IMG/VR virus record: IMGVR_UViG_3300032038_000062 | Coordinates: 1-64,000 of that record | Length of the DNA stretch: 64,000 bases | From: a virus | Direction: 5' to 3' (one strand) | Shown: in pieces, positions 1 to 64,000 of the stretch | Position numbering within the stretch: the first letter of the stretch is position 1 | Layout of the letters: every line of letters starts with the position of its first letter | The notes under the pieces: generated by a model | What the model was told of the DNA's origin: nothing | Databases searched by the model: none | The model's input: only the letters and a program-made list of their open reading frames with translations | Translations under genes and position numbers: made by a program

Positions 1-86
1 TGAATTAATTTTTTTAAAAGTTGAGAGTCTTTCTTCTAAGGCAGAGTTAGTATTTTGTTCATTTGTCTCTGGCATAATATCTCTCC

Positions 87-1910
87 TTAATTATAAAATA
101 TTAATTTACGCTTTCTACCCTTACGTTTATAAGTACGAGAGTATTCGTCCTCTAATTCTTTAATTCTCCAAAGTCCATAGGAAAGTGCAGAGAACTTATC
201 CTTTGGTTTATGAGCATTAATACGTTCAACAGTAACTTCTACCGTATTTGGTTTTAAACGTAAATTAGCCATTTCATCAAAAAGTTTAGTAGTAAGAGTA
301 TGTGGCATTAGACGCTCGATACGTTGATTGGGCGTCATCTTTTGTCCAACTTTCGTTGCTAATAATGCGCTTTTTGCTTCTTGTTCTTTAATTAAAAAAC
401 GTACTTTTCCACTGTTAATTCTTGTATAAGCATTACCATTGATAGCTGAAATTGGAGTCGCCGGAGAGCCATCATTTTTCTTAATACTACTATTACCAGC
501 TTTCATACCAATTAATATATTAATGGCATTACTTGGCTGTATCCTTTGATAGTTTCTATCATTTTTAAATCCATAAGCTGGATATACCTTACCATTTCCA
601 GCATAAGTTTCTTTAATCATCTCGTCTGCCAAGCCCACGCCTAGTCCATTCGTATCTATAACGACTTCGCGAGGATTATAAAGAGCAATAAGCTCTTTTA
701 AATCTGCGGCTTGCGCTGAGAATGTTTTTGTTTCTGGAGTTAATCCTAAAACGATAAGGTTGACTAAAGTAGAATAAAAGTATCCACTACTTTCTTGGAT
801 ATTAACTCTCCATACACAAACGACTGTTTGGTCTGAGAGTCTACCTACGTCCGTCGATAATAAGTAAAATTCGTTGGGGTTATGTCTATTAATTGCACGC
901 TTCTCTGGATTTTTTATTGTCCTATATCTGCTCAATTTATCAAAGTTAAACCAAGATTCGCTGCTGCCGCCGCCCCAAATTGACATATATTCTGATGCGA
1001 ATGACTGCTCACTATAAGATGGTGACATTTTAAGATTATTAATATAAAGTCTATCTAATAAACCGTGCATAACTGGGATTCTATAATCACAGCCAAAAAC
1101 AAAAGAATCTTGCGGGTTCATAATTGAATTTTCAAAAAAGTCTTTTAATTTATCGTAAGCAAAAGTTGCTTTTGAACCTGCGGATGTCATACAAATAACT
1201 TGACGATTTGGTTCTCTTGGGTTTACTGTGCCGTCTGGCTCTCTCCTAGATACATTTAAAAGCGGCAAAACAACTTCATTAATTTCTACCTCATCGTGGT
1301 CACGAATCTCGTCTATTAATCCCCCGTGCCTTCTTCCACCACGAGTACTATCTAAGGCACCTACAACATCAAACTGGCTCCCGTTTCTAAATTTTAATGT
1401 AACGTAGTCTTTTCCGAAATTACCTGGAGTATCACTAATATGACCCCCGATTATTTCTTTCCTAATCAATGGAAAAAGGTCATAAATTTCTAGAATCTTC
1501 TCTCTTGCAATTTGTGCCGCTTGGTTCTTATTAGGCGCGCAGATAAATCTTTTTGTTTTTGGAATAAATATACACTGGAGTATCATTCCCATAATCGAGA
1601 TAAAGCTTTTGCTGAACGCGCGACATGCGGTAATATACACCTCTTTGTATCTCATGACCGCGCGCAGTACAATTCTTTGGTAGAAATATAAATCAAAAGA
1701 ACTATCGGTAGGTTTGATTAAGTCTAAAAATAAATCTGGATACATTATAAAGTAATCAAAATAATCCCTAAGTAGTTGCTCGTTTTCTTCTAAAAAAGCA
1801 GGAGTAAGAATTACCCCTTTCGAGAGCGGCACATTTTCTCTTAATGTAACTTCTACTTTTTCTAAAGCCTCATTAATCTTTGTTTCAATTAAATTTTTCT
1901 TCTCTTTCAA
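87..1910 (-). CDS. terL: Terminase large subunit (ATPase plus RNase-H-like nuclease)
   Basis: 607 aa. N-terminal ATPase region with Walker-B-like LIDEI. C-terminal nuclease-like VVIDTNGLGVGLADE. Overall TerL-like architecture. Confidence 0.75.
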   Translation of the reverse strand: MKEKKNLIETKINEALEKVEVTLRENVPLSKGVILTPAFLEENEQLLRDYFDYFIMYPDLFLDLIKPTDSSFDLYFYQRIVLRAVMRYKEVYITACRAFSKSFISIMGMILQCIFIPKTKRFICAPNKNQAAQIAREKILEIYDLFPLIRKEIIGGHISDTPGNFGKDYVTLKFRNGSQFDVVGALDSTRGGRRHGGLIDEIRDHDEVEINEVVLPLLNVSRREPDGTVNPREPNRQVICMTSAGSKATFAYDKLKDFFENSIMNPQDSFVFGCDYRIPVMHGLLDRLYINNLKMSPSYSEQSFASEYMSIWGGGSSESWFNFDKLSRYRTIKNPEKRAINRHNPNEFYLLSTDVGRLSDQTVVCVWRVNIQESSGYFYSTLVNLIVLGLTPETKTFSAQAADLKELIALYNPREVVIDTNGLGVGLADEMIKETYAGNGKVYPAYGFKNDRNYQRIQPSNAINILIGMKAGNSSIKKNDGSPATPISAINGNAYTRINSGKVRFLIKEQEAKSALLATKVGQKMTPNQRIERLMPHTLTTKLFDEMANLRLKPNTVEVTVERINAHKPKDKFSALSYGLWRIKELEDEYSRTYKRKGRKRKLIFYN

Positions 1911-1922
1911 ACGAATACCTCC

Positions 1923-2927
1923 TTAAATTTCCGCGGAAAACTCATTAGGTATACCAGCCATTAAATCTTCATATCCGTCATTATCAAAGTTATCCATATC
2001 TTCATAATCTCTATTAAGTCCATACTCGTCGTCTTCTTTATATGTATTATTCTTCTCGTATTCTTGTAATTCTTTCAAGGACTCAATGCGACGACTAATT
2101 TCATCACCAATATTACTCTCATTAACATAAAGGCGTTGATTGAAATTCTGAATATTCTTTATCGTACTATCAACAATATCCCTTGTAACTCCATCATAGT
2201 AATGTGGTTTAAAGCCTCTCTTCGTCAACCAAACAACTAGCTCGCCCGCTGAGTCAAAGTCACTAGCGTTCTTCGCATTCTTTGGAGTAAATTCTGCCGC
2301 CTTTACTAACTTATCATAGGAATTTAAAAGTTTGTCGAAGTCAGAACCTTCTTGAATTTTTTTGTCGATTTCCAATGACATACGGCAAATTTTTAAGGCT
2401 TGGTCTTTCTGTAAAGAACTATTAATATTTTGAGTTGTGTTAATGCCCGCGTAGAGATTTTCTAGGTAGTGTAAGTCTTCCTTACAATATGGTCCCCACT
2501 TCTCTTGAAGTTTTCTAATGTGTTCTTCCGCTACCAAGGGTAGTTCTTCCTCTATCATACCGACTTCCTTTAATTTCTTAAATTCCTGGAAATACTGCCC
2601 CCAATCCAATCCTTCATATTCATCGCTTAGAAAAGCCTCAGCATATTTAGAAAAAGCTTGGTCGCCCGCTAATTCTCTAAAGTGCTCAAACTCTTTTGGA
2701 ATAAAAGGAATATCAGCATATTGGCAAAACTTATTAATAATCTCCCAACTAAAATCTTCCTCTTTTAATAACTTCGCCATACAGTCATTGCACATTGGAA
2801 GGTATCCATCTGGATAGAAGCGGGATTTAGTTCTAGTATAATTGTCTGCTCCGAATGTACCGGCGCATTGTGTACACGTCTTAAAGACAAAACCACTTGG
2901 TTTTTTAACTTTTGGTTGAATACCCAT
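1923..2927 (-). CDS. Hypothetical protein with N-terminal CxxC...CxxC zinc-binding motif
   Basis: 334-aa ORF, CTQCAG...CNDCMAK, tightly spaced after terL. Confidence 0.5.
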   Translation of the reverse strand: MGIQPKVKKPSGFVFKTCTQCAGTFGADNYTRTKSRFYPDGYLPMCNDCMAKLLKEEDFSWEIINKFCQYADIPFIPKEFEHFRELAGDQAFSKYAEAFLSDEYEGLDWGQYFQEFKKLKEVGMIEEELPLVAEEHIRKLQEKWGPYCKEDLHYLENLYAGINTTQNINSSLQKDQALKICRMSLEIDKKIQEGSDFDKLLNSYDKLVKAAEFTPKNAKNASDFDSAGELVVWLTKRGFKPHYYDGVTRDIVDSTIKNIQNFNQRLYVNESNIGDEISRRIESLKELQEYEKNNTYKEDDEYGLNRDYEDMDNFDNDGYEDLMAGIPNEFSAEI

Positions 2928-3403
2928 TATTCCTCACTTCCTTTTCCTTTCTTTTCCGTTTTTGCGCTCTTAACAATTTGAATAAGATTTTTCTTTTGGC
3001 GCGTAGTGAGATTTTGGAAAGATTCTAGAACTTCGCCAAAGATAAGGTAAGCATCCTTGGGAGTAGTTGAAATCTTAAAACGAGTTTCTCCTTCCTCAAT
3101 AATTTTGGTGAGTTTCTTCTTGAGTTCGAGAGCGGTTTTTTCTTCTTCTGTTCCTTCCTCTAAAATTTTTCGCTCCGCCGCTAAATCTTTTTCTTCTTCC
3201 TCTTTCGTATATTCTATTTTTTCTTCTGTTATAATAGGAATATTGAGAAAGCACGCGACGCCTAAAAAGCTAAGCTCGTCTAACTCTAAAATTCCCTTTA
3301 AAAAGCTATCAAAAAGTTTTTGTTCTTTCTTCTTTCTTTCTAATACTTTCATAATACTATTTTGTTTCCTCCTTCTTTTTTCCTCCCCTAATCTCTTTCT
3401 CAC
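2927..3403 (-). CDS. Hypothetical highly charged (K/E-rich) protein
   Basis: 158-aa ORF; start overlaps the upstream gene's stop (ATGA). Confidence 0.4.
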   Translation of the reverse strand: MRKRLGEEKRRRKQNSIMKVLERKKKEQKLFDSFLKGILELDELSFLGVACFLNIPIITEEKIEYTKEEEEKDLAAERKILEEGTEEEKTALELKKKLTKIIEEGETRFKISTTPKDAYLIFGEVLESFQNLTTRQKKNLIQIVKSAKTEKKGKGSEE

Positions 3404-4688
3404 AACTCTTACAACGATTTGAGAATCCGTCTTTCGCTCTTCCTTTCCTCATAAAAAAGTTTGAATCGAGAAGGAGCGTTCTGCCGCAGCGCGCGCAAGT
3501 TTTGAAATTTTCGGGGAAGAAAATATTTCCTATGACTAAGTAATGAAGTTCTGCCGCTTCGTTAATTTTTTTGATGATTTGTTGACGAAAAATTGTTGAA
3601 ATATAGTTGACGGTATAAGAGCGTGAGTATTTTTCGTTAATAAAGTCTGCGATTTTTTGGTTTGGATATTTTTTGATTTTAAGAGAGAGAATATCTCGGT
3701 GAATTGGCGTTAAGTCCGCCATACTAATATAGAAGTTGAGAGTGTCGAGAAGTTCTTGACTAAGGCCTTCGACTTGTGGGGTTTGGGCGGAGTCCTCGAT
3801 ATCGTAGTAGGAAAGAAAAAGTTGGTAAACGTGTTCGAGTTCTCGAAAATCGAAGAAAAGAGGATTTTCTTTCTCGTTGCGCGACCAGTAGATTTGGGAA
3901 ATAGAGGCTAGTTCTTTTTCGGAGAAAGACTTGGGGTCAAGGTTATGGAAATCGGAAAAGAGTTTTTTTGAGGTTTGGTCTTTCTTTTGAAAGATGCCAA
4001 GTGGATAGACTGGGATATCGTAATCGAAAGTTAGGAACTCGGGATGGAATTGAGGTTGCGGAAGAATTGATTGGAGAGGTTCAGAGTAGGAATCGCGAAG
4101 AGAGAATTGTTCTCGGCGCTTTTCTACGAGAAGGTGGCGAAGTTTAAGATATTGGAAAGGATTAAGGGACTTGGCGCGAAGTTCAAGTTTTTCTTTTTCC
4201 TCGTCGGAAAAACGAGAAAGAAGTTCAGAACGGGGAGGAGTCTTTCTCTTCCCACTCTTAATATCGTAGTAGTTTAGGAGAAGATCGAGAGAGTCGATTT
4301 CTAGAAAGAGTTCGGAGAATTTTTCTTTTAGGGGAGTGGGAGCTTTTAAGAGAGCTTCCTCTCGATTAAAGGTTTCTTTCTTAATTTTGAGTGGGGGAGA
4401 AGAAGGAGATAGGATTACTTGTTCGTTAAAAGTTGGGGTTTCGAGAAGAGCGTCTAAAGATTCTTCTTCGTTCTTTCTATTCCAAGTCTTATTTTTAGTT
4501 TCGATATTAATTTCTTTTTTTTGGACTAGGTTTTTTCCGTCTTTTTCTTTTCCCCAAAGTATATAGTTAGCACAAGTTTCTTTCTCTTCGGGAGTTAAAG
4601 AGAAGTTAATTGAGTTTAGGTAGTTATGAAGAAACTCGGTGCGTTCTTCGATTGTGTCTATTGAGAAGTTTAGTTTAAGTCTATTCAT
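3357..4688 (-). CDS. Hypothetical protein with C-terminal zinc ribbon (CARCG...CKSCEK)
   Basis: 443-aa ORF, first gene of the leftward operon, RBS AGGAGG upstream. Confidence 0.5.
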   Translation of the reverse strand: MNRLKLNFSIDTIEERTEFLHNYLNSINFSLTPEEKETCANYILWGKEKDGKNLVQKKEINIETKNKTWNRKNEEESLDALLETPTFNEQVILSPSSPPLKIKKETFNREEALLKAPTPLKEKFSELFLEIDSLDLLLNYYDIKSGKRKTPPRSELLSRFSDEEKEKLELRAKSLNPFQYLKLRHLLVEKRREQFSLRDSYSEPLQSILPQPQFHPEFLTFDYDIPVYPLGIFQKKDQTSKKLFSDFHNLDPKSFSEKELASISQIYWSRNEKENPLFFDFRELEHVYQLFLSYYDIEDSAQTPQVEGLSQELLDTLNFYISMADLTPIHRDILSLKIKKYPNQKIADFINEKYSRSYTVNYISTIFRQQIIKKINEAAELHYLVIGNIFFPENFKTCARCGRTLLLDSNFFMRKGRAKDGFSNRCKSCEKEIRGGKKKEETK

Positions 4689-4913
4689 TATAGCCTCCTA
4701 TTATAATTTTCCCTCTATTAATATTATACCATAGGGTACATTAGTTTGTCAATTTTTAATTTCGTGAAAATTTATGATGTTAAATTTCAATTTTTAATTT
4801 CGTGAAAATTTTGTAGCAGACCCCGTAGGTCGATTACCAAAAATTGGCAAATTTCCTAAAATATACCCCTGTCAATGGGTAAAAAAATAAAGCGGCATAA
4901 AACCGCCTTACTT

Positions 4914-5237
4914 TTATATTATTTCATTTTCCTCGGTTAGATAAATTAAAAACCAGTATAAAATAAATTTTCTATCCTTAATACAGTTGTCAAGAAAAAA
5001 CCATTTGACCTCTGTTTTTGTTTTTCCTCTTGTAAATTCCGCCAAAAGTATTTTGATTTCTTTTCCGGTCTTTTCCTCTAAAAAATCAATGTTGTATTGT
5101 TCCTCTTTCGGGTTAATGATAATATCACCTTTCCAGTATTCCGTAATAAAATCAATTAAATAGATATAGCTTTTTGTCATTGTTAAAACCCCTTTACTTA
5201 AATAAAAATGTTTTGTTTTTCTTGCTAGGGCTTGCAA
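4914..5237 (-). CDS. Hypothetical protein. The real start is probably MTKSY near 5188.
   Basis: ORF plus conserved leader CATTTTTATTTAAGTAAAGGGG before the internal ATG. Terminator hairpin downstream at 4880-4912. Confidence 0.4.
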   Translation of the reverse strand: MQALARKTKHFYLSKGVLTMTKSYIYLIDFITEYWKGDIIINPKEEQYNIDFLEEKTGKEIKILLAEFTRGKTKTEVKWFFLDNCIKDRKFILYWFLIYLTEENEII

Positions 5238-5266
5238 GGCATTTCACCTTGCAAGCCTTATTTTTT

Positions 5267-5899
5267 TTACTTGCTGATACCGTACCATTCAATAAAATCA
5301 TCAAAAGTAATTCCATTAAAAAATAAATCACTTGTAAACTTTTCAAACTTGCTCTTGCTATTAGTAAAAGATTGTATTGACAAAATGTCATAATACCATG
5401 CGCCGCCGCTCTTTTTAACAGTATTCATATAGCCGCTAACTTTCTTGCGAATTAAGCCGTTATTTTTAAGGATATCCATAAAGTCGGATATCTCAAAAAA
5501 TAACACTTGCTTTTTAACGCTCTCTGACGGATAAAACCGCGGTACATACGCGATAAAATCACTTTTCATTAAAGGGCTTGAAGCGATAGAGCCGTCGCTA
5601 TTAAGTGTCGCCAAAGTGCCCGCGCCGCTCTTAATTTCAATTTTAACTTGCTTTCTTTTTTCGCCGTCTTTTTGATACTTTATGCAATCAAATTTGTTAT
5701 TGCCTTGTACCTCTTTAGAGCGGCTATACAAACCTAATTCAAAGTTAACAGCGCGTTCTAAAGCTCTGCCCTCAGCGCCGCTATTAACGCCTTTTTGCGC
5801 TTTTACATGAACATTCACATTTTGCGCGTATTCTAGATACTGTGCAAGCATAGCCGCCGCGATTGCTTTTTTAGTATTGCTGTTGTTGTTGTTTTTCAT
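5267..5899 (-). CDS. Hypothetical protein
   Basis: 210-aa ORF. Shares the 5' leader CATTTTTATTTAAGTAAAGGAG with the 4914 gene. Confidence 0.5.
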   Translation of the reverse strand: MKNNNNSNTKKAIAAAMLAQYLEYAQNVNVHVKAQKGVNSGAEGRALERAVNFELGLYSRSKEVQGNNKFDCIKYQKDGEKRKQVKIEIKSGAGTLATLNSDGSIASSPLMKSDFIAYVPRFYPSESVKKQVLFFEISDFMDILKNNGLIRKKVSGYMNTVKKSGGAWYYDILSIQSFTNSKSKFEKFTSDLFFNGITFDDFIEWYGISK

Positions 5900-6139
5900 T
5901 TTGTTTTTCTCCTTTACTTAAATAAAAATGTTTGGTTTTTGTGCTTTCGCTGCGCTTATTCTATCAGAAAAAAAGACCTTTTACAAGTATTTTCTTGTTT
6001 AGTCAATAATTAAATATTGCACTTTATTAAAACCGCAAGATAGTATTCGTCAATATACACAAAATGAAGTCTAACAAGTCTAAACGGTCTAAAAATGGCT
6101 TATCTATGCGGTTTTAGACCTATTAAGTCTAATACTAAT

Positions 6140-6168
6140 TTGCATTTATCGGGATAATGTGGTATAAT
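6140..6168 (+). promoter_or_regulatory. First early promoter, TTGCAT-N17-TATAAT
   Basis: -35 at 6140-6145, 17-bp spacer, -10 at 6163-6168, extended TG. Sits after the divergent intergenic region. Confidence 0.55.
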
Positions 6169-6191
6169 AATAAGCGAAATGGGGGATTAAA

Positions 6192-6419
6192 ATGAAAATC
6201 TTTGTGAAAAATGACAGTAAGAAAAAGTATTACAATAATGTAATAAACCGCTTAAATAATTACAAAAATGTAATAGAAAAGTTACAAAATGCCCTTAAAA
6301 TATTACAAAAAAGTTACAAGGTTGTAATAAGTATCTCCCTCTGGGCGCTCGACCGGTGTCTGCCGGACAGGTGCGGGCGTATGCCCTCAGTGGCGTCCCG
6401 TGTCAGTATATACGTCTAA
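6192..6419 (+). CDS. Hypothetical small protein. The 3' half runs through a GC-rich hairpin island.
   Basis: 75-aa ORF with RBS GGGGGA. Coding status of the GC-rich second half is uncertain. Confidence 0.4.
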   Translation: MKIFVKNDSKKKYYNNVINRLNNYKNVIEKLQNALKILQKSYKVVISISLWALDRCLPDRCGRMPSVASRVSIYV

Positions 6420-6638
6420 AGGAGCTGCGTTTGGGGACCTGGGAGCTGCGTTTGGCAGCGCGGGCAGCTGCGTTTCAAAAGAAGCTACGCTTTAAAGGGA
6501 GCTACGTCTAAGCGGAGCGTTGCCGCTGTAGGAGCTACAATTTTAGACTATTAAAGTCTAAGAGGAAAAAATAAACTATTGACTTTTTTATAAAAGAGTG
6601 ATATAATAATTATAGAATAAAGAAAGGGGATAAACCTA

Positions 6639-6905
6639 ATGGCAAGATACAAACTTACTTTTACAGACACAGAAACTGGTACAACTTATTTGCTTGATGA
6701 TAATATGCCCAGCTATGACAGCGCGGTTTTTGCCGCTTTGGATTATGTCGCGGACGGCGCAGTCAAAGCGGGCGAAAGTGGCGACACTGCCGCAGAAGTA
6801 AGGCTTTTTAACGCTGGACTTTCCATGGCTATAGAGTTCGCCGGAATGGCTGGGCTTGACTGCGCGAGTTGCTGCGGCTTTACCATCACAAGGAAAGGAG
6901 AATAA
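6639..6905 (+). CDS. Hypothetical early protein
   Basis: 88 aa, RBS AAAGGGGA, preceded by palindrome plus promoter. Confidence 0.55.
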   Translation: MARYKLTFTDTETGTTYLLDDNMPSYDSAVFAALDYVADGAVKAGESGDTAAEVRLFNAGLSMAIEFAGMAGLDCASCCGFTITRKGE

Positions 6906-7037
6906 AAGAGATTGCGCCAAGCGCAATCTTTCTGCCCTTAGGCTTCTAAAGTCTAAATTATTCTACTTTTAATCTTGACAATATTATTATAGTATGATAT
7001 AATATAGATAAAGTAAAAGAAAGGAAAAAGAGTAATT

Positions 7038-7298
7038 ATGGTTTATGTAATGACGTATCATACGCCTGTGGGCAACTTTTTGAGTGCTTGGAGTTCAAGG
7101 GACGCCGCTATTGAAGCTGTTTACACAATGATTGTAAATGGATATAAAGAAGCAAAGGCAGAAGGAAATGACAAAGCGGCAAACGAATTTTATGATATGG
7201 GATTGAAAGCTAATAAAGCATTTGCCGCTGGCAAGAATGACTTTGAGAGATGGCAGATTATTCCCTTGGAGATGGATACATTAGTTCAAGACGACTAA
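7038..7298 (+). CDS. Hypothetical early protein
   Basis: 86 aa, RBS AAAGGAAAAAGAG, own promoter. Confidence 0.55.
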   Translation: MVYVMTYHTPVGNFLSAWSSRDAAIEAVYTMIVNGYKEAKAEGNDKAANEFYDMGLKANKAFAAGKNDFERWQIIPLEMDTLVQDD

Positions 7299-7326
7299 GG
7301 TTATAGGTGACCATAACCTTTTTTCT

Positions 7327-7381
7327 TTAGACTTCTAAAGTCTAAGCAGAGATTGACAAAAGAAAAGAGATATGATATAAT
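7327..7381 (+). promoter_or_regulatory. Palindrome TTAGACTTCTAAAGTCTAA (7327-7345) plus early promoter TTGACA-N17-TATAAT (7353-7381)
   Basis: Representative of about 21 such units. Read directly. Confidence 0.7.
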
Positions 7382-7407
7382 ATGGATAGAATAAAGGAGG
7401 AGATATT

Positions 7408-7764
7408 ATGAAAGAAAAGAAAAAGAAAGAGAAAGATAACTTCCGTTTCTTTTTCATGACTATAAGTATACTTACTGCTGTAGTTGTTATTCTTGTGGGA
7501 TTTGTCGTAGTGATTTTGGAGTATAACACATCAATAGCGAGAATAAAAGTAAACATCTATCCGCTTTTAACCACAGTCACAGGAGTAGACAGAGATAAAG
7601 ACCTCGTAACCGTAGAAGATAATAACGGCTTTATCTGGCAGTTCGAAGGCGCAGATGATTGGGAAGAAGGCGACTTATGTAATTGCCTTATGGATAGCCA
7701 AGGAACAGAAAAAATTTTTGATGATGAAATTATAATGACAAAATATGAAAGCGGCGCGAGGTAG
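7408..7764 (+). CDS. Hypothetical membrane protein (one TM)
   Basis: 118 aa, RBS AAAGGAGGAG, hydrophobic segment ILTAVVVILVGFVVVIL. Confidence 0.55.
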   Translation: MKEKKKKEKDNFRFFFMTISILTAVVVILVGFVVVILEYNTSIARIKVNIYPLLTTVTGVDRDKDLVTVEDNNGFIWQFEGADDWEEGDLCNCLMDSQGTEKIFDDEIIMTKYESGAR

Positions 7765-7904
7765 CGCCCTTTCTTTCTTATTTTAGTTTAGACTTCTAAA
7801 GTCTAAGATTTTCTTGGAATTTTTTGGAAAAAATTTTTTGGAATTTTTCTTAAAATATATTAATTTCCTAAAATTAAGGGTTGACATTTTCCCATAATTA
7901 TGGT

Positions 7905-8100
7905 ATAATATAGACAATGAAAGAGAGAGAGAAGGGAATGATTCCAATGTGGTTGTAATTCACTAAACAATTCAATCAATAAACCATTCGATTGATAAAC
8001 CAGATGTACCAGACAGAAAGGGTTAAAGCAATGGCAAGAGATTCTCCCAATTAAGATAATATTGATATTTTGCTACGGAGGGGAATAATCCCCTTCTTTT
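7905..8100 (+). ncRNA. Candidate small non-coding RNA (promoter-to-terminator unit with no ORF)
   Basis: Early promoter GGGTTGACA...TGGTATAATATAGAC at 7868-7905. About 180 nt with only a 13-codon ORF. Strong terminator GGAGGGGAATAATCCCCTTCTTTTTT at 8073-8100. Confidence 0.45.
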
Positions 8101-8263
8101 TTATGTATTTTTAGACTTCTAAAGTCTAAGGACAAAAAATTATTTTGAAAAAGTAGTTGACTTTTTTATAACTCTATGATATAATATAGATACAGTCAAG
8201 GGAGATAGAAACCGACTGAATATAAAATTTGGGTGGCGACCGTCGCTAAAGGAGTTTTTATAA

Positions 8264-8616
8264 TGGCAGAAAAGAAGTACACACAGAGAGATTTTCTCAC
8301 AGATGTAATTAATGGAGTATTTAACGAAACCGTGACCGGCTACGCTCAGGAGCGCCTCAATAAGCTCGACGAGAAGAACGAGAAGCGCAAGGCAGAAACT
8401 TCTGCTAATCAGCTTAAAAACGCCCAGCTTTTGGAGGACTTCGTAACATTCATCACCGAGCAGGAGGAGCCGCAGACCACAACCGAAATTGCTAACCACT
8501 TCGGCTTGTCAACTCAGAAGGTTGCCCCGATTATGGCTAACGGCGTAAAGACCGAGCGCGTGACCGAAACCACGAAAACGGTCAACAAGAAGAAGTACAA
8601 GGCATACACCGCCTAA
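8264..8616 (+). CDS. Winged-helix DNA-binding protein, paralog A
   Basis: 117 aa from ATG 8264 with RBS AAAGGAG. C-terminal TTTEIANHFGLSTQKVAPIMANGVKTERV resembles a wHTH recognition helix plus wing. Paralog of 11769..12116. Confidence 0.6.
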
Positions 8617-8802
8617 GAAAGGAAAGGGTTACAAGTTTGTAACCCTTTTTCTCTTTTCCCTCCTTAGACTTCATATGTCTAACATATTTTTTATATTTTT
8701 AATAAAATATTAGTAATTAATTTGTATAATTTTTTGACTTTTATAGAAAAAACAATTATAATAATAGTAGAAAGAATGGAAAGAAAGGGAGGTTATAGCT
8801 CA

Positions 8803-8973
8803 ATGATTTGCAAAGTCAAGGAAAGTTTTGAACTATCAGAAATAGAGAAAAAAGTTTATGCTGATTTCCAAGAAATTCTAATTCAAATGAAAGAGGTTGC
8901 AACTGTTTCTGATACAAGACATTTAATTGAAACTATTTATTGTGACTTAGTAACTTTAATACCTCAGGTTTAG
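8803..8973 (+). CDS. Hypothetical small early protein
   Basis: 56 aa from ATG 8803 with RBS AAAGGGAGG. The upstream part of the 8722 ORF overlaps the promoter. Confidence 0.45.
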   Translation: MICKVKESFELSEIEKKVYADFQEILIQMKEVATVSDTRHLIETIYCDLVTLIPQV

Positions 8974-9075
8974 ACTTTAGAAGTCTAAGAAAATAGTATT
9001 TTTTCAAAAAAATAATTGACAAATAAAATTTTTTATGATATAATAATTATAGAAAATTGAAAGGAGGCTATTTTA

Positions 9076-9468
9076 ATGGCTACATCAAAAACTGCTTTGC
9101 GTGAAAAAGTGAGAAATTTTTATCTTGATAAAATCACAAAATTTCTTGACGGCGAGGGCGAAGAAATTTTGATGATTAAAACAAATCAATTTTGTTTTCC
9201 TGTGGTTGATGATGAAGGGAATGAATTGTTTATAAAAGTTGTTGTTTCTGTACCGAACGGCTCGAAGGACAAGAACGGTGCTACAATTCCCTTTGACGGC
9301 TACGGAGAGGCAATTGGTTATGAAACTGAGAAAAAGCAAAAAGAGGAAAAGAAAGCAGAGAAGGCAAAGAAAAAAGCCGAAAAAATGGAGCGTGACAGAT
9401 TGGAACGCCAGAGAAAGAAAGAACAGCAGGCAAACAAAGAAAAATACAGAGAGGGAAAAGGGGCATAA
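9076..9468 (+). CDS. Lys-rich early protein, paralog A (C-terminal K/E/R tail ending KGKGA)
   Basis: 130 aa. Paralog of 14235..14597, sharing the start of the N-terminal domain and the tail. Confidence 0.6.
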   Translation: MATSKTALREKVRNFYLDKITKFLDGEGEEILMIKTNQFCFPVVDDEGNELFIKVVVSVPNGSKDKNGATIPFDGYGEAIGYETEKKQKEEKKAEKAKKKAEKMERDRLERQRKKEQQANKEKYREGKGA

Positions 9469-9578
9469 AAACCCCTTTTTTCTCTAAAGGAATTTTAGAC
9501 TTCTAAAGTCTAAACAAGGGTTGACTTTTCTTTTATTGTATGATATAATATAACTACAGTAAGAAAAGGAGTGATTAA

Positions 9579-9779
9579 ATGTATATTGTAAAAAGACCGC
9601 AAGTTGTTTTAACAACTAAAGACCTTCAGGCAATCCGCACAACTATGCTGATATTAGATGAAGTTCTCGACAAGGACGATAACCTTGTGCTTGATATTGA
9701 TACTTCTTCAATAGCAAGGGCTTATGAAACTTTATGCGAGTTTGTTAAAGATTGCGAGATAGATGAGGAGGAAGAATAA
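9579..9779 (+). CDS. Hypothetical acidic early protein
   Basis: 66 aa, RBS AAAAGGAG. Confidence 0.5.
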   Translation: MYIVKRPQVVLTTKDLQAIRTTMLILDEVLDKDDNLVLDIDTSSIARAYETLCEFVKDCEIDEEEE

Positions 9780-9960
9780 AATGATGATTATTTGCGCAAT
9801 TTTTATTGCTGTCGGCATTATCGCTACGGTTGTCACCGCTATTAAGATTGATTTAAGTCACGACCCCACGCCGCCGCTGATTTTGTTTTTCTTTATAAGC
9901 GCAATCGTTACATTAAGCGCTATTGTCAGTTTTATCGTTGGTCATTTTACAGGAGTATGA
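9780..9960 (+). CDS. Small membrane protein (two TM)
   Basis: Start MMII with RBS GAGGAGG in the stop region of the upstream gene (translational coupling). Confidence 0.5.
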
Positions 9961-10101
9961 AGGTAAAACTTCATACTTTTTTTTACTATCTGTTTAGACT
10001 TCTAAAGTCTAAACTTTAATAGCAAGAGAAAAAAATTTTTTGAAAATGTATTGACTTTTTTATAATACTATGATATAATATAAATACAGTAAAGAAAGGA
10101 T

Positions 10102-10560
10102 TTGATAAACTTGAAAAGAAAAATTTGGTTCGATATGGATGGAACAATCGCTAACCTGTACGGCGTGGAAAATTGGCTTGACGATTTGAGGGCAGAAGTC
10201 CCACGACCGTACAAAATCGCAAAAGCAAATGTTAATTTGTCCCTTCTGGCTCGTTATCTCAACAAGTTGAGGGCGGGCGGCTATAAAATCGGCGTTATTA
10301 GTTGGACTTCCATGAAGTCAAGCCGAGAATATGAAGAAGAAGTCGCCGCCGCAAAAATTCATTGGCTTATCAATCACCTCCCTTCTGTTTGGTTTGATGA
10401 AGTTAATATTGTACCCTACGGCACAGAAAAAAATCTTTTCAATAAAGGGCGCGACCTGCTTTTTGATGATGATATCAGAGTAAGGGAAAAATGGACAGGC
10501 GAAAGTTATCCTCCCGAACAGATTTTCGACGTACTGCACAACTTGATTTCGGCGCTTTAA
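10102..10560 (+). CDS. HAD-superfamily 5'(3')-deoxyribonucleotidase-like hydrolase
   Basis: DMDGT motif I (IWFDMDGTIANLY). Size and layout resemble NT5C-type nucleotidases. The start may be TTG at 10111. Confidence 0.55.
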   Translation: MINLKRKIWFDMDGTIANLYGVENWLDDLRAEVPRPYKIAKANVNLSLLARYLNKLRAGGYKIGVISWTSMKSSREYEEEVAAAKIHWLINHLPSVWFDEVNIVPYGTEKNLFNKGRDLLFDDDIRVREKWTGESYPPEQIFDVLHNLISAL

Positions 10561-10672
10561 TGCGCTGAAATCTTTTTAGAAAATTTAGACTTCAAAAGTC
10601 TAAGAAAGAATAGAAAGGGGTTGACTTTTCTATAATTGTATGGTATAATATAGATAAGAAAGGAGGAGAAAT

Positions 10673-10912
10673 ATGAATATTCAATTAATCAGTAATGTAA
10701 AAATTAATTTAGAACCTTCAGAACTTAATGCTATAAATACTACAAAAAAAGTTTTAGAAAGAATTGAAGAAATTATTGATAGCGTCAAGAATGCCAATTT
10801 TTGGGAGTTTTTAAGCGAATATTATGATAATGATATTATAGAACTGCTTGACGATTTCCAACAAGATGATAGGTTAGAACGCCGCATTAAAGAATATCTC
10901 TGGGAGATATGA
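10673..10912 (+). CDS. Hypothetical early protein
   Basis: 79 aa, RBS AAAGGAGGAG. Confidence 0.5.
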   Translation: MNIQLISNVKINLEPSELNAINTTKKVLERIEEIIDSVKNANFWEFLSEYYDNDIIELLDDFQQDDRLERRIKEYLWEI

Positions 10913-11037
10913 CGACGAGGAAGAAGATTTTTAATCTTCTTCTTTTTTCTTTAGACTTCAAAAGTCTAAACTATAATTGACAAAAAATTTTATTTATGAT
11001 ATAATATAAATACAAAAAAGGAAAGCTGGGAGAAAAA

Positions 11038-11166
11038 TGAAAGAAAAACTTAACGAAATCGAAAAAGAAATTAAAGAAAAAATGGAAGAAAGCATATATA
11101 ATGACGATATTTATATTACTGTAACTATCGTTTTCGAAGTATTACACTCTATATTAGACGATTAGG
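11038..11166 (+). CDS. Small early protein (42 aa)
   Basis: Own promoter TTGACA..TGATATAAT at 10978-11013, RBS AAAGGAAAG, ORF below the 60-aa track cutoff. Confidence 0.4.
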
Positions 11167-11270
11167 CGGTCGCCGCTTTGTGATTTAGACTTCTAAAGTC
11201 TAAATTTTTATTGACCTATTAAATATATTATGATATAATATAAATGTAATAAAGAAAGGAGATTGTTTTA

Positions 11271-11582
11271 ATGTGTAAAAAAACTAAATATAAAAATTAT
11301 CGAATTGGAAAGTATCTTTTCACTGTAGAAATAAAAAAAGGCTGTGACTGTTTTGGAGATTATTTTTACATCACCATAAGAGATAGACACGACGCGCCGC
11401 GGAACTTTTTTGAGAGAATTAAACTAAAATTTAAGAACGAATATGCTATTGGAGATTCTTGCTGGCGCCCACTTTTTGACAAAAAAAATTTTGAGCGCTT
11501 TATCCTTGATAAGTTAGATTTTATTGTAGACAATAAATTTAACTTAGAAGAAGCAAACATTTTATGGGAAAATCTCGAATGA
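11271..11582 (+). CDS. Hypothetical early protein
   Basis: 103 aa, RBS AAAGGAGA. Confidence 0.5.
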   Translation: MCKKTKYKNYRIGKYLFTVEIKKGCDCFGDYFYITIRDRHDAPRNFFERIKLKFKNEYAIGDSCWRPLFDKKNFERFILDKLDFIVDNKFNLEEANILWENLE

Positions 11583-11768
11583 GATTTTCTTTTTGATTTT
11601 CTTTTAGACTTACAAAGTCTAAACCCCTAAATTTTTTTTGAAAAAAGTATTGACTTTTTTATTAAAATAGTTTATAATATACTTGTAAGGTTGAGAAAGG
11701 AAAGAAACCTTAATGAAACCTACAAAATAAAAATTTGGGTTGCGACCTACGCAAGAAAGAGGTTTATT

Positions 11769-12116
11769 ATGGCAGACAAGTACACTCAGAGAAATTTTTT
11801 GACAGACGTTATCAACGGCAATATTACCGAACAGGTGACCGCCTACGCCGAGGAAAGACTTGCGAAACTTGACGAGAAGAACGAAAAGCGCAAGGCTGAA
11901 ACCTCCGCCAATCAGCTCAAAAATATCCAGCTCGGCGAGGATATTGTCGCCTTCGTTACCGAGAACGGCGCGCAGACTACTTCCGAGATTGCAAGACAGT
12001 TCGGTGTTTCTACTCAGAAGATTGCGCCTATCACCAACGCACTTGTGAAGGAAGGCAAGCTGACCGAAACCACAAAGACGGTAGACAAGAAAAAGTATAA
12101 GGCGTTTACAGTTTAA
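11769..12116 (+). CDS. Winged-helix DNA-binding protein, paralog B
   Basis: 115 aa from ATG 11769. About 60% identical to 8264..8616, with a conserved leader and stem-loop upstream. Confidence 0.6.
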   Translation: MADKYTQRNFLTDVINGNITEQVTAYAEERLAKLDEKNEKRKAETSANQLKNIQLGEDIVAFVTENGAQTTSEIARQFGVSTQKIAPITNALVKEGKLTETTKTVDKKKYKAFTV

Positions 12117-12237
12117 CCGCCGAGGGGTACGCAAGTACCCCGACTTTTTTTAGATTTTCTTAGACGTTGTAAGTCTAAGATTAAATTGACTTTATTTTAT
12201 TTTATGGTATAATATAAATAATGAAGGAGGTAATATA

Positions 12238-12636
12238 ATGAAAATTCAGTATATTGCAAATGACGGAAAAATTTTTGATAATGAGTTTGACTGTCGGGAA
12301 TATGAGTCAAAAAAACAAGTAGATGAATTTCTCAATAAAAGAGAGCTAATCTTCTTGTCACGCTCAGGAGAAGTTCTTTTCGGAGAGATTGACGATTGCG
12401 CCGAGAGAGCTACTTATATTTTTGTTAATAGCGAGGCGGCACTTCAAGCTCTTTGGGGAGAAAATGAATGTCAGCGAGAAATCCGCCCACCCGAAGAAGG
12501 ATATTGGTATTATGATTATGAGTATGAAACCTGGAGAAGCATGAAAACTCAGGTTGAAATATTAGAAAATGAATTAGCTGAACTCAATAAAATTTATGAC
12601 CGCTTTGATTATCTTATAAGAAAACCTCAAGACTGA
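12238..12636 (+). CDS. Hypothetical early protein
   Basis: 132 aa, RBS GAAGGAGG. Confidence 0.5.
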   Translation: MKIQYIANDGKIFDNEFDCREYESKKQVDEFLNKRELIFLSRSGEVLFGEIDDCAERATYIFVNSEAALQALWGENECQREIRPPEEGYWYYDYEYETWRSMKTQVEILENELAELNKIYDRFDYLIRKPQD

Positions 12637-12747
12637 GGTTTTCTTTTTATTTTATTCTTAGACTTCTAAAGTCTAAAGTTAAATTGACTTTTTTAATCTT
12701 CTGTGATATAATATAGTTACAGTAAAGGAAAGAGAAAGGAAAATAAA

Positions 12748-12990
12748 ATGAAAGTAAAAACTAATAAATTTTGGGAAATTATCAACTATCTGTGTTTGAT
12801 TGGTCTTGTTATCGGTCAAATTACCGTAGGCTATGCTTACATCTTTGCGCAAATTATCTATCTGATTTGTAATACCGCCTCCGTTATTCGTGATATTAAA
12901 TTGCGGTTGCCGCCCTCTAATATTGTTAGGGACGCTTGCTTTACTGCAATTACTATTGGCTTAATTATTATCCGAGCGTTTTTCGGCTAA
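12748..12990 (+). CDS. Small membrane protein (two TM)
   Basis: 80 aa, RBS AAAGGAAAA. Confidence 0.5.
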   Translation: MKVKTNKFWEIINYLCLIGLVIGQITVGYAYIFAQIIYLICNTASVIRDIKLRLPPSNIVRDACFTAITIGLIIIRAFFG

Positions 12991-13215
12991 AATATCCTCC
13001 TTTACTTTATAGGTAGGCGTGGGCAATAGTCCACGCTATCCTATTAAAATTAGTTTAGACTTCCAAAGTCTAAGCCCACTCGTTGGGCGGTTAGCATAGG
13101 CTAACTTTTATTTTCTTTGAAAAAACTATTGACAAAACCGAAAAAATATGATATTATATATATGTCAGTTAGAGAGCGAAGGCAAACCTAAATTGACAGA
13201 AAGGAAAGTGATAAT

Positions 13216-14110
13216 TTTGAATTTTGAAAACAAAATTGACCGAAGAAAAAAATATTATTTGGTTTTTGATTGTGAAACCGCGACTTTGCCCTTCGCGGCA
13301 ACCATTGAAGAACCAAAAGACAAACAAAAAATTGCTATTGCTAAACCATTAATTTATGACTTGGGATGGCAGGTAATTGACCGCAAAGGGAATGTATATT
13401 GCCGCCGCTCGTATTTAGTCAGCGAAATTTTTTCCGTTCCTGCGGTTTTTAATACCGCGTATTATGCAAGCAAGCGCCCGATTTATCTTGATAAATTGGC
13501 AAAAGGTGAAATTATCCTGACCGATTGGAAAACAGCCACTGCAAAACTAGAAGAAGATTTACAAAAGGTTGAAGCGGTCGGCGCTTATAACTCAATGTTT
13601 GACTATAAAAAAGCAATTCCATTTACAGAAAAATATATCAAGATGTTATATTCTCCATACTATTATAAATGGGAAGAAAAGCAAATTGAGCATTGCAAGC
13701 ACATTTTATCAACGCCATATTATAAAAGTGATAATGAATTTAACCCTGAGATTTTCGAATTTAGGGATAAACAATATGCACTTTTTGACCTTTGGGGGCT
13801 GAGTTGCCGCCACCTCTTAAACAATAATGAATACAAACAAACTTGCATTAATAACGAATGGAAAACGGCAAGCGGGAAATTTTTCAAAACAAGCGCAGAA
13901 ACCGCATTCAGGTTTTTAACAAAAAACAATGATTTTATAGAAAGTCACACGGCTATTGAAGATACTATAATTGAGAGCCAAATTTTGACCGAAATTATAA
14001 AGCGCACAAAAAACAAATTTGAATTGGGGATTATTTATTTTCCCTTCCGTGAACTCGGAACAGTTAAAGATTTTGAAAACACACACGACAATATTTTTGA
14101 TTTATTCTAA
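13216..14110 (+). CDS. DEDDh-family 3'-5' exonuclease (DnaQ-like), paralog A
   Basis: Exo I LVFDCETATLP, Exo II YNSMFDYKKA, Exo III HTAIEDTIIES. Start TTG or GTG near 13207-13216 after RBS AAAGGA. Conserved leader shared with paralog B. Confidence 0.7.
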
Positions 14111-14234
14111 AAGAAAAAGGTTACAGAAATGTAACCTTTTTCCTCCAAAACTACCTTAGACTTTGTAAGTCTAAACCCTATTTGACTTCTCTATAATTAT
14201 ATAGTATAATATAGATAATAAAGGAGGTAATAAT

Positions 14235-14597
14235 ATGGCAAGTCGTTCTCAATTAAGAGCTAAAATCCGTCAAAAATATCTAACCCAAATTCGTGATTTT
14301 CTCAAATCACAAGGCGAAGAAGTTTTACTGACAAAAAGTAACCAACTGGCGATTCCAACCTGTGATGACGAAAACAACGAAGAAACACTTACAATTACTT
14401 TTGCTGTCCCTCTCGGCTCTAAAGCAGATAATGAACCTTTTGACCCATACACCGCTGCGGAAGTTTACGCACAAAATACAGAAAATAAAAGGGTTGAGGC
14501 TGAAAAGAGAGCAAAAGCAAAAGCAGAAAAAATTAAAAGAGATAAGGAGTACAGAGAAAAACAAAAAGCAAACAAAAAGAAAGGAAAAGGCGCATAA
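14235..14597 (+). CDS. Lys-rich early protein, paralog B
   Basis: 120 aa; same architecture and KGKGA end as 9076..9468. Confidence 0.6.
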   Translation: MASRSQLRAKIRQKYLTQIRDFLKSQGEEVLLTKSNQLAIPTCDDENNEETLTITFAVPLGSKADNEPFDPYTAAEVYAQNTENKRVEAEKRAKAKAEKIKRDKEYREKQKANKKKGKGA

Positions 14598-14788
14598 GCC
14601 TTTTCTTTTTAGAAGAATTTAGACTTTAGAAGTCTAAATCTTATGCTGCGGCGGTTAGCATAGACTAACTAAAAAATTTTTTATAAATTTATAAAAAAGT
14701 ATTGACAAATTAAAAAATCTATGCTATAATTGTATTGTCAGTTAGGGAAAGACGTTAAATCTAAATTGACAGAAAGAGGTTGATAATT

Positions 14789-15670
14789 TTGAATTTTGAA
14801 AAAAAACTTGACCGCCGCCGCAAATACTACCTTGTATTTGATTGTGAAACGGCAACTTTACCCTACGCGGCAAATTTTGAGGGTAAGGCAAGACAGGCAA
14901 TTTCTATTGCTAAACCATTAATTTATGATTTGGGTTGGCAAGTGATTGACCGTCAAGGCAATATTTACCGCCGCCGTTCGTACCTTGTTAGCGAAATTTT
15001 CAGCGTCCCTGCGGTTTTCAATACTGCATATTACGCAAGTAAACGTCCGATTTATCTCGAAAAATTAAATAATAACGAAATTATCCTGACCGACTGGAAA
15101 ACAGCCACCGCAATATTAGAAAAAGATTTGCAAGAGGTTTGCGCCGTTGGTGCTTATAATTCAATATTTGACTTTAAAAAAGCGATACCATTTACAGAAA
15201 GATATATAAAAGCGTTGTACTCACCGCACTATTATAAATGGGAACGGCGGCAAAACGAAATCTGCGACCGAATCGCAAGCGGAGAAATTCAAGAGAATAA
15301 TCAGACTTTTGACCCAGAAAATTTTTTCTTTAGAGAAAAAAATTATCCGTTGTTTGACCTTTGGGGCTTAAGTTGTAAACACTTATTAAATAATGATGAT
15401 TATAAAAAATCTTGTATTATGAATAAGTGGGAAACGGCAAGTAAAAAATATTTCAAAACTTCGGCGGAAACTTCATTTAGATATTTAACAAAAAATGATG
15501 ACTTTGAAGAAGCGCACACAGCTATTGAAGATACAATAATTGAGAGCTTAATTTTTGCCGAAATTGCAAAACGTACTAAAAATAAATTTGAAATGGGAAT
15601 TATTTATTTTCCGTTTAGAATTTTAGGCACTGTCAAACAATTCAAGGAACTAAACGATATTTTCGATTAA
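14789..15670 (+). CDS. DEDDh-family 3'-5' exonuclease, paralog B
   Basis: About 70% identical to paralog A; motifs LVFDCETATLP / YNSIFDFKKA / HTAIEDTIIES. Start TTG at 14780 or 14789. Confidence 0.7.
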   Translation: MNFEKKLDRRRKYYLVFDCETATLPYAANFEGKARQAISIAKPLIYDLGWQVIDRQGNIYRRRSYLVSEIFSVPAVFNTAYYASKRPIYLEKLNNNEIILTDWKTATAILEKDLQEVCAVGAYNSIFDFKKAIPFTERYIKALYSPHYYKWERRQNEICDRIASGEIQENNQTFDPENFFFREKNYPLFDLWGLSCKHLLNNDDYKKSCIMNKWETASKKYFKTSAETSFRYLTKNDDFEEAHTAIEDTIIESLIFAEIAKRTKNKFEMGIIYFPFRILGTVKQFKELNDIFD

Positions 15671-15798
15671 AGAAAGAAAAGGTTACAGAAATGTAACCTT
15701 TTCCCCCCCAAAATTATTTTAGACTTTGTAAGTCTAAATCCTATTTGACTTCTCTATAATTATATAGTATAATATAGATAATAAAGGAGGCGAAGATA

Positions 15799-16074
15799 AT
15801 GGTAGGCTATAAAATTATGAAAAATTTTGATAATTATAGATACACTTATACAGAAACAGTAGCAATTTGCTTATCTTTTGAAAGGGCAATACAATATCTT
15901 ATTGAAGAATGCGGCTTAGATGAAAATTATATCTATTCTGATTTTTATGGAAAAACCACATTAAAAGACGCATTCGGTAAAAACTGGTTATCAGAATTAA
16001 TTAATAATAAAATAACTTATTTTTCTTTTGAAGATTGTGATTATGAGATTGAAGAATGTAATATTTTAGAATAG
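15799..16074 (+). CDS. Hypothetical early protein
   Basis: 91 aa, RBS AAAGGAGG. Confidence 0.5.
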   Translation: MVGYKIMKNFDNYRYTYTETVAICLSFERAIQYLIEECGLDENYIYSDFYGKTTLKDAFGKNWLSELINNKITYFSFEDCDYEIEECNILE

Positions 16075-16360
16075 GGCACTCAGTGCCCCTTTTTATTTTA
16101 GACTTACGAAGTCTAAACTTTTCTAACCTTAGACTTACAACGTCTAAACTCATCAAATTTTCTCTCCCTCGTCAAACTTCTCACTATCTCGCGCCCAGTC
16201 ACTTCGTGTGTGTGTCCCCTAGTCTCCCTTTTCTAGCTTTTCTCCTGAAATGAGCTACGTTTTAAAATTTGAAATTATAAGGAAAAAGCGCTATAATATA
16301 TATAGAAAGTTAAGAAAGAATTAAAAGACTTTCAATCTATAAAAAAGAAAGGGAAACTAA

Positions 16361-16708
16361 ATGGAAAAGAAGATTACAGAAAAAGAGGTTATTAAAAGAC
16401 TTTCTCTCGGAGAATGTGACGAGGAAATGATTGAGTGGGCAACAGGTAAATATGAGAAGCTGTTAGCCGCCGAAGAGAAGAAAGCCGAGAAACAGAAGGA
16501 AAAAGCTCTTGAGAATAAGCCGATTATCGAAGCAATCGAAAGTGTACTCACAGATGAATACCAACCCGCATCAGTATTTGCTAATGCTGCGGACGTTAGC
16601 GTTCAGAAGATTGTCCACGTTCTAAAGGCTATGGATTCGGTAGAAGTCGGAGAAATTAAGATTACCGGAAAAGGAAAGTCAAACGGATATAGAAGAAGAG
16701 AGGTTTAA
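16361..16708 (+). CDS. Hypothetical early protein (last gene of the cassette)
   Basis: 115 aa, RBS AAAGGGAAA, promoter TTGAAA-N17-TATAAT at 16268-16296, terminator at 16700-16730. Confidence 0.5.
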   Translation: MEKKITEKEVIKRLSLGECDEEMIEWATGKYEKLLAAEEKKAEKQKEKALENKPIIEAIESVLTDEYQPASVFANAADVSVQKIVHVLKAMDSVEVGEIKITGKGKSNGYRRREV

Positions 16709-16709
16709 C

Positions 16710-17650
16710 CTCTCTTTTTTTTATACCCTTATTATTATATTATTATAATATTATAATATAATATAATATATAATAAAAAAATATTATAATAAAAATTTGA
16801 AAAAAAGCTAGAGCTGGGGCAGCACCAAATTATACCAAATCATACGATTTCATACCAAATCACACTATTTTATATAACTTTATACCTTCTCATATCCTTT
16901 TATATTCCCTTATACCCCTTTATATCCCCTTATACCAAACTATACAATTCCCTATAACCTTATACCAAACCATACACTATTCTCTACTACTAAACCCCTT
17001 TAATTCCTACTAAACCCCTTTATCTATTTCTAAACTAATTCCCCTTTGAACTTCCTCTTCTGAGTACTCGTCAGTTAGGAAAGACTCGAATCCTATACCC
17101 TTCCACTAATCTACCTAGATACGCCTATTGTAAGCAAACACAACGTTTTTCTTTTCGCTTAGAGCACAATCCTATTATTATAATATTATAATAAAACGTA
17201 TAAGCCCACCCATACGTTTTTCTTATACGCTTTTCTACGAATCCTATTATTATAATATTATAATATTATAAGCCCACTTATACGCCCAATTATCAGCTTT
17301 TTTATACGCTCCTATTGGAATCCTATTATAATAATATTATAAGAAAGATTATAAGCCCACTTATACGCTCTTCTACGAATCCTATTATTATAATATTATA
17401 ATATTATAATAAGATTATAATAGGATTATAATAAAACGTTGTTGTCTCGCCTAGCGCTAAAGCGCAAGGCTCAACCTATGGCTACGCCGTTGTCGCCTTA
17501 TGCTCTTCGAGCAACGGCAAAAACGTCTTCGCACAACGGGGAAGGAAGAAAACAAAGGGAACACAATTCTATTATTATATTATTATATTATAATATTATT
17601 ATAATATTTCTTAATTTGATAATAAGTATTTTTTTCTAATAATTCCTACA
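16710..17650. repeat. AT-rich repeat region at the convergence of early and leftward transcription
   Basis: Multiple palindromic ATTATAATATTATAAT elements. Four direct repeats of about 65 bp (AATCCTATTATTATAATATTATAATA...TAAGCCCACYYATACG) at about 17160-17440. Short TTATACC / CTTTATA repeats at 16830-17040. GC-rich island at 17440-17560. Confidence 0.7.
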
Positions 17651-17926
17651 AAATTTTAATCCCAGAATTCTTGGAAAATTTTTGGAAAATTTTCTATCCC
17701 ATAAAAGAGATTTCTGGAAAATTTCCCATTATTAGGTCGCGCCCGTCCGCATAAAATCGTTCAAATCCTAAAAAAAAGAAAGAGAGGACTAGCCTCTCTT
17801 TTATTCATATCTTATATATTCTTTTGAAGGAATAGTTATATCATACTCTGTTTGGCGAAAGCTTGTGCCTTGTAATATCTTCACAAACGTCAGCATGAAC
17901 ACATTCTTTACAAGTTGCCATAACAA

Positions 17927-18409
17927 TTACCTCCCGTTAATAATTTCGTATGTGTAACTGTCTATGTAGTTGCCGCATTCGTCTTTTGTAGTTTCGTGCC
18001 AATGGTGAATATATCCGTTATGACGCTTGCAGAACTTATCATAATGGCGTTTTACGGGGTTGCTACCTACCACATGCCACTCAATTCGATGGTGCGTTTT
18101 TACGAGTTCCTCCAGCTTTTGGAAAACATCTCTTCCAAGGAGAGGGTTTCCTTTGTCAAAGGAGAATAGCCCAAAATTCTGCACGGTATCACTATAATCA
18201 CTGATTCTGTATGTGAGGAATCCGATAAGGTTGTCGCCGCTATCAACGATTGCGAATTGGTACAGGTCGTCTTTCTCCTCAATTTTCGGCAAGCTGCTTC
18301 CACAACAATATCCGCAATAGTAGAAATAATCTGTAGTGTACAAGTGCTCGGTGAATTTTCTTGTAATTTCTTGTGCATATAAGAGTGCTGGCTTAAGCAT
18401 TGCTTTCAC
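17927..18409 (-). CDS. Hypothetical protein, possibly an acyltransferase-like fold
   Basis: 160-aa ORF with weak resemblance only. Confidence 0.4.
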   Translation of the reverse strand: MKAMLKPALLYAQEITRKFTEHLYTTDYFYYCGYCCGSSLPKIEEKDDLYQFAIVDSGDNLIGFLTYRISDYSDTVQNFGLFSFDKGNPLLGRDVFQKLEELVKTHHRIEWHVVGSNPVKRHYDKFCKRHNGYIHHWHETTKDECGNYIDSYTYEIINGR

Positions 18410-18666
18410 CCCTCTCTCACCGTAGTCGTAGCAATTGGACTATCAGGATTTATCATAAGAAGCGCTGCAACTGGTTCATACTCAGCTGTTGGATTTACAA
18501 GCGAAGTGGCGCCGGTGCGTAAATCTACCGCATTGTGGGCGTTATTGTTCTCGTCGATTATTGGAGCTATCTTCATTAAATAAGAACCAGAAAGAAGAAA
18601 AACTTCACCACATCCTATCTTCTCAAAAGATACCATATTCTTTTTCTTATTAATTTCTATCTTCAT
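18406..18666 (-). CDS. Hypothetical protein
   Basis: 86-aa ORF overlapping its neighbour by 4 nt. Confidence 0.45.
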   Translation of the reverse strand: MKIEINKKKNMVSFEKIGCGEVFLLSGSYLMKIAPIIDENNNAHNAVDLRTGATSLVNPTAEYEPVAALLMINPDSPIATTTVREG

Positions 18667-18860
18667 TTTCTTTTGCTTCTCCTTTCACTATATTACAAGA
18701 AAATTAAGTAGGCAATTATTGAAAAAATAATTTATAATTCTATTAATATTCTCCTTTTCCTTCTCTCTCCACCCTCTTACTCTCTTGGCGGCGGTACGCT
18801 TTTTTATTAGGAACTACTTGAGTTGTGGGTTTACGATACCAATAACCCCTTTTTCTCCTA

Positions 18861-19169
18861 TTAAATTCCTTCTGAGCTTTCTTGCTCATTTTTTCGTAAG
18901 AAACCATATTTATCCCACCAAATCTTCTCTTTTAATTTTATATGGGCTAAAGCGAGAGTATATTCAGCGCCGTTCATAGTAAGGAACTCTTCATCACTAG
19001 CCCATAGACTTACAATCCAATCTTGGCGGTCAACATCCCACCAATAACGGATTATATAAGGAGGAACATCATAGCAAAAGTGGATTATTGGTTGACCATA
19101 GGTATTGAACTTCTCAAAGGGAAGATAGCCGTTCTTTCCTTTCTTTACATCTTCTTGGGTTTTACTCAT
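18861..19169 (-). CDS. Hypothetical protein
   Basis: 102-aa ORF. Confidence 0.45.
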   Translation of the reverse strand: MSKTQEDVKKGKNGYLPFEKFNTYGQPIIHFCYDVPPYIIRYWWDVDRQDWIVSLWASDEEFLTMNGAEYTLALAHIKLKEKIWWDKYGFLRKNEQESSEGI

Positions 19170-19542
19170 TTGATAACTCCTCCTCTTCCTCCCAATTCAA
19201 GTTGCGGCAGTCCCTTAAAAGACGCTCATAGTGCGCGGGGTCTTCATTTCTAATCGAACCAAGAGGAAGAATTTTATCTCTATTCTTGGTATAAACACCC
19301 GTTATATCATAGTAAACCCCATCATATCTCCAGACAAAGTGTCCTTCGATTGGGTCATAACAAATACACCCCGCGCAATATCTTTGATAGAGGATTTCTG
19401 CAAACCAATAGCAGGCACCACAAGTAAAGAGTTTATCAACGCAATTAACCATTTCTTCACTATTTCCTGCCGCCATACGAAAACGCTCTATAAATTTAAG
19501 GATTGTTTTTGGGTTCTCCCTCGAACAACTCATTACTGGCAT
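19162..19542 (-). CDS. Hypothetical Cys-rich protein
   Basis: ORF 19162..19644; the start is probably the internal MPVMS, to limit overlap with the upstream gene. Confidence 0.4.
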   Translation of the reverse strand: MPVMSCSRENPKTILKFIERFRMAAGNSEEMVNCVDKLFTCGACYWFAEILYQRYCAGCICYDPIEGHFVWRYDGVYYDITGVYTKNRDKILPLGSIRNEDPAHYERLLRDCRNLNWEEEEELSNE

Positions 19543-20104
19543 AGAATTTACTACCTCCCTCAATAATTTCATCAAGAGTACACGGCGCCCAGTGCATATA
19601 AGGAACCATACAGCCAACATTATAACTGCGGATTTCCTTTTCAAGCAACGCCGCCACTTCTCTATCCACTCTCATTTGGATATTCCATTGGAAACTCACG
19701 TGGACATGAGCATAGAGTTGATAGCCGCCGTGGTATTGGTAGTCATAAGAACTCATAGGGAAATGAGTAAGGACTACTTTGCGCCCGTTATCCTCAATTA
19801 CATCGCTCTTCTCAATTTCTACAAAAAGTTTCCTAAAATCAGCATTACGCAAAAGTTTTTTATCGTGGTTTCCCACAATTAAGTGTTTCTTTCCATTAAG
19901 TTGGTTAAAGAGTTCGATTGTATGCTGCGCGCCGTACCAACTTACATCGCCAAGAATATAAACGTGGTCATCAATTCCGACCTTATCATTCCAAGCTTTA
20001 ATTAGACCGTTATCGTGGTCTTCAATCGTATCAAAAGGACGATTATCAAAGGCAAGACAATTCTTATGTCCGAAGTGAAGGTCACCAATATAAAAATTAG
20101 CCAT
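19496..20104 (-). CDS. Calcineurin-like metallophosphoesterase (Ser/Thr phosphatase-like)
   Basis: Motifs GDLHFGH, ILGDV, GNHD, THFP. Confidence 0.7.
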   Translation of the reverse strand: MANFYIGDLHFGHKNCLAFDNRPFDTIEDHDNGLIKAWNDKVGIDDHVYILGDVSWYGAQHTIELFNQLNGKKHLIVGNHDKKLLRNADFRKLFVEIEKSDVIEDNGRKVVLTHFPMSSYDYQYHGGYQLYAHVHVSFQWNIQMRVDREVAALLEKEIRSYNVGCMVPYMHWAPCTLDEIIEGGSKFYASNELFEGEPKNNP

Positions 20105-20387
20105 ATTTTATCCACGCTCCTAACCTTTTAGTTAATGTATCGAACGCTTGGTTACGCTTAGCTTTTGAAAGGAAATTTACCCTTACTTTTCTACTTCCAA
20201 CAATCAATACAATATCGTAGTAATAACCACGCATTATCTTACTATCTTGTTTATAGTAAGCACAAATTTCCTTAAAAGGAACAGTAATAGTTTTTGTGCC
20301 ATCTCTAAAAGAGATTCTATCCGCACTTTTTAGATTAGCATTATAACCATCATAGCACTCATTTACAGATATATTCTCACCAATCAC
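20097..20387 (-). CDS. Hypothetical protein
   Basis: 96-aa ORF with overlapping start/stop arrangement. Confidence 0.45.
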   Translation of the reverse strand: MIGENISVNECYDGYNANLKSADRISFRDGTKTITVPFKEICAYYKQDSKIMRGYYYDIVLIVGSRKVRVNFLSKAKRNQAFDTLTKRLGAWIKYG

Positions 20388-20674
20388 TCTTTCCTTTCCT
20401 CCTTTCCTTTTTCTTTAAAGTAGGAACAGCCAAGGTCATTAAATGCCTGCACAATATCTTCGGGCGTTACATCCACATTAGTGCCGCAAAAGTCATAAAC
20501 TCTTGTGACCTTAACCTCAAATATTTCGTCTATACCCCAGTTCTTTTCAATTTCTGCAACAGCAGCCGCTAAAGTATCTGTTCCTGCGGCGACTAAGCCG
20601 AAAGCAGTACCGAATTGTTCTTCCTCGCTACAATCGTTAAAAAATACTACTTTATAAGCAAACAAATGAGCCAT
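20384..20674 (-). CDS. Hypothetical protein
   Basis: 96 aa; directly downstream of a conserved promoter plus leader. Confidence 0.5.
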   Translation of the reverse strand: MAHLFAYKVVFFNDCSEEEQFGTAFGLVAAGTDTLAAAVAEIEKNWGIDEIFEVKVTRVYDFCGTNVDVTPEDIVQAFNDLGCSYFKEKGKEERKE

Positions 20675-20679
20675 ATTTC

Positions 20680-20760
20680 ATTTCCTTTCTTAACTTTTCT
20701 ATATATATTATATCAAAAAAAATATAAAAAATCAAATTAAAAAGCCCTCTCGTAAGTAAG
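20680..20760 (-). promoter_or_regulatory. Conserved minus-strand promoter TTGATT-N17-TGaTATAAT with leader ATATATAGAAAAGTTAAGAAAGG; rho-independent terminator hairpin (AAGCCCTCTCGTAAGTAAGAGGGCTT) at 20729-20758
   Basis: Reverse complement of 20686-20737 reads TTGATTTTTTATATTTTTTTTGATATAATATATATAGAAAAGTTAAGAAAGGAA then ATG. Confidence 0.65.
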
Positions 20761-20770
20761 AGGGCTTCTT

Positions 20771-21634
20771 TTACACATACTTGTCCAAGCCGAATTCCTT
20801 CATAATCTTCTCGATATTGAAGTTATTTTGCATACAATCCTCAAGGGTAATGTAAACGCTATTTTCATCGAGAATTTTGTTCTCTACCACATACTGATGA
20901 AGTTCATCGTGACTCAATTTTTTCATTATATCCGTACCGTAACCAAAACTATAACCATAGTCAGTTAAATTAGGAAGAGTTTCAAGATACTTAAATCCAA
21001 TTCTACGCTCCCAAGAAGCGTTACAAAGAGGAAAAGTAACTCGCTTCAAATCAAGCGGCTCTCGCCAATTCTTAACATCAACTGTACAGAACACATTTTC
21101 TTTACTTTGAGTTGCTGAATAGAGAAATGCTTTAACCGCAACTCGAATACCAGAAAGTTCAAGACGATTAATTATAGAACAAATTGCAATTCCGCCTTTT
21201 ACAAAATCTTGGGCATCTGTACCGCAACAACTATTATTAGCATAACCAATAGTAAGAACACGGTTCTTTCTCATTACTTGGTCACGAGTCATCATAGAAT
21301 TGGGAAGACCAAGAATAGCATTGGGAACACAAGGAGCAAAACCAACAATTCCAGTTTTCATACCGCCCGCATTGACCTTTAAATCCTTATTATTCCTTAC
21401 AACACCGCGGTCAATATCTTTAATTGGACCCTCCCAGCCCTTTTCAAGGAGATTAAATGCTTCTTCAAGACTTTGAGTTCCAGTCCAACTAGTATCACTT
21501 TTTCCAGAAGAGTGCTCGTCCGACATAGCCTTATTATTTTGCGTACGTTTTCCAAGAGTTTGGACAAGATTACGTACGCCAGAAAAGTGCTCAAATAACA
21601 ACTTACTCTTTGTTACTTCACTATAATCTCCCAA
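20771..21634 (-). CDS. Hypothetical protein, downstream partner of the AAA+ ATPase
   Basis: 287-aa ORF 12 nt after the ATPase gene. No clear MIDAS motif. Confidence 0.5.
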   Translation of the reverse strand: MGDYSEVTKSKLLFEHFSGVRNLVQTLGKRTQNNKAMSDEHSSGKSDTSWTGTQSLEEAFNLLEKGWEGPIKDIDRGVVRNNKDLKVNAGGMKTGIVGFAPCVPNAILGLPNSMMTRDQVMRKNRVLTIGYANNSCCGTDAQDFVKGGIAICSIINRLELSGIRVAVKAFLYSATQSKENVFCTVDVKNWREPLDLKRVTFPLCNASWERRIGFKYLETLPNLTDYGYSFGYGTDIMKKLSHDELHQYVVENKILDENSVYITLEDCMQNNFNIEKIMKEFGLDKYV

Positions 21635-21646
21635 TCTAAAACCTCC

Positions 21647-22852
21647 TTAAATACAAGTTTTTAGAGCCTTATAATATTTATTGCTCTTATACTCCATATC
21701 GTTTGCGATGATGTTACGGTCATCAGTAGACAAGCCCTTCAAGAGAGAGATATTAAGAACAGTCTTAATATCCATAGTACCTTCGAGCTTAGCAATGCGC
21801 TCAATCGCACGATAGGTTGCAAGGTGATGGATATGTGCCTTTTGTACTGCCTTACGGAAATCGTGGATAAAGGTAATCAACTCGTTGTTGCCATTTGCAA
21901 CAGCTTCCTCAATCTTAGGAGAATAGTCAATCTCCATCAAGGCATACCGGTCAAGAGAAGCGGCGTCAAGCTGATAACGACCGGTATACTCAATATCGGC
22001 GCCAGTACCGTAAGTGTTACCCGCAGCGATTACTCGGAAATCTTCGTGCGCAGTAACCTGACCAGTAGGAAAGTCAAAGTAACCGTTTGCGATTGCCGCA
22101 TTCAAGATAATAAGAACTTCGGGAATAGAACCGTCCATCTCGTCGAGGAAGAACAAGCCGCCATCTTTAAAAGCCTTATAAAAGGCAGTTTCGTGGTAAT
22201 GACCGTTAGCGTCGATAAAACCAGTCAACTTATACTCCTGAGTTACAGCGTTGGTAAAATAGAAGTTCAAACCTAAACCAGCGGCTACTTGCTGTGCAAG
22301 TACGTTCTTACCAGTGCCAGCGGGCCCCGCCAAGAAAACGGGAATTGCGGCAGAAACAAGAGTGAGTACGTCATCAAACTTCTCGTGGGTTACGCCAGTA
22401 ATCTTATTAATTGCATTGGGAGTAACAATTTCATGGCGCTGAGGAAGAAAACCAAACTCGTCAATGAGTCTTTTACGAACTACAGGGTAAACTTCCTTAA
22501 AGATAGACTCAGTAGAAGCCTCCGCAACAGTCTTGAAGAATAGCTCTTCCAACTTGCCACCAAGACCACTGCTTTCTCCACCGGCGGGCACAGTAACACC
22601 AGACATAGGAACTCCATCATAGTTATGACGCATCTTTTCAAGAGCCTTTTCCGCAGCGTTCTTATGGAAAGCCGCACGCTCAATTACAGGAGCGGGCAAA
22701 CCTTTTCTACCAGCTTCAATGCTGTTAAACTTATTACGAGGGTCGTAGTAGTGTCCCTGAAAAAGCAAGTAAAGATTCTTGCCGCCCTTTGCGAACTCCT
22801 CAGTATCAATTACATAGGTAATATTATCTTTTGCATAAACTACAGTAAACAT
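21647..22852 (-). CDS. MoxR / CbbQ / CobS-like AAA+ ATPase (AAA_5 type)
   Basis: Walker A LAGPAGTGKN, Walker B LFFLDEMD, sensor region. About 170-aa N-terminal extension of unknown function. Confidence 0.7.
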   Translation of the reverse strand: MFTVVYAKDNITYVIDTEEFAKGGKNLYLLFQGHYYDPRNKFNSIEAGRKGLPAPVIERAAFHKNAAEKALEKMRHNYDGVPMSGVTVPAGGESSGLGGKLEELFFKTVAEASTESIFKEVYPVVRKRLIDEFGFLPQRHEIVTPNAINKITGVTHEKFDDVLTLVSAAIPVFLAGPAGTGKNVLAQQVAAGLGLNFYFTNAVTQEYKLTGFIDANGHYHETAFYKAFKDGGLFFLDEMDGSIPEVLIILNAAIANGYFDFPTGQVTAHEDFRVIAAGNTYGTGADIEYTGRYQLDAASLDRYALMEIDYSPKIEEAVANGNNELITFIHDFRKAVQKAHIHHLATYRAIERIAKLEGTMDIKTVLNISLLKGLSTDDRNIIANDMEYKSNKYYKALKTCI

Positions 22853-22981
22853 ATGTATTATCTTCTCCTTTCAGTATAGCCTTTTTATTTATTGCTTTCT
22901 TAACTTTTCTATATATATTATAACAGAAAAAATATAAAAAGTCAATATGTTATATTGCTTTTTTAATAAAAAGGCGGGAAA

Positions 22982-23608
22982 TTATAATGCGAAAGTTGTC
23001 TCACTTCCGTCTTCTTGTTGAGTAATATACCGCGTTCTTCTAAAAGGTATTCCACAATTTGGGCAAAAATTTAACCCCGCCACCTCTTCTTTATCAGAAT
23101 TAATTTTAAAACCACAAGCGCCGCAGCGATAAGAGAATTGATTTGGCTCATTTGTTTTTACACGAATCTTCTCAAAATATCTTTTATTATCTGAAGTTAT
23201 TGTTTCTATTAAATTTAAACCCGCTAAAAAAGGAGTAGGATTACTAGCACTAATAGAAGCCTCCGCTAAAACTTCCTCAACAGCTATGCGCTCCATATAT
23301 TGAAGAAATTTTAGTCCAGAAGGTGGTTGTACTGCTGTATTATAACTACCACAACTTTGACAAAAATATTGCAGTTCACCTTGAAAAAGTGGCTTACCAC
23401 AGCATCCACAACGCCCTTCATCTTGCTTAACGGGATAAGATATTATACGAGAATCTCTAAGTTGTTTTTGTACTTGTTCTATATCTCGTTTTTCCTCTTC
23501 TTTATAACCGCCGCCTAGTTTTTCTACCGCCAAATGCAAACCAATTATATTTCCATCTATAGCTTCAAAGAACTTATCATCATAATATATTTTTTCTGCC
23601 ATAAACAC
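22982..23608 (-). CDS. Hypothetical protein with two zinc-ribbon motifs
   Basis: CGCCGK...CQSCG and CGACG...CPNCG. Confidence 0.5.
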   Translation of the reverse strand: MFMAEKIYYDDKFFEAIDGNIIGLHLAVEKLGGGYKEEEKRDIEQVQKQLRDSRIISYPVKQDEGRCGCCGKPLFQGELQYFCQSCGSYNTAVQPPSGLKFLQYMERIAVEEVLAEASISASNPTPFLAGLNLIETITSDNKRYFEKIRVKTNEPNQFSYRCGACGFKINSDKEEVAGLNFCPNCGIPFRRTRYITQQEDGSETTFAL

Positions 23609-23613
23609 TCCTA

Positions 23614-23838
23614 CTACATTTCTGTATCTACCTCATATAAACTGCAATATCTCGCTCTACTAAAAATATACGCTTTACGGCGCACAATGCAATAAATATC
23701 ACTATAGACCGAACCGCCTCTTCCATGAACACAATAACGGCATTGTGGATGTTTTTCTCTATATTTTACTACATCCTTCTCCTTATCTGTCGCTTGAGTT
23801 GTTTTATTCACCATTGCTTTTAAATCAAGCCCCATCAT
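23614..23838 (-). CDS. Hypothetical small Cys-containing protein
   Basis: ORF 23614..23949, trimmed to the internal MMGLD start to avoid a 125-nt overlap. Confidence 0.3.
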   Translation of the reverse strand: MMGLDLKAMVNKTTQATDKEKDVVKYREKHPQCRYCVHGRGGSVYSDIYCIVRRKAYIFSRARYCSLYEVDTEM

Positions 23839-24193
23839 TAACACCTTTAACTCTTGGATACCAACAATTAAAATCATTAATATCTTTTTCTTCATTCCGA
23901 TAAACTTCATATATTGAAGTTGGGTACATCGCACCACAAGTACTGTCATAATAATAAAAACAAAAATAGCGTCCTTTTATCTCTTTTACAATAGCTATAT
24001 CTTGTACTAGCACAGCGCGACCGCATATCTCATTCCACCAATACTCTTTTACCCCATTTCGTAAAACATAGTATTGAATAACTGTACCAACATCATTAAG
24101 TATATTCCTATCATCTTGGTTTAAATCTTTATCGAGAAGAAGATTATTAAGTGCCTTATTCTTCCTTTCTTCTGTAATACTGCCGCCGAACAA
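23825..24193 (-). CDS. Hypothetical protein
   Basis: 122-aa ORF. Confidence 0.45.
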   Translation of the reverse strand: MFGGSITEERKNKALNNLLLDKDLNQDDRNILNDVGTVIQYYVLRNGVKEYWWNEICGRAVLVQDIAIVKEIKGRYFCFYYYDSTCGAMYPTSIYEVYRNEEKDINDFNCWYPRVKGVNDGA

Positions 24194-24195
24194 TT

Positions 24196-24555
24196 TTATC
24201 CCTCCTTCTCAACCGTAAATTCTGGCTCCCAATCATAACTATATTTATCGAGTAAATCTTGATATTCTCTAGCAGCATATTCCCTCGCCGCCTCCGTTAC
24301 ACACTCAGATTCGGTTGTCCAGTTATCTCTATCTGAAAGAATTTTTTCAATTTCTTCTTTTGAAAATGTTCCTATCTTTTTGTAAGGCTTAGCTACCTCT
24401 TTCCAAGCGGCACTTATATATTTATCGTTTATATTTGAATTTCTTATCGCAGAATCATACATATCCTTACAATAACTACGATAAAATTCTAAAAATTTAT
24501 CATCTATCTTTACATCAAGACTTAAACGAACATTGATATTAAACTTAAAAAGCAA
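24196..24555 (-). CDS. Hypothetical protein
   Basis: 119-aa ORF. Confidence 0.45.
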   Translation of the reverse strand: MLFKFNINVRLSLDVKIDDKFLEFYRSYCKDMYDSAIRNSNINDKYISAAWKEVAKPYKKIGTFSKEEIEKILSDRDNWTTESECVTEAAREYAAREYQDLLDKYSYDWEPEFTVEKEG

Positions 24556-24925
24556 ATTCCATACCTACCCTTTCATTCTGTACGTCCCAATTACTAAATT
24601 CTCCATCACCCTCGATAAATTCAACTTTTAGTGGGTATCGACGCATTTCTTCTTTCATAAATTTTTTAATCACATCAACAAGTCTTTCTTCTTCATAGTA
24701 ACTATTATAAACTAGCCAACCTTTTTGTTCTTCATCTAGGCGTCCAGCAAATAAATCTCGTACATAGCCTTCATTAACTTGTGGGTGTGGAGCAAAAATT
24801 AAAGGGTGAGTTAAATAATGCTCACATAAATAACTATTAATAGCTTTTGCGGCATGTTGTAAACTAATTCTTCTTGATATAGTAACTTTATTAAAAGTGC
24901 CAGTGCATACTATTTCTTCACTCAT
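24545..24925 (-). CDS. Hypothetical protein (start MSEEIV)
   Basis: Conserved promoter plus leader sits immediately upstream of the ATG at 24925. Confidence 0.45.
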   Translation of the reverse strand: MSEEIVCTGTFNKVTISRRISLQHAAKAINSYLCEHYLTHPLIFAPHPQVNEGYVRDLFAGRLDEEQKGWLVYNSYYEEERLVDVIKKFMKEEMRRYPLKVEFIEGDGEFSNWDVQNERVGMEFAF

Positions 24926-25034
24926 ATCATATTCTCCTTTATTTTCTATATATATTATATCAAAAAAAACGTATAAAATCAAATAAATAAATAAGGAGTT
25001 AGATGACTAACTCCTTACTTTAATATATTATCGC

Positions 25035-25835
25035 TTACTTTGAATCAATATCACCAATATCTACGATAGTGCCACCGTCCGTAGAAACCTTTGGCAACTG
25101 ACCATTCCACTTCTCGATTTCTTTATTCTTAATTACCTTATCTGTCAACGAATCGTTCAAAAGTTTATTTGCTTCGGCGTCACCTTCAGCTTTAATTTTT
25201 GCTGCTTCTGCCTCAGCCTGTGCATTTGTAATAGCGGTCTGCTTCTCAGTTTCAGCCTTCAAGAGTTGTTGCTGGGCAACCTGCTTCTCTTCAATCGCAT
25301 TAATGAAGGCATCTGAGAAATCAAAATCAACAATATTAACATCAGTAATATATAGACCAATCTCATTCAGCTTTTCATTAAGTCCAGTAACAAGTCCCTC
25401 AGAAATCAAAATACGATTAGTCACGCTCTGCTCAGCAGTATATTCCGATACAATAGCCTTTAGCACTTCATTTACTGCGGGCACAACAAGTACATTTTCA
25501 TAGTCCGCACCAATGTTCTTGAAGATACTATAACTCTTTGCACTGTCTACTCGATAGTTAATTGCCAATACCGTACTGACACTTTGAAGGTCTTTTGAGA
25601 ATGCTTCGGTATTAACTTCTAGCTTCTGAATACGGTTATCAATGTCTTCTACTGACTGCACAAAGGGCGCCTTAAAGTGGATACCCTCTGAGAGAACACC
25701 TTCCTGTACACTGCCCATCGTAACTACGACGCCAGTATGACCGGGACTTACAATCGTAAAACAGTTGAACAGAACGATGATTGCGGCAATCGCAATGACT
25801 CCAATAACAATAACTCGCTTAATCAATTTCTCCAT
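25035..25835 (-). CDS. SPFH / Band-7 (prohibitin, HflC-like) membrane protein
   Basis: N-terminal TM then an SPFH-like region (GHTGVVVTMG...) and a C-terminal coiled coil (QQLLKAETEKQTAITNAQAEAEAAKIKAEGDAEA). Confidence 0.7.
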   Translation of the reverse strand: MEKLIKRVIVIGVIAIAAIIVLFNCFTIVSPGHTGVVVTMGSVQEGVLSEGIHFKAPFVQSVEDIDNRIQKLEVNTEAFSKDLQSVSTVLAINYRVDSAKSYSIFKNIGADYENVLVVPAVNEVLKAIVSEYTAEQSVTNRILISEGLVTGLNEKLNEIGLYITDVNIVDFDFSDAFINAIEEKQVAQQQLLKAETEKQTAITNAQAEAEAAKIKAEGDAEANKLLNDSLTDKVIKNKEIEKWNGQLPKVSTDGGTIVDIGDIDSK

Positions 25836-25919
25836 CTTATTAATTTCTCCTTTTTATTTAGTTTTAGTTTAAATGATGGTATGATTTACTTTTTAATTAA
25901 ATTTTAGATAACTCCTTTC

Positions 25920-26216
25920 TTAATATAAATCTTCACTATATAACTCGTTTTCAAGGCTATCGCGCTTTGCAACGAGAGTTGTAGTGCTTAATTGATGCCA
26001 CTCTTGAGCTTTTTCAAAAGCCTTATATCGGTCGTAAAAGATATTCCAATCATCAATAAAACCGTCTACCGTCGCGGTTACTTCCTTGTTCTTTATATCT
26101 GGTGAAAGCCGTTTGATATCTTCAAAAAGTTCATAACAATATGGGTGGCGGGCGCCGCAAACCATTAATTCCGTACCATCACGAAATTGAAATTTAACCG
26201 CCGCACTAACTAACAT
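25920..26216 (-). CDS. Hypothetical protein
   Basis: 98-aa ORF. Confidence 0.45.
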   Translation of the reverse strand: MLVSAAVKFQFRDGTELMVCGARHPYCYELFEDIKRLSPDIKNKEVTATVDGFIDDWNIFYDRYKAFEKAQEWHQLSTTTLVAKRDSLENELYSEDLY

Positions 26217-26226
26217 TTTAGCCTCC

Positions 26227-26532
26227 TTAATCTACCAATACGCCTGTTTTCGTATACCACCGATTTACAACTATGTGTTCTCGTCTTGGAAATACTTCAT
26301 AGGGCTGATTTTCATAGGAGTTTTCTTGATACTCTGTTAGACCAGCCTCCCACTCAACACAGAAGAACCTATTACCGACTTTAAAGATAGTTGTCATTGG
26401 CATCGTCCAGCGCTCTTTGTCGTAACTTTTTTGTTCATATTCTTCTAAAACATAGAACATATTTTCTATTTCTTCTTCGGAGAAGGTGTGACCGTTATCA
26501 AATTTTTCTAAAAAGTCCTTTTCATATTCCAT
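26227..26532 (-). CDS. Hypothetical protein
   Basis: 101 aa with the conserved promoter upstream. Confidence 0.45.
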   Translation of the reverse strand: MEYEKDFLEKFDNGHTFSEEEIENMFYVLEEYEQKSYDKERWTMPMTTIFKVGNRFFCVEWEAGLTEYQENSYENQPYEVFPRREHIVVNRWYTKTGVLVD

Positions 26533-26751
26533 ATTTATTTCCCTTTCTTAACTTTTCTATAATTATTATATCAAAAATATATAAAAAAGTCAAAAAGAAA
26601 AGGTTATCTTTTTAGTAAGATAACTAGTTTCTTTAAATATCTAACAATCCATTAATAAACAATAACAAAATTAATATAATAAACATACTAAGCCCAATCG
26701 TCTTCCATTAAAGTTCCACCGTTTTCTTCGAGCACTTTCTCTAATAACTCA

Positions 26752-28035
26752 TTACGGAAAGATTCCTGCATCTCTTCTGTATCCTCGCTTATATTCGTGG
26801 GGAAAGACAACTTCACCAATTCCATAGATATGATTCCTCCAAGAACTTACTATTAAAGCCACACTATATAATACTAAAGCAACGCAAAATACAACTTCAT
26901 AATTAAGTCCATTTTGTAATATAATTGCAGTAGTATTATTACCAGTTAATCCAGCAATAGCCCAAGCACTAAGCGCCAGTCCGTGGATTTCACTTACTTT
27001 TGAAAGTCCAAAATACTCTGTTAATAAGGCTGGTAATGTACTAAAACCGCCACCATAGCCAGCATTAACAACCAAAAGTAAAAGAACAATTATAAATGGT
27101 AGTATAGCTGAACTTCTAAATATAAGTGTAGAAATCAGCATAAAGATACAGCTAATAAAGATAATTTGATAAATTGTTTTTCTCGTTTTACAATGGTCAG
27201 ACAAGGTTGAGTAACCGATTCTGCCGCCAGCGTTAAATAAAGCAGTAATCATTGGAATTATAGCAGTCGCCGCAGCTAATCCAGTTAGATAAATATTGAT
27301 AATTTGTGTTTCATAGCTTATCAACATTAAACCACAATGGATATTAATAAAGAAGATAAGCCAAATTCTTCTAAAGTACCTATTCTTAAACATACTCAAA
27401 GAAAACTTTGGTATTTCTTTACTTTCAACCCAATCAATCGGTTTCTCTAATAAGAAATGACCGGTCATCATTATAATAAAATAAAAACCGCCTAAAATCA
27501 AGAACATTATCCAAATTCCAAACTGTGCGAGCAGCCAAGTCATAATGGGTGTGGCTATGGCTTTAGCTAAACCAAAACCAGCAATAGAAATGCCTGTTGC
27601 TAAACCCTTATTATCTTTAAACCATAGCATTAATGTTTTAACTGGTGAAAGATAACCTATTCCTAGTCCTATTCCCATTAATACACCATAGGATAAGTAA
27701 ATTCCTATAAGTGCTGGAATACCTTTTAATAATAGAATTGATAAACCAGTTCCTATCATACCACCGCTAAAGCATATTGCGGCGACAAGAGAAGATTTAT
27801 GAACATCTCTCTCAACATATCGTCCTCCAAAAGCCGCGGACATTCCCAAAAAGAAAATTGCTATTGAGAAAGCCCAGCCAACTGCAAATGGAGAAAGATT
27901 AACGTATTGCGCTATTTGGTCTTTAAAAGTAGACCAACAATATACTGTTCCTATTGAGCAGTGGATTAATAATGCTGGTATCGCGCCATTTAATATTTTA
28001 TTCCGTGTCATTATTCCTCCTTTATTCATATTCAT
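26752..28035 (-). CDS. MFS-type transporter (12 TM, OFA-like)
   Basis: 427-aa polytopic protein with MFS-like hydropathy periodicity. Confidence 0.65.
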   Translation of the reverse strand: MNMNKGGIMTRNKILNGAIPALLIHCSIGTVYCWSTFKDQIAQYVNLSPFAVGWAFSIAIFFLGMSAAFGGRYVERDVHKSSLVAAICFSGGMIGTGLSILLLKGIPALIGIYLSYGVLMGIGLGIGYLSPVKTLMLWFKDNKGLATGISIAGFGLAKAIATPIMTWLLAQFGIWIMFLILGGFYFIIMMTGHFLLEKPIDWVESKEIPKFSLSMFKNRYFRRIWLIFFINIHCGLMLISYETQIINIYLTGLAAATAIIPMITALFNAGGRIGYSTLSDHCKTRKTIYQIIFISCIFMLISTLIFRSSAILPFIIVLLLLVVNAGYGGGFSTLPALLTEYFGLSKVSEIHGLALSAWAIAGLTGNNTTAIILQNGLNYEVVFCVALVLYSVALIVSSWRNHIYGIGEVVFPHEYKRGYRRDAGIFP

Positions 28036-28321
28036 ACATCACATCATAACCGCGTGATTCTAAAAAATCATATATTTCCTTTGCCGCGCGACCTAATACT
28101 TCATAGGTTCTTCCCTTTCCATAAGAATCTTTCCATTCTATTATATATTGGAATTTTTCTGCAAGTTGTATATTATCTTTTACATCTTTTATAAAATTAT
28201 ATAAAGCTTTATGTCTAAAGGTACTTCTTTGACCTATTTCATAATAAACTTCAATATTGTATTCATAAATCGGTGGATGAAGGCTTACAGCTGGTGTTAT
28301 TATAAGGGTATATTCATTCAT
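28022..28321 (-). CDS. Small protein, Y-D-x-L-x-x-x-G-x-D-V family member 1
   Basis: C-terminal KEIYDFLESRGYDVMYEYE. Confidence 0.5.
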   Translation of the reverse strand: MNEYTLIITPAVSLHPPIYEYNIEVYYEIGQRSTFRHKALYNFIKDVKDNIQLAEKFQYIIEWKDSYGKGRTYEVLGRAAKEIYDFLESRGYDVMYEYE

Positions 28322-28704
28322 ATTTCCTCCTCACCAAATGGTAAATCAAGGGTTATTTTTTCTACAATACGTTCATCTGTTAAAATTACATCAAAATTCT
28401 CTTTAACTAACCAATCATAAATTTCCTCTTGAAAGTCTGTATTGCTATTAGATATATTTACAATACGATATTGTAAGTCAAAATGAGCACGGGCATATTC
28501 TTTAAATTTATTTAAACACACTTGACGGTCTTTAGAAGGATAAAATGTTTCGTCAAAAATACTACCAATTAATGGCATGACGTGAATAAAATAGCATTCT
28601 TCTGTGAAAGTACCATCAACTTGCACTATATATTTACTAAATTCCTCCCCAACTCTTTTTATGAGGTCAGATTTAGTTATAAGAGTAATTTTATTTTCTT
28701 CCAT
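28318..28704 (-). CDS. Small protein, family member 2
   Basis: C-terminal EEIYDWLVKENFDVILTDE. Confidence 0.5.
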   Translation of the reverse strand: MEENKITLITKSDLIKRVGEEFSKYIVQVDGTFTEECYFIHVMPLIGSIFDETFYPSKDRQVCLNKFKEYARAHFDLQYRIVNISNSNTDFQEEIYDWLVKENFDVILTDERIVEKITLDLPFGEEEI

Positions 28705-28706
28705 TA

Positions 28707-29018
28707 TTACACCTCAAACAGTACATCATTCTCGTGTTCTATCAATATATTATAAACTTCATTTATAAAATCTATCTCTTCTTTTGGGCTATCCTTTCTT
28801 GTTACGATAATAAAGGTGTATTGAGGAAGTGATATCGCCGCAGTCGCTATTTCTCCTAATACCGCAGTTTTATGACGAGAAGACGATGACATAAAATTAT
28901 GAGTCCAACATAACAAGTTAATATGGTGAGCCGAAAAACCAACCGAATAAATTACATTATCAACGGTTTGTTGTGCCATTAGAATTAGTCTTATTTCTTT
29001 CTTTTCTTTGGGTTCCAT
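28707..29018 (-). CDS. Small protein, family member 3
   Basis: C-terminal NEVYNILIEHENDVLFEV. Confidence 0.5.
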   Translation of the reverse strand: MEPKEKKEIRLILMAQQTVDNVIYSVGFSAHHINLLCWTHNFMSSSSRHKTAVLGEIATAAISLPQYTFIIVTRKDSPKEEIDFINEVYNILIEHENDVLFEV

Positions 29019-29300
29019 TTAATCACCTTCACCTTCCCATAATAAAACATCTACTCCGCATTTTAATAAATGGTCATATACACGCATCGTAAACTGTATA
29101 TCTTTTTCGTCTTTATCTTCTGTTATTTTTATATAAATCTGTTTTTCTTTCCATTCACAAAAACACCGCTCTTCAAGAAGAGTTATTAAATTATCCATTG
29201 TATTAATCCAGCCATCAATGGAATAATCACTATAACACATAACACAGTATTCATTTTTATTGTGCAGACAAAAACAATTTAAGAGCACTTTATTCTCCAT
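29019..29300 (-). CDS. Small protein, family member 4
   Basis: C-terminal MRVYDHLLKCGVDVLLWEGE. Confidence 0.5.
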   Translation of the reverse strand: MENKVLLNCFCLHNKNEYCVMCYSDYSIDGWINTMDNLITLLEERCFCEWKEKQIYIKITEDKDEKDIQFTMRVYDHLLKCGVDVLLWEGEGD

Positions 29301-29321
29301 AAATACCAGTCATCTTCCTTC

Positions 29322-29675
29322 TTAGTCCTCATTAATGCAATCCAAAACCCTTTTATCAAACCCAAACCAACTCTTCCATCCTTCACCTACTATCGTTTCT
29401 ACTTTAATAGTAACTTCAAGGCTAGGAAAGTAAGTCCTTAATTCTTGTACAAAAGTTTCATACATTTCTTTAACATTTTCTAAATTGCTATCTGTAAAAC
29501 CAAAACCTAAAACAACTCGTTTATCGGTTGTATATTCAAAAACAGTATTGCAACCTGAAATACTGTTTATAGCATTAATAGTTTTAATGGCTTTGTCATT
29601 ACTCTTACGAAAAGCCTTTAAATCATAAATATTCTTAGCTAAATTAATATAACCATAAGTTGTATATAACGCCAT
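29322..29675 (-). CDS. Small hypothetical protein (divergent or unrelated member of the array)
   Basis: 117 aa; lacks the C-terminal motif. Confidence 0.45.
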   Translation of the reverse strand: MALYTTYGYINLAKNIYDLKAFRKSNDKAIKTINAINSISGCNTVFEYTTDKRVVLGFGFTDSNLENVKEMYETFVQELRTYFPSLEVTIKVETIVGEGWKSWFGFDKRVLDCINED

Positions 29676-29687
29676 GTTCTTCTCCTT

Positions 29688-30026
29688 TTATCTAAACCAA
29701 AATTCTTCTTTTATCATTACATCCGCGCCAAGCTCTATTAATGTGTCATAAACGGCATTTGCATTTGCCATATTTATTTCGCTATTCATAGTTACATAAT
29801 AATGAGCTTCTGGGTGTTTTTTATAATAACTTCTAATACTATCTGTAAAAAATTCTAGCATCGTATCAGAACTAGCCGAAAAGGTTTGATCGGGTTTTCC
29901 CGGTTTAGCCCAAAAAAGTTTCATCCCAGTTTCTTGGCAAACTACTGATACACTTAAATCTATTAGCACTGGGTCTTCTCCAGAAAAGAAATCTTTTATT
30001 CTAATGTCTTTTACTTCCCTCTCCAT
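29688..30026 (-). CDS. Small protein, family member 5
   Basis: C-terminal NAVYDTLIELGADVMIKEE, with HYYV motif upstream. Confidence 0.5.
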   Translation of the reverse strand: MEREVKDIRIKDFFSGEDPVLIDLSVSVVCQETGMKLFWAKPGKPDQTFSASSDTMLEFFTDSIRSYYKKHPEAHYYVTMNSEINMANANAVYDTLIELGADVMIKEEFWFR

Positions 30027-30030
30027 TTAA

Positions 30031-30402
30031 TTATCCCCTATAAATCTCTGGCGGCTCCCACGTCCATTCTATTTCTTCTAATAGTATTACGTCTGCTCCA
30101 ATATTTACTAAAAAATTATATGTTTCATCAATTAGACCTTGTTCTTCTATGGTACTGTCATTATAATAAACAATATAGTAATGTAATTTTGGGTTATGAT
30201 GATAGTAATCAGCAAGTCCTTTTTTAACAAGTTCTATTTTATTTAAATTATCCTCATGATAAGGAATAGTATTATCAAGAGAAGATAACCATTCCGCACC
30301 AAATATTTTTATTTTATTTTCATTACTGTCATTTATTATTAAAACGCTGTTCTGCATAAAATGGGGGTTATTTTTAAAAAAATCTTTTACCTCTACAAAC
30401 AA
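30031..30402 (-). CDS. Small protein, family member 6
   Basis: C-terminal DETYNFLVNIGADVILLEE, with HYYIV motif upstream. Confidence 0.5.
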   Translation of the reverse strand: MFVEVKDFFKNNPHFMQNSVLIINDSNENKIKIFGAEWLSSLDNTIPYHEDNLNKIELVKKGLADYYHHNPKLHYYIVYYNDSTIEEQGLIDETYNFLVNIGADVILLEEIEWTWEPPEIYRG

Positions 30403-30421
30403 CTCTCCACTTCCAATCTAA

Positions 30422-30940
30422 TTACATATCGTCTGAAAACTCTTTAAATAAATTTTGAAGTTTTTCTACCGTATCTCCAGGTTCAACTAGAAAAGTTAAC
30501 ACTTTATCACTTGCATTACTTTTCCAATTTCCCCTAACCTTTATTTGCTCATTTCGCGCGACGTCGCATAAAAACTTCAAATATTCCTCCCAAGTTAAAT
30601 CAGAATATTGTTCTCTTGATAGCTGTACATCACTAACAAAACCGTCAGAATAATTACTACACCAATGGTTCTGGAAACTTTCATAATAACCCCAAATCGT
30701 CGCGGCAAGTTTTAAATTATTATAATATGTTTCATTATCTTTTTTCTGCGCCCAATAATTACCACCACATAGCGGAATAGGCTTTATTTTTTCCTCCGCC
30801 GCTTTGAGTAATTTCTTGGTAGAATCTACTCGTTCAAAAAAACTAGGATAATTTTCCTTAATTAAATTTAAAATAAATCTATCCCTCAATAATTTTGCTA
30901 ATTCTTCGTCTGTTAAATAATGACTCTTCTTAATATCCAA
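30422..30940 (-). CDS. Hypothetical protein
   Basis: 172-aa ORF. Confidence 0.45.
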   Translation of the reverse strand: MDIKKSHYLTDEELAKLLRDRFILNLIKENYPSFFERVDSTKKLLKAAEEKIKPIPLCGGNYWAQKKDNETYYNNLKLAATIWGYYESFQNHWCSNYSDGFVSDVQLSREQYSDLTWEEYLKFLCDVARNEQIKVRGNWKSNASDKVLTFLVEPGDTVEKLQNLFKEFSDDM

Positions 30941-31183
30941 TCACTCTTCCTCCGCATAGCAAATACTGGTAACATCTTTTGAACGAATAGGATATATTTC
31001 TTTTTCTTTAAGATGATTTTCTTTTACTCCATATAAGACTTTTCCAATCTTTTCTTCAAGAACTTCCACTTTTAATTTCTTAATACCTTCTAAAGTCCAA
31101 CCATTGGGTGGTGTTGCTAATCGGTATAATGTACTATCGCCGCAGTTTACAAAGACTTGATATTTACTCTTATCCATTATCAA
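30941..31183 (-). CDS. Hypothetical protein
   Basis: 80 aa with the conserved promoter upstream. Confidence 0.45.
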   Translation of the reverse strand: MIMDKSKYQVFVNCGDSTLYRLATPPNGWTLEGIKKLKVEVLEEKIGKVLYGVKENHLKEKEIYPIRSKDVTSICYAEEE

Positions 31184-31278
31184 TTCCTCCCTATTATTCT
31201 ATATATATTATACTAAAAAATATATAAAAAGTCAAAAAAAAAGAGTAGCCATTACAGCTACTCCTTTCTAAAAGTGCC

Positions 31279-32007
31279 TTAATTACCAAGAAAATATTCC
31301 CTCAACTCGCACTCGTGCTTCTTAAACTCTTTCGCCTCTTCTATTGTCAATCCGCCTACAAAAGAAGTAATCTTTTTAAGTGCTGTATCAAAATCATCGT
31401 CTTTACAATCTGCGATTAGCTTTTTAATTCGAGTTACGATTGGTGCCTCCTGCACTTCCTGCTTAGGAGTAATTTTCTTTTCACCAATATTCTTTTTGAG
31501 GAAATCTCCGATAGGAATAATAACCGGCTTAATTGAATTTTCGTCCTCTTTTTCATCTTGGTTCTTGTCATTAATAGGAGTAGCATTCTCCGCTAAAGCT
31601 CCAAAGAAAGCGTCAGCAGCTTCAATTACCTCGCTAGGAACATTTTTAATGCTACTTTTCTGCGCGGGCTTTTCGGGGTTTTTCGGAGTTTTTACTACTG
31701 CCTTTTGCTCTTTTTCCATTAATTCCTCAACAAAGGCTTCATAGACAGGGTTATCATAGGATACGATATCCTCAATCTCTTCAAGCTTATCGTCTTCTAT
31801 AGTCACAAAGAAGGCAATAAAATTACACAACCAATTCGCGCAAGAATCGCACAAATCATGGCTGACTCTTTCGTGTGGTCTGTTACCTTTCTTTACATAA
31901 AAGATATTATCAGCAATGTTGCCGCAACGCTCACAACGTTTTACGGGCATATCACTAGTGCGGGATAAAATTCTAAATAAATCGTTCATAATGACCTCCA
32001 TCATCAT
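31279..32007 (-). CDS. Hypothetical protein with N-terminal CxxC...CxxC zinc finger
   Basis: CERCG...CDSCANWLC. Confidence 0.45.
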   Translation of the reverse strand: MMMEVIMNDLFRILSRTSDMPVKRCERCGNIADNIFYVKKGNRPHERVSHDLCDSCANWLCNFIAFFVTIEDDKLEEIEDIVSYDNPVYEAFVEELMEKEQKAVVKTPKNPEKPAQKSSIKNVPSEVIEAADAFFGALAENATPINDKNQDEKEDENSIKPVIIPIGDFLKKNIGEKKITPKQEVQEAPIVTRIKKLIADCKDDDFDTALKKITSFVGGLTIEEAKEFKKHECELREYFLGN

Positions 32008-32366
32008 ATTTTAGTTATATTATGTTCTATATAATTAATAATCATAGGATTATGTATATCGTGTGAAAGTAAATAGAAATTGAGTTCTTTCTCTTCCCAG
32101 TTTGGTTTTATTTTATTGATGGGCGTTTTTAAATCTTTTGGAAAATCGTTGGGTGAGCAGAATAACAGCTTACTAACAAGTGTTAAACTACTTCCGGTCA
32201 TCTTTGTACTAAAGAAATCTATAATCTCTTTGGTACACATGACTTCTTCTTCTTTTCTCGTTTTTTCATTGCCTGAAAGTACAATTAAAATGCCTTTTAA
32301 TTCTCTTTGATTATCAAGCATTTTTAATGCTGTCTTAAACCAAGCACGATTAAGCGTATGTACCAC
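32004..32366 (-). CDS. Hypothetical protein
   Basis: 120-aa ORF. Confidence 0.4.
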   Translation of the reverse strand: MVHTLNRAWFKTALKMLDNQRELKGILIVLSGNEKTRKEEEVMCTKEIIDFFSTKMTGSSLTLVSKLLFCSPNDFPKDLKTPINKIKPNWEEKELNFYLLSHDIHNPMIINYIEHNITKI

Positions 32367-32367
32367 G

Positions 32368-32958
32368 TTACCACCTCACGTATACGTCTAAAACTCCGTA
32401 AGCACAACCAGTATCATATACTTTTCCTTCTCGTCCAAAAGGGGTGTCAACAATGCTATATCTTGGTAGCATACTCAAATCAGCAGCAAGCACGATATAA
32501 CCATCACCATCACAAACATATCCATCCTCAGTAGTATGTCTGCCAGGAATATTTAAACCATCGCCGGGCAAAACTAACTCACTGTAATAAGTCCAATTAT
32601 AGCCGCCCCAGCTAATCACCCCTGAATTTTGGAACTTGTCAGGAGAATACAGGGCGCCATTATCAACATTAGAACTAGCATAACTGTGACTCCTATCTTC
32701 TGCGTCTTCATTGTCCTCAGTCTTCTCACTTTCAACGGTTTCTGCCTTTATAGCTTTTGTTGTTGGTTGAGTGGTTTTTACTGTGGTCGGCTCAGCTGTG
32801 GTAGAGGTGGTGGTAGTTGAATCTACGGTTGTTACTACCTTTGTTACCTCTGTCATACTTTGTTCATTTGATTTTGAATCTGAATTACAGGCAGTAAAGG
32901 TTGAAAGACCTATTAATACTGCCGCGAGCGCTATAAAAGCTCTCTTAAAAAATTTCAT
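32368..32958 (-). CDS. Lipoprotein with C-terminal 3D (MltA-like / YocH-like) domain, putative peptidoglycan-acting
   Basis: Signal peptide with lipobox-like ...STFTAC, Thr/Ser-rich linker, C-terminal ...VDTPFGREGKVYDTGCAYGVLDVYV matching the 3D-domain Asp pattern. Confidence 0.55.
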   Translation of the reverse strand: MKFFKRAFIALAAVLIGLSTFTACNSDSKSNEQSMTEVTKVVTTVDSTTTTSTTAEPTTVKTTQPTTKAIKAETVESEKTEDNEDAEDRSHSYASSNVDNGALYSPDKFQNSGVISWGGYNWTYYSELVLPGDGLNIPGRHTTEDGYVCDGDGYIVLAADLSMLPRYSIVDTPFGREGKVYDTGCAYGVLDVYVRW

Positions 32959-33022
32959 TCAATTCCCCTTTCTTTTATTATAATATTATTATAATACTTT
33001 TTTCAAATATATTCAAATATTA

Positions 33023-33817
33023 TTACCTAAACATATCTTTAAAGACCAGATTAAGGATATAATTTCCCTTCTTATGAGAAGCACTATAATCTTCTTCTCT
33101 TGATGCTCTACCACCAAAAAAGAGAAGGAATGGTCGCGCAAGTTCCTTTAATTCTTTAAAATCTCCCTCAATCAACTGCCTTTGTTCTTGTGTAAATTCT
33201 TTACTTCCATTTTTTACAGCAAGAAGTTCTTTCTTGGACATTCCATATGGCGCGCAATCATTTTCCACAATATCATCGTAGAAAACACTTTCATATAAAG
33301 GATAACCCTTTAAAAAAGATTGCAAAACGCCAGCCATATAAAAACAATGATGTGCTCTATAATGCCCATTTCCATTAGTTTTATCCCAATCAAAAGCAGT
33401 TACTCTGCCCATAATCTCTCGAAGCAGAGCGTTTTCTTCTCCATAGCTGCTTTCATACAAAACTTTCTCACAATAATCTCCCATATATACTTCATAATCA
33501 CGGTGGAAATAACTGTATTCTTCTTCTCTAAATAGGTAACTATAACAACACATATAGTGACGTAAATCGCCGTTTTCCTTAAAGAACTCTCTCATATCTT
33601 TAACGATAACAGTATCTCCAAGGACTTCAACTTCTTTTGATTTTACACCTTGTACATCATAAACCTCTTCTTTATGTGGAAAAACATAAAAAATACAGTC
33701 AAGGTCACTATTAGCGTCGTTTAATCCAGTAAGTTGACTGCCCCAAACGAAAGCCGCGAAAACTTCTCGTCCATAGCTCTTTTCATATTCTTCTAACAAT
33801 TTAGATAAAGTATTCAT
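33023..33817 (-). CDS. Pol-beta-superfamily nucleotidyltransferase domain protein
   Basis: N-terminal G-S-x(9)-S-D-L-D motif (WGSQLTGLNDANSDLD). The C-terminal 180 aa are unassigned. Confidence 0.5.
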   Translation of the reverse strand: MNTLSKLLEEYEKSYGREVFAAFVWGSQLTGLNDANSDLDCIFYVFPHKEEVYDVQGVKSKEVEVLGDTVIVKDMREFFKENGDLRHYMCCYSYLFREEEYSYFHRDYEVYMGDYCEKVLYESSYGEENALLREIMGRVTAFDWDKTNGNGHYRAHHCFYMAGVLQSFLKGYPLYESVFYDDIVENDCAPYGMSKKELLAVKNGSKEFTQEQRQLIEGDFKELKELARPFLLFFGGRASREEDYSASHKKGNYILNLVFKDMFR

Positions 33818-33829
33818 AATTCCTCCTTT

Positions 33830-34795
33830 CTATCCATAGTAACCCGAATAATCAATAAAACAAGGAGTCCCATCTATTCTAAAGCCATAATTACCGTCAT
33901 GAATATCTTGGCTAATTATTTCAGATAAATGTTTATCCTTTTTTCTAGGAGAAAAAAGAAACCTCAATAGCCTCTTAACCTTCTTTCTCCCATAGGTTTT
34001 TGCCGCTAGTTCTAACCAAACAGCACGAATTATAATACCGTCCTTTTCTGCCCGTTCCGCTGCTTTTTTAGACCAATTATGAACTTTAACGTCTGGATAA
34101 AGTTCTTCTAAACTTTCATCAAAATCAGAAAGCGCTTCCGCTCGCTCTTGAATATATAAAACCCGCTCTCCTATATCTATTTTATCTATACGAGCAAAAA
34201 AGCAATCTATCTTTTTTTCTTTCATCTTTTGATAAACCTTATATTCCACACCGCAATAATTCTCTGCGCCAAGCGGTACTTTATTATACTTTAAATAATA
34301 GTGTTTTTTTCTTAACTCTGTATTAGAAGAAATCCAACTACTAGTATAATCACTACTTGTATCACTGAGATTATGGTCTAAAAACCAATCTTCTGGTACT
34401 TGTGAAATATAATTTTTCGCGGCAAGTTCAAAAATTTCTTGAAAGATATCATCATCTTTTTCCCTGCGTAAAATTGATTGACAACGGTCTAACCAATGGG
34501 CAGCATCCATATAAAAACCATCGCAAGGAAGTTTAATAACGTAATCTATTCTTTTATCCTCTGGCACAATTACAACCTTACTTGCGCCATTATGAAGCGT
34601 AAGCCCTTGATTTCCAATTTCCGTACTAAATAAGGGCTTAAACGCTTCACATATTACTTCTTCTGTTTCTTCTTTGTATGTGCTGCTATAAAGATTACAC
34701 GCCCCAACTATTGCTAAATTTTGTGGAAGCATAAAATCATACAAAAAAACTCTTTTCTCTAAATCATCTTTAATCTTAGATAAATTATACCCCAT
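33830..34795 (-). CDS. Hypothetical protein
   Basis: ORF 33830..34879, trimmed to the internal MGYNLSK start. Confidence 0.4.
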   Translation of the reverse strand: MGYNLSKIKDDLEKRVFLYDFMLPQNLAIVGACNLYSSTYKEETEEVICEAFKPLFSTEIGNQGLTLHNGASKVVIVPEDKRIDYVIKLPCDGFYMDAAHWLDRCQSILRREKDDDIFQEIFELAAKNYISQVPEDWFLDHNLSDTSSDYTSSWISSNTELRKKHYYLKYNKVPLGAENYCGVEYKVYQKMKEKKIDCFFARIDKIDIGERVLYIQERAEALSDFDESLEELYPDVKVHNWSKKAAERAEKDGIIIRAVWLELAAKTYGRKKVKRLLRFLFSPRKKDKHLSEIISQDIHDGNYGFRIDGTPCFIDYSGYYG

Positions 34796-35159
34796 TAAAC
34801 TCCCACGCAATTTTAGTGTAATCGGTCTTATCGCTATATAAGAAATCTCGTCCTTCCTTTTCCCACACAGCACAATCATTTACAATAAAATTGTTTATAG
34901 CTGAGAAGTAATTCCAAGGAGAGTCATAGTTATCTAACCAAACCTTCTTTGTCTGTCCAGTTCTTTTATCTACCATCATAATAGTAGTAAAAAGCTGACC
35001 ACCGGAACCGTCATCAAAAGGTGACCATCTAGCATCTATTTGGCGCATAATGAAGCGTCCGCGCCACAGATTATCATTCTCAATGCCTTTATTAAGACGT
35101 CGAATATTCTTATTAATGGCGCGCTGTGCCTTTTTACGCATCTTACGTCTTGACTTCAT
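34785..35159 (-). CDS. Hypothetical basic protein
   Basis: 124 aa, N-terminal K/R-rich. Confidence 0.45.
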   Translation of the reverse strand: MKSRRKMRKKAQRAINKNIRRLNKGIENDNLWRGRFIMRQIDARWSPFDDGSGGQLFTTIMMVDKRTGQTKKVWLDNYDSPWNYFSAINNFIVNDCAVWEKEGRDFLYSDKTDYTKIAWEFNGV

Positions 35160-35173
35160 AATTAAAACCTCCT

Positions 35174-35563
35174 TTAAAAATCTTCGTGCACGAAGTTATC
35201 TTGGACAAAAACTCGTCTACTTACAAGGTCGCCCCACTCAATAATTTCTTCTTTGTCACTACAATACTCATAAATACAATCTGAGATTTCAGCAAACAAA
35301 GCTGTTTCGTCCCAATATTGTTTACCATTGTCTGTGTAACAGTAATAAATACCCTTGTCGTATTCATCGTTGCCGCTTAGGCAATTTATTATATCTTCTT
35401 CGGTGATAACGACTCGTTCCCAATCTCCTTTTTTAAGAGAACGTCTTCTGGGCTGCCCAAAATCGCTATTGAAATATTCTTGTACTTCTTTTACAAGTTC
35501 CTTAATATCTACTTCTAGCTCACAGAGAGCATAATTATAACAAGAGTGAATAGATATTTTCAT
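35174..35563 (-). CDS. Hypothetical protein, paralog of 35571..35933
   Basis: Shared pattern I(H/Y)xSxYxYxxCE...GxWExVVITExE; start trimmed to MKISIH. Confidence 0.45.
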   Translation of the reverse strand: MKISIHSCYNYALCELEVDIKELVKEVQEYFNSDFGQPRRRSLKKGDWERVVITEEDIINCLSGNDEYDKGIYYCYTDNGKQYWDETALFAEISDCIYEYCSDKEEIIEWGDLVSRRVFVQDNFVHEDF

Positions 35564-35570
35564 TTTGTAA

Positions 35571-35933
35571 TCATCTCCTATTAAGAGTAATTTCCTCGGA
35601 GTATTTTTGTCCGCGGTCAACTATCTTCTCGTTTTCATCTACCAAATCTATTAAAGTTTCAGACATAAAGTCAGCGAGAGACCATTCTTCCCACTCTCCA
35701 TCTCCAAGATAACCATAGACAATTCTACCTTTATTGCCTTCATCTTTAAGCATTTCAATAACTTCTATTTCTGTTATAACTACGGGTTCCCAAGCTCCCT
35801 TTGTGGTAGACCAGCCATAAGTTGAACCAAAATCTAATTTGAGTTCTTCTTGAAGTCTTTGCGTTAACTCCGCCGTATCAAATCTTGATTCACATATAAG
35901 ATAACTATAAGAGGAACGGACATAAATTTCCAT
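35571..35933 (-). CDS. Hypothetical protein, paralog of 35174..35563
   Basis: 120 aa with the conserved promoter upstream. Confidence 0.45.
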   Translation of the reverse strand: MEIYVRSSYSYLICESRFDTAELTQRLQEELKLDFGSTYGWSTTKGAWEPVVITEIEVIEMLKDEGNKGRIVYGYLGDGEWEEWSLADFMSETLIDLVDENEKIVDRGQKYSEEITLNRR

Positions 35934-36030
35934 ATAATTTCTCCTTCCTTATTTTCTATATATATTATATCAAAAATAATATTAAAAATCAAATATATTT
36001 ATTGATGATGAATACATATAGAAAGTTAAG

Positions 36031-36669
36031 TTACCAAGGATAACTAATATAAATGTAACTAAACCCAAAAGACAAATTATTTCGTTCAATCCAATAATAT
36101 CTTAATAACTTTAATACAAGTTTAAATTTTTGTTTATCATCAAAAGCAAAATATAAATCTAAATCTTCAAAAGCTGTGGTTGTTTGGTGTACTACTTCTA
36201 CAGTTCTTTCGATAGTCCCTTGTATTTCCCTGAAAAGTTCTGCCACCTCTTTAAACATTTCTCTTTGTACTACCTCAAAACGACCAAAAGGATTTCTTTC
36301 CTCTTGCTTTTTCATATATTCTTTTGCCGTATAGGTGGGATTAACATCACTATAATATTCCTCTATAGCTGCGCAAGTAAAGGCTTCTCCATAATCATAG
36401 AAAGACATAAGACCTTCATCCTTTGTTTCAACCGTATAAATAATATTAAATGGCGGTGGCGCAGCCTCTTCAACTATACGTTGGTCTACCAAAGAAACTA
36501 ACCAGCTATTTTTAAAAAAAAGAGTCCAAATACCAAAATCAACATAGCAATATTCTTTTTCCTCTGTATTTTTTTCTTCCCAATCTGCTTTAGAAATTAT
36601 CTTATCTTCTAATATAGAGTAATACCCTTCATCAGTTTTAAAGGAGGGTAGTATATGACTAATATCCAT
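36031..36669 (-). CDS. Hypothetical protein
   Basis: 212 aa with the conserved promoter upstream. Confidence 0.45.
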   Translation of the reverse strand: MDISHILPSFKTDEGYYSILEDKIISKADWEEKNTEEKEYCYVDFGIWTLFFKNSWLVSLVDQRIVEEAAPPPFNIIYTVETKDEGLMSFYDYGEAFTCAAIEEYYSDVNPTYTAKEYMKKQEERNPFGRFEVVQREMFKEVAELFREIQGTIERTVEVVHQTTTAFEDLDLYFAFDDKQKFKLVLKLLRYYWIERNNLSFGFSYIYISYPW

Positions 36670-36755
36670 AGTATTCTCCTATCATTTTTTCTATATTTAT
36701 TATACATTAATTATATAAAAAAGTCAAAAAAATAAAGGACTATATAATAGTCCTT

Positions 36756-38540
36756 TTATACTGTTAAAAAACTAGTTATAATTTGTTGGAAATTCTTTAA
36801 GAAATGTGCCCGAATAGTTGTCTTTTTTTGTGCTTCGTATCTTTGTTCATTCCAAGCATCCATTGCAGTGGCTTTATATTTTTTCTGCCATTTTTGCTGG
36901 TCTTTCGCCTTAGGAAAAAGAATTGGGGGAACATCAATACTAACATTAACTATATTTCTTACTCGGCTAACATCTTCTTTTGCAAATTTAATAGCATCAG
37001 CTAATAAAAAAAGAATAAAAGAAAGAGGGACATATATACCATTTAAATCCATCAAATGAATAGCCGTAGGTCCGGGAGATTCTCCACCTAAAGTCTGAAA
37101 ATCATCGAATAAAAAAAGAGCAATATTCTGTGCTAATAAATTTTCAATGTCACCTTTATTAAGAACTTTTTCTCCTATCGCGTCCTCAGCTAATTGTAAA
37201 ATAATTCCCATAAGTGTTTTATAATTCTTTCTTGTAGAACGAGAAACATCATTCATCATTTCCAAGAAATTACTAATATTTTGTTTTTTACCAGCGCTAA
37301 AGCCGCCAAATTTATCATTATAAGTATAGTTCTTAGCAGAAGAATAAACAATAAAACCATTTCTAACATCTTTCAAATCATCATATAACTTCTCAATAGC
37401 TTTAACGTTTTTTGCTCTGTTTATAGAACCGCTACCAGCTTGATAGGATTCTGCTAAACTGCGCGCAACTCTATCAGCATCTATTTCAAGTGTTATGATA
37501 TTATCTGCTTTCATACCGGTCGCGCCAGACGATACAGAACCGCCCTTTTGTCCAGTTTTCTTTAATATAGTATTAACCGTAAAATTCTCAAAAGCCTCCA
37601 ATGTTAAGCCGCCACGCTGATGGATATTTACGCCTACTTGTTTAAAAGTAGCATCATTAGCAATACCATATTTTCCTTTTTCATTCCTTGTCCGAGAAGC
37701 TATACGACCGTTACTATCTATTTCTTCTGTGAGTGCCTTAATTACATCTTGTACCTTATATATATCAAAAAGCTGCTGTACAAAAGGTGAAGAATTACTA
37801 TCTTCTTGCGACAATGCAAAATAAAGCTCTTGATAGGCTTCTCTTTGTCTTTGAAGTTCTTCTGGAGATAGACTTAATTCTAATTCAGCTTGTAATTCCA
37901 ATTCTCGTTCTGGAGAAAACATACGAAGCGCTGCTTGCTTACAAGTTTCTCTTAGCCTAACTTGAAGAAATTCCTTTGCAGCTTCTTCTAAACTTTTATT
38001 TGGTGGTAAGTTATTAAAAACTTCTTCTAAGCCTTTTGCGATATCGTCTAAATCTATTTCTATTTGTTGAATTAGATAAGTATGGTAAACAGAAATAATA
38101 CTTTTCTGACCGCCGCTTAATAATTTATTTGTGACTGGACTAATTCTCTTCTTACTAGTTTGAATTAAAGTAACATTACGTTCATATATTTCTTTAATAC
38201 CAAGAGTCGAGTTGATAGCTTTTGTTAGACCATCATATAACTCTTTAAAATCATTTAATCTTCCACCAGTAAGAAAGCGCGAAGCATCAATTTCTGTTCC
38301 AAAAACGTCTTGTAAGACCTTGATTTCTTTAGATAGCTCTGCTTCTGCCATAGCACGTACTTTGCTATCATCAACTACACTTTCTCCTATTTCTTCTCTA
38401 TAGCGACTAAGAGTTGGTTTAATCTTCCCATATAAATAAGAATAGCCATCACGATTATTTTTTAATCGTTCATAATAGACATAATTACTTGCCATACTTC
38501 CACTATCACTATTTAATAAAACATATTCATCGAGAGCCAT
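36756..38540 (-). CDS. Large hypothetical protein (594 aa)
   Basis: Long ORF; no motif recognised. Confidence 0.45.
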   Translation of the reverse strand: MALDEYVLLNSDSGSMASNYVYYERLKNNRDGYSYLYGKIKPTLSRYREEIGESVVDDSKVRAMAEAELSKEIKVLQDVFGTEIDASRFLTGGRLNDFKELYDGLTKAINSTLGIKEIYERNVTLIQTSKKRISPVTNKLLSGGQKSIISVYHTYLIQQIEIDLDDIAKGLEEVFNNLPPNKSLEEAAKEFLQVRLRETCKQAALRMFSPERELELQAELELSLSPEELQRQREAYQELYFALSQEDSNSSPFVQQLFDIYKVQDVIKALTEEIDSNGRIASRTRNEKGKYGIANDATFKQVGVNIHQRGGLTLEAFENFTVNTILKKTGQKGGSVSSGATGMKADNIITLEIDADRVARSLAESYQAGSGSINRAKNVKAIEKLYDDLKDVRNGFIVYSSAKNYTYNDKFGGFSAGKKQNISNFLEMMNDVSRSTRKNYKTLMGIILQLAEDAIGEKVLNKGDIENLLAQNIALFLFDDFQTLGGESPGPTAIHLMDLNGIYVPLSFILFLLADAIKFAKEDVSRVRNIVNVSIDVPPILFPKAKDQQKWQKKYKATAMDAWNEQRYEAQKKTTIRAHFLKNFQQIITSFLTV

Positions 38541-38548
38541 ATAATCAC

Positions 38549-38818
38549 CTACTTAATTTTGAAGTATTCCTTTAATGAGTAAGTACCATCAATAAATTCA
38601 ATCCAATCGCCGGCAATACGCTTTATCTCAATAACTTCTTGCGGTTGCCGCACTTTAACAACTTGCGCTTTTAGTGATGGACCTCTTCTTGAATTTACCA
38701 AAACTAAAGCAGTCGCTTTTCTTACTTTTGTATCTTTCTTTACTTTTTCGCTAGGTAAAGAAATCTTTTTCTTCTTTATATCCTTAACCATAATACCTCC
38801 TAAATACAAAAAAGGCAT
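38549..38818 (-). CDS. Hypothetical basic protein
   Basis: 89-aa ORF. Confidence 0.4.
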   Translation of the reverse strand: MPFLYLGGIMVKDIKKKKISLPSEKVKKDTKVRKATALVLVNSRRGPSLKAQVVKVRQPQEVIEIKRIAGDWIEFIDGTYSLKEYFKIK

Positions 38819-38873
38819 TTCTCACGAAACGCCTATGGTATATATAAACAGATAGATTATTTGACCTATCTGA

Positions 38874-39587
38874 CTAGAGGTTTAATTCAATAACTAAATG
38901 GTAGAGAATTGTAACTTTATCAGTAAGGTCAAAACTATCGTGGTAATGACCAAAAAACCAATGTTTATATGTAATTTTGTCTTCGACTATATCTAAAAAC
39001 TGCTCCATAGACTTATCTATTTCATCTTGGTTGACACCAAAAAGAAATAACTCTTCCAATTCTCTCTCGAATTTAAGTGGAACTGTATGAGAGAAGATAT
39101 AATCAAATGAGTTCTCTTTTTCTAAGATTTCTAAAATTTTTTCCTTTTCTTCATTTGTCATTTGCTCACTTTCAAACCAACGACCAGCGCCACGATATAG
39201 ACGATAGTATTTATCTATACTGTATGCGCCGCCCAAACATAGACACTTTCTATCTTTAAGATAAAAGATACCATCCTCTGGGAAGATGATATTTGGTCTA
39301 TTTGGTTCTACCCAAGTATAACATTTTAATTCCTCATTATAAACACGTTTATAAGAAGGAATATTCCACGCTCTTTCTTCGTGGTTGCCGTGAGTGCCGA
39401 TAATAGTGATGGGCATTTTAGCGAGTTTATTTTTAACGTGAGCATCACGTTCATCAAGAAAATAATTTAAGCCAAGGTCGCCGCAAATTACAAGATAATC
39501 TTCCTTTGTCGTATTTTCTTGTTCACATAAAGTTTTAATTCTTGAAAGAGAACCGTGAATGTCACCCGTACAAAACGCTCTATTCAA
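38874..39587 (-). CDS. Calcineurin-like metallophosphoesterase (second copy, different family member)
   Basis: GDIHG, GDLG, GNHE motifs. Confidence 0.7.
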   Translation of the reverse strand: MNRAFCTGDIHGSLSRIKTLCEQENTTKEDYLVICGDLGLNYFLDERDAHVKNKLAKMPITIIGTHGNHEERAWNIPSYKRVYNEELKCYTWVEPNRPNIIFPEDGIFYLKDRKCLCLGGAYSIDKYYRLYRGAGRWFESEQMTNEEKEKILEILEKENSFDYIFSHTVPLKFERELEELFLFGVNQDEIDKSMEQFLDIVEDKITYKHWFFGHYHDSFDLTDKVTILYHLVIELNL

Positions 39588-39752
39588 CTTTATCCCACCT
39601 TATCTTACTGCCGCAACAATGGCAATATTTATCGAAGCGGAGAATTATTGTTCGACATTCTCCACAAGTCCAACAGCTTAACTTTTTAATCGGAATTGTA
39701 CCTCTAAGTATTCTCAAAAGTCTTCTCATATAATCCTCCTTCTTAAATAATA

Positions 39753-39826
39753 TGGCGGCGCCGCCCAGACTCGAACTGGGAAGGACAGAATCAAAATCTG
39801 TTATGTTACCATTACATCACGACGCT
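39753..39826 (-). tRNA. tRNA-Gln (anticodon TTG)
   Basis: Hand-folded cloverleaf; anticodon loop TTTTGAT; A1/C72 unpaired (Gln-like weak 1:72); CCA encoded. Confidence 0.55.
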
Positions 39827-39935
39827 ATATCTATGGACTTTCTGATAGATGGGCAACTTCAACGAGAGGTTTTCTATCTTTTTGGTATCCATTACGAGGG
39901 CTTATCCCAACCAACCTATCACGTGAGTAGGAAAT

Positions 39936-40028
39936 TGGCGACGCGGGTGAGACTCGAACTCACACACCACCGAAGTGATTACTCAGGGATTAGCAATCCC
40001 CTATCTTACCAATTAGGCTTACCGCGCC
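39936..40028 (-). tRNA. tRNA-Ser (anticodon GCT), type II
   Basis: Long variable arm, loop TTGCTAA, T-loop TTCGAGT, CCA encoded. Confidence 0.7.
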
Positions 40029-40198
40029 AAATCTTTATCTTTATAGATAATCATAGCAAAAAAGTTATATATATAATCCTCTCTTATTACAAACTTAATA
40101 TCTATAACTTCTTGCCTATCGCGCTCTAGTTTTTCAATTTCTCGGTTTATTTTGTCTTCAAGTGTAGTCGGTTTTTGTTCAATTAATATTTTTACTTT
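40019..40198 (-). CDS. Small hypothetical protein inside the tRNA array
   Basis: About 59 aa from MKVKIL with RBS GAGGTAA; preceded by a repeated 150-nt element. Confidence 0.3.
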   Translation of the reverse strand, partial: KVKILIEQKPTTLEDKINREIEKLERDRQEVIDIKFVIREDYIYNFFAMIIYKDKDLAR

Positions 40199-40366
40199 CA
40201 TGTTACCTCGCATTTATATAAAATGAAGTAGATAAGGATTTGCACCTTATATGTGCCTTAGTATCCTCCAAAAAAATCCCGTACATAACGTCTCGGTTTT
40301 AATTACAGTCTGTTACCCACAGCAACGCTTGCGTCTACCTATTCCGCCACTACTTCATATATCTAC

Positions 40367-40442
40367 TGGCACGCCTAGAGGGACTTGAACCCACAACCAG
40401 CTAGTTCGTAGCTAGCTACTCTTTCCATTGAGCTACAGGCGC
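40367..40442 (-). tRNA. tRNA-Arg (anticodon ACG)
   Basis: Anticodon stem GCTAG/CTAGC with loop CTACGAA; T-loop TTCAAGT. Confidence 0.7.
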
Positions 40443-41758
40443 ATATTAATCAGTCAAAGCAACAACAATAGCAGCCGCAACAGCCACAGAGAGAAACAAT
40501 CCTATTAAAATTCCTATAATAATAATGGGTATAAATATATTAACATAACCCAAAAATATTAAAATAGCAAAAAAGACGATAAAAATAAGGGAGATATATA
40601 CAATACTTTTGATTTGATTTCTTTTCATATAATCAATGATACGGTTAAATTTATTCTTCAATGCAGTATTCCTCTACAAAATAATGTATTCCACTCCTAT
40701 AAGCAATTGAATCAAGTTCTTCAATAGAAAGACCTTTTACTTTTTCTTCATCTATTGCCCAAACAGCAACAAGCGCATTCTCAGCCATTACTTCATCGAG
40801 CATCTCGTAAAATTTTTCCTCGTCTTCACTATCTTCTTCGCTAAGACAGTTGGTAGCTCTTTCTCCGAGAGAGGTCATAATATCATCGTAATCGTCCATA
40901 AGATTCATACATCTCTCAAAGCAGAAATCACAGGCGTCATTCATATCTTTAGCTTCGATAACGCCAGAGTCTTCAATGCCATGAAGACCTTGGTAGATAT
41001 TTTCTGTTGCATAGTAGTAAAATCTGCCCATACTATCCCTTCTTTCTTTTCTTCTTCTTTTGTCCTCCACGGAAAGAAATTTTGGTATCAAAACCGTGGT
41101 TAGTAATCTTATCATCATTAGTAAGTCCGATAGACTCTCTACGCTCAGCGGCGGTACGCTCTAAAGAAAAATATTCCTCTATTGCTAAATAGATGTCTAA
41201 GGGATTAATTAACTCAGCAAAGCCGCTTGCCTTTAAAAGAGGAATATCATAGATTATAGTACGCTCATTATTACGATAACCATACTCTACGCTTAAACTA
41301 TACTCCTTTGTATAATTACCCCTATTAATTGCATCAATAGCAATTTTATGCTTTCTATCTTCTGTCTTTGCTGACCAATGAGCAAACCAGTCATCGCCTT
41401 TTAACTTGATATAATTAAATGAAAGGAGTTTTCTATCGGTATTATAATTTGTCCAAGTTAAAACGAGATTAATAATATAATCTTTTACGTAGCCGTAGTC
41501 ATCTAAGTCAAGAACCTTAGCCTCAAACAACCAAAATCTATTACATACTTGGAGTAAAATATATGAAATTTGACCCAGTTTATTAATGCCGTAAGTAATA
41601 TAATTTAAACCTTTACAAACTTCGTCTTTAGTAAGAATAAAAGACCTAGTTCTATCGAAAGTTACTGTTTTATCGGGATAAACACCTTGTAAGTAATCAT
41701 AGAAGTCGTAATTCTTGTCTATAATCTTCACAATAGAACTCCTTTCTTCGATATTATT

Positions 41759-41835
41759 TGGAACCCCGACTCGGATTCAAACCGAGGACATACCGCTTAG
41801 AAGGCGGTTCTTCTGTTCAGGCTGAAGTACCGGGG
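41759..41835 (-). tRNA. tRNA-Arg (anticodon TCT)
   Basis: Anticodon loop CTTCTAA; T-loop TTTGAAT. Confidence 0.6.
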
Positions 41836-41844
41836 TATATAATG

Positions 41845-41918
41845 TGGACCACCAAGCGGGAGTTGAACCCGCGCCTTTTGGTTGGAAGCCAAATATTCTA
41901 CCGTTAAACTACTGATGG
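41845..41918 (-). tRNA. tRNA-Gly (anticodon TCC)
   Basis: Stem TTTGG/CCAAA with loop CTTCCAA; T-loop TTCAACT. Confidence 0.65.
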
Positions 41919-42211
41919 ATATTCCAGCTGTTAATAAACCGCTGGCGCTTCGAGCGGATTGCCTACGATAAAATCATTGAAAATTGTGTAGTAATCGCCT
42001 TCTGATACAAGCCACAGCTCTTCAAATTCAAGAGCATAAAGATTACCGATAATAGACTTTGCGCGAACCTTTAGACCATTGCCGTCCTCGACAAAAACCT
42101 CTTTATCACACTTTGCTGCAAGTGCGGTAATAGTTTCGGCTTCCTTTACTGTGTCCATATAGATTTTTGCTCTCATAAGAACCTCCTAAAAATTTTAATA
42201 CCCGAAAGGGC

Positions 42212-42294
42212 TGGTGGTAGTGACAGGATTCGAACCTGCACGCCGAAGCCATACCTTCTAAAAGTACGTTGTCTGCCAATTCCAGCACACTACC
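42212..42294 (-). tRNA. tRNA-Leu (anticodon TAG), type II
   Basis: Acceptor GGTAGTG/CACTACC, loop TTTAGAA, T-loop TTCGAAT. Confidence 0.55.
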
Positions 42295-42301
42295 TTATAT
42301 G

Positions 42302-42386
42302 TGGTGCCAATAATCGGACTTGAACCGATACGCCCGAAGGACAAGAGTGTTTGAGACTCCCGTGTCTGCCGTTCCACCATATTGGC
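42302..42386 (-). tRNA. tRNA-Leu (anticodon CAA), type II
   Basis: Loop CTCAAAC; T-loop TTCAAGT. Confidence 0.65.
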
Positions 42387-42544
42387 ATATTCAAGACACT
42401 TTTATATAACTTTCTCATTCCTTAAATAAGTGTTGTATAAATAAAGTTGCTGTAAGTGTCTTTTATTTCTCTCTTAACTTTCTATATATATTATAACAAA
42501 TATATTATAAAAAAGCAAATTAATATATTGATTTATAAATAAAA

Positions 42545-42616
42545 TGGTGGGAAATGGTGGATTCGAACCACCGCTACTGTCACAAACTAGCGTGCTACCA
42601 TTACACTAATCATCCC
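42545..42616 (-). tRNA. tRNA, possibly His (GTG); acceptor and anticodon stem imperfect
   Basis: T-arm GGTGGTTCGAATCCACC and CCA present; anticodon assignment tentative. Confidence 0.4.
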
Positions 42617-43061
42617 ATAATATACCAATAGTAGGACTACTGCCCTACTACTGGCTTTTAATTTATTCTGATTTATTTTCCGCAAAGCCGCCAGAAAGCA
42701 GCATTAACGGCAACAAATTATCTGTTGAACCCTCATTCTTATTCAAAAGCAAAAACATAAGTGGATTAATCTTATTTGAACCACCCATCGCCATCATCAG
42801 TGCCATCGTACTCATATCCAAACATTATCACTTGCTATGTCACCCTGTAAAATCATAGACATTGGCTCTTCCATCAAATTTCTCCTTTCTTTCTTCTTTT
42901 GGTGCACCACCTCGGTACTGCCCCGAGCATCCCCAAATTAAAAGTTTGGTGCCTTACTTCTTGGCTAGTGGTGCTAATTAAATTATCAAAGTACAAAACA
43001 CAAGTTCAGGGTTATAAATTAAAAGTTTATTCCTAAATTATAATTGCTGTATGTGTCTATG

Positions 43062-43135
43062 TGGTACGAAGGGAAAGAATTGAACTTTCATCTATCGCTT
43101 ATCAGACGATTGCCCTGCCATTGTGCTACCTTCGT
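43062..43135 (-). tRNA. tRNA-Ile (anticodon GAT)
   Basis: Loop CTGATAA; T-loop TTCAATT. Confidence 0.65.
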
Positions 43136-43409
43136 ATATGACTGGAATTTATCTCGTTAGTCCAGTGGCTCCGGCATCCCTACTTCTATCCCGCGTGAGC
43201 TAGCGGCAAGATTTACTTTGCGTCTTTATTAGTCGTTTTCCACTAAAGCCACATATCACTAACTTAAAGTTGAGTGCCGGTGGTAGTTTAATCTTGAAAT
43301 CCATGATAACGACCTCTGAGTGTTCCTGCGTAGCAACAGTTATCCTTTGAGAATGGGTGGTTGATAATCCGAAACCGCCAACGATTGAACGCGTTATGCT
43401 ACTAAGCGC

Positions 43410-43486
43410 TGGTACTCCATATTAGAATCGAACTAATGACCTCCTGTTTGTAGGACAGGCGCTCTAACCTGCTGAGCTAATAGAGT
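43410..43486 (-). tRNA. tRNA-Val (anticodon TAC)
   Basis: D-stem GCTC/GAGC; anticodon stem CCTGT/ACAGG with loop CCTACAA. Confidence 0.55.
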
Positions 43487-43764
43487 ATATGGTGACCGAG
43501 TGTGCAGTTAGTCGACTGGTGTAACCTCCCAGCGCTTCAATCACACGCATCCCCATTGGATTTCACAAACTTTTATACTAGGACTTCCGCGGCGAACTAC
43601 CTCGTTGAGTTGTTACTCAATGTGTTCCAATTAATTAGGGCTATATTTTCTTCTCGGCTTTTAATACTTGCCTATCGGTCAAATAGTAGTAATTGGTTTA
43701 GCCTATCGTTTATAGTGCCGTTGAGACCGATTGGACTACTACTAATCTCCTCTTGCACTTATTG

Positions 43765-43837
43765 CGACTCCAACGGGACTTGAACCCATGACCTCTAGCG
43801 TGACAGCTAGCGTTCTACTCTTCTGAACTATGAAGCC
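43765..43837 (-). tRNA. tRNA, probably Asp (GTC); CCA not encoded
   Basis: T-loop TTCAAGT; anticodon region CTAGC-TGTCAC-GCTAG has a 6-nt loop as read. Confidence 0.45.
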
Positions 43838-44051
43838 ATATCAGGGCTTTAAGGTCAGCCAACCGCACATTTGTTGATTGCTGGAATTTTTGCTTTTCCA
43901 ATCTCTTAATTGTAACTTCATTTATCGTTTCTAAAGTTTTCTTTCCTTAACTTTCTATATATATTATAACAAATATATATTAAAAAATCAATTTTTCTTT
44001 TCTTTTATCTTTTACGAATAATAGCTACTTAATTTTTCACCAGAAAATATT

Positions 44052-44127
44052 TGGTAGAAGCTAGGAGAATTGAACTCCTGACCTGTTGTTTGCAAGACAA
44101 CTGCTCTACCAGCTGAGCTAAGCCCTC
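44052..44127 (-). tRNA. tRNA-Ala (anticodon TGC)
   Basis: G3:U70 identity pair present; loop CTTGCAA. Confidence 0.65.
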
Positions 44128-44191
44128 AGATATTGGGTTATTGTTGCACTATCAACTACTTACAAGGTCCTCTTACCTAAGCCCATATTAA

Positions 44192-44267
44192 TTGGCACGG
44201 CTCAAGGGATTTGAACCCTTATCCGAGGTTTTGGAGACCCCTATTCTAGCCCATTGAACTATCGCCG
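44192..44267 (-). tRNA. tRNA-Trp (anticodon CCA), acceptor base imperfect
   Basis: Loop CTCCAAA; T-loop TTCAAAT. Confidence 0.5.
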
Positions 44268-44350
44268 CATATATTGGCAGTCATTTCCTACTGCCGTGAA
44301 GATTAAAGGATTCCATCTTCTATATTCATATTCCAGAATATACCCTTATA

Positions 44351-44425
44351 TGGCTCCAAGGGTGGGATTCGAACCCACAACCACTCGGTTAACAGCCGAA
44401 TGCACTACCATTGTGCTACCTTGGA
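44351..44425 (-). tRNA. tRNA-Asn (anticodon GTT)
   Basis: Loop CTGTTAA; T-loop TTCGAAT. Confidence 0.7.
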
Positions 44426-44618
44426 ATATATAACCGACAGTGGGGTGACACTCCCACATCTCCTTTAATCCTCCTTTAAAGGCGACAGCTGCCCGTTCCG
44501 TCCTTGTCGATTTATAATGGTTTTTCTATCTTAAAGATATAGCTATAAACAAGGTCACCATAAACTATTCTGTGCCTCCATATTCACTCTATAGCAAAGA
44601 AAAATATTTCAACGGCGC

Positions 44619-44703
44619 TGGTACTGATAACAGGACTTGAACCTGCACGCCAATAAGACAATAGAACCTTAATCTATCGCGTCTGCCAATTCCGCCATAT
44701 CAG
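44619..44703 (-). tRNA. tRNA-Leu, type II (anticodon reads AAG, unusual; TAA not excluded)
   Basis: Perfect 7-bp acceptor; loop TTAAGGT. Confidence 0.5.
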
Positions 44704-44729
44704 TATATAATCATGCTGCATATTAATAT

Positions 44730-44814
44730 TTGGTGGGCAGGGTTGGACTCGAACCAACGTATCGTTACCGAGAGAGGGTTACAGCCTCCTGCAATTGCCG
44801 CTATGCGACCTACC
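44730..44814 (-). tRNA. tRNA-Tyr (anticodon GTA), type II
   Basis: Loop CTGTAAC; T-loop TTCGAGT. Confidence 0.65.
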
Positions 44815-44823
44815 CATATAAAA

Positions 44824-44900
44824 TTGGTGCACCGTCAGGGACTTGAACCCTGAGCCTACTGATTATGAGTCAGTTGCTCTGACCAACTGAGCTAACGGTA
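44824..44900 (-). tRNA. tRNA-Met (anticodon CAT), elongator type
   Basis: G1:C72 paired; loop CTCATAA. Confidence 0.7.
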
Positions 44901-44906
44901 CAAACA

Positions 44907-44983
44907 ATGGTAACTCGTAGGAGATTCGAACTCCTGCTTTCAGATTGAGAATCTGATGTTGTAGCCAACTTAACTAACGAGCC
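44907..44983 (-). tRNA. tRNA-Glu (anticodon CTC)
   Basis: Stem TCAGA/TCTGA with loop TTCTCAA. Confidence 0.6.
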
Positions 44984-45057
44984 ATATTAATGTTAGAATC
45001 AACCACTTATCTAACTTTGATAGACCTCAGACATTGCTCCTTTCTATCTTACCCCTC

Positions 45058-45135
45058 TGGTGACACCACTGGGGATTGAACCCAGACTCTCCACCTTGAA
45101 AGGGTGGCGTGTTATACCGATTCCACTATGGTGCC
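45058..45135 (-). tRNA. tRNA-Glu (anticodon TTC)
   Basis: Stem CCACC/GGTGG with loop CTTTCAA. Confidence 0.7.
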
Positions 45136-45381
45136 ATATAAATTCCCTTTCGGGAAGATGACCGTAGGTAACTGTCTGGTTACTCCTTTCGACTAGATAC
45201 CAAGCTAGCCGCTACTTCACGACGTAGAACGATAAGTTATCCTATCCACTTATAGGGTAGTTATTCTTTTCGACAATAACCACTTAAACCCGCAGACCTT
45301 TATGGCGCTGAAAGTTCCTTTTCTTTTCTTAACTTTCTTTATATATATTATAATGTATTTATATAAAAAAGTCAAAAATTT

Positions 45382-45627
45382 TTAATCTAATTCCCACCAA
45401 TAATCGAAAGTTCGTCTATATGAACCACCATTAGGAATATCCTTTGTATGTCGAACCTTTCGATTACTCAAATTGCGGAGGTATTTTGCTCTTTTAGATT
45501 TATAAAATCTAACCCATCTATGTTTTTCTTCGTTATACCAAATGGTGCGATGTCCAGCTCTAGCAAAAGTTTGCCTTGCCCTCTTTATATCTCCCATTTT
45601 TCTACGGTGGCTCATAGTAACCTCCAA
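45382..45627 (-). CDS. Small basic (R/K-rich) hypothetical protein inside the tRNA array
   Basis: 81-aa ORF with RBS GGAGG; preceded by the repeated 150-nt element. Confidence 0.4.
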   Translation of the reverse strand: MEVTMSHRRKMGDIKRARQTFARAGHRTIWYNEEKHRWVRFYKSKRAKYLRNLSNRKVRHTKDIPNGGSYRRTFDYWWELD

Positions 45628-45800
45628 GGTTTATGAATTAGCATATATGATAAGGATTTGCACCTTATATGATAGTCTTTACCTCGGTGCGGGTCGCACG
45701 TGTCTTTAAACTCTTTTTTTAAGTGGTAGCGCTAATTCCACCCTGGCAACTATCTCCCGCTAGCGCGTCTACCTATTCCGCCACATATATACTATTTTAA

Positions 45801-45895
45801 TGGCGATGCCCCTCGGATTCGAACCGAGACGCCGCATCCCTACGACTACTAATGCTTTTCAAGAGCATTTCCTTACCAATTAGGATTAGGACACC
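45801..45895 (-). tRNA. tRNA-Ser (anticodon TGA), type II
   Basis: Stem ATGCT/AGCAT with loop CTTGAAA. Confidence 0.7.
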
Positions 45896-46358
45896 ATATA
45901 AGGAATAAGACTCATCTTATTCCTTAACCCATAGTCCGAAGACGTCTGGGGCAATTCAAAGAAAAAATCAGAAACGGTCTTGCCAAACCACTTCTTACAA
46001 AAAGTATAAATACTTTTTCAATCATAATATAAAAGGTTTTCTCATTTCGAAGATAACCTTAAACTCCGCTCTTTCGTTACTACCCAAGAGTGCGTCACAC
46101 AAAGGTGATAGGGAATCCGCCACGGATGCTATATTATTATAGGTTCCCGTTATTCTGTCCATCTCTTTAACCCACCGTGGAGGTTTACTAGTATTAACTA
46201 CGGGCGAATTAGTTTTCATATAACAACCAGTATTAGAAAACTATTATAAAAGACTATACTGACGTATTTTAGGGTGTTCCCCAAGGAATACAGTTTCCAA
46301 ATTGTACAGACTCTTGTTTAAACAGGTACACGACGTGAACATATCTGTACTGGTACCC

Positions 46359-46432
46359 TCGAAGTGGAGGGATTCGAACCCCCGATATCACGGTCCCAAA
46401 CCGCGCGCCTTACCAAACTAGACTACACCTCG
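46359..46432 (-). tRNA. tRNA-Pro (anticodon TGG); CCA not encoded
   Basis: C1:G72 (Pro-like); loop TTTGGGA; T-loop TTCGAAT. Confidence 0.55.
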
Positions 46433-47164
46433 ATATTTGGTGGTTGTATTTTTAAGTCTTCACCCACCGAAGTTCGGACTCACATAACTAAATACACAAT
46501 AATAAATACATAAATAATAAATACATAATCGTCCTACCCTAAGTATTCTAGGAAGACTCTATTTATCTTTACACTATTTCTAAACCAATACATATAATAC
46601 CTCAATTCTAAAAATAACTATAAATTAATTAACTAATGTTTATGAAATACCATATAATCGGCTCTCCTTTCTTTTTAGGGTACTTAATTTTACAACATAA
46701 TTTAATAAATGGACGATTATGTTGGGAGGCAACTTTCAATTGTCTACCTCTAAGTTTGAGTGTCTACCGCCACTACTTATTTTTTTCTATTAATTTTTAA
46801 CTTTAACTTTAATCGTGGCAGGATAACTGTTACTCCTCACGAGAACAACGATACTAAGCCGTTGACCTTGTCGCACCTGTATCGCCGGACGCCTTGCGCT
46901 TGCTTTCTCCCACTAAGCTGGGGATAATTACCACTCTAATTATCAAGAGACACAGTTTCACCCGCCTACTGTCAAGTCAGCGTTTAACGCACACTCTCAC
47001 GTCTAAACCTCCTCGGTGTTTAGACACCGCCTTTCATCGAATGGAAAGGTACACTAACTCTTCTATCGGGACGCAGTCCGACGCCCGCATTTATTTAACG
47101 ACACTGTCGATGTCACTAAACTCAGCGATTTCATATAATTTTTTCTAAATAATCCTGAGTTTAA

Positions 47165-47238
47165 TGGTTACAGGGATGGGACTTGAACCCATACCTCTAG
47201 CTTATGAGGCTAGTAAGCTCCCATTACTCTACCCTGTA
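47165..47238 (-). tRNA. tRNA (anticodon CAT), second copy; Ile2 (lysidine) or Met
   Basis: Stem CTAGC/GCTAG with loop CTCATAA. Confidence 0.65.
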
Positions 47239-47243
47239 ATATG

Positions 47244-47315
47244 GAGATTTCGCGCGGACTTGAACCGCGACTTCTGGTTTTGCAGACCAGCGCCTTACCA
47301 GTTTGGCTACGAAAT
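47244..47315 (-). tRNA. tRNA-Cys (anticodon GCA)
   Basis: Stem CTGGT/ACCAG with loop CTGCAAA. Confidence 0.7.
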
Positions 47316-47403
47316 CATTTCTTTTCTCTTAACTTTCTATATATATTATATTATAATTATATAAAAAAGTCAAAATAGATTTTATTGCTTTTACTGTTAA
47401 GAG

Positions 47404-47480
47404 GCTAGAAAGATGGAGCAAGTAGCCGGATTCGAACCGACGTCCCCAGTATGGCGCACTAGAATTCTAAACAAACTAAA
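47404..47480 (-). tRNA. tRNA with non-canonical anticodon loop (GCGCCAT); identity undetermined
   Basis: Good acceptor and T-arm (GTCGG TTCGAAT CCGGC) and CCA; anticodon loop lacks U33. Confidence 0.45.
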
Positions 47481-47483
47481 CTA

Positions 47484-47558
47484 TACCTGCATATGGAGCC
47501 GAATCACCGTTATGCTCGGAGGTCAAGAGGTTACAAATCTCCCGTTTTACTGATTAAA
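47484..47558 (-). tRNA. tRNA-like, possibly Thr (TGT), with non-canonical T-loop
   Basis: Perfect acceptor GCCGAAT/ATTCGGC plus CCA; D-stem GTTT/AAAC; loop TTTGTAA. Confidence 0.4.
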
Positions 47559-48411
47559 CTAATTCGGCATATTAAGTACTAAGTATTGTTCCTTTCTTCA
47601 TCTGTATATTCATAAAAAAGGAAGTAAAAGAAACAACTTTCCTTATTTACTTATTAATTTAGCTATCTTATTATTATACAAGACGCGGATAGCTAAATAC
47701 AAATAAACAAATACTCAATGTAACTTTTATCTTCCACGAGAACCTCTCATTCTCACATTATTCCAATAAAATATTTTTAATAAATAATAAATTGCTGATT
47801 GCGTCTTATTATAGAATATTTCGGTGATATTAAGTGGGACTTTAAGAGTTAAGGTATAAAATTTTAATGCAAGACACCTTCCAGTGTTGGATTTGAACCA
47901 ACTAATCTTTTTTTGCTAAAAAGACGAATTAACCATTATCTTCGGAATAAAATTGCTGTACGTGTCTTATTAAGATTATATATTAACTTTGCAGTCGCCG
48001 CAACTCACGTTTCAATGCTTTTATGATTCTCGCATTAGCTGTCGCATCACGCGATTCGAGCTTTTTAATTCGATTTTCATAGTAAAGTTTTGTACGCATT
48101 TAATCACCTTTCATTTAATACTCGACACCTTTTGCAAATAAGCAGGCAGTTTATTGATGGAGCCTAATCATTTTATAGCGTTGCTGCAAGTGTCTTTTTG
48201 GGGAACCAATAGATTATACTAGGCTAAAATTTTCAAAGTTAAAAAGTGCATATGATAATTAACTTCTTTGCGCTACGCTTTTAGTAACGGTTTACATCGC
48301 CGCTTCTAGCCTCTTATAGCTAGCTATAAGTTTACGAAAAGTATAATCAGCTTTGAGGTCAGCCAACCGCACATCTTTATCCTGTACTCATAGTCGAATT
48401 TTGCTAAGACT

Positions 48412-48500
48412 TGGTACCGGTCACCAGACTCGAACTGGTACGCCTATTAACTAGGCTACGGATTTTAAGTCCGCTATGTCTTCCATTCCATCACACCGGC
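48412..48500 (-). tRNA. tRNA-Leu (anticodon TAA), type II
   Basis: Loop CTTAAAA; T-loop TTCGAGT. Confidence 0.6.
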
Positions 48501-48771
48501 ATTTATATTAAGGATTCGAGCGCTTTACTAAGAAGAAAGTCGCGCGGCTTTTGATAACGCAGAGCCGCCAAACTGCTAGCAAAGAGAATTTATCTTAAAA
48601 AAGTTATTACCCCGTTAGCGCCGAGAGGGCGGTCTTTTTAATGAAAGGAGTGACAGATAGAAACCGATTGCCGCCCTCTCGTTCAACGAATTAACTTTAA
48701 ATCTCTTAACTTTCTATATATATTATAGCAAAATTATTTATTTTTTGCAAATTTTTTATTGCTATATTATC

Positions 48772-48918
48772 TTAACGGTCAATGTCTGTATAGAAAAATG
48801 CTTGATAATCTGTACCTACTTCCTTATAAAAATTCTCAGCATCTTCTAAGTAGTTTTCATCGAAAAACTCCTCTAATTCTTCGGGGCTAAAACCTAAATC
48901 AAAATCATCAAAGAACAT
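48772..48918 (-). CDS. Small acidic hypothetical protein
   Basis: Start MFFDDFDLGF directly after the conserved promoter plus leader at 48925-48985. Confidence 0.4.
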   Translation of the reverse strand: MFFDDFDLGFSPEELEEFFDENYLEDAENFYKEVGTDYQAFFYTDIDR

Positions 48919-48985
48919 TTTTATACCGCCTTTCTTAACTTTTCTATATATATTATATATGGTTTTTATAAAAAAATCAAAAAAA

Positions 48986-49405
48986 TTATACCCATTGATA
49001 TTGCGGCAACTGCTCATTAAACAATTTATATCTAAGCCAATCATCTAAAAAAATTGCTAATAAAGATATAAAAAACCATAGCACCGTAAATGGTAGACAT
49101 ATTTGTCCTAAAATATTAAATGGCATATTAGAATAATCCCAAACGTGTAAGTTTAATAGTAAATTTAAAATAATGCCTGAAATAAACTCAATTATTGTAA
49201 TAATAACTGCGCTTGCCGCCATTTGGTATAATAAAGGTATTTTTTTAAACTGTGGAATTTCATTAATCAATCCCACTAAAACAAAACATAGTCCTCCGAC
49301 AATCCCCATAGTCCAGTGTGTCCTACTTCTAAATAAAATTTCTAAAAGGCAATATAAGCTGCCTCCTACTATAAAAAGGAATAGATACTTACTCACTTTT
49401 TTCAT
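48986..49405 (-). CDS. Membrane protein (4 TM), function unknown
   Basis: 139 aa, hydrophobic. Confidence 0.5.
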   Translation of the reverse strand: MKKVSKYLFLFIVGGSLYCLLEILFRSRTHWTMGIVGGLCFVLVGLINEIPQFKKIPLLYQMAASAVIITIIEFISGIILNLLLNLHVWDYSNMPFNILGQICLPFTVLWFFISLLAIFLDDWLRYKLFNEQLPQYQWV

Positions 49406-50156
49406 TGCTATTATCCTCTATTTGTGAATATAAGTCTTTTAATGGCTGTGATTGATATTCTTCTGGAATTTCAATTCCATATTCAATCGCTGCAATTTCT
49501 TCAATCGTTTCCAGTGAATTAACATATTCTCTTAAAGAATTAAAATATGTTACATGAAACATTTTATGGAATATACTAGCTGTAACAACTTTCATCATAT
49601 CAGCCGCAGTATAATAAGTACATAGTTCGCCATCGGCGTGGTAGGACACATATTCTGCTCCAAGATTAATCTGCGCCTGACGCTCCATTAAATTAATTTG
49701 GTCTTCCTTTGCGAGAGAATAATGGCGAGTTATTCCATCTGTTAAAGTTACATCTACTCCAGCTTCAATTACTTGATTACAAGTTTTGTCTAATTCTTTA
49801 ATTTTGTATTCTTTTATAAAATCAATCTCTTCATCTGATGGTGGTTCATCGTCAATAGGCTCATCACTCTCTTCTTCTGAACGTTCGTCAAGAGCTTTCC
49901 GTAATGCATCATATTCAATTTTATCTATTTCTTCATAAGTCACAGTAACGAAACCCAAGTAGCTAGGGAATAGTGGTCGTCCCTCTAATTGCCAAATAGT
50001 AGTATTATTATAAGATAAAATACCCATAATATAAGGCGAATTATAGTCACAATAATTAACCATATTAGATTTACTATTCCAAGTAACAAACAAAATATTT
50101 TCTAAAGCATCTACTACTTGTCCTTCTGTATTTAATACTTTTATATATCTAGTCAT
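49389..50156 (-). CDS. Hypothetical acidic protein
   Basis: 255-aa ORF. Confidence 0.5.
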   Translation of the reverse strand: MTRYIKVLNTEGQVVDALENILFVTWNSKSNMVNYCDYNSPYIMGILSYNNTTIWQLEGRPLFPSYLGFVTVTYEEIDKIEYDALRKALDERSEEESDEPIDDEPPSDEEIDFIKEYKIKELDKTCNQVIEAGVDVTLTDGITRHYSLAKEDQINLMERQAQINLGAEYVSYHADGELCTYYTAADMMKVVTASIFHKMFHVTYFNSLREYVNSLETIEEIAAIEYGIEIPEEYQSQPLKDLYSQIEDNSNEKSE

Positions 50157-50194
50157 AGTTCCTCCTTCTTTTATCTTTATTTTATATAATAATT

Positions 50195-50503
50195 TTAAGA
50201 AACGCGATTCACTAAACTTAATTCAGCAGTAAATTCTCGACACAATCTATATGATTTCTTTAAATGTGCTTTTCTTTCTTTTGGACCACCACCAAATTCA
50301 TGGATAATTCCAGCAGAGAAAACTTCACGATAAGCCTTCTCTGCTAAACTATACAAAGTATAAACTCCTAAATCTATTTGTGTTCCATCATCGTCTACTA
50401 AATTTTGTCTTTTTATCCATTGTCCAACATCTACTGCTAATTTTCCTAAAATATCAACATATTCTATCTCTGATGTATCTCTATAAGATGCTAAAACACT
50501 CAT
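50195..50503 (-). CDS. Hypothetical protein
   Basis: 102-aa ORF. Confidence 0.45.
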   Translation of the reverse strand: MSVLASYRDTSEIEYVDILGKLAVDVGQWIKRQNLVDDDGTQIDLGVYTLYSLAEKAYREVFSAGIIHEFGGGPKERKAHLKKSYRLCREFTAELSLVNRVS

Positions 50504-50537
50504 AAAATACTCTCCTATTTAATTGCTAGCGTAGTAA

Positions 50538-53500
50538 TTATGTATTAGAGGTTTTACGACCGATACACAGGCCGAAAGCCACACCATTGCTATTGTAAGC
50601 ATTGGAACTGTGGCTGTTACCGTCGTCAATCACAAGACGGAAGTACGACGTGTTAATATCTGGTGTTCTTAACCACCACCAGTTACCATTTCCAGTTTCA
50701 ACTACGCCTCTTGCGTACTTAATTTTCTTATTTATGAAATAAGTACAAGCTTTTACTGGAGCAATATTGCTCCAAAGTTCTTTATTCCAAACAACACGAT
50801 TTTGTGAGCCAAATACATCAACAATAGAAAGTAAGAATAAATTATCTTTAGAACAAACCATATCATCGGTAGATAATGTTCCATTACCAGAACTTGCCCA
50901 CACATTAACAGTAGAAATCATAACACGAAGTTTAAATGGTAAATATCCCCATACAGTTGTATTTAACCAACTTCTCATTTCTGATTTATCCCAACCACCA
51001 ACATTATTAGAAGGATTCATTCTATGATTGGTTAAAGTATTATGAGCCACAAATAAGAAATTCGCAGCCTTTCCTGGCTCATCAGCTAATTCATATCTTA
51101 AAATTTCTGCAATATCAAAATCTAATTGTTTAATATTGTCATAAGCTGCTGTACCATCAGATTTACAAATATCTACAGCAATTCTACTTTTACCTATTTG
51201 GTAATATTGTTGTATCGTTGCATCTTCTGGGTCACTCATCATAATAGCATAAAATTCTTCTGGAGTATATAAAATTTTATCGTTTGTCACAGAAGTAGTA
51301 TTATTATTTGTACCTGGAATATAGCATAAATAATTATTAATTCCTGCATCAGCAGCTGTCCAGTCAACTTCTTTAAGTTGTGGTAAAGTACAAGAAGTAA
51401 ATACAGCAACAGCTTTTACATTTTCGTGTACATTTTCAATCGTATTTTCATTAGCAGTAGCAGAAGTATTACCACCACCATCTTTTGACAACTCCCAATG
51501 GTCAAATAAATAGTGAATTGCAGAAGTTCCGCTACCAGTACTTTCTTTAACTGGGAAAGCACTTAAATCAGTTCTATTATTACCATAAGTAGCAGTATAA
51601 TCATTACCTGTATACTTACTTACCTCTTGTTCATCTACCAAACTATTATTAACATAGAACTTTACTTTATATTGGTTGTAAACTTCTCCTGCAACTATAT
51701 TAAGATTTGGATACGCTCTATTTAATTCTCCCTTAAAGGTATCACCTATTTTATTAATAGTTATAGTACCAGTAATCTCTGGGTAATTATTGTGGTTAGA
51801 ATCAATAGTATCATCGCTCTTTAATCGCTTAGTCTTTAAACTAGAATCTAATAAAGTGCTAAGTAAATCATTTTCATCATCACCTAAAGCAACATTTATA
51901 TTAATAAGTCTAACACCCGTTAAACGACTTAAATTATTCTTTAATATCTCAAGAACTGGAATACCACTAGTATTTTCAATTCTTAATCTCTTTACATTTG
52001 AATAATCATCGTCTTCTATTGAATAATCATTAATAGTACCTTGGTCAATTAATTTTAAGAAAGTAATTGCTTTGGGAAGATGTAATGTTTCCAATCTCGC
52101 GCCAGCGGGTAAAGTAACTCCACTGAACGAACTGCCAGCTGCGTAAATGTGCTTAATAGCAGCGTTTTGAGACAAGTCTAGAATCTCAGCATTACCACTT
52201 AATAAACCACCAACATTTAAAGTTTCAAGAAGTTTAAGACTTTGAATTTGTGAAATTAAAGCAGATAAACTTAAATTACTATTTTCTTGTTCTGCTTCGT
52301 TACCATAAATAAAAGTGCTTAAATTAGGCGCCTTTTCTAAATTTAAGGTTTGTGGATTACACCCACTCATATTTAAGGTTTTTAAACAACTTGCTCCGAA
52401 AATATAAATATCATCATTACCAGATGCATTTGTATAAAAATACATAGTAGATGGATTATTTTCTCTAAATAATACTGGAACAGAAGAGTTATTCGGATAT
52501 ACCAAAGAACCACTATCACTATTACCATATATAATAGCTGGATAAAAGTCCTGTAAACCAGTTATTGAAATAGTATGTTCACCTGCAGTTGGTCTAAAGA
52601 ATATTCTATCGGTTTTAAAAGCTGTTGCGGCATATTTAGAATCATAAAGATTCGCTCTTCTACGCATCCAATTTTCTTTTTGGAATCTACGGTCAGTTTG
52701 CAATCTTTTATAATCGCCAGTTGTTTTTCCTTCGGTAATTTTAGTTGTTCCATCTGGATTTGTAACAATCTCTGTATATGGCTTTGTCCAAGCGTCATCG
52801 TATTTATAACCCATATCACGGTTAACAAGGGCTTCTACTAATGTATTAAGACCTTCTGTTAAATGCACACGCTTGAAATTCTCAAATGTAAGTCCTTTAC
52901 TAGCTAAAATTTGATAAGCCTCTTTTATTTCAGCCTGGAAGCTATCTTCAAACATAAGCCATAAAGGTGAATCCCAACCGTTATATCCATGTTGACCATC
53001 ATCAGGAATAATATAATCCCAATCTGCATTATAAGGTATTTTTAATTTACCAACATTCTCAGCACCAAAAGCGCTATCTAAATCGTATAAATCAATATAC
53101 CAAATACCAAAAGTAGAATTTGTCCAATCTATATTATTAATATTAACAGTACCATCATTATTTAATATTGCTGGAGTGTGTTCCGTTATAGAAGTTATTG
53201 TATTTCCAAGGTAATCTTTAACATTTACGCCCGCAGCTAATAATTCATTACCTTTATATCTATCTTTTAAGTTTTCACAGCGTAAAAACATATTTTTGGC
53301 TCTATTATCTACCAGTCCAGTAAACTGTAAAAAGCAATAATAAACAAGCGCATGATTCATATTAAAATGCTTTGTAAATTCTGCTTTAAAAATGGCTTTT
53401 CTATAATCTTTTTCTGTCGTATAAGTTACGCCATTATAGGTGTACGTACCAGCTTCTGTACTAGCTGTCCAATAATTAGCTCTTTGACATACCCAACTAA

Positions 53501-56500
53501 ATAAATATTGAATATAATCATATTTTGGTGATAAATTTTCCTTTTTTAAATCATCCTGGTCTGGATAACTACATTCTAGCGCGCCTTTAACTAAATAATC
53601 TCCATTACCATCATCAACTAATAAATGGTCAGATTTAAATTTACAAATATCTGTTGTGTTATTTAAAAATTCCCATCTCTGAGTCGCGGTATCATTACCT
53701 TCATCATTGCTATCTTCAAGTCCAAAACTCTTGCTATTACCTTTATCATTATTTAACATACCTACACCGGCGAAAGTAATTGTAGAGGTTTCTCCATTCG
53801 CACTTAATGTTTCAAAAAATAATAAACAAGGAAAACCATAAACGGTATTTTGATATCTTTCATCTATTTGTTGGCTTGGCGTTTTATCGGTAAATAAACC
53901 ATTCGCAATGTTAGCATTAAAAGTATTAGCATGGTCTATTGACATATAGTCAATTTTAAAACATAATGTGCTTTCTGGAATTGAAGCGCAATCTATTTCT
54001 TCTTTACTAGAATCATACACAAATTCTGATACTCCATCTGGATTTGTTGTGGTGTATCCCTTGAGCGGCCATTTTACTTTTTTAATTCCATTCGCAAATC
54101 TTCTTAAATATATTTTTAAATTTTTTCTAATATATTGTTGTGAACTTGTACCTTGAACTTTATTGTAGCAACAAAAACGACCAATATCTTTATTTGTATA
54201 ACCTATTTCACTTGTCCAATTTGGATTTTCATCATTTAAATCTAATACTCTAGTAAAGCCATCATTATTATCGGCTGGAAAAGTTAAAGTTATTCCAGCA
54301 TATCTAACTCCTTCATCGCTTTTTATCGGTGAAATAAAATTACTCTGATTCTCATATCCTTTTAATTTTAATACCCTATATCTTTTAATAGCTTCATTAT
54401 AAGAAACATCATTATTAGCTAAAATGTCATTTCTTTTAGCAAGATTTTCTCGTTGTTCAAGAGTATCTTTTGAAGCAATATAATTCTGCAACACTTCTGT
54501 TGCTGATAATTCTTTACCATAGATTTTAACATTATATAAATCTACAACTGCTTTATTACTACCTATAGTAATATATTGCGGTACTGCTAATGTATCACTA
54601 CTATTATATGGTACACTACTACCATAGATACCATTAATATATATATTAACAGCTTGTTTATTTTCACCGTGGGAATTTAATTTTTCAAGAACAAAACTTA
54701 ATCTTATTCTTTGCCCTTTTTGTACATATGCCGCTGAAGCACTTTCTTCAAATGTAATAAAACCATCTTTAATATCACCAGATTGCAATAAATCAGTTTT
54801 AAAGCCACAAGTTAAAGGAGTAACTTTTATACCAACAAAATCCTCACTTTCATCTGTTGTATCTGGAATTACTGAATCGGGAGCATTTGCACAACTAATA
54901 ATAACAGCACTATCATCAGAACTTGCTTCAACCTTATAATCAATTTCAATGGTACGTCCATTATCAAAAATAGATGGATTTTCCATATTATCAATAATTA
55001 TATTATTACCTTTTTCATCGGTAAAATTAGTAGTAAAAGGCTTAAATTGAATTTCTGTTCGCGCGCTTCCGCTTAATCTTAATACTCTTCTATTTTCATT
55101 TAAAGTATTTAATTGAATAAAGCCATTACCATTATCTAGCCAGTTAAAATTACTATTTCGTGTATATATTGTATAGTTATTATTAGTATATGATAATTCC
55201 TCTTTTCCTTCAGAGCTGTTGGTATATTGTGTCGGGTCTAAATCATATAATAAACCAGTTGTAATATACTTAATTTTAGCACTATATGGGCTTACAAACT
55301 GATTAACTACAGCATTAACCGTTTTAGTAATACCAGACAAGGTAAATTCAACCTTGTAAGTACCGTATTCTTTATACTCATTATAACTAAAACCAATAGT
55401 ATGAATTTGTCTTACAGATAAATCATTTTCTTCTTTTACAGCTAATTCATTATCCTCACTATCAAGTAAACGGATAACAAGCCCATCTACTATATCTCCA
55501 CCAGGCTGAACAACGCTATAAGTAATACTTAAAGTTTCTCCTTCAGTAATTGCTTCTGGCGTTTTAATACCCATTAAAGGATATTTATTTTCTTGACTTG
55601 TTGTATTTACAAAAATTACATTCTCAATTATATTAGAATATACCCCATCTTCTGTAATAAAATATGCCCTCAATGAGTGCGCACCGTAAGTATAACCCGG
55701 TAGATTAATAGTATAATTCAGTGCAATACCATCCGTAGTTCCAATATCTATTCCACCAACAGTTTGTCCGTCAACACTTCTTGTCGTTAATTCAACATCA
55801 TCCACAAATATGTGCATAATTTTTTTAATACCAGCACCATGCGGAGTATATTGTAAATCTATATAACCATTACCAGGAAAAATACTAGTAGACCAATTCT
55901 TAAAAGCATTAGTCTGTATTTCTAATGAAATTGGCACACTTCTAACTTCAAATACTAAAGTCTTTTGTGGAGTAATATCCGTTCCTTGTTGGTCTATTTG
56001 AGTCGCGCCCCTCGCAGTTACAGTAATATTCAATATTTTATTCTCTTGCAGCATCGCCGCAGTAATTGGAATCGTAATATCACCTTGCTGATAACCTTCT
56101 GTTATATTAAAAAAGGTACGATACGCACTATCACTTTCAGTAGAATATTTATATTGCGCCTTAATGTTCGGCGCGGTTGTAGTTTGTTCATAACCAGATA
56201 TTGTACTTTGTAATTCTTCATAGTGAACAACTAAATTCGTTGATCTTCCAGATGCGGTAGTAAAATTCGTAGATTTACCAGAATTATTATAGAATGTTAA
56301 AACCGTTTGTCCAATAGATGTTCCACCCTCTGGTAATTCAACCGCATTAGTTCCTGGAAGCTGAACACCATTGTTATCGACTAAAATAATGCTCTTTTTA
56401 TCATTAATTACTGTGCTAGATATGTTGACAAATTGTAAACCTTGTGGAGGGAGCGGCTTTGGATTACCCATAGCTTGATTTTTTCCATTAACCAGTTGAA

Positions 56501-57416
56501 CAGCATTATTTTCAATCTGTACATCCGCAACATATTTACTATCAAACTCATCTTTTGAGTAAGAATCCCCACCGACTATTACAAATTCTTCATCACTCGC
56601 AATATATCTATAATGAATATATCCATTTTCACTATCGCCAATATAATAATCTATATCTGGGTCACCATTTTGTGGTAACTCATCATCAATTATATAACTT
56701 CCACCAGATTGTGTTTTTGTGTAAGTACCAGTAGTTGTATTGACAGTTTGGATTATATAATTTTTATATTTTCCATTTTCTAATAAACTAATAGACATAC
56801 CAGCAGTAATATCACCAGCTATAATAGCATCTCTTAATGCAGCTTCTGAAGTAAACGCTGCACCACCACCAAAACTTATCTTTTTCCAAATATAATATGT
56901 CCCATTCGTACCAAAACATTCATACAAAGCATCATTTGCTTTAATAATATCGCCAGGATTACCAACAGTTGAAGTTGTAGGAACATTTCCACTGCTAGTT
57001 TTGGTATATCTATTATCTGATTCTATCTTTGAGTATGAATTGCCACTAATTATTTCATAATCATTATCAATCCAACGATAATGAATATAATTATTATTTT
57101 CTAATTTATAATAATCAGTTTTTTCATCGCCTTCTTGCGGCAAATCATCGTTCTCACCTAAAATCATATATTTTACTTTCGTATTATCATATGTATCTCT
57201 TCTTAAAATTTCGGTGTATTTTAATCCACCAGTGGCAGACGCATCTGTTTCTAAAATATAAAGTTTATATTTATTAGTGCTTAAATCAACTAATTTTACT
57301 AATTGCCCAGCCTTTGCTAGACCAGATAATCTATATGCGTCTAGTCTTTCTGATGTAGTAAAAATCAAATAATTCTCTGACACTGGTGATGTAATTATCA
57401 TATCACCCTTTACCAT
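50538..57416 (-). CDS. Giant protein (2292 aa): putative tail fiber / host-recognition protein with internal repeats and LRR-like segment
   Basis: Duplicated module DYYxxENxYIHYRxI...GxSYSK near the N-terminus. LRR-like run around LKTLNMSGCNPQTLNLEKAPNLS...LETLNVGGLLSGNAEILDLSQN. Asn/Thr-rich beta-type composition. C-terminal domain ending ...NGNWWWLRTPD...GLCIGRK. Confidence 0.6.
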   Translation of the reverse strand: MVKGDMIITSPVSENYLIFTTSERLDAYRLSGLAKAGQLVKLVDLSTNKYKLYILETDASATGGLKYTEILRRDTYDNTKVKYMILGENDDLPQEGDEKTDYYKLENNNYIHYRWIDNDYEIISGNSYSKIESDNRYTKTSSGNVPTTSTVGNPGDIIKANDALYECFGTNGTYYIWKKISFGGGAAFTSEAALRDAIIAGDITAGMSISLLENGKYKNYIIQTVNTTTGTYTKTQSGGSYIIDDELPQNGDPDIDYYIGDSENGYIHYRYIASDEEFVIVGGDSYSKDEFDSKYVADVQIENNAVQLVNGKNQAMGNPKPLPPQGLQFVNISSTVINDKKSIILVDNNGVQLPGTNAVELPEGGTSIGQTVLTFYNNSGKSTNFTTASGRSTNLVVHYEELQSTISGYEQTTTAPNIKAQYKYSTESDSAYRTFFNITEGYQQGDITIPITAAMLQENKILNITVTARGATQIDQQGTDITPQKTLVFEVRSVPISLEIQTNAFKNWSTSIFPGNGYIDLQYTPHGAGIKKIMHIFVDDVELTTRSVDGQTVGGIDIGTTDGIALNYTINLPGYTYGAHSLRAYFITEDGVYSNIIENVIFVNTTSQENKYPLMGIKTPEAITEGETLSITYSVVQPGGDIVDGLVIRLLDSEDNELAVKEENDLSVRQIHTIGFSYNEYKEYGTYKVEFTLSGITKTVNAVVNQFVSPYSAKIKYITTGLLYDLDPTQYTNSSEGKEELSYTNNNYTIYTRNSNFNWLDNGNGFIQLNTLNENRRVLRLSGSARTEIQFKPFTTNFTDEKGNNIIIDNMENPSIFDNGRTIEIDYKVEASSDDSAVIISCANAPDSVIPDTTDESEDFVGIKVTPLTCGFKTDLLQSGDIKDGFITFEESASAAYVQKGQRIRLSFVLEKLNSHGENKQAVNIYINGIYGSSVPYNSSDTLAVPQYITIGSNKAVVDLYNVKIYGKELSATEVLQNYIASKDTLEQRENLAKRNDILANNDVSYNEAIKRYRVLKLKGYENQSNFISPIKSDEGVRYAGITLTFPADNNDGFTRVLDLNDENPNWTSEIGYTNKDIGRFCCYNKVQGTSSQQYIRKNLKIYLRRFANGIKKVKWPLKGYTTTNPDGVSEFVYDSSKEEIDCASIPESTLCFKIDYMSIDHANTFNANIANGLFTDKTPSQQIDERYQNTVYGFPCLLFFETLSANGETSTITFAGVGMLNNDKGNSKSFGLEDSNDEGNDTATQRWEFLNNTTDICKFKSDHLLVDDGNGDYLVKGALECSYPDQDDLKKENLSPKYDYIQYLFSWVCQRANYWTASTEAGTYTYNGVTYTTEKDYRKAIFKAEFTKHFNMNHALVYYCFLQFTGLVDNRAKNMFLRCENLKDRYKGNELLAAGVNVKDYLGNTITSITEHTPAILNNDGTVNINNIDWTNSTFGIWYIDLYDLDSAFGAENVGKLKIPYNADWDYIIPDDGQHGYNGWDSPLWLMFEDSFQAEIKEAYQILASKGLTFENFKRVHLTEGLNTLVEALVNRDMGYKYDDAWTKPYTEIVTNPDGTTKITEGKTTGDYKRLQTDRRFQKENWMRRRANLYDSKYAATAFKTDRIFFRPTAGEHTISITGLQDFYPAIIYGNSDSGSLVYPNNSSVPVLFRENNPSTMYFYTNASGNDDIYIFGASCLKTLNMSGCNPQTLNLEKAPNLSTFIYGNEAEQENSNLSLSALISQIQSLKLLETLNVGGLLSGNAEILDLSQNAAIKHIYAAGSSFSGVTLPAGARLETLHLPKAITFLKLIDQGTINDYSIEDDDYSNVKRLRIENTSGIPVLEILKNNLSRLTGVRLININVALGDDENDLLSTLLDSSLKTKRLKSDDTIDSNHNNYPEITGTITINKIGDTFKGELNRAYPNLNIVAGEVYNQYKVKFYVNNSLVDEQEVSKYTGNDYTATYGNNRTDLSAFPVKESTGSGTSAIHYLFDHWELSKDGGGNTSATANENTIENVHENVKAVAVFTSCTLPQLKEVDWTAADAGINNYLCYIPGTNNNTTSVTNDKILYTPEEFYAIMMSDPEDATIQQYYQIGKSRIAVDICKSDGTAAYDNIKQLDFDIAEILRYELADEPGKAANFLFVAHNTLTNHRMNPSNNVGGWDKSEMRSWLNTTVWGYLPFKLRVMISTVNVWASSGNGTLSTDDMVCSKDNLFLLSIVDVFGSQNRVVWNKELWSNIAPVKACTYFINKKIKYARGVVETGNGNWWWLRTPDINTSYFRLVIDDGNSHSSNAYNSNGVAFGLCIGRKTSNT

Positions 57417-57442
57417 TTTAACACCTCCGTATTAAAATTTAT

Positions 57443-58987
57443 TTAATTATTATTGTATCTTACCTCTGATAATTTTAATACTATATTAATATTATTTATA
57501 TTTGAAGGGTTAGCGTGTTCATACCCCTTAACATATAAACGAATATCTGTCGGCATATTATTTTCAATATATATTCCCATACAGAATCCCTCTTCTAACT
57601 TAGTAATTAATTCAATACTTGGTTCTATATCTATTTTAGTATTCTCTGTTATAGTATATTTATTATCAAAAATACTTGCATTAATAGTATAATAATGTAA
57701 ATTATTTTGTGAAATATAAGTCCAATTTTGTACTCCAATATTATAATTCATTATAAAATCTTTACCACCACCAATATTACCCTGTTCAGATAATTCTTTA
57801 ATATAATCATCTACCGCTCCAATAGTTGGAAGCATTTTATTTCTATTGGTATTACTCAAAGTCGTATCGTTAAAAGCTGTGGCAATATTTTTTTGGGATA
57901 AGATTTTTGTTAAAGTATAAGTATAAGAACCATTTTCTAACACTCTATTTCTGCAATATATTTCGCCTTTAGTAGAAAATATATACTGAGTTAAATTACT
58001 AGTCCCCGCGATATAGCTTGGAATAATTGTATAATCACCAGCTTCAAGCCCGTTTACATTACCACTAATGGTTTCTGTATATCTATATATCGTTCCAGGC
58101 TCAACGCAATCATTCAAGATGCTCGTGCTAGTATATTTAATAGCATTAGCTTTATTAATTTTATCATCATCTAATGAATCTAATGCAGTACTTATCTTTT
58201 TTAATGCATCCATAATATTAACTGGAATTACATCACCAATTTTAGTTGAATCATCAAAACTATCAGAGCCTACTTTTGTAGATAAACTATTTATATTATT
58301 AGTATTATCATTAATACTTGCTTTTAAATTTCTTGCTAATTCTTTAATACGATATAAATTTAAATATTTCTGTTTATTTGCTTCTGATAAGGTGGAAGTT
58401 AAAATATCATTAATACTAATATCACTATTATTTTCTTTTCGTTCATATACATCAGTTGCCTCTATAAAATTTTCTAATGTATCAACTAACGTATCTAAAC
58501 TGCCTAATGCTGCTTGTATATCTCCTAATTGATTTATAGCAGCTATTAAATTTTGCATAGTAATACTTTCACTATCAGTTAAAATAATATTTAAGTCAGA
58601 AGTATCCGTTGTAATAGCATCATCAATAACATAATGAAACTCTGTACTTTTTCCAAGAAGAGAATATTTTACCTCATTATTAACGGTTGTTGTCATACCA
58701 TATGCTACTAAATGAAAAACACCCGAACTGGCGCCACTACCCATAATAGAACTTGGAATATAGTATTCTACAATATTCGTATTAAATCTACTTTTATAGG
58801 CAAAATGACTTACAATATTACTAGAACTTTCTCCATCTTTAAGAAAATTAACAACGTATACGCAGTCATTATTTCCTAACTCCGCAGGCATATGGAAGTT
58901 CAAGACAGTACTTAAATGCTCACCGGCATAGCCTAAAAATATAGAGCCGCCTTTATCAGCATAAAAGTCTAAATCTATAATCCTCAT
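57443..58987 (-). CDS. Hypothetical large protein (514 aa), probably virion or tail-associated
   Basis: Asn/Thr/Ser-rich; adjacent to the giant gene. Confidence 0.5.
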   Translation of the reverse strand: MRIIDLDFYADKGGSIFLGYAGEHLSTVLNFHMPAELGNNDCVYVVNFLKDGESSSNIVSHFAYKSRFNTNIVEYYIPSSIMGSGASSGVFHLVAYGMTTTVNNEVKYSLLGKSTEFHYVIDDAITTDTSDLNIILTDSESITMQNLIAAINQLGDIQAALGSLDTLVDTLENFIEATDVYERKENNSDISINDILTSTLSEANKQKYLNLYRIKELARNLKASINDNTNNINSLSTKVGSDSFDDSTKIGDVIPVNIMDALKKISTALDSLDDDKINKANAIKYTSTSILNDCVEPGTIYRYTETISGNVNGLEAGDYTIIPSYIAGTSNLTQYIFSTKGEIYCRNRVLENGSYTYTLTKILSQKNIATAFNDTTLSNTNRNKMLPTIGAVDDYIKELSEQGNIGGGKDFIMNYNIGVQNWTYISQNNLHYYTINASIFDNKYTITENTKIDIEPSIELITKLEEGFCMGIYIENNMPTDIRLYVKGYEHANPSNINNINIVLKLSEVRYNNN

Positions 58988-59138
58988 ACGTCACTGTTCA
59001 CCTCCATAAATTATTAAAGACCACGGTCTTTCTCAAAAGTAAGTAGAAAAAAGAAAAAACAACTCTAATAATCTAATTTATAAATAAAAAAAGAAGAACA
59101 GATAAAAATCTGTTCTTCTACATCGCATTTATATTCAA

Positions 59139-59678
59139 TTATTCGAGCACTTTAAGCGGTCCTTTTGCACTATCAACTGCTTCCTGCCAATCTTTTTCTG
59201 AACCGCCACCGATAAGAAAAATATCCCTTGCATTTTTAAAACCTTTAAATGTAAAGTAATCAATGACCTGAAAATTTGCATCTAAGCAATCAACAAGAGA
59301 ATTATACTTTTTTACAAATACACTGTGAAGTAAACGGTAAAATTTATCCTGTAATTTCTTTTTGGCAATTAATTTACCAACCTTTTCATCGTAGACATCT
59401 TCTGGTGAACATTTAGCAATACCTCGTGCTTGCCAAGCCTTTCTATCCTCGTCCATAACATTAAGATAAAGAGCCACCTCGTTTTGAGGATAACGTTTAT
59501 TATCTTTTAATGCAACACAAACTTGAATATAATTCTCCTCTAGCTTACTAAGCCAGTCAATACCCTTTTCTGTGTCTAGTTTTGCAACCACGACGCCCTT
59601 ATCTTCATTAATATGATAAATAACGGGAATCTTTTTAATACATTTGTTTAACTGTTTTAACGCCTTATCTAATTCCAT
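59139..59678 (-). CDS. Hypothetical protein
   Basis: 179-aa ORF. Confidence 0.45.
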   Translation of the reverse strand: MELDKALKQLNKCIKKIPVIYHINEDKGVVVAKLDTEKGIDWLSKLEENYIQVCVALKDNKRYPQNEVALYLNVMDEDRKAWQARGIAKCSPEDVYDEKVGKLIAKKKLQDKFYRLLHSVFVKKYNSLVDCLDANFQVIDYFTFKGFKNARDIFLIGGGSEKDWQEAVDSAKGPLKVLE

Positions 59679-59679
59679 T

Positions 59680-59973
59680 TTATTTCCTTTCTTCTAATAA
59701 AATTTTTGTTCTTCTATTCAACTCATCTATTAAAGACTGAGCAGATTTATAATTATCAAAATAAGCTACTGGGTATCCATGCCCCTTACCAACAATTTCT
59801 GCGCCATACAAATCACGACACATTCTTAAAAAATCAGCATATGATAAGGACATAATTCTTGCCGCAAGAATATTATAACTACCAGTTGTACCTTCAAGCG
59901 GCAAAAGCGGAAAATTAGGAGTAATCATATACTTATGAGAAATTGGGCTTTCTGTCATTAAAAAGTAAACCAT
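59680..59973 (-). CDS. Hypothetical protein
   Basis: 97-aa ORF. Confidence 0.45.
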   Translation of the reverse strand: MVYFLMTESPISHKYMITPNFPLLPLEGTTGSYNILAARIMSLSYADFLRMCRDLYGAEIVGKGHGYPVAYFDNYKSAQSLIDELNRRTKILLEERK

Positions 59974-59985
59974 AATTACTCCTTT

Positions 59986-60288
59986 CTATATAAGCATCTC
60001 GTCCCAAAGAGAAGCAATTTCTTCTCTCTCTTCTTCTGTGAGTGTGCATAAATCTCCCCAATTATAAATACCCTCAAATAAGCTAGAATCTAAGTTAGGA
60101 ATTTCCTCTTTATGGAAAACCGTTTTCTTTTGATTTTCTCTTGAAACATAATTAGGAATAATATACTTCTTAACAGTACTTGGCGCTGGACGTCCGCCCA
60201 TTGCTCTGCTTACACCAGCATAAGTACCAATTTGAAGATAAAGTTCATTTATTTCTATAATTTGGTCTTGGGTAATTTGACTAGCCAT
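59986..60288 (-). CDS. Hypothetical protein
   Basis: 100 aa with the conserved promoter upstream. Confidence 0.45.
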   Translation of the reverse strand: MASQITQDQIIEINELYLQIGTYAGVSRAMGGRPAPSTVKKYIIPNYVSRENQKKTVFHKEEIPNLDSSLFEGIYNWGDLCTLTEEEREEIASLWDEMLI

Positions 60289-60363
60289 TTTATAACTCCT
60301 TTCCTAACTTTCTATATATATTATAGAATAAAATTGAAAAAGAGTCAAAAATATCCGAAGATT

Positions 60364-61836
60364 TTACGCCAGAGTAACTGGCGCATATCTTTCAGACATT
60401 AACACATCTTCCATAAGTTCGATAGCAGTCTTATCAATAGAATTAATAAGTTGCTTAAAAGTAGAAGTTGCATGACCGCCAACAAGAAGAACATTCTTAT
60501 CTTTTGTCAAGAAAGTATCATTTCTACTATCAACATTCCAGAAGATTAGCTTAGGCAACTTATAACCCTTACTTTCGTAGAGCTTTTCCATTGCCGCCAC
60601 AAAATCGGTGCTGCCGCAATTATCAATCTCCATATCAGAAACGACTACAACTGCCTTTGGCATTTCTTCTGTGGATACGCCCTCTTCAATAGCTAAGCCT
60701 AAAATCTGTCTAAATACAGATTCTAAGTTAGTATTCATACCCCAATCTGCTCTTGCTACTCCTTGAAGAATAGACAAAAGAGAAGACTCTTCGGGAATTT
60801 TATGAAATCTAGGGCTAGAAGAGAAATTCATAAACAAGTTATGATATGCTCCCTTATTTCTTTGTGCAAAATAAACGGCAAGACCAAGAGCACTAGAAAT
60901 AGGCAATCTATCACAGTCAAACATCGAACCAGAAGTATCCGCAACCACAATGACATTTGATTCTGTGCCATTGAGATAATCAGGGAGCGCCTTCCACTGA
61001 GCCTCAATTACATCATCTATCATTGAGTTAATACCATAGCCGCGAATATAAGAACGGACTAAATCATAGGGATAAAGAACATCCGCCTTAATAGTTTGCT
61101 CTCCACTCTTAACCTTATTCATAAAGTCGGAAAATGCTTCTGACTTCAACTTAAAAGCATTACGATATTTCTTCATCGCATAACTGGGAACAGACTGGAA
61201 ATCAATGTCATTCCACTCTCTTGCACTCATCTTCTTCTCGACAATTTTTAAGTGAGCGCGCAACTTAGAGAGAAGTTTACGATATTCTTGTTCAGAAATA
61301 TCCCAAGCCTTACAAATTTTCTTCGCTAAGGCGCGAGTTGCTTTTGAAGAAGTATTAATAGAAGGAAGCCACTTAGCTAAAAGAGAAATGTGCGCTTTCT
61401 CTTTAAGCATACCTAGAATTAAGTTATCAGAAATGATAACTTTTCTAAGATATTCAAGTACCCCATTCTCTAAACTTGTACCAAAAAGTACATAAAGAGA
61501 ATCCCAGCGGTTATACTCTTCCACAAGGTGGAAATTCTTTCTAACAACTTCAGGATGGTTTTCTGCCAGCCATTTTAAAACCACCTTAAAAGTTCTTCTT
61601 TCTCCTAAACCACCTCTGATATCACCGCAATAAAAGGCGCACTTAGTAGCAAGTAATGGATTTTCATTAAAAGCCGCGGCAAACTTTTCAGCAATCTCAT
61701 GCTCTTGACGTGAGCGTAATGCACCACAAGTTGAGAAAAAATCTAACATAGCGCTATCAGTCGTATTATATGCTAAAGCGCCATTTTCAGTTAAAGTTTC
61801 TGTACTCTTTGTTGAAAATGCTTCTGCAAAATTCAT
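60364..61836 (-). CDS. vWA-domain protein (TROVE / DUF2828-like N-terminal region plus C-terminal von Willebrand A domain)
   Basis: MIDAS motif DTSGSM in VIVVADTSGSMFD followed by a Rossmann-like pattern; N-terminal about 280 aa alpha-helical. Confidence 0.6.
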   Translation of the reverse strand: MNFAEAFSTKSTETLTENGALAYNTTDSAMLDFFSTCGALRSRQEHEIAEKFAAAFNENPLLATKCAFYCGDIRGGLGERRTFKVVLKWLAENHPEVVRKNFHLVEEYNRWDSLYVLFGTSLENGVLEYLRKVIISDNLILGMLKEKAHISLLAKWLPSINTSSKATRALAKKICKAWDISEQEYRKLLSKLRAHLKIVEKKMSAREWNDIDFQSVPSYAMKKYRNAFKLKSEAFSDFMNKVKSGEQTIKADVLYPYDLVRSYIRGYGINSMIDDVIEAQWKALPDYLNGTESNVIVVADTSGSMFDCDRLPISSALGLAVYFAQRNKGAYHNLFMNFSSSPRFHKIPEESSLLSILQGVARADWGMNTNLESVFRQILGLAIEEGVSTEEMPKAVVVVSDMEIDNCGSTDFVAAMEKLYESKGYKLPKLIFWNVDSRNDTFLTKDKNVLLVGGHATSTFKQLINSIDKTAIELMEDVLMSERYAPVTLA

Positions 61837-62014
61837 ATCTATACACCTTTCCTTTTCTTAATTTATTTTCTATAATTATTATAGAAAAATTTTATGCTTT
61901 TTTCAATTTTTATCATAAATAAAAAATTCCCCTTTTCATTTATAATATATATTAAATAAGATATTATAACTAGTTCTCACTAAAATACAAATTTTAACTT
62001 TCTTTTCTAAAAAT

Positions 62015-62052
62015 TGATATAAAAGAAAAAATAGACTATAATATAATAAAGA
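62015..62052 (+). promoter_or_regulatory. Rightward promoter TTGATA-N17-TATAAT in the divergent region
   Basis: Read directly; precedes the 62074 gene. Confidence 0.5.
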
Positions 62053-62073
62053 ATAATAGAGAGGTGTAATTAA

Positions 62074-62499
62074 TTGATGAATCTATCAAATTTAAAAGAT
62101 AATGAAAAGGTACAATTATATGATAAAATTCTTGCAGCTAATATGTGTAATTTTATGACTTTAAAAAAACGTAATGCTTTTAATGGTTATTGGATAGATG
62201 ATTTTCAGAATAGTGATGTAGATAAAATTACTTTTGAAATAATTAAATTAATTAGTAATATTGAAGAAGTAGAAGAAATAGTAATACATACTAAAGGTTT
62301 TGATAATTTTATCAAATATCTTGAATTTAAATATAATAATAGAAAAGGTAATATAAAATTTAAAAGAAGAAAAAATACTGATGAAATTTATAAACCTTTT
62401 TTACAATCATTAAAAGATGTAGCTAATGCTTATAATTTAGATATGAGTGTATATACTGATATATATAATACTTTTTATAATATAGGAGATAATAAATGA
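62074..62499 (+). CDS. Hypothetical protein
   Basis: 141-aa ORF; stop overlaps the RNase H start (ATGA). Confidence 0.45.
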   Translation: MMNLSNLKDNEKVQLYDKILAANMCNFMTLKKRNAFNGYWIDDFQNSDVDKITFEIIKLISNIEEVEEIVIHTKGFDNFIKYLEFKYNNRKGNIKFKRRKNTDEIYKPFLQSLKDVANAYNLDMSVYTDIYNTFYNIGDNK

Positions 62500-62963
62500 A
62501 AATAAAAGTTTATACTGACGGAAGTTGTCGTGGAAACGGCGGCATAAATGCACGTGGCGGTTGGGGCTTTGTTATTTTTGACGAAGAAGGTAATTTTCTT
62601 AAAGAGGGAAGCGGTGCCAGTTTTAATACAACGAATAATAAAATGGAAATGATTGCTGTAATTGAAGCCATTAATTGGATAGAAGAAAATTTAGAAAAAG
62701 ATACAAATTTCTATGAGATATATACCGACTCGGCTTACATCCATAATTGTATGACACAAAGATGGTATATAAATTGGAGAAATAATAATTGGAAAAATAG
62801 TAAAAAAGAGCCAGTTAAAAATAGAGAGTTATGGGAACAAATTATCCCTTATTTTATAAAAGCTAATTTTACCTTTCGAAAGGTGAAAGGCCATGCTGGT
62901 ATACCAGAAAATGAATATGTAGATAAATTAGCTACTATTGCGGCAGACAATTTATTAAAGTAA
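62496..62963 (+). CDS. rnhA: Ribonuclease HI
   Basis: YTDGSC...GGWG, NNKMEMIAVIEAI, YTDSAYIHNCM, VKGHAGIPENEYVDKLA: the canonical RNase H catalytic pattern (D-E-D-D). Confidence 0.85.
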   Translation: MKIKVYTDGSCRGNGGINARGGWGFVIFDEEGNFLKEGSGASFNTTNNKMEMIAVIEAINWIEENLEKDTNFYEIYTDSAYIHNCMTQRWYINWRNNNWKNSKKEPVKNRELWEQIIPYFIKANFTFRKVKGHAGIPENEYVDKLATIAADNLLK

Positions 62964-62980
62964 AATAGCGGGGTGAAATT

Positions 62981-63514
62981 TTGAAAGTATATATAATAAA
63001 CGGTGTTCCTATGTCTGGGAAAAGTCAGTTTTGTGATTTCTGTATAGAATATTTAAATAAAAGAGGAGCTTATGGTAGCTCTATATCAACTGTAAGTTTA
63101 ATAAAAGCTATAGCTTCTGCTGTTGGTTGGGATGGGATAAAGAGTCCAGAAGATAGAAAGTTTTTAAGTGATTTAAAAAAACTATTAACTGACTGGAATG
63201 ACATTCCATATAAAAGTACTGTTGATGCGATAATGCAGGATTATACAAAACTGTGCGGTTTTGGTGTTCCAGAAGATAAGATATTATTTTTTGTCCATTG
63301 TAGAGAGCCAGAAGAAATAAAGAAATTTGTTGAGCGACTAGGCGCAAAAACTATTCTTGTACGTAGAGAAGAAATGGAAAAACTACAACAATCAAATGAT
63401 AGCGATGAAGGCGTTTTTGACTATGAGTATGACTATACAATAGAAAACTCTGGCGATTTAGACGATTTATATAATAAAGCTATGACTTTTGTAGATTCAC
63501 AACTTATGTATTAA
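62981..63514 (+). CDS. P-loop kinase, dNMP-kinase-like
   Basis: Walker A GVPMSGKS at the N-terminus; small (177 aa); sits in a replication-gene context. Confidence 0.5.
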   Translation: MKVYIINGVPMSGKSQFCDFCIEYLNKRGAYGSSISTVSLIKAIASAVGWDGIKSPEDRKFLSDLKKLLTDWNDIPYKSTVDAIMQDYTKLCGFGVPEDKILFFVHCREPEEIKKFVERLGAKTILVRREEMEKLQQSNDSDEGVFDYEYDYTIENSGDLDDLYNKAMTFVDSQLMY

Positions 63515-63526
63515 GGAGGATTAAAT

Positions 63527-64000
63527 GGGATTAATTGATAATGTAGATTTTTTTGAGTTAGAAACAGAAAGATATTGGTCTTTTCCAAAATCATACCGCG
63601 GCAACCCAAAAACAGAAACAAAAAATATGATTTTTAGTAATGAATATATTGGTTCTCGAAAAATAGATGGGGCATATTATCGTTTTGTTAAAGATATGGA
63701 TGGTAATATGAGTTTACAAGGACGTAATCGCTCAGTTAAAGGAATTTTTCTTAATAAGATAGGACACGTTCCGCACTTACAGAAATTCTTTAATGAGCTT
63801 CCTAATGGTACTTGTCTACTTGGAGAACTATATTTCCCTGGTGATGAAGGCTCACATCGAGTTACTACTATTACTGGCTGCGGAGAGAAAAAAGCCATTG
63901 AGCGCCAGAATGCCGGTAAAAAATTAAATTATTATGTCTTTGATGTGTGGGCTTTTAATGGAAAATCTTTATTAGATACTTCCATAGAGCAACGAATTAA
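63527..64000 (+). CDS. ATP-dependent DNA/RNA ligase (5' partial, continues beyond the window)
   Basis: Nucleotidyltransferase motif I K-x-D-G (GSRKIDGAYYRF); open through the window end. Confidence 0.5.

Follow-up and report, generated by a model that had tools for sequence, protein, structure and literature searches.

The window analysed here is a 64-kb stretch of DNA from a gut or rumen phage. Between 6040 and 16300 it holds a cassette whose genes run against those around it: genes at 6192-16708 lie on the plus strand, and both flanks (87-5899 and 17927-61836) are coded on the minus strand. GC skew switches sign together with gene strand at the cassette, in agreement with the first-pass annotation, which had described it as inverted relative to the rest of the window. 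About 22 small plus-strand genes are arranged in 21 promoter units, each consisting of a palindrome, a sigma-A-type promoter, a ribosome-binding site (RBS), an open reading frame and, in most units, a terminator. There are 21 near-consensus promoters (TTGACw-17-TGnTATAAT) in the cassette, and one palindrome lies upstream of every one of them. An independent plus-strand scan returns 20 promoter-like sites scoring 11 or 12 matches out of 12 and one scoring 10 (6139), most of them carrying the TG extension; an independent scan for terminator-like hairpins finds 27 where 7.2 are expected. The labels "early" and "host takeover" given to these genes are putative and drawn entirely from this architecture. 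Phage SPO1 likewise groups many small early genes in one separate segment of its genome: its host-takeover cluster comprises about 26 genes, lies in the terminal redundancy and gives each gene, or nearly each, a strong promoter of host type together with an RBS and a terminator. No protein homology to the SPO1 takeover genes was seen, and we know of no equivalent repeated operator in SPO1.

The palindrome, TTAGAC-N7-GTCTAA, has 21 exact matches in the window, all within 6114-16147, as against a mean of 0.01 and a maximum of 1 in shuffled sequence. The repeated succession of palindrome, promoter, small gene and terminator noticed in the first-pass annotation is confirmed. One further copy has a single mismatch (TTAGGCTTCTAAAGTCTAA; TTAGGC...GTCTAA). 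Outside the cassette, a scan of the 64 kb gives a single relaxed match, at 45494. Sequence reading also reveals three direct half-sites on the plus strand where the cassette begins on its left (AAGTCTAA, AAGTCTAA and CGGTCTAA, 10 and 9 bp apart; 6067-6093).

Numbered from the left, the palindromes are given below with palindrome, promoter and gene coordinates in that order. The gap between palindrome and -35 box is 7 bp in nine units, among them those of palindromes 4 (7327-7345; 7353-7381; 7408-7764), 9 (9495-9513; 9521-9549; genes 9579-9779 and 9781-9960), 12 (10951-10969; 10977-11005; 11037-11165), 13 (11185-11203; 11211-11239; 11271-11582), 15 (12160-12178, with left arm TTAGACGT and right arm AAGTCTAA; 12186-12213; 12238-12636), 16 (12658-12676; 12684-12712; 12748-12990, a small membrane-like protein), 18 (14156-14174; 14182-14210; 14235-14597, F5 family copy 2) and 20 (15719-15737; 15745-15773; 15799-16074). 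It is 6 bp for palindrome 1 (6114-6132, TTAGACCTATTAAGTCTAA; 6139-6168; 6192-6419). Seven units have longer gaps: 17 bp for palindromes 2 (6543-6561; 6579-6607; 6639-6905) and 11 (10585-10603; 10621-10649; 10673-10912); 18 bp for the mismatched palindrome 3 (6938-6956; 6975-7003; 7038-7298); 27 bp for palindromes 6 (8111-8129; 8157-8185; 8263-8616, winged helix-turn-helix (wHTH) paralog 1), 8 (8970-8988; 9016-9044; 9076-9468, F5 family copy 1) and 14 (11604-11622; 11650-11678; 11769-12116, wHTH paralog 2); and 38 bp for palindrome 10 (9994-10012; 10051-10079; 10111-10560, a nucleotidase-like product with weak NT5C and phrog_2643 matches).

Four units are off simple phase. They follow palindromes 7 (8664-8682, with centre CAT and right arm ATGTCTAA; gap 51 bp; 8734-8762; 8803-8973), 17 (13055-13073; gap 55 bp; 13129-13157; 13217-14110, phrog_20187 protein copy 1), 19 (14619-14637; gap 64 bp; 14702-14730; 14789-15670, phrog_20187 protein copy 2) and 5 (7788-7806; gap 74 bp; promoter 7881-7909). 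The last of these, unit 5, has no open reading frame before its terminator (8077-8096) and may be a small RNA unit. The gap of palindrome 17 holds an additional hairpin (13089-13106). Palindrome 8 overlaps the stop codon of the previous open reading frame with no terminator in between. The final two copies have no adjoining promoter: palindrome 21 (16098-16116) comes after the cassette's final terminator (16074-16088), and palindrome 22 (16129-16147) lies 31 bp past palindrome 21, the nearest promoter (16269-16297) being 121 bp off and driving the gene of a third wHTH paralog (16361-16708).

A position matrix built from the aligned sites extends the palindrome to tTTAGACTT-NNN-AAGTCTAAa, that is, 8-bp arms with a partly conserved T/A flank and a total length of 19-21 bp. 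Information reaches 2 bits per position in the arms and stays below 0.7 bits in the free 3-bp centre. Within any one genome the arms are constant while the centre drifts, as the first reading of the sites had claimed. The half-site centres are 11 bp apart, so that both half-sites lie on the same helix face. Could the element instead act as an RNA hairpin (a terminator, a processing site or a stabilizer) on read-through transcripts? An 8-bp stem with a 3-nt loop can form, downstream of terminators that may leak. However, its folding energy is only -6.5 kcal/mol, a U-run is absent, and an Rfam search with the element gives no match. Being upstream of the next promoter, the palindrome is missing from primary transcripts; its stems are sequence-invariant, never showing compensatory pairs within a genome, and it stands in phase with the -35 box (see below). 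A function as RNA is most improbable.

The spacing becomes clear in the related genomes. The motif search yields 531 palindromes across 44 related metagenomic loci, whose gaps to the -35 box fall into classes of 7-9 (202 palindromes), 17-19 (158), 27-30 (48) and 37-40 bp (16), with almost none in between. The Rayleigh R is 0.83 for a period of 10-10.5 bp, although paralogy among the units and relatedness among the genomes make the p-values overstate independence. Quantization persists across 373 distinct spacer sequences. The ACTT arm variant keeps a register of 7/17/27-28/37-38 bp through all multiples, and the ACGT, ACTA and ATGA variants follow one of 8-9/18-19/28-29/39 bp. In four reversed units, a leftward promoter lies at a gap of 7-8 bp, indicating that the palindrome works in either orientation. 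In the distal classes, the -35 box is directly preceded by TTTT-G-AAAAAA, an A-tract resembling a proximal UP subsite. Two details of the first-pass annotation do not hold: it had placed the end of the palindrome 8-10 bp before the -35 box, whereas the gaps measured in the window range from 6 to 74 bp, and instead of a fixed distance of about -58 from centre to transcription start there is no single spacing, the modal centre being about -52 if the start site, which is inferred, is taken as 7 nt past the -10 hexamer.

The palindromes also keep close to terminators. As many as 425 of 528 begin 1-19 nt past the terminator stem, for 106 of 513 the nearest 100 bp hold no strong promoter, and some lie between convergent terminators or, without a promoter, at cassette ends (16098 in the window; 12098 in the related locus L096). 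This proximity, together with the promoter-less copies, makes a junction or insulator role conceivable, in which a bound protein blocks read-through or the palindrome itself aids termination. However, the spacing from the terminator varies continuously and without phase (R = 0.2) where that to the promoter is quantized, palindromes 1 and 8 have no terminator upstream, and the reversed units keep the palindrome on the promoter side at the canonical gap. That terminator linkage is the main function is very unlikely.

Between genomes the arms change symmetrically (ACTT, ACGT, ACTA, ATGA), both arms switching together (TT/AA, GT/AC, TA/TA, TGA/TCA, TTGGAC). The switch is seen even among close relatives: L132 carries ACGT and L133 ATGA, although their cassette proteins are 85-91% identical, and L135 (ACTA) differs likewise from L118 (ACGT). 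A distant relative, L098, has TACGTT-N-AACGTA (centre S) at the equivalent position, its gaps measuring 12, 32 and 42-43 bp. The cultured relative Enterococcus phage H1 has a like modular cassette from which the palindrome is absent; its -35 hexamer sits in the terminator loop, an arrangement like that of promoter-early stem-loop (PeSL) elements, and five Rex-box-like palindromes (TTGTGAA-N4-TTCACAA) lie around the cassette.

The genes between the palindromes turn over fast while palindromes and promoters remain, and the window and L096 have few cassette genes in common. N units are flanked by N+1 palindromes, including the promoter-less end copies, and in L096 the unit at 12098-12378 is inverted exactly between two palindromes with its 7-bp gap retained. 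These features would suit a recombination point, at which crossover homology shuffles, inverts, gains or loses units and regulation is secondary. PeSL elements of T4-type phages, where segments are inverted or exchanged between flanking repeats, provide the precedent (PMC2839356, PMC4122927). However, the G+C-rich PeSL stem-loop is itself the terminator and has no separate operator, whereas every unit of the window's cassette combines a terminator of its own, variable in sequence, with an additional AT-rich palindrome that stays constant within a genome, is unable to terminate and is phase-locked to the -35 box. Homology for recombination needs neither helical-turn quantization, nor an invariant arm around a free centre, nor genome-specific arm switching, and the cassette of phage H1 shows the palindrome to be unnecessary for modularity. 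We regard recombination as quite unlikely to be its main role.

More probably, the palindrome serves a dimeric protein as its operator, as the first-pass annotation had proposed in preference to an RNA hairpin: helical-turn spacing, symmetric arm switching, the gap retained in reversed units and the weakness of a hairpin lying outside the transcript all argue for this. The wider claim that it co-regulates the whole cassette is supported by the presence of one palindrome per cassette promoter. What did not survive from the original interpretation is the fixed spacing and the choice of the wHTH proteins as specific binders. The winged-helix fold of the two paralogs is borne out, with gene 1 starting at 8263 rather than 8264, and a third paralog joins them. 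However, the family occurs throughout this phage group, palindrome-less relatives included (phage H1, L301, L097 and others), and across loci the helix-3 residues do not track the palindrome variant. The wHTH paralogs are possible binders. By co-occurrence with the palindrome in relatives, the best lead for a putative binder is the F5 family, whose members combine an acidic alpha/beta domain with a long K/A/E-rich helix and show no recognizable DNA-binding fold; F5 is 91% identical between L132 and L133 despite their differing arms.

None of the open reading frame families across the loci varies in step with the palindrome variant. With no phage protein found to co-vary, the binder might be a host transcription factor that ties the early promoters to the physiological state of the host, like the Spo0A boxes of phi29, whose early promoters are repressed by upstream-bound host Spo0A (PMC2731898); the Rex-box-like palindromes of phage H1 point the same way. 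Against this, close relatives that likely share hosts differ in their arms, and several arm variants occur together in the same metagenomes. A scan of the genomes of 185,579 species revealed no host regulon among the listed matches that were inspected. In that listing, more than three copies per stretch fall only on L228, a contig resembling a mis-binned phage, and L214 (4 copies) has a similar look; L288 (3), L263 and L295 (2 each) carry fewer copies. A host factor is unlikely.

[quoted passage not shown] Ahead of each host-type (sigma-A-like) promoter of the inverted cassette, roughly 21 in all, a sequence-specific homodimer would bind tTTAGACTT-N3-AAGTCTAAa, a site centred at about -52 or displaced upstream from there by one to three helical turns (about -62, -72 and -83). 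Given these whole-turn steps, the bound protein would always meet RNA polymerase from one side. At -52 it would take the place where alpha-CTD would contact an UP element, and farther out it would adjoin the upstream side of the A-tract. By contact or competition with alpha-CTD, one protein could thus set all early promoters jointly.

CRP class I sites, which work at -61.5, -71.5 and -82.5, similarly place a one-face dimer site beside alpha-CTD in increments of about 10.5 bp. However, the nearest position here (about -52) falls outside the classical class I series, the palindrome is unrelated to the CRP/FNR consensus and the cassette promoters are already consensus, so that activation is unneeded. 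In the KorA/KorB regulon of IncP plasmids, a short palindromic operator occurs at many promoters at variable distances, and one dimeric protein acts over the whole backbone gene set of a mobile element. The phage differs in having one site per promoter with helical quantization, and the proteins scanned yielded no ParB/KorB-like one.

Phage phi29, a phage of Firmicutes, has strong sigma-A early promoters repressed from upstream sites via the alpha subunit or a block of the UP element. Host Spo0A, which targets A2b, A2c and C2, represses A2b by keeping alpha-CTD off the UP element (PMC2731898), and protein p4 is reported to repress A2c by way of the alpha subunit (Monsalve 1996, as cited in PMC11806353). 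However, phi29 has three early promoters and few sites of differing sequence, whereas the window phage has about 21 promoters with one identical palindrome each at quantized distances, to which binding is predicted; no similarity to p4 or to Spo0A boxes was seen. The most likely role of the predicted protein would be to damp early transcription or shut it off in a coordinated way once the early phase is over, much as in phi29, since the promoters are near-consensus and have to be active while the phage has yet to make any protein. Activation through recruitment of the polymerase is the alternative sign. The layout is as expected if one dimeric DNA-binding protein switches the whole early gene set.

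The palindrome TTAGAC-N7-GTCTAA described in the first-pass annotation occurs 21 times in the 64-kb window, always within 6114-16147, against a mean of 0.01 in shuffled sequence. Alignment of all sites into a position matrix reveals that the true site is longer, tTTAGACTT-NNN-AAGTCTAAa, its 21-mer being TTTAGACTTCTAAAGTCTAAA. The 8-bp arms are essentially invariant, the flanking T/A is kept at about 75% and the information content of the 3-bp centre is low. With one mismatch allowed, a 22nd copy is added at 6938-6956. In its dyad symmetry, in its conserved half-sites spaced by roughly one turn of the helix and in its degenerate centre, the site has the anatomy of an operator for a dimeric regulator. 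When the plus strand is scanned independently for the consensus TTGACA-17-TATAAT, 20 promoters match at 11 or 12 of 12 positions, most of them with a TG extension, and one more at 10/12; the same scan detects 27 terminator-like hairpins, where 7.2 are expected. Downstream of the promoters are about 22 small ORFs, preceded by strong Shine-Dalgarno sequences; one unit is devoid of an ORF. The block is plus-strand, both of its flanks are minus-strand and GC skew changes sign at the borders. The counts of palindromes, promoters and terminators, along with this flip of strand and skew, establish that the array is real and far above chance.

None of the cassette genes has a Pfam or NCBIfam match. 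In the fifth unit, the one without an ORF, transcription from the consensus promoter (7881-7909) to the terminator (8077-8096) may yield an early small RNA some 170-190 nt long. Of the relatives, only L101, a close one, shares this stretch (7881-8100), with 82% identity, and Rfam gives no match. Short repeats, GAGCTGCG and GAGCTACG, are grouped near both cassette ends (6420-6540 and 16240-16255) and are kept in the related locus L010 (2095-2165).

If transcribed, the palindrome would form an A/U-rich 8-bp stem of only -6.5 kcal/mol without a U-tract, followed by A/G and then variable sequence, which rules it out as an intrinsic terminator. The real terminators are separate elements whose stems end 1-19 nt upstream of the palindrome, at continuously distributed distances with no periodicity (R = 0.2). 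An Rfam search of the whole window finds no family at the palindromes or leaders. The site sits upstream of the next promoter, and action as an RNA element is unlikely. Integron attC sites carry an inverse core RYYYAAC on the 5' side and a core GTTRRRY on the 3' side, and their cassettes are promoter-less. Here the order of the arms is the opposite (TTAGAC...GTCTAA) and no unit lacks a promoter, so the attC reading is rejected. A literature search for the motif returned nothing relevant.

The distance between palindrome and promoter had been taken as fixed; in fact the gap from the last palindrome base to the -35 hexamer varies in the window. It is 7 bp in nine units, 6 bp in one, 17 or 18 bp in three, 27 bp in three and 38 bp in one, while gaps of 51, 55, 64 and 74 bp occur once each; the last two palindromes, at 16098 and 16129, have no adjoining promoter. 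The nature of this variation emerges from 531 palindromes in 44 loci, each measured to its best downstream promoter. Gaps of 7-9 bp (202 units), 17-19 bp (158), 27-30 bp (48) and 37-40 bp (16) predominate, with a small group at 48-56 bp, and the intervals between these classes are almost empty (Rayleigh R 0.83, period 10-10.5 bp, with p-values inflated because units and genomes are related). Restricting the count to the 373 distinct spacer sequences leaves the pattern as it is, and therefore the quantisation is not merely copied sequence. The fixed promoter geometry of an operator is present in the form of quantised gaps, 4 of the 21 window units being off-phase. The reading of the palindrome as a promoter element for a sigma factor is rejected on the variable spacing in steps of ten.

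The preferred multiple differs by genome, being 7 bp in the window, 18 bp in L119, L123 and L124, and 28 bp in L161, and orthologous genes lie behind different multiples in different phages. If transcription starts 7 nt after the -10 hexamer, the site centres would fall near -52, -62, -72 and -83, always facing the same side of the helix. Directly upstream of the -35 box, the distal gap classes have TTTT-G-AAAAAA, which looks like a proximal UP subsite. A strong rightward promoter lies within 100 bp at 403 of the 513 palindromes with enough flank. Four further units are reversed, their promoters pointing leftward and standing 7-8 bp from the palindrome; the site is thus independent of orientation. 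One of the four, in the related locus L096 (12098-12378), has the look of a unit that was turned round between two palindromes.

An extra conserved hairpin (GGTTAGCATAGGCTAAC followed by a T-run) occupies the interval between palindrome and promoter at 13089-13106, at about 14655-14672 and near 9770 of L096. The units that carry it are those of both genes for phrog_20187, a conserved 297-aa cassette protein, and their off-phase gaps are 54-64 bp.

Nearly all copies within one genome share the same arms while the centre drifts, and between genomes the arms change together. The window, L096, L101 and L106-L109 have arms TTAGACTT/AAGTCTAA; 11 long loci have TTAGACGT/ACGTCTAA, six long loci TTAGACTA/TAGTCTAA and L133 TTAGATGA/TCATCTAA, and the variant TTGGACGT is found in L116. 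The most distant relative, L098, carries a 13-bp palindrome, TACGTT-S-AACGTA, in the equivalent position, with gaps of 12, 32 and 42-43 bp. Arms differ even between close relatives (L132 and L133; L135 and L118). Register follows the arm variant at all multiples: 7/17/27/37 bp for ACTT and 8-9/18-19/28-29/39 bp for the others. Such a pattern is what a sequence-specific, trans-acting dimer would predict, whereas an element that is needed only for its structure would be expected to vary by compensation within a genome.

The terminase is 38-41% identical to those of Geobacillus virus E3 and Enterococcus phages H1 and VRE9, which puts the phage near the large Firmicutes siphoviruses. A megablast of the cassette against GenBank phages returned no match. 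With the phrog_20187 protein as bait, three IMG/VR loci and 80 metagenome loci were recovered, from rumen and human-gut assemblies with contigs of up to 185 kb, and de novo palindrome counting finds a comparable array in most of them, with 15-24 copies per cassette. A motif scan of IMG/VR gives 95 stretches with single, apparently chance matches, except for one contig (L010 and L086). Among the matches listed for 185,579 species' genomes, clear multi-copy arrays occur on two contigs only (L228 and L214), which look like mis-binned phage; three further loci have 2-3 copies, and no host regulon is recognised. The two phage-like array contigs are labelled Bacilli and Erysipelotrichaceae, one each, a hint as to the host.

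Ten palindrome-less relatives (L097, L136, L148, L154, L156, L160, L164, L166, L173 and L300) share a different motif, TTGCACAA(A)/TTTGTGCAA, often as a long inverted repeat, upstream of 3-5 cassette promoters per relative; it may constitute an alternative operator system. In the relative (L010, about 1949-1962 and 2000-2013; L096, about 995-1050), perfect Gram-positive LexA (Cheo) boxes, CGAACATATGTTCG, lie at the right cassette end, and imperfect ones surround the first palindrome. No LexA boxes are found at the equivalent places of the window.

[quoted passage not shown] Here each unit has a promoter and a terminator, but the terminator stems are not conserved in sequence, and the palindrome, which is the conserved stem-loop, does not terminate. 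As in PeSLs, the repeats flank ORFan genes and mediate indels or shuffling: the window and L096 have kept the repeats but differ in the genes between them, and a unit is inverted between two palindromes. The cultured distant relative Enterococcus phage H1 (locus L299, OP534061.1, 91.5-102.7 kb) has an equivalent inverted cassette, in which about 23 small genes stand behind consensus promoters, but lacks both the palindrome and F5, a cassette protein family (9076-9468 and 14235-14597 in the window). In H1 the -35 hexamer lies in the loop of the terminator hairpin (e.g. aaagggg-TTGACA-acccctttttt), making it a true PeSL-like composite. Five Rex-box-like palindromes, TTGTGAA-N4-TTCACAA, occur in H1 (positions 455, 796, 1156, 9829 and 10191 of L299). 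Because H1 has the cassette without the palindrome, the latter would be a regulatory layer added in the uncultured clade. The whole is best described as a putative operator regulon superimposed on a modular early cassette.

Each early promoter has one dyad, operator-like site, phase-locked, independent of orientation and conserved sequence-specifically within the genome. We propose that a homodimer binds each site and faces RNA polymerase, at positions that would overlap or abut the alpha-CTD/UP region (-43 to -61), and that all early promoters would thereby be co-regulated. A Class I (CRP-like) activator site had been considered along with a repressor site; such a site goes with a promoter that depends on the activator through a weak -35 box or a weak UP element, which does not fit promoters that agree with TTGACw-17-TGnTATAAT at 11-12 of 12 positions. 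Because they are near-consensus and must fire before phage proteins exist, coordinated shut-off or damping is favoured, while activation or architectural bending is possible as an alternative effect. Phage phi29 offers analogies that fit shut-off: Spo0A represses promoter A2b by keeping the alpha-CTD off the UP element (PMC2731898), and p4 is reported to repress A2c via the alpha subunit. As a secondary role, the sites may be crossover points for unit shuffling, as in PeSLs (PMC2839356, PMC4122927), which would fit the inverted unit of L096 and the fast gene turnover.

Candidate binders were sought by clustering ORFs from 35 loci, each 8 kb or longer. The wHTH paralogs proposed earlier lie at 8263-8616 (the start had been placed at 8264) and 11769-12116, and a third is found at 16361-16708. 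Their winged helix-turn-helix fold holds up: in the AF2 model (pLDDT 86) a 46-residue helix precedes a winged-helix domain, and the last 60 C-terminal residues superpose on those of MarR, PadR and ROK proteins at 1.5-2.5 Å (Foldseek). By Pfam sequence score the curated cut-off is just reached for FaeA (20.8 versus 20.7) and missed for MarR (22.4 versus 24.6). However, the family occurs in every clustered locus, including palindrome-less ones, and in Enterococcus phage H1, Phass-1 and L301, and in the alignment its helix 3 is independent of palindrome class. The wHTH proteins are thus rejected as the specificity determinant. Each in-cassette wHTH gene has a conserved 5' leader (8200-8262 and 11725-11768; 2328-2362 in L010) with a small hairpin directly before the RBS. 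The stems of the hairpin vary by compensatory substitution (GGCGAC/GTCGC versus TTGCG/CGCAA), and an RNA element for autoregulation or stabilisation may be present here.

F5 is present in all long palindrome-bearing loci except one partial contig, and also in L098, and is absent from 13 of 13 relatives without palindrome. In a rough tree built on the bait protein, these palindrome-less loci occupy at least three separate positions, an argument weakened by mosaicism. The F5 model (pLDDT 89) combines an acidic alpha/beta domain with a 54-residue K/A/E-rich helix and has no informative structural neighbour. Since F5 co-occurs with the palindrome but has no such neighbour and is 91% identical between L132 and L133, whose arms differ, it is a lead by association only. 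The binder may instead be encoded elsewhere or by the host. In the pairs with switched arms (L132/L133 and L135/L118), the 10-kb flanks on each side hold no decisive co-varying protein; in a Pfam search for a regulator, almost all neighbouring window genes are without a match, and no ParB-family protein is found among the about 55 window proteins that were scanned. The divergent gene at 5267-5899 was discarded as a repressor, having no family or PDB match. A DEDD exonuclease was likewise dropped as the identity of the phrog_20187 protein: visual inspection shows such motifs, and the label in H1 is 'exodeoxyribonuclease', but there is no Pfam or PDB support. A bolder scheme, to which we give little credence, would have palindrome and binder as a fast-evolving, phage-encoded pair, a master switch that is phase-locked and acts on about 20 early promoters at once, with F5 as the binder, a new kind of sequence-specific DNA-binding protein addressing RNA polymerase alpha, and the sites doubling as crossover points for the shuffling and inversion of units.

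Several other features of the window were recorded. The 443-aa protein adjoining the cassette (3357-4688, minus strand) matches the PHROG 'sigma factor' phrog_5767 over residues 278-432 (E = 4e-14) and has a C-terminal zinc ribbon; neither Pfam nor NCBIfam supports the match. The protein may serve the phage as a sigma factor in later transcription. Directly after the cassette and the third wHTH gene, 16720-17900 is AT-rich and non-coding, with dense short direct repeats (ATTATAATATTATAA, ATACCAAA, CTTATACGC); the stretch has a repeat-rich equivalent in L010 and may be an origin or a genome end. About 25 tRNA genes are arrayed at 39756-48500 (minus strand), together with a 'skipping-rope' sRNA (RF02924, 44432-44512, 56.5 bits). 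The sole match of a 2292-aa ORF at 50538-57416 (minus strand) is a C-terminal DUF6273.

The early or host-takeover gene sets in large phages of Firmicutes are still little understood; the phages described here are uncultured, represented by contigs of 115-185 kb from rumen and human gut. A 21-bp site at every early promoter would allow the early regulon to be delimited from sequence alone in metagenomic phage genomes. The spacing series (near -52, -62, -72 and -83) is a natural one in which the action of an upstream factor on Gram-positive RNA polymerase could be studied, and the specificity series ACTT, ACGT, ACTA and ATGA would serve the same question. Finally, the 21-mer could be used as a handle for DNA-affinity capture of the regulator, possibly a member of an undescribed protein family.

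Follow-up and report, generated by a model that had tools for sequence, protein, structure and literature searches.

A family-wide conserved, strand-specific array of AGCTRCR boxes in the early cassette of a large Firmicutes phage

What is the role of a short, GC-rich and repeat-bearing block of DNA at the head of the early genes of a large phage? Large virulent phages gather their host-takeover genes in promoter-dense cassettes, and the non-coding repeat blocks in such a region of phage T5 have been unexplained for decades. The question arose here from a stretch of 64 kb (hereafter the window, i.e. the whole stretch of DNA that was analysed). A first-pass annotation had noted a GC-rich hairpin island with direct repeats at the left edge of an early-gene cassette and a related motif at the right edge, and had proposed boundary or recombination sites for an inverted cassette, iterons, or a structured RNA.

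The early cassette and its first transcription unit

The source of the window is a large Firmicutes phage. The TerL gene (87-1910, minus strand) has its closest cultured match in Geobacillus virus E3 (41% identity), followed by SPbeta YonF-type terminases; the region upstream of TerL in Geobacillus virus E3 contains no such early cassette, and Enterocloster phages have only ~75 bp of promoter sequence in common with the window. A 443-aa protein, whose gene lies upstream of the terminase operon, has its match in a sigma-factor family of phages (PHROG 5767, E = 4e-14); for a neighbouring protein of 210 aa, no relatives were detected by a word search of IMG/VR. The window contains 24 tRNA genes; in the tRNA block, ARAGORN predicts a tRNA with a four-base anticodon (gtca; 43764-43837), amino acid unassigned. 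A 427-aa ORF (26752-28035) matches transporters of the Major Facilitator Superfamily (Pfam MFS_1, E = 8.9e-24), an unusual cargo for a phage. The GC content of the whole window is ~35%, and the roughly 30% first given for the genome is too low.

The early genes form a plus-strand cassette of small genes (~6100-16700), each with its own consensus sigma-70 promoter; ~21 promoters scoring 11-12/12 are spread over 10 kb. Just upstream of the -35 of each early promoter lies one 19-bp palindrome, TTAGAC-N7-GTCTAA, for which 21 matches were found in the window against 0.05 expected, all of them inside 6114-16147. This palindrome looks like the operator for a cassette-wide regulator, and relatives have other palindromes at the same place. 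One cassette protein matches a 5'-deoxyribonucleotidase (dmp-like). The first two cassette genes (6639-6905 and 7038-7298) encode small proteins that are alike in size and composition and appear paralogous by eye; the GC content of the first cassette gene is 52-57%, against 35% for the genome. A non-coding block of 0.9 kb (16716-17620) separates the cassette from convergent genes on the minus strand. It contains TATTATAA arrays, several 20-nt tandem repeats and four units of ~70 nt with AAGCCCAC.TATACGC, and it looks no less like an origin or terminus than the AGCTRCR region described below.

The element under study occupies the first transcription unit of the cassette, in the order operator (6114-6132), promoter (6139-6168), called ORF (6192-6419), array (6420-6539), next operator (from 6543) and next promoter (from 6579). 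The features are:

6114-6132, no strand: operator-like 19-bp palindrome TTAGAC-N7-GTCTAA, the first of 21, at the start of the early cassette
6139-6168, plus strand: sigma-70-type promoter TTTGCA-18-TATAAT with extended TG, which drives the first cassette unit
6192-6342, plus strand: conserved 50-codon part of a small ORF (MKIFV.ND...KSYKVVISISLW)
6230-6243, 6260-6273 and 6314-6327, no strand: three 14-bp palindromes TTACA-N4-TGTAA in the AT-rich part of the unit
6313-6342, no strand: nearly invariant core AGTTACAAGGTTGTAATAAGTATCTCCCTCT
6343-6419, plus strand: GC-rich island with candidate plus-strand hairpins at 6345-6374, 6375-6386 and 6389-6407
6420-6539, plus strand: AGCTRCR box array (six boxes and a degenerate GAGCGTT at 6516)
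6543-6607, plus strand: second operator palindrome (6543-6561) and next early promoter (6579-6607), the right-hand limit of the element
16252-16263, plus strand: isolated copy of GAGCTACGTTTT before the last promoter of the cassette, at chance level and without an array

The GC-rich island that had been noted is borne out: the GC content (100-nt windows) is 52-63% over 6300-6549 and 23-30% on either side, with an AT-rich stretch (6200-6299, 23% GC) directly upstream. Both hairpins named for the island are present (CCGGTGTCTGCCGG at 6352-6365, GGGCGTATGCCC at 6375-6386). The direct repeats are less regular than first described. The first motif, given as three copies, occurs exactly twice (GGAGCTGCGTTTGG, 6421-6434 and 6442-6455), and the third copy (GCAGCTGCGTTTCA, 6464-6477) is only 79% identical; AGCTGCGTTT is exact three times. 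The second motif, given as three copies of GAGCTACG, is exact only once (6499-6506), the others being AAGCTACG (6482-6489) and GAGCTACA (6532-6539); a degenerate box, GAGCGTT, lies at 6516-6522.

All of these repeats reduce to one 7-nt box, AGCTRCR, with starts at 6423, 6444, 6466, 6483, 6500 and 6533, and hence with spacings of 21, 22, 17, 17 and 33 nt. By chance, ~3 boxes per strand are expected in 64 kb; six were observed within 117 nt, which places the array far beyond chance. Outside the array, the window contains four boxes on the plus strand and seven on the minus strand (~3 expected per strand), neither enriched nor strand-biased, and these sit in coding or tRNA sequence, the copy at 16252 being the sole other intergenic one. 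The latter is the related motif that had been placed at the right edge of the cassette: it does lie upstream of the last promoter, but at 16252-16263, 5 nt away from where it had been given, and as a single, chance-level copy (GAGCTRCG: 1.2 chance matches expected in the window, one copy found outside the array). It is probably not part of the element. The palindrome TTACA-N4-TGTAA, by comparison, is found six times in the window against 0.16 expected, three times within 6230-6327; of the remaining copies, one lies in a predicted terminator hairpin and two lie just past gene ends.

The called ORF of the unit extends to 6419 (75 aa), but its tail past 6342 is not conserved as protein. In each of 10 strains compared, the first 151 nt contain no stop in the ORF frame and one to nine stops in the other two frames, and the length of 151 nt is constant across these strains, which form two diverged groups that are 56-62% identical there; the first 50 codons are thus probably a real small ORF. 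In the tail, net frameshifts follow SISLW in six of 16 strains, though the DNA stays similar, and the GC island is therefore non-coding. No variation, synonymous or otherwise, occurs in the last 12 codons of the small ORF, a hint that a DNA or RNA signal overlaps them.

Conservation in close strains and in family relatives

For the analysis of constraint, 16 close strains of identical synteny were assembled from contigs that encode relatives of the 75-aa ORF and from a scan of metagenomes with a 21-nt core. Across these strains, minority cells amount to 2.1% in the boxes, 7.4% in the spacers, 10.8% in the island and 0.3% in the palindrome core (19 core columns); in the neighbouring gene they amount to 5.3, 6.1 and 16.2% at codon positions 1, 2 and 3. 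All four parts of the element lie below the third codon positions of the neighbour, hence the whole ~220 bp element is constrained, the boxes and the core most so. The promoter at 6139-6168 is 86-98% conserved across nine close strains, and the second operator and next promoter (6543-6607) show 94-100% identity among close strains. The number of boxes varies within this conserved frame: strains carry zero, one or two extra 17-nt units, with differences also between near-identical strains, and the 6483 box of the window is such an extra unit, present in only five of the 16 strains.

More distant relatives were collected as 39 related IMG/VR loci fetched by TerL (TerL 50-72% identical; largest contigs ~100-115 kb), and by pattern scans of IMG/VR with GGAGCTGCGTTTGG, with two copies of GGAGCTGC and with three copies of AGCTGCR. 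The matches of the pattern scans were mostly Ala/Gly-rich coding repeats, and were filtered for spacing not divisible by 3, for absence of an open frame and for low GC content. Thirteen further arrays of 3-9 boxes each were obtained in related phages, representing ~eight sequence types; six loci with arrays came from the TerL-based set (L242, L243, L248, L252, L259 and L265), and six were added by the pattern scans (L004, L295, L311, L344, L365 and L394).

Every array lies on the strand opposite to TerL, i.e. on the strand of the early genes, and at most one array was found per stretch examined. Between array types, flanks and spacers are unrelated, and the box alone is in common. The logo of 79 copies reads [G/T]-G-AGCTGC-R-W-W, with GAGCTGC in 57 of the 79 boxes, and reverse-oriented GCAGCTC was not seen in the arrays when these were read by eye. 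In 12 arrays, the boxes are spaced 6 to 52 nt apart without any favoured phase, and L344 and L248 have copies that directly adjoin (7 nt). Palindromes that differ between lineages (TGTCAAATTT-type, TTAGACG..CGTCTAA, or GGAAAAATTTTCC) are interspersed among the boxes, and GC-rich hairpins, including GCCCGGG..CCCGGGC and CCCGCTCCCAGCTGGGAGCGGG, precede them.

Three placements relative to the cassette were observed. The arrays of the window, L243 and L344 are at the left edge, adjoining the sigma/terminase operon; those of L004, L311/L259 and L365 are amid plus-strand early genes; and those of L242/L265/L394, L248 and L295 are at the right end, beside convergent genes. The right-end arrays of L394, L295 and L248 are preceded by strong terminators; a promoter scan of the interval between terminator and array gave no sense-strand promoter in L394 and L295, and only a weak 9/12 match in L248. 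In L365, a promoter-like site is aimed antisense into the array.

The array is thus a real, family-wide conserved, strand-specific and non-coding cis element, which is selected above its spacers and varies in copy number.

Several further observations were made in these relatives. L004 (minus strand) and L365 (2300-2530) have several Firmicutes LexA (Cheo) boxes, perfect or nearly so (CGAACATACGTTCG, CGAACAAATGTTCG), just upstream of the array. A small transcription unit directed away from the array is found in L311 (1340-1460), L365 (2300-2420) and L295 (4540-4660); it has, in this order, a strong promoter, the GCCCGGG..CCCGGGC hairpin and the bidirectional terminator belonging to the upstream gene, and it may encode a small RNA. 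TerL is interrupted in close relatives: L516 (2632-5664) and L517 (2627-5659) encode a product of 1010 aa that has a faint LAGLIDADG match and looks intein-like, and the TerL gene of L344 (5181-7127) is split by an endonuclease-like ORF of 280 aa. A scan of genome contigs yielded, among the matches listed (at least 120), only unrelated ones, and no prophage or host emerged; the matches listed comprise coding repeats, a 22-bp tandem repeat of a Gemmiger contig that is likewise unrelated, and 7-bp tandem repeats of Bacteroidota. The Bacteroidota contigs (L398, L402, L409, L416, L480 and L492) carry non-coding AGCTGCR tandem repeats with a strict 7-bp period and are unrelated to the phage family.

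Candidate functions of the array

The function that we tentatively prefer for the array, as judged from sequence comparison, is that of a multi-site recognition array for a conserved factor, located in a non-coding hub of the early cassette and of the origin or packaging type. The AGCTRCR(W) boxes would be DNA recognition sites, in many copies, for one conserved sequence-specific factor, putatively a conserved phage protein or a host protein common to all hosts of the family. Each asymmetric box of 7-8 nt would be read singly, given that there is no helical phasing and that copies may abut, and extra copies would lead to higher occupancy. The hub would then be a platform of short-box iterons on which a nucleoprotein complex assembles to carry out a process at the genome level. 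Initiation of replication seems the likeliest such process, possibly triggered by early transcription crossing the hub, with initiation of packaging as the second choice.

Action at the DNA level, protein binding and a role in replication or packaging are what we infer. A DNA platform is suggested by the recurrence of the same box in ~eight sequence types that otherwise share no flanks or spacers, and by the composition of the hub, which always pairs boxes with lineage-specific palindromes and GC-rich hairpins, in the window also with a stretch of 23-29% GC. The constraint on the whole ~220 bp points to a nucleoprotein site, and the right-end arrays with no or only a weak sense promoter argue that a purely RNA-level role cannot hold in every lineage. 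The array lies in the path of an early promoter in the window, L243 and L311, which would fit a transcription-activated origin, a kind known from lambda, T7, T4 and lactococcal c2. The gain and loss of whole 17-nt units between near-identical strains is consistent with an iteron-like element.

Several findings weigh against this preferred function. The spacing is irregular (6-52 nt) and not phased to ~2 helical turns, which argues against an iteron origin; the iterons proposed at the outset are retained as multi-copy direct repeats, but the boxes of 7-8 nt are short and are not classical phased iterons of 17-22 bp. Neither a replication initiator nor any further replication gene turned up in the vicinity of the hub or in those ORFs of the 64-kb window that were scanned. 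No cluster of DnaA boxes was found in the window, where eight boxes against 8.1 expected, one of them in the hub, represent chance frequency only, and DnaA boxes were dismissed as an identity for the repeats. The block at 16716-17620, being at least as origin-like, speaks against the hub as the origin. Further, a double-strand binding site does not require the strict co-orientation with the early genes that is seen across all three placements; this co-orientation would follow more naturally from an RNA-level signal or from a signal for a translocating enzyme.

The second of these, an orientation-dependent signal for a DNA-tracking enzyme near a genome end, is a possible but doubtful explanation. 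The array would be either Chi-like, against a nuclease of the AddAB/RecBCD type, or a terminase/packaging signal (pac, terminal-repeat boundary); a box would be recognised with some probability per passage, so that spacing would be irrelevant and more copies would help. The boxes are indeed on one strand only, unphased, in part abutting and variable in number, and the orientation of the array versus TerL is constant. The cassette moreover resembles the host-takeover module of SPO1 and the pre-early region of T5, both of which lie in terminal repeats, two contigs (L243, L252) end inside arrays, and phage LLS offers a precedent for terminal, orientation-biased Chi clusters (PMC12315714). However, such an enzyme needs a nearby DNA end, and the clustering of contig ends reflects strain microdiversity. 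About 18 contigs run straight through the window-type hub, and the 127-kb contig L295 has no second copy of the array. The spacers and the island are constrained as well (7-11% versus 16%), which a pure Chi array would not need; elsewhere in the window the motif shows no enrichment or strand bias, and the array is on different sides of the cassette depending on the lineage, so that the same genes would not always be protected.

Genome termini had also been considered from contig ends that cluster 3-5 kb upstream of TerL, and were rejected, since strain microdiversity explains these ends. L245 and L259, for example, are 99.9% identical and then ~90% identical exactly from the start of the early cassette (index ~14680 on the reverse complement), where the contig stops. 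Several contigs break at the cassette start, and strain diversity is concentrated in the cassette. The 127-kb L295 contig was searched for an uncollapsed terminal repeat, and none was found.

A further idea within the same class, which we regard as distinctly unlikely, is that the array is a compact Chi-like cassette that would disarm the AddAB-type nuclease of gut/rumen Firmicutes hosts on the first DNA to enter the cell. If true, it would reveal the Chi word of the hosts as GAGCTGCR or its complement YGCAGCTC. The literature yielded nothing usable on a Clostridia Chi word or on the SRL/SRR arrays of T7.

The other signal compatible with co-orientation, an RNA-level element, is rather unlikely. 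The early transcript would consist of the small ORF and a long untranslated tail, in which the hairpins and the AGCUGCR boxes would work at the level of the transcript; they might, for instance, serve a nuclease or an RNA-binding protein as sponge or docking platform, or stabilise early mRNA or direct its processing. Like all cassette genes, the unit is equipped with an operator and an early promoter of its own; the equivalent promoter-driven unit of L243 has no credible ORF; and the array is always on the early-gene sense strand. The structured RNA proposed earlier gains some ground from compensatory changes. In a model of three hairpins in the island (6345-6374, 6375-6386 and 6389-6407), 94.6% of the cells are paired, three pairs are changed on both sides, and there are many switches between G-C, G.U and A-U. 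As 29% of the cells are G.U, only plus-strand RNA could adopt this fold, and the consensus fold of the plus strand is at -56.5 kcal/mol versus -35.5 kcal/mol for the minus strand. Other results weigh against the same proposal: Rfam gave no match in 5000-18000 except for an unrelated one at E = 0.62, the z-scores of single-sequence folding (-1.05 and -1.33) are not significant, and the RNAalifold consensus is unstable, shifting between 10 and 16 sequences. Only 1-2 of 500 shuffles equalled the three-hairpin model, a result that counts as no more than suggestive under the caveats of the tool; related sequences devoid of structure are known to beat this control as well. RNA hairpins in the island are therefore only suggested. 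An RNA-level role suits the window, L243 and L311, whose arrays are read through from an early promoter, but it is difficult to reconcile with the right-end arrays, which follow strong terminators and have an undetected or weak sense promoter, and with the antisense promoter-like site that points into the array of L365. A sponge for CsrA (GGA) or for Shine-Dalgarno sequences was rejected, as the G at -2 is not conserved across lineages and TGAGCTGC is common.

A platform for the control of transcription appears more improbable still. The boxes would bind a regulator, perhaps together with the conserved 443-aa sigma-like protein, and would time the switch from early to later genes where the cassette meets the leftward sigma/terminase operon. 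The hub does sit in a divergent region between the cassette and the sigma-like/TerL operon in the window, L243 and L344, and its boxes are interleaved with operator-like palindromes. In most lineages, however, the array is 10 kb away from that operon, possibly without a downstream promoter; the other box copies of the window are in coding or tRNA sequence and not at promoters, for which reason a promoter element of the phage sigma-like factor was also discarded; and arrays of 4-9 sites with a drifting copy number would be unusual for operators. A CRISPR-like array was rejected too, the units being too short and spacers lacking.

Recombination sites that bound an invertible cassette, or meaningless slippage repeats, are contradicted by the data and are the least probable of all: one box does lie near the other cassette edge and the copy number shifts in slippage-like 17-nt units, but the copy at 16252 is at chance level and in direct orientation, no inverted repeats link the two cassette edges except for the operator palindromes and AT-rich low-complexity sequence, at most one array is present per stretch examined, and within the array the boxes vary least and recur in lineages without common flanks. 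A comparison of relatives for cassette inversion, as the first-pass annotation had suggested, gave the same orientation to TerL in 16 of 16 related loci, with the array variously at the left or right end of the cassette or within it, and no recombinase was matched among the neighbour proteins tested.

Comparison with known systems

One word of 7-8 nt is the sole thing conserved across this uncultured family of ~100-115 kb phages from gut-type metagenomes, and it represents a precise handle for experiments. If a host enzyme reads the word, it would report on host biology; if it belongs to an ordinary origin or pac element, it would still mark the family and the control hub of its early region for annotation.

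Some known systems match the hub in single features. Short-box origin repeats and iterons are known as DnaA boxes, as the type I iterons of satellite phage P4 and from the lambda ori. These share with the hub the clustered copies of a short asymmetric box in non-coding DNA, the AT-rich neighbour and the variable copy number; the hub differs in having no adjacent initiator gene, in its boxes on one strand, and in an irregular spacing down to 7 nt. The hexamer clusters of P1 pac and the heptamer arrays SRL/SRR of T7 are unevenly spaced words of 6-7 nt near the packaging cleavage or terminal-repeat boundary. Their words are different from AGCTRCR.

In the lambdoid phage LLS, 20 of 23 Chi sites are in the active orientation and terminally clustered (PMC12315714); as in the array, one asymmetric octamer is repeated many times in the same orientation. 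The sites of LLS are spread along the genome, denser near its right end, and match the known Chi of the host, whereas the boxes here are packed in 100-170 bp and not enriched elsewhere.

Each host-takeover gene of SPO1 has its own strong host-type promoter. The SPO1 host-takeover module, in the terminal redundancy, resembles the cassette of the window in its ~20-24 small genes (PMC10531801). SPO1 belongs to another phage family, and the terminal location is known for its module, not for the window cassette. We know of no array of the AGCTRCR type in SPO1.

The hub has its nearest analogues in the terminal repeat of T5, namely in its untranslated repeat regions. Repeat regions 1-3 of T5, located in the left terminal repeat (injection-stop-signal region), are, like the hub, non-coding direct repeats, palindromes and inverted repeats among pre-early/host-takeover genes, and Repeat Region 3, with nine DRD repeats, straddles the inner end of the terminal repeat (Davison preprint, 10.1101/866236). 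In both cases many of the ORFs nearby are less conserved than the regions themselves, whose function is unproven, and the T5 region likewise goes with a dmp gene, as the 5'-deoxyribonucleotidase match does with the window cassette. The two differ in that there is no sequence similarity and in that the hub has no DnaA-box set: the T5-type arrangement of ~eight paired DnaA boxes within large inverted repeats (IRD'-spacer-IRC') was not encountered in the window. The TerL of the window is of the SPbeta YonF / Geobacillus E3 type and not T5-like, and terminal repeats are known for T5 only. Given a likeness to T5 without common sequence or DnaA boxes, and other systems that match single features only, the hub is outside the named families, and it is therefore filed as a conserved repeat hub in a phage early region, with the T5 repeat regions as its closest counterparts.

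What the first reader, a model, noticed from the sequence alone, without database searches (positions are those of the whole stretch)
7868..8100. Promoter-to-terminator unit with no ORF: candidate phage small RNA
The unit has a canonical early promoter (GGGTTGACA...TGGTATAATATAGAC) and a strong intrinsic terminator (GGAGGGGAATAATCCCC plus T6). They bracket about 180 nt whose longest ORF is 13 codons. It is the only unit of the cassette without a protein gene, so a regulatory or decoy RNA is plausible.
Basis: seen in the sequence. Interest (0 to 1): 0.6.

Follow-up and report, generated by a model that had tools for sequence, protein, structure and literature searches.

The report
Conserved phage small RNA with micro-ORFs
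An uncultivated cattle-rumen phage carries a strongly promoted, cleanly terminated unit of about 185 nt with no normal-sized gene; the unit is conserved in at least 13 related phage contigs, so it is a real but optional element, and it may encode two tiny peptides of 6 and 7 residues rather than being purely non-coding.

Summary
A perfect TTGACA-17-TATAAT promoter with a TG extension (7881-7909) and a strong terminator (8077-8102) bracket about 160 nt with no ORF of 30 codons or more. It is the only such unit among about 20 early cassettes at 6.1-16.1 kb.

The body is not junk. Homologues (83-99% identity) occur in 13 syntenic rumen-phage contigs from different samples. Usually they have their own promoter and a further structured module of about 145 nt, which I call module B. 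One other contig (L135) has the same short body-plus-terminator form as the window.

A 57-nt core (8015-8071) differs at only 2 of 57 positions from each of four diverged relatives. Neighbouring genes are only 64-80% identical at fourfold-degenerate sites. The middle of the unit drifts freely, and indels of 1, 2 and about 16 nt rule out any long reading frame.

There is no Rfam match, no conserved secondary structure and no antisense target in the phage.

Two Shine-Dalgarno-preceded micro-ORFs are conserved: MIPMWL (7938-7958) and MARDSPN (8031-8054). Six of their seven variable sites are silent.

Verdict: a real, accessory early small-RNA gene, possibly translated into micro-peptides. Its function is unknown.

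The parts
7788..7806 (.). Inter-cassette palindrome TTAGACTTCTAAAGTCTAA that precedes the unit. A second copy at 8111-8129 follows it.
   Evidence: 41 strand matches (about 22 sites) between 6114 and 16147, against 0.09 expected.
7808..7860 (+). Unusually long upstream spacer with three TTGGAATTTTT-like repeats. In relatives it belongs to the promoter of the 89-aa or 57-aa cassette.
   Evidence: the same spacer and promoter sit upstream of protein genes in L098-L107.
7881..7909 (+). Sigma-70/sigma-A type early promoter: TTGACA, 17 nt including TG, TATAAT.
   Evidence: In relatives this exact promoter drives other cassettes. The native promoter of the unit (TTGACAATCCCATAATTATATGATATAAT in L127-L135) is a close relative of it. 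This suggests the window arrangement arose by recombination between the two promoters.
7916..8103 (+). Predicted transcript of about 185-188 nt. The start is inferred as 6-8 nt after the -10; the 3' end is placed in the U-tract.
   Evidence: Inference. No expression data are available.
7920..7937 (+). 5' polypurine tract AAAGAGAGAGAGAAGGGA, which is Shine-Dalgarno-like (SD1).
   Evidence: pairing with the 16S 3' end is -9.7 kcal/mol at a spacing of 5 nt to ATG 7938 (-10.1 at 10 nt to ATG 7947). Nearly invariant in 12 copies apart from a 2-nt GA indel.
7938..7958 (+). Micro-ORF1: ATG ATT CCA ATG TGG TTG TAA, encoding MIPMWL.
   Evidence: present in 12 of 12 full copies. The four variable sites are ATG/TTG at the start, ATT/ATA, and TTG/CTG/TTA; all are silent. 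The stop codon is invariant.
7959..7990 (+). Fast-evolving spacer, including the first copy of the imperfect direct repeat ATCAATAAACCA (7975-7986; second copy 7991-8002).
   Evidence: 44-76% identity to relatives, at or below the neutral proxy. An indel of about 16 nt removes one repeat copy in L102. The whole 5' part is replaced in L111.
7991..8014 (+). Moderately conserved segment ATTGATAAACCAGATGTACCAGAC that leads into the core.
8015..8071 (+). Ultraconserved 57-nt core: SD2 AGAAAGGG (8015-8022), an 8-nt spacer, micro-ORF2, and 17 nt beyond its stop.
   Evidence: 2 of 57 mismatches to each of L099, L109, L102 and L111b, with P from 4e-4 to 5e-9 against the identity at fourfold-degenerate sites. 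The core is duplicated in tandem in L111.
8031..8054 (+). Micro-ORF2: ATG GCA AGA GAT TCT CCC AAT TAA, encoding MARDSPN.
   Evidence: present in 14 of 14 copies. Variants are AGA/AGG and CCC/CCT (silent) and AAT/GAT (Asn to Asp). SD2 scores -9.2 kcal/mol at a spacing of 7 nt.
8077..8102 (+). Intrinsic terminator: GGAGGGGA-AUAA-UCCCCUUC followed by U6.
   Evidence: It is homologous to the terminator of the 93-aa cassette in relatives. L135 has the same body-plus-terminator junction. Most relatives carry the structured module B here instead.

Best explanation
This is a genuine, optional early gene of a large virulent-type phage from the cattle rumen. A host sigma-A type promoter drives a short RNA of about 185 nt that looks like an mRNA and ends at a strong terminator. 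It encodes no protein of normal size.

The RNA has a purine-rich, ribosome-binding-like 5' end, and a 6-codon ORF (MIPMWL) sits exactly where a cassette gene would start. A freely drifting spacer follows. Then comes a 57-nt ultraconserved core that is itself a complete translation-initiation region (AGAAAGGG, 8 nt, AUG) with a 7-codon ORF (MARDSPN).

My preferred reading is that ribosomes load on both sites and that translating the two micro-ORFs is part of the function, making this a dual-function small RNA or micro-cistronic transcript. The 5' ribosome-binding tract and the 3' hairpin would also stabilise the RNA.

Shown: the anatomy, the conservation, the selection on the core, the absence of any long frame, and the codon-like substitution pattern. 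Inferred: transcription, translation, and everything about the target. The most likely setting is host takeover or counter-defence, as for the other small accessory early cassettes.
For: The promoter and terminator are real and far beyond chance.

Conservation. The body is homologous at 83-99% identity in L099, L102, L109, L111, L127-L133 and L135, which come from different samples. It always sits in the same early array, upstream of the 117-aa wHTH-like gene. The short body-plus-terminator form recurs in L135 with its own promoter.

Selection. The core at 8015-8071 has 2 of 57 mismatches to each diverged relative, while fourfold-degenerate sites of flanking genes are only 0.80 to 0.64 identical (P = 4e-4 to 5e-9). 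The spacer at 7959-7990 is at or below the neutral level.

No long frame. Indels of 1, 2 and about 16 nt are tolerated, and the only ORFs shared by all copies are the two micro-ORFs.

Coding signal. Six of seven variable sites in the micro-ORFs are silent in the real frames, against 2 of 7 and 0 of 7 in the shifted frames. Degenerate sites vary at 6 of 17, non-degenerate sites at 1 of 28 (Fisher P = 0.008).

Ribosome sites. The SD strengths and spacings (-9.7 kcal/mol at 5 nt; -9.2 at 7 nt) fall within the range of the 19 real cassette genes.

Structure. There is no conserved secondary structure (-11.5 kcal/mol consensus, 0 compensatory pairs in 11 sequences), as expected for an mRNA-like RNA.

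Precedent. Ribosome binding near a 5' end stabilises RNAs in Bacillus, including a phage SP82 RNA (PMC7509114).
Against: Only seven variable sites carry the coding signal, and the copies are related, so this is not a robust test.

The variable ORF1 positions could also be loop positions of a small 4-bp hairpin predicted there.

The 17 nt after the ORF2 stop and the SD2-AUG spacer are about as conserved as ORF2 itself (3 of 17 and 1 of 16 variable sites). A peptide cannot explain that, so some RNA-level or DNA-level constraint must also exist.

Directly translated functional peptides of 6-7 residues have almost no precedent.

No expression or ribosome data exist, and the host is unknown.

High identity of the core could in part reflect recent horizontal spread of the segment rather than selection.
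Confidence: 0.42

Rival explanations
1. It is a purely non-coding trans-acting RNA, either a riboregulator or a decoy. Under this reading the unstructured ultraconserved core is a binding surface. It contains an SD-like AGAAAGGG and a CU-rich UUCUCCC. It would pair with G-rich ribosome-binding sites of host mRNAs, or titrate a host or defence RNA-binding factor. The micro-ORFs would be incidental.
For: It has its own strong promoter and terminator. Nucleotide-level conservation extends beyond the micro-ORF into the SD2 spacer and the 17-nt 3' flank. The core is duplicated in tandem in L111, as sponge or decoy RNAs often are. The unit is accessory and sits in a hypervariable early array, which is typical of counter-defence loci. 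Phage RNA decoys are known, namely Racr (PMC10651486) and pseudo-ToxI (PMC3475682).
Against: No target was found. The longest complementarity to the rest of the window is 13 nt, while shuffles give 12-21 nt. Duplex energies with 19 early-gene leaders lie within shuffles (z from -2.1 to +1.5). There is no conserved fold or covariation and no Rfam hit. This reading does not explain why variable sites fall on synonymous positions. Host targets could not be tested.
Confidence: 0.3
2. It is a cis-acting leader or attenuator. The unit would control read-through into the next cassette (the 117-aa wHTH-like gene). Ribosomes on the 5' polypurine tract and micro-ORFs would decide whether the 5' tract pairs with the pyrimidine-rich 3' strand of the terminator (or of module B in relatives) or leaves the terminator intact.
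For: In the single-sequence minimum-free-energy fold, the 5' tract GAGAGAGAGAAGGG pairs with CCCUUCUUUUUU of the terminator. The unit lies directly upstream of the 117-aa cassette in the window, L102, L109, L127-L129, L131 and L135. In L112 and L113, module B serves as the 5' leader of a gene.
Against: The downstream gene has its own consensus promoter at 8157-8185 and is found without the unit in many relatives. The 5'-3' pairing spans 160 nt and has z = -1.88 only. No covariation is available to support it. In L099 and L111 another cassette separates the unit from the 117-aa gene.
Confidence: 0.12
3. It is a functionless remnant: a decayed cassette, or a recombination scar between similar promoters, that is still transcribed. 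Its apparent conservation would reflect recent spread only.
For: The window copy is clearly recombinant. Its promoter is that of the 89-aa/57-aa cassette and its terminator is like that of the 93-aa cassette. The array is highly mosaic, and the unit is missing from many relatives.
Against: Constraint varies sharply inside the 160 nt: the core is 96.5% identical, while the spacer is 44-76% identical. This holds across relatives whose flanking genes differ by 20-36% at fourfold-degenerate sites. No similarity to any cassette protein was found by tblastn or tblastx. The core is retained and even duplicated when the 5' half is replaced. Two architectures both keep it.
Confidence: 0.1
4. It is a DNA-level element, such as a protein-binding site, a weak factor-dependent promoter or a recombination hot spot, rather than an RNA product.
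For: The end of the core plus the start of module B (TGATATTTT-ATAGAG) resembles a degenerate -10 region plus leader of the array promoters (sequence inspection). Imperfect repeats ATCAATAAACCA and ATTGATAAACCA are present.
Against: The element is optional, so it cannot be an origin or a packaging site. The core motif does not recur elsewhere in the window. One repeat copy is dispensable in L102. The element is always embedded in the same orientation inside a promoter-terminator unit.
Confidence: 0.05

Closest known systems
Early-promoter-driven non-coding regions of large Firmicute phages, for example the lncRNA2 region of Staphylococcus Kayvirus vB_SauM-515A1 (PMC7698491)
   Same: Both are ORF-less stretches transcribed from a typical early sigma-A promoter of a large lytic phage that also carries tRNA genes. 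In both cases the function is unknown.
   Different: This unit is much shorter (about 185 nt against about 525 nt). It lies in a host-takeover-like array of mini-cassettes rather than next to the tRNAs. There is no sequence similarity, and it carries two conserved micro-ORFs.
Dual-function small RNAs (SgrS/SgrT, RNAIII/hld, SR1/SR1P; from my own knowledge, not tested here)
   Same: Both are short transcripts with their own promoter and terminator in which RNA-level and peptide-level constraints coexist.
   Different: The known examples encode peptides of 26-43 residues and have defined base-pairing targets. Here the ORFs are 6 and 7 codons and no target is known.
Lambda bar minigenes and other toxic minigenes (PMC2490762, citing Hernandez-Sanchez 1998, PMC1170711)
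   Same: Both consist of a Shine-Dalgarno site, an AUG, a few codons and a stop, on an abundant early phage transcript.
   Different: Minigene toxicity works by sequestering the tRNA of the last sense codon. Here the last codon of ORF1 changes among UUG, CUG and UUA, which are read by different tRNAs, while the amino acid is kept. Selection therefore appears to act on the peptide or the frame, not on a tRNA.
RNA anti-CRISPRs (Racr, solitary repeat units; PMC10651486)
   Same: Both are small non-coding units in phage genomes, accessory, and possibly decoys.
   Different: Racrs are defined by mimicry of a host CRISPR repeat. No repeat-like conserved hairpin is present here. The only hairpin (7972-7995) is lost in L102, L109 and L111, and the host repeats are unknown.
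Pseudo-ToxI antitoxin mimics of type III toxin-antitoxin systems (PMC3475682)
   Same: Both are promoter-to-terminator RNA units in a phage. In both, repeat copy number varies between relatives.
   Different: ToxI-type antitoxins are tandem repeats of about 36 nt. Here there is a 12-nt imperfect repeat with a 16-nt period in the poorly conserved part, and a single duplication of the 57-nt core in one contig.

Membership tests
Any Rfam 15 family | A covariance-model score at or above the gathering threshold | tested here: not met
   (whole window, gathering threshold) found only tRNAs and one skipping-rope RNA elsewhere. One search (7780-8260, E up to 10) gave only chance-level hits, the best at 21 bits against a threshold of 45. 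Searches found nothing in the homologous loci.
Stand-alone bacterial or phage sRNA gene (generic kind) | Own promoter and intrinsic terminator | tested here: met
   The native promoter is also present in 11 relatives.
Stand-alone bacterial or phage sRNA gene (generic kind) | No conserved protein-size reading frame | tested here: met
   indels of 1, 2 and about 16 nt occur, and only ORFs of 6 and 7 codons are shared.
Stand-alone bacterial or phage sRNA gene (generic kind) | Sequence conservation above the neutral level | tested here: met
   (the core has 2 of 57 mismatches; P from 4e-4 to 5e-9).
Stand-alone bacterial or phage sRNA gene (generic kind) | A detectable stable transcript | not testable with these tools
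   No transcriptome data are available for this uncultivated phage.
Base-pairing riboregulator | Complementarity to a target beyond chance | tested here: not met
   Searches covered phage targets only. Host targets are not testable because the host is unknown.
Structured non-coding RNA | A conserved secondary structure with covariation | tested here: not met
   the consensus is -11.5 kcal/mol with 0 compensatory pairs in 11 sequences. By contrast, module B of the relatives has 3 compensatory pairs.
Micro-ORF / small-protein gene | A start codon with a Shine-Dalgarno site at functional spacing, and a conserved stop | tested here: met
Micro-ORF / small-protein gene | An excess of synonymous over non-synonymous change | tested here: inconclusive
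   6 of 7 variable sites are silent and Fisher P = 0.008, but there are only seven sites and the sequences are related.
Micro-ORF / small-protein gene | Evidence of translation | not testable with these tools
   This needs ribosome profiling, toeprinting or mass spectrometry.
Racr (RNA anti-CRISPR) | Sequence and structure mimicry of a host CRISPR repeat | not testable with these tools
   The host and its repeats are unknown. Two GTDB pattern scans, one with a core motif and one with a module B motif, found nothing.
Type III antitoxin mimic (pseudo-ToxI) | Tandem repeats of about 34-37 nt that form the functional unit | tested here: not met
   there is only a 12-nt imperfect repeat, present twice, and it is dispensable in L102.
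Lambda bar-type minigene | An effect tied to one tRNA through a fixed last sense codon | tested here: not met
   the last codon of ORF1 is UUG, CUG or UUA.

The most novel reading that the evidence does not exclude
The unit is a two-cistron 'micro-peptide gene'. The phage would synthesise two mature-size peptides, fMet-Ile-Pro-Met-Trp-Leu and fMet-Ala-Arg-Asp-Ser-Pro-Asn, directly inside the infected cell with no export or processing. They could act as small effectors, for example as intracellular mimics of imported 5-8-residue signalling peptides sensed by RRNPP/Rgg-type receptors of Firmicutes, or as nascent-chain effectors on the ribosome. This would be a new class of phage takeover factor and would be among the shortest functional genes known.
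Probability: 0.1. Interest if true: 0.85.

Novelty: new member of a known kind. Interest (0 to 1): 0.5.

Why it matters
Phage-encoded small RNAs are known as a category, but few have been characterised. Almost none come from uncultivated phages of gut or rumen Firmicutes.

This unit is a clean, testable case. It is 185 nt long with textbook expression signals, and it is optional among close relatives. A 57-nt core is conserved far above the neutral rate. Two ORFs of 6 and 7 codons evolve as coding sequence would.

If the micro-ORFs are translated, the unit would push the lower size limit of functional phage genes. If they are not, the unit is a new unstructured regulatory or decoy RNA family placed where counter-defence genes usually lie.

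The work also uncovered a second, structured RNA module (module B) that these phages combine with the first or use as a gene leader. This suggests a modular RNA toolkit in the early region.

Tried and rejected
- **Rfam.** The gathering and permissive searches on the window and on four related loci gave no family for the unit or for module B.
- **INPHARED phages, blastn distant mode.** There was no match for 7700-8300. The long form from L099 gave only a 33-nt chance hit.
- **IMG/VR and GTDB genome scans.** The scans with core or module B motifs found nothing. The IMG/VR palindrome scan found a single related contig, which lacks the unit.
- **Protein-based locus search.** Using the two flanking proteins in IMG/VR returned nothing.
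- **Remnant of the gene that the same promoter drives in relatives.** tblastn with the 89-aa protein, and tblastx of the body against all related loci and the window, showed no protein-level similarity. The only hits were DNA-level homologues of the unit itself. This idea is rejected.
- **Antisense target inside the phage.** Both the exact-complement scan and the duplex energies against 19 early leaders were no better than shuffles. A first full duplex scan timed out.
- **Conserved RNA fold.** RNAalifold on 4 and then 11 sequences gave a weak consensus with no compensatory pairs. The single-sequence z-score is -1.88. One apparent C-G to U-A swap in the 7972-7995 hairpin between the window and L099 is not kept in L102, L109 or L111.
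- **ToxI-like tandem repeats and a bar-like tRNA trap.** Both were considered and rejected; see the membership tests.
- **Longer in-frame extension of ORF2** (MYQTERVKAMARDSPN, 16 codons). It is not conserved: L099 has no start codon for it and L111 has a stop six codons upstream.
It is not conserved: a 2-nt GA indel puts its start out of frame in every other full-length copy.

Full report
**What is in the window**

The window is a low-GC (about 35%) stretch of a large phage. It encodes a large terminase subunit (87-1910, - strand), a sigma-factor-like protein (3357-4688, - strand) and a Ro60/TROVE-like RNA-binding protein (60364-61836, - strand). It also has 24 tRNA genes.

Between about 6.1 and 16.1 kb on the + strand lies an array of about 20 mini-cassettes. 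Each has the order terminator, palindrome TTAGACTT-N3-AAGTCTAA, near-consensus extended -10 promoter, small gene.

- The promoter class TTGAC-N15-TRNTATAAT occurs 19 times in the window, against 0.00 expected.
- The palindrome gives 41 strand matches, against 0.09 expected.
- The architecture resembles the host-takeover early regions of large Firmicute phages. That comparison is my own knowledge and was not tested.

**The observation**

The unit at 7881-8102 is as described.

- The promoter is TTGACA, 17 nt with TG, TATAAT.
- The terminator has an 8-bp G+C-rich stem (-13.3 kcal/mol) followed by T6.
- It is the only cassette without an ATG ORF of at least 30 codons.
ORFs of 16 codons (ATG start) and 20 codons (TTG start) at 7992/8004-8054 are slightly longer.
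- An independent ENA assembly (L001) is identical across the unit.

**Relatives**

Nothing similar is in INPHARED. IMG/VR holds one related contig.

A metagenome scan with the promoter sequence returned 10 related loci. In these, the same promoter and its peculiar upstream spacer drive protein genes: an 89-aa, a 57-aa or a 93-aa-like gene. At first sight the body therefore looked unique.

A sensitive blastn then found the body two or three cassettes further downstream in two of those loci, L099 (89%) and L102 (83%). Look-ups through the neighbouring 117-aa and 93-aa proteins added L109, L111, L127-L133 and L135. L134 has the 5' end and then a scaffold gap.

The samples are largely cattle-rumen metagenomes, judging by record names such as STEW19. 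Ten contigs that share an identical 117-aa protein lack the unit and carry the 57-aa cassette instead. L136 and L137 have a different ORF-poor unit in the same slot. The element is therefore accessory.

**Architecture across relatives**

In 11 relatives the body (I call it module A) has its own promoter, TTGACAATCCCATAATTATATGATATAAT or a close variant. It is followed by a second module of about 145 nt (module B).

Module B folds into a long imperfect hairpin (-25.9 kcal/mol consensus, 3 compensatory pairs). On its own, module B forms the 5' leader of a 131-aa gene in L112 and L113.

The window and L135 have the short form instead: module A joined directly to the terminator GGAGGGGAATAATCCCC-T6. 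That terminator is homologous to the one of the 93-aa cassette.

The window promoter is a close relative of the native one (both contain CCCATAATTAT). The window also lacks the 89-aa and 93-aa cassettes that lie between the two promoters in L099 and L102. The simplest history is a deletion by recombination between the two promoters. This is inference.

In L111 the 5' half of module A is replaced. There the 57-nt core occurs twice in tandem, in the 3' region of a 128-aa gene.

**Is it constrained?**

Fourfold-degenerate sites of shared flanking genes serve as the neutral proxy. They are 0.80 (L099), 0.77 (L109), about 0.74 (L102) and about 0.64 (L111) identical to the window.

| Segment | Window coordinates | Result |
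|---|---|---|
| 5' leader plus ORF1 | 7910-7958 | 88-94% identical to L099, L109 and L102 (replaced in L111) |
| Spacer | 7959-7990 | 44-76% identical |
| Core | 8015-8071 | 2 of 57 mismatches to every relative (P = 4e-4, 7e-5, 8e-6, 5e-9) |

This heterogeneity inside 160 nt, repeated in independent lineages, argues for purifying selection rather than recent transfer alone. I cannot fully exclude a contribution from recombination.

**What kind of constraint?**

- No Rfam family matches.
- RNAalifold on 11 sequences gives a weak consensus (-11.5 kcal/mol) with no compensatory pair, so a structured RNA is not supported.
- Complementarity to the rest of the window (13 nt at most; shuffles give 12-21 nt) and duplex energies with 19 early leaders are at chance level.
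- Indels of 1, 2 and about 16 nt exclude any long frame.

Two micro-ORFs are present in every copy.

- **ORF1** (7938-7958, MIPMWL) sits about 29 nt after the -10, where cassette genes normally start. It lies behind a polypurine SD-like tract.
- **ORF2** (8031-8054, MARDSPN/D) lies behind AGAAAGGG plus 8 nt. This is the same kind of initiation region as the real 88-aa gene at 6639 (AGAAAGGGG-N8-ATGGCAAGA).
- Their SD energies and spacings (-9.7 kcal/mol at 5 nt; -9.2 at 7 nt) lie inside the range of the 19 annotated cassette genes.
- Of the seven variable sites in the two ORFs, six are silent: ATG/TTG at the start, ATT/ATA, TTG/CTG/TTA, AGA/AGG and CCC/CCT. One changes Asn to Asp.
- In the two shifted frames only 2 and 0 of the 7 would be silent.
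- Degenerate sites vary at 6 of 17 and non-degenerate sites at 1 of 28 (Fisher P = 0.008).

This is a codon-like signature, but it rests on few sites and on related sequences. The SD2 spacer and the 17 nt after the ORF2 stop are also conserved (1 of 16 and 3 of 17 variable sites). A peptide cannot explain that.

**Best explanation and rivals**

I conclude with high confidence (about 0.85) that this is a real, conserved, optional early transcription unit that makes a short RNA without a conventional protein.

On mechanism I commit, at about 0.4, to an mRNA-like dual-function RNA. Its two ribosome-binding sites are used and its micro-ORFs are translated. The 5' ribosome-binding tract would also act as a stabiliser, as described for Bacillus and the phage SP82 RNA (PMC7509114).

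The rivals are:

- a purely non-coding regulator or decoy acting through the unstructured core (0.3);
- a cis-acting attenuator of read-through into the 117-aa gene (0.12), suggested by the pairing of the 5' polypurine tract with the terminator's 3' strand in the single-sequence fold;
- a neutral remnant (0.1);
- a DNA-level site (0.05).

The biological role is inferred from location and optional presence only. Host takeover or counter-defence are the obvious candidates.

**Comparison with known systems**

The unit works most like the small group of phage early non-coding or dual-function transcripts. Examples are the early-promoter-driven non-coding region of Kayvirus (PMC7698491) and, from my own knowledge, dual-function sRNAs such as SgrS/SgrT.

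It is not a member of any curated RNA family.

- It fails the defining features of ToxI-type antitoxin mimics: it has no tandem repeats of about 36 nt.
- It fails those of bar-type minigenes: the last sense codon is not fixed.
- It cannot be tested against Racr, because the host CRISPR repeats are unknown (PMC10651486, PMC3475682, PMC2490762).

**Verdict**

I class it as a new member of a known kind (phage small RNA genes), with a moderately interesting twist.

Noticed in passing
window 6114-16147 (about 22 sites, for example 7327-7345, 7788-7806, 8111-8129): A 19-bp palindrome, TTAGACTT-N3-AAGTCTAA, sits between the terminator and the -35 of almost every early cassette (41 strand matches against 0.09 expected). 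It is equally conserved in all related contigs. It is probably an operator for a shut-off or activator protein, or a recombination site that allows cassette shuffling.
   Followed up: partly
L099:6283-6385, L109:3735-3837, L102:3250-3352, L111:3109-3211, L127-L133; also L112:1322-1425 and L113:140-243: A second conserved RNA module ('B', about 100-nt core, absent from the window) follows the unit in most relatives. It also serves as the 5' leader of a 131-aa gene in two contigs. It forms a long imperfect hairpin (-25.9 kcal/mol consensus) with 3 compensatory pairs, and its pyrimidine-rich 3' strand could pair with the downstream SD. It has no Rfam match and is a candidate new cis-regulatory RNA.
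   Followed up: partly
window 44432-44512 (-): A skipping-rope RNA (RF02924, 56.5 bits against a threshold of 36.7) sits inside the phage tRNA array. The function of this motif class is unknown (PMC5737381).
   Followed up: no
window 60364-61836 (-): A 490-aa protein with DUF2828 and DUF7788 domains (phrog_850, 'RNA-binding protein'), which is Ro60/TROVE-like. Such proteins usually partner with small Y-like RNAs. I did not look for a partner RNA. The candidate unit lies 52 kb away and gave no hit to any Rfam family.
   Followed up: no
window 39753-48500 (-): An array of 24 tRNA genes. One, at 43764-43837, was called by ARAGORN with a 4-base anticodon (gtca, 'tRNA-???') but scores 50 bits as a tRNA in Rfam. 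It may be a frameshift-suppressor-like tRNA or a miscalled one.
   Followed up: no
window 8186-8262 (+) and the homologous leaders in L002, L109, L110, L117: The 5' leader of the 117-aa wHTH-like gene is long (about 75 nt). Its 3' part (AAATTTGGGTGGCGACC..CGCTAAAGGAG) is highly conserved and contains a GGCGACC/GTCGC hairpin abutting the SD. This may be a translational operator.
   Followed up: no
window 7808-7860 (+): The spacer between the palindrome and the promoter is about 75 nt, against about 7 nt in most cassettes. It carries three TTGGAATTTTT-like repeats. The same spacer is conserved upstream of this promoter class in L099-L107, L117 and L118.
   Followed up: partly
L136:3385-3535 and L137 (same coordinates); the start of L002: In other relatives, the slot between the 93-aa and 117-aa genes holds a different promoter-driven stretch of about 150 nt. 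It is richer in G+C and has no ORF over 18 codons. It has no Rfam hit and a fold z-score of -0.9. The slot seems to collect ORF-poor units.
   Followed up: partly
window 26752-28035 (-): A 427-aa ORF with a clear Major Facilitator Superfamily domain (PF07690, E = 9e-24) lies inside the phage. This is unusual cargo for a virulent-type phage.
   Followed up: no
window 13148-14110 / 14780-15670; 8263-8616 / 11769-12116; 9076-9468 / 14235-14597: Several early cassettes are present as diverged paralogue pairs within the array (75-81% DNA identity for the first pair). This is consistent with frequent duplication and shuffling of cassettes.
   Followed up: no

Follow-up and report, generated by a model that had tools for sequence, protein, structure and literature searches.

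Two paralogous genes in the DNA of a large gut phage analysed here, exoA (13217-14110) and exoB (14789-15670), encode proteins with the fold and the catalytic residues of DEDDh exonucleases, and we found that the family to which they belong is tied to a small HAD phosphatase both by gene fusion and by gene neighbourhood, a link that is new here. The window (the whole stretch that was analysed, 64,000 nucleotides in length) carries the three genes on the plus strand in one cluster of similarly built transcription units. The explanation that we tentatively favour is that they form part of an early module by which DNA, most likely the host's, would be converted to dNMPs and then to nucleosides.

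Two paralogs of an unnamed phage family

ExoA (297 aa), a long form of the family, and its paralog ExoB (293 aa) are identical at 218/295 positions (74%, E = 2e-162, BLASTP), which bears out a preliminary description of this DNA that had put the two paralogs at about 70% identity; both open reading frames are real. The same description started the pair at 13148 and took the duplication to be tandem, and both points needed correction: the ATG at 13148 sits within the -10 region, exoA starting instead with a TTG at 13217 that aligns with the ATG of relatives, and the copies are near-tandem rather than strictly tandem because a lysine-rich 120-aa gene (14235-14597, plus strand; own promoter at 14182-14210), with no Pfam or PHROG matches, lies between them. 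The pair shows a dN/dS of 0.13 at a dS of about 1.5, ExoB keeps all of the catalytic residues, and the differences between the two fall at positions that are variable across the family. Judged by these substitution patterns, both copies are under purifying selection and appear to be functional; they stem from an old duplication, and the retention of both may serve dosage or a slight difference in substrate.

Both proteins carry three intact exonuclease motifs, as had been read initially: Exo I (DxE) as D18-C-E20 in ExoA and DCE in ExoB; Exo II (Nx2-3(F/Y)D) as Y124-N-S-M-F-D129 and YNSIFD; and Exo III (Hx4D, the 'h' subtype) as H244-T-A-I-E-D249 and HTAIED. A family alignment of 78 sequences, which reaches down to about 29% identity, shows no variation at D18, E20, N125, F128, D129, H244 and D249; N125/F128/D129 align to NAxFD of ExoX and PolC, and H244/D249 to H-A-L-x-D of the same two. 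The AF2 model of the exonuclease (pLDDT 96.5) has the RNase H-like exonuclease fold of the DEDDh superfamily, and its Foldseek matches were DEDD exonucleases without exception, so that the original call from motifs was right in kind. Sequence and profile searches of the PDB with the exonucleases returned nothing significant; the family profile lines the three motifs up with those of ExoX and the PolC exonuclease domain, in a PDB match that is not significant. Neither protein matched Pfam RNase_T (PF00929) at E <= 1, and only 5 of the 78 relatives did (best E 3.3e-05). The check that had been proposed at the outset, an HMM search against the DnaQ, oligoribonuclease and RNase T families, was run with epsilon and PolC models in addition, and no family matched (NCBIfam E <= 10, Pfam E <= 1). 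We infer that ExoA and ExoB belong to a branch of the DEDDh (DnaQ-like) superfamily that has no name and is confined to phages, with predicted 3'-5' exonuclease activity.

The family corresponds to PHROG 20187 (about 2,900 sequence clusters), has no Pfam model, and turned up solely in phage records and on viral or MAG contigs; a literature search found no paper on it. It is carried by 10 phage records, and members occur in the culturable Enterococcus phages H1, which has two, and EF1; a megablast comparison of the exo region with phage genomes gave zero matches. Paralogs recur in related loci (the locus search was seeded from a narrower alignment, A2, the broad alignment A1 being too diverse). 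Residues 151-180 form a variable insertion, which a short form of about 200 aa appears to lack, and no paralog of the short form lies within the 64-kb window; the C-terminal 12 residues are also variable.

We considered whether the exonucleases could act in replication, as trans-acting proofreaders or 3'-end processors that would serve either recombination-dependent replication or a DnaE-type (C-family) polymerase of the phage's own. DnaE-type polymerases, a kind in which a built-in DEDD proofreader is usually missing, are encoded by related phages; the PDB matches of the DnaE-like polymerase of phage H1 are all DnaE-type alpha subunits; and the right end of the window, with the sequence just past it, holds genes for an RNase H, a DNA ligase and a UvrD-like helicase. 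However, the permissive threshold of E <= 10 recovered no match of the DnaQ, epsilon or PolC models to the exonucleases, polymerase genes are absent from the window, from the exo-locus flanks examined and from the 10 kb beyond the window's right end, and in H1 about 65-70 kb separate the polymerase from the exo genes, which sit amid small genes without assigned function. DnaE-like polymerases occur in 814 phage records as against the 10 with exo genes, and the best 80 polymerase-bearing viral contigs showed zero overlap with 79 exo contigs, in what is an incomplete comparison. A proofreading subunit would also fit badly with fusion to a mononucleotidase and with frequent paralogy. A replicative role thus seems improbable to us, and the early dismissal of proofreading holds to the extent that the distant H1 polymerase and the 10 versus 814 records disfavour it rather than refute it.

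Regulatory anatomy of the exo genes

The two genes share a series of elements, all on the plus strand. Each is preceded by a 19-bp palindrome (TTAGACTTNNNAAGTCTAA at 13055-13073 before exoA and a palindrome of the TTAGACTTNNNAAGTCTAA type at 14619-14637 before exoB) and by a terminator-like hairpin upstream of the promoter (GGTTAGCATAGGCTAAC and then a T run, 13089-13105; the same GGTTAGCATAGGCTAAC hairpin, 14653-14669). TG-extended promoters (TTGACA-17-TATTAT at 13129-13157 for exoA; TTGACA-17-TATAAT at 14702-14730 for exoB) are followed by an mRNA 5' leader hairpin (13163-13198 and 14736-14771, respectively), and the exoA gene is followed by a terminator hairpin, GGTTACAGAAATGTAACC and then a T run (14119-14136), of which an identical copy stands after exoB (15681-15698). 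The GGTTACAGAAATGTAACC hairpin occurs exactly twice (expected 0.00), and the GGTTAGCATAGGCTAAC hairpin stands once ahead of each exo gene and nowhere else in the window, and is kept before copy 1 in loci L003 and L007. The consensus structure of the leader hairpin, drawn from seven copies, shows compensatory changes in 5 of its 13 pairs; Rfam has no match to the leader or anywhere in 6000-18500.

The palindrome and the promoter extend well beyond the exo genes. We counted 22 copies of the palindrome at 6114-16147 (expected 0.11) and 19 near-consensus promoters in 10 kb, all on the plus strand, at 6579-15745; the cluster comprises about 20 units, with palindrome and consensus promoter common to all. 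Each copy had been credited with its own palindrome, promoter, leader and identical terminator, and all of these are present, but the first two are cluster-wide rather than specific to exo. The placement of the pair among early genes is read from the promoter type, which is the sense in which 'early' is used here. We envisage that exoA and exoB would be transcribed separately, each from a strong host-type promoter, and that the cluster of about 20 single-gene units, by its appearance, may be an early or host-takeover module.

Such a setting could also suit counter-defence, in which the exonucleases and the HAD enzyme would together reduce a nucleic-acid immune molecule to nucleosides. Candidate molecules are the cDNA of retrons or DRT systems, signalling oligonucleotides, and 3' ends that carry chain-terminating nucleotides, and each form of the exonuclease (long, short or duplicated) would be tuned to a target of its own. 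Early-type expression, as suggested by the promoters, amid genes without assigned function is consistent with this, as are the recurrent paralogy, the variable insertion and the confinement of the family to phage, viral and MAG sequences; the neighbours of relatives' exo genes include the NAD-related NADAR, isochorismatase and a CTP_transf_like cytidylyltransferase-family gene, which may have counter-defence roles of their own. Against it, selection on the pair is purifying and not diversifying, the exo and HAD genes have no tie to any particular defence system, and neither exonuclease resembles known defence or anti-defence proteins, a PADLOC scan of both having come back empty. Destruction of an immune signal, as first suggested, gained no specific support, the Cap18 match being a distant structural one, and we regard counter-defence as quite unlikely.

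A putative HAD nucleotidase partner and the proposed disposal of host DNA

Evidence that bears on function comes from a gene in the same cluster, 2.6 kb upstream of the exo genes (10102-10560, plus strand), which encodes a 152-aa HAD phosphatase resembling 5'(3')-deoxyribonucleotidases. The fold of the protein is NT5C-like, and the catalytic motifs of HAD enzymes are present; its motif residues D11, D13, K85 or K110, D122 and D123 are invariant, and its nearest structures and best HMM are 5'(3')-deoxyribonucleotidases, which are mononucleotide enzymes. Its score against Pfam PF06941 is 20.9 bits, under the gathering cutoff of 24.8, while its ortholog in L003 scores 31.0 bits and many homologs carry a precomputed PF06941 match. 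Matches of the HAD family profile to Pal lipoproteins among PDB sequences were spurious.

Fusions of the two proteins exist in either order on several contigs, as exo-HAD (P0126, P0128) and as HAD-exo (P0129), although they are rare (3/150 among the representatives listed); the protein at 10102-10560 is a stand-alone homolog of the fused HAD part. In 97 of 114 related loci the HAD gene lies within 10 kb of exo, and in 10 the distance to an exo copy is no more than 400 nt; all three phage records with this HAD also carry exo. Phass-1, although distantly related (28% identity), has the HAD gene directly behind an exo copy. Two genes upstream of its exo, Enterococcus phage H1 encodes a HAD hydrolase of a different kind. 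The co-occurrence reflects, in part, shared synteny among related phages.

Note that a DEDDh fold alone does not distinguish a DNA from an RNA substrate, and the top structural matches of the exonuclease comprise RNases (ERI1, RNase T, CAF1) and DNases alike. If RNA is the substrate, the proteins might trim or degrade host mRNA, or else they might work on the 24 phage tRNAs at their 3' ends, perhaps once a host anticodon nuclease had cut these, with the HAD protein as an end-healing 3'-phosphatase that acts before trimming. Close structural neighbours are indeed often RNases (ERI1/ERI2/ERI3, RNase T, CAF1/Pop2, oligoribonuclease and the Mycobacterium tuberculosis 4hec chain), two family members touch the Pfam Rv2179c-like model, and the window holds 24 tRNA genes. 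However, the structural match to oligoribonuclease or RNase T is no better than that to DNases, the best matches of the HAD protein, by structure and by HMM, are to deoxyribonucleotidases that act on mononucleotides, the cluster has no RNA-repair-type kinase or ligase partner, and the tRNA array lies 25 kb off on the opposite strand. We therefore consider RNA processing or decay an unlikely function.

For the disposal of host DNA, we propose that ExoA and ExoB, as Mg2+-dependent 3'-5' exonucleases, would free 5'-dNMPs from DNA ends, most likely those of host DNA fragments, and that the HAD enzyme, acting in series, would turn the dNMPs into nucleosides. Because the second step would convert nucleotides to nucleosides, host DNA would be destroyed and its nucleotides withdrawn from the pool. 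The degradation of host DNA or RNA had been suggested before, and its host DNA part finds real support in the fusion and neighbourhood with HAD, a pairing akin to that of T5 A1/Dmp (see below). Degradation of a circular chromosome cannot be begun by an exonuclease alone, and no partner endonuclease for ExoA and ExoB was identified. An MFS transporter (26752-28035) was considered as a nucleoside exporter and rejected, as it is of the lactate or oxalate-formate type.

With these assignments PHROG 20187, which merits an HMM of its own, gains a fold and a probable activity, and they pair it through fusion with a second unannotated family, in large phages of gut Bacillota that are abundant and whose early genes are almost wholly unannotated. 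If the proposal is true, nucleotide destruction in the style of T5, as opposed to recycling, would be widespread and reinvented with different enzymes. Since Enterococcus phages H1 and EF1 are culturable and carry members, the idea is directly testable.

Comparison with known systems

The closest parallel is phage T5, in which the pre-early proteins A1, a predicted metallophosphatase, and Dmp, a 5'-dNMP phosphatase, take host DNA to nucleotides and these to nucleosides that leave the cell (bioRxiv 10.64898/2026.04.02.716235). In T5, as would hold here if the predicted activities are right, a nuclease gene and a dNMP phosphatase gene occur in one set of early genes with strong promoters, and the HAD motif I of Dmp (DLDGT) is also found in the HAD protein of the window. 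In contrast to the metallophosphatase predicted for A1, ExoA and ExoB have the DEDDh fold and are not of the A1 type; Dmp, which has no Pfam family, has only motif I in common with the HAD protein (E 0.049); and the two-step DNA injection of T5 has no counterpart evidence here.

For the exonuclease step there is a precedent in T4 DexA, which has a documented part in host DNA scavenging (PMC12153337). Like DexA, ExoA and ExoB are stand-alone phage DEDDh proteins with (here predicted) 3'-5' exonuclease activity, but they have no sequence homology to it. With ExoX, Pol III epsilon, the PolC exonuclease domain, TREX1, ERI1 and RNase T they share the same core and the three motifs; however, superposition on the cellular enzymes covers only 145-176 of the 297 residues, and the exo family has about 120 extra residues. 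Finally, the HAD partner finds its best structural and HMM match in the NT5C family (human cdN and mdN; Staphylococcus 3bwv), from which it differs in being shorter (about 150 aa) and in having a reduced cap, and its substrate is assigned by that resemblance.

Two DEDDh exonuclease genes and their family

The duplication of exonuclease genes claimed in the preliminary description is real: exoA (13217-14110, +; 297 aa) and exoB (14789-15670, +; 293 aa) encode proteins that are 74% identical (E = 2e-162). The DEDDh call was also right, as both carry the DxE, NxxFD and Hx4D motifs and the AlphaFold model is confident (pLDDT 96.5, pTM 0.92). Ten residues (D18, E20, Y90, N125, F128, D129, E242, H244, D249 and E253) are invariant in an alignment of 78 sequences reaching down to ~29% identity. 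Just 145-176 of the 297 residues could be superposed on known structures; the remainder are family-specific and include a variable insertion (~151-180), outside which alone shorter relatives align to the query. Even with very permissive thresholds, neither protein matched a model in Pfam, NCBIfam or PADLOC, so the HMM search that had been proposed gave no assignment to the DnaQ, oligoribonuclease or RNase T families; the sole match was PHROG 20187, of unknown function. The family is large: a search recovered 2,893 clusters at the 90% identity level, none of them named, and ~1,000 at 50%. Given the invariant catalytic residues and modelled fold, yet no match to a named-family model, exoA and exoB are, in fold and chemistry, DEDDh superfamily members belonging to no named family.

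The exoA start, TTG 13217, is preceded by a GGA-rich ribosome-binding site and coincides in alignment with the ATG at which relatives begin; ATG 13148, previously taken as the start, falls within the -10 element and was rejected. exoB starts at TTG 14789. The description of the copies as tandem needs qualifying, since they are not adjacent: a lysine-rich gene (120 aa) that has a promoter of its own separates them. The duplicated DNA (~13,075-14,232 and ~14,640-15,795) includes an upstream hairpin (just two sites in the window, one per exo copy), promoter, leader, identical terminator hairpins, and the palindrome and promoter of the next unit. Each copy does have a palindrome, promoter, leader and terminator, as first reported, but the palindrome and promoter are common to the whole surrounding cluster. 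At the 5' end of the mRNA the leader folds as a hairpin with compensatory changes in 5 of 13 pairs (seven copies, four phages), and nothing similar was found in Rfam. The terminator-palindrome-promoter stretches 3' of the two genes (14137-14227 and 15700-15790) share 92% identity over 91 nt, and the coding DNA 75-81%, with synonymous sites near saturation; these cassettes reflect either gene conversion or strong constraint, and the genes that follow them (120 and 91 aa) are unrelated to each other.

A dS of ~1.5 and a dN/dS of 0.13 indicate that the duplication is old, with both copies under purifying selection, and the sites at which exoA and exoB differ are those variable family-wide. Two long copies also occur in two close relatives (L003, L007) and one in three others (L004-L006), all of which, with those of the window, fall into one sub-clade of a neighbour-joining tree without bootstrap. 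Paralogy is recurrent in the family, given at least two members in 30 of 114 related loci (the second in many cases being a short form, ~200 aa long and diverged to 23-32% identity) and two each in Enterococcus phages and Phage Phass-1. In Phass-1 (OQ749652.1, 4335-5279; 'code 15' clade), the CDS annotated over the exonuclease homolog is opposite in strand to the tblastn match, and the record may be misannotated at this place.

The early-type cluster and its genomic setting

The plus strand from ~6,100 to ~16,700 is organized as ~20 consecutive short single-gene units, each comprising a terminator, a palindrome of 19 bp (TTAGACTTNNNAAGTCTAA) and a sigma-70 promoter that is near consensus and TG-extended. 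We found 22 palindrome copies at 6114-16147 (+), one per transcription unit, against a chance expectation of 0.11, and 19 such promoters in 10 kb of cluster vs. 8 on the opposite strand window-wide. This anatomy resembles that of phage early or host-takeover modules, from which we infer that the genes are early. Palindrome and -35 element start 26 nt apart in eight units and 36-37, 46 or 57 nt apart in others. The increments approximate one helical turn and hint at a dimeric regulator that would bind one face of the promoter DNA at the palindromes. Duplication is common in the cluster: a second paralog pair (8233-8616 and 11691-12116, +; 73% DNA identity over 186 nt) encodes small proteins that have a MarR- or FaeA-like winged-helix domain at the C terminus. 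Just beyond the equivalent clusters of close relatives (L003, 13500-20855; L004 and L005), opposite-strand NADAR, isochorismatase-family and CTP_transf_like (cytidylyltransferase-family) genes look like NAD salvage or counter-defence functions; these families were absent from the scanned window ORFs (E <= 1e-5).

The phage is large and low in G+C (34%), encodes a 2,292-aa protein, and has a terminase (87-1910) closest to those of Geobacillus virus E3, Enterococcus phage H1 and SPbeta-like Bacillus phages (33-41% identity). Relatives of the exonucleases were found only on ~100-190 kb viral contigs and on MAG contigs, the latter for the most part binned with gut Clostridia. At the switch from plus- to minus-strand genes, AT-rich direct and inverted repeats (16707-17640; units such as TATTATTATAATATTATAATA and CTTATACGC) form a block that may be a replication origin or an end of the genome. 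The minus strand carries 24 tRNA genes (39753-48500), none seen to be a suppressor and one (43764-43837) called with a four-base anticodon (gtca). It also encodes an AAA_5 ATPase (21647-22852; PHROG annotation 'porphyrin biosynthesis'), an SPFH/Band 7 (HflC/K-like) protein (25035-25835), a Ro60/TROVE-like protein (60364-61836; DUF2828 and DUF7788; PHROG 'RNA-binding protein') and a 427-aa MFS transporter (26752-28035), an unusual auxiliary gene in a phage, whose nearest matches are L-lactate and oxalate/formate transporters (SfMCT, 236 bits, under cutoff). Two further minus-strand ORFs lie outside the exonuclease cluster: one with metallophosphoesterase motifs DLHFG and GNHD (19496-20104), probably the source of the window's Pfam Metallophos match (E 2e-11), and one with GNHE only (38874-39587).

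A HAD partner and comparison with known systems

In three family representatives the exonuclease is joined to a further domain bearing HAD motifs (FDMDGT ... TSW ... K ... LFDDN), which follows it in P0126 and P0128 and precedes it in P0129, and such fusions were found on several independent contigs. A stand-alone homolog of this domain, encoded in the window's early-type cluster (10102-10560, +), is 29-42% identical to the fused domains. Its gene lies on the same strand as the exonuclease in 72 of 79 viral loci and within the fetched flank in 97 of 114 (<=400 nt from an exonuclease copy in 10), most HAD-less loci being truncated upstream; in the distantly related Phass-1 it is immediately 3' of an exonuclease copy. 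Only three phage records have this HAD gene, all among the 10 with the exonuclease, and the HAD hydrolase that Enterococcus phages encode two genes upstream is a different one. Against Pfam NT5C the window protein scores 20.9 bits, below the 24.8 cutoff, and the L003 ortholog 31 bits; many homologs bear a precomputed NT5C match and JGI calls two 5'(3')-deoxyribonucleotidase, making the assignment as an NT5C-type nucleotidase good but not exclusive. Fusion in both orders and the persistent neighbourhood argue that the exonuclease and HAD enzyme would act on one pathway.

DEDDh exonucleases release 5'-mononucleotides, and NT5C-type enzymes strip their phosphate. We tentatively favour, with somewhat less than even confidence, an early-type module that would degrade DNA, most likely the host's, to dNMPs and then nucleosides: the exonucleases would free 5'-mononucleotides and the HAD enzyme would take off the phosphate. 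The attack on host nucleic acid proposed earlier is thereby strengthened for DNA through the nucleotidase link, which is new and absent from the original observation. Weak points of this host-DNA reading are that the DEDDh fold does not discriminate DNases from RNases, that the HAD enzyme's assignment is not exclusive, and that no endonuclease to open the host chromosome was identified. RNA trimming or repair, suggested by RNase-like structural neighbours and the 24 tRNA genes, misfits the best HAD matches and seems unlikely. Proofreading for a phage polymerase is structurally plausible, and Enterococcus phage H1 has a DnaE-type polymerase; we consider it just as unlikely, as the H1 exonuclease genes are far from that polymerase, no DnaQ HMM matched, the family occurs in just 10 phage records vs. 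814 with DnaE-type polymerases, and the nucleotidase fusion would go unexplained. The window phage's own polymerase was not found in the window, the exo locus flanks examined or 10 kb past the right end. Counter-defence against a nucleic-acid immune molecule, also raised in the preliminary description, has no specific support and no PADLOC match, and appears slightly less probable still.

Host-DNA degradation would be a known strategy in new form, relying on a superfamily branch that had not been described and directly testable in culturable Enterococcus phages. The presence in H1 of genes for ribonucleotide reductase, thymidine kinase and dUTPase would fit a phage that supplies its own nucleotides. 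Scavenging of host DNA by a stand-alone DEDDh enzyme has a phage precedent in T4 DexA (PMC12153337). In T5, which makes its own nucleotides, A1, a pre-early nuclease, destroys the DNA of the host and Dmp turns dNMPs into excreted nucleosides (bioRxiv 10.64898/2026.04.02.716235); the likeness lies in the pairing of a nuclease with a phosphatase (in the window, a putative dNMP phosphatase) among early-type genes, and Dmp shares HAD motif I with the window HAD protein.
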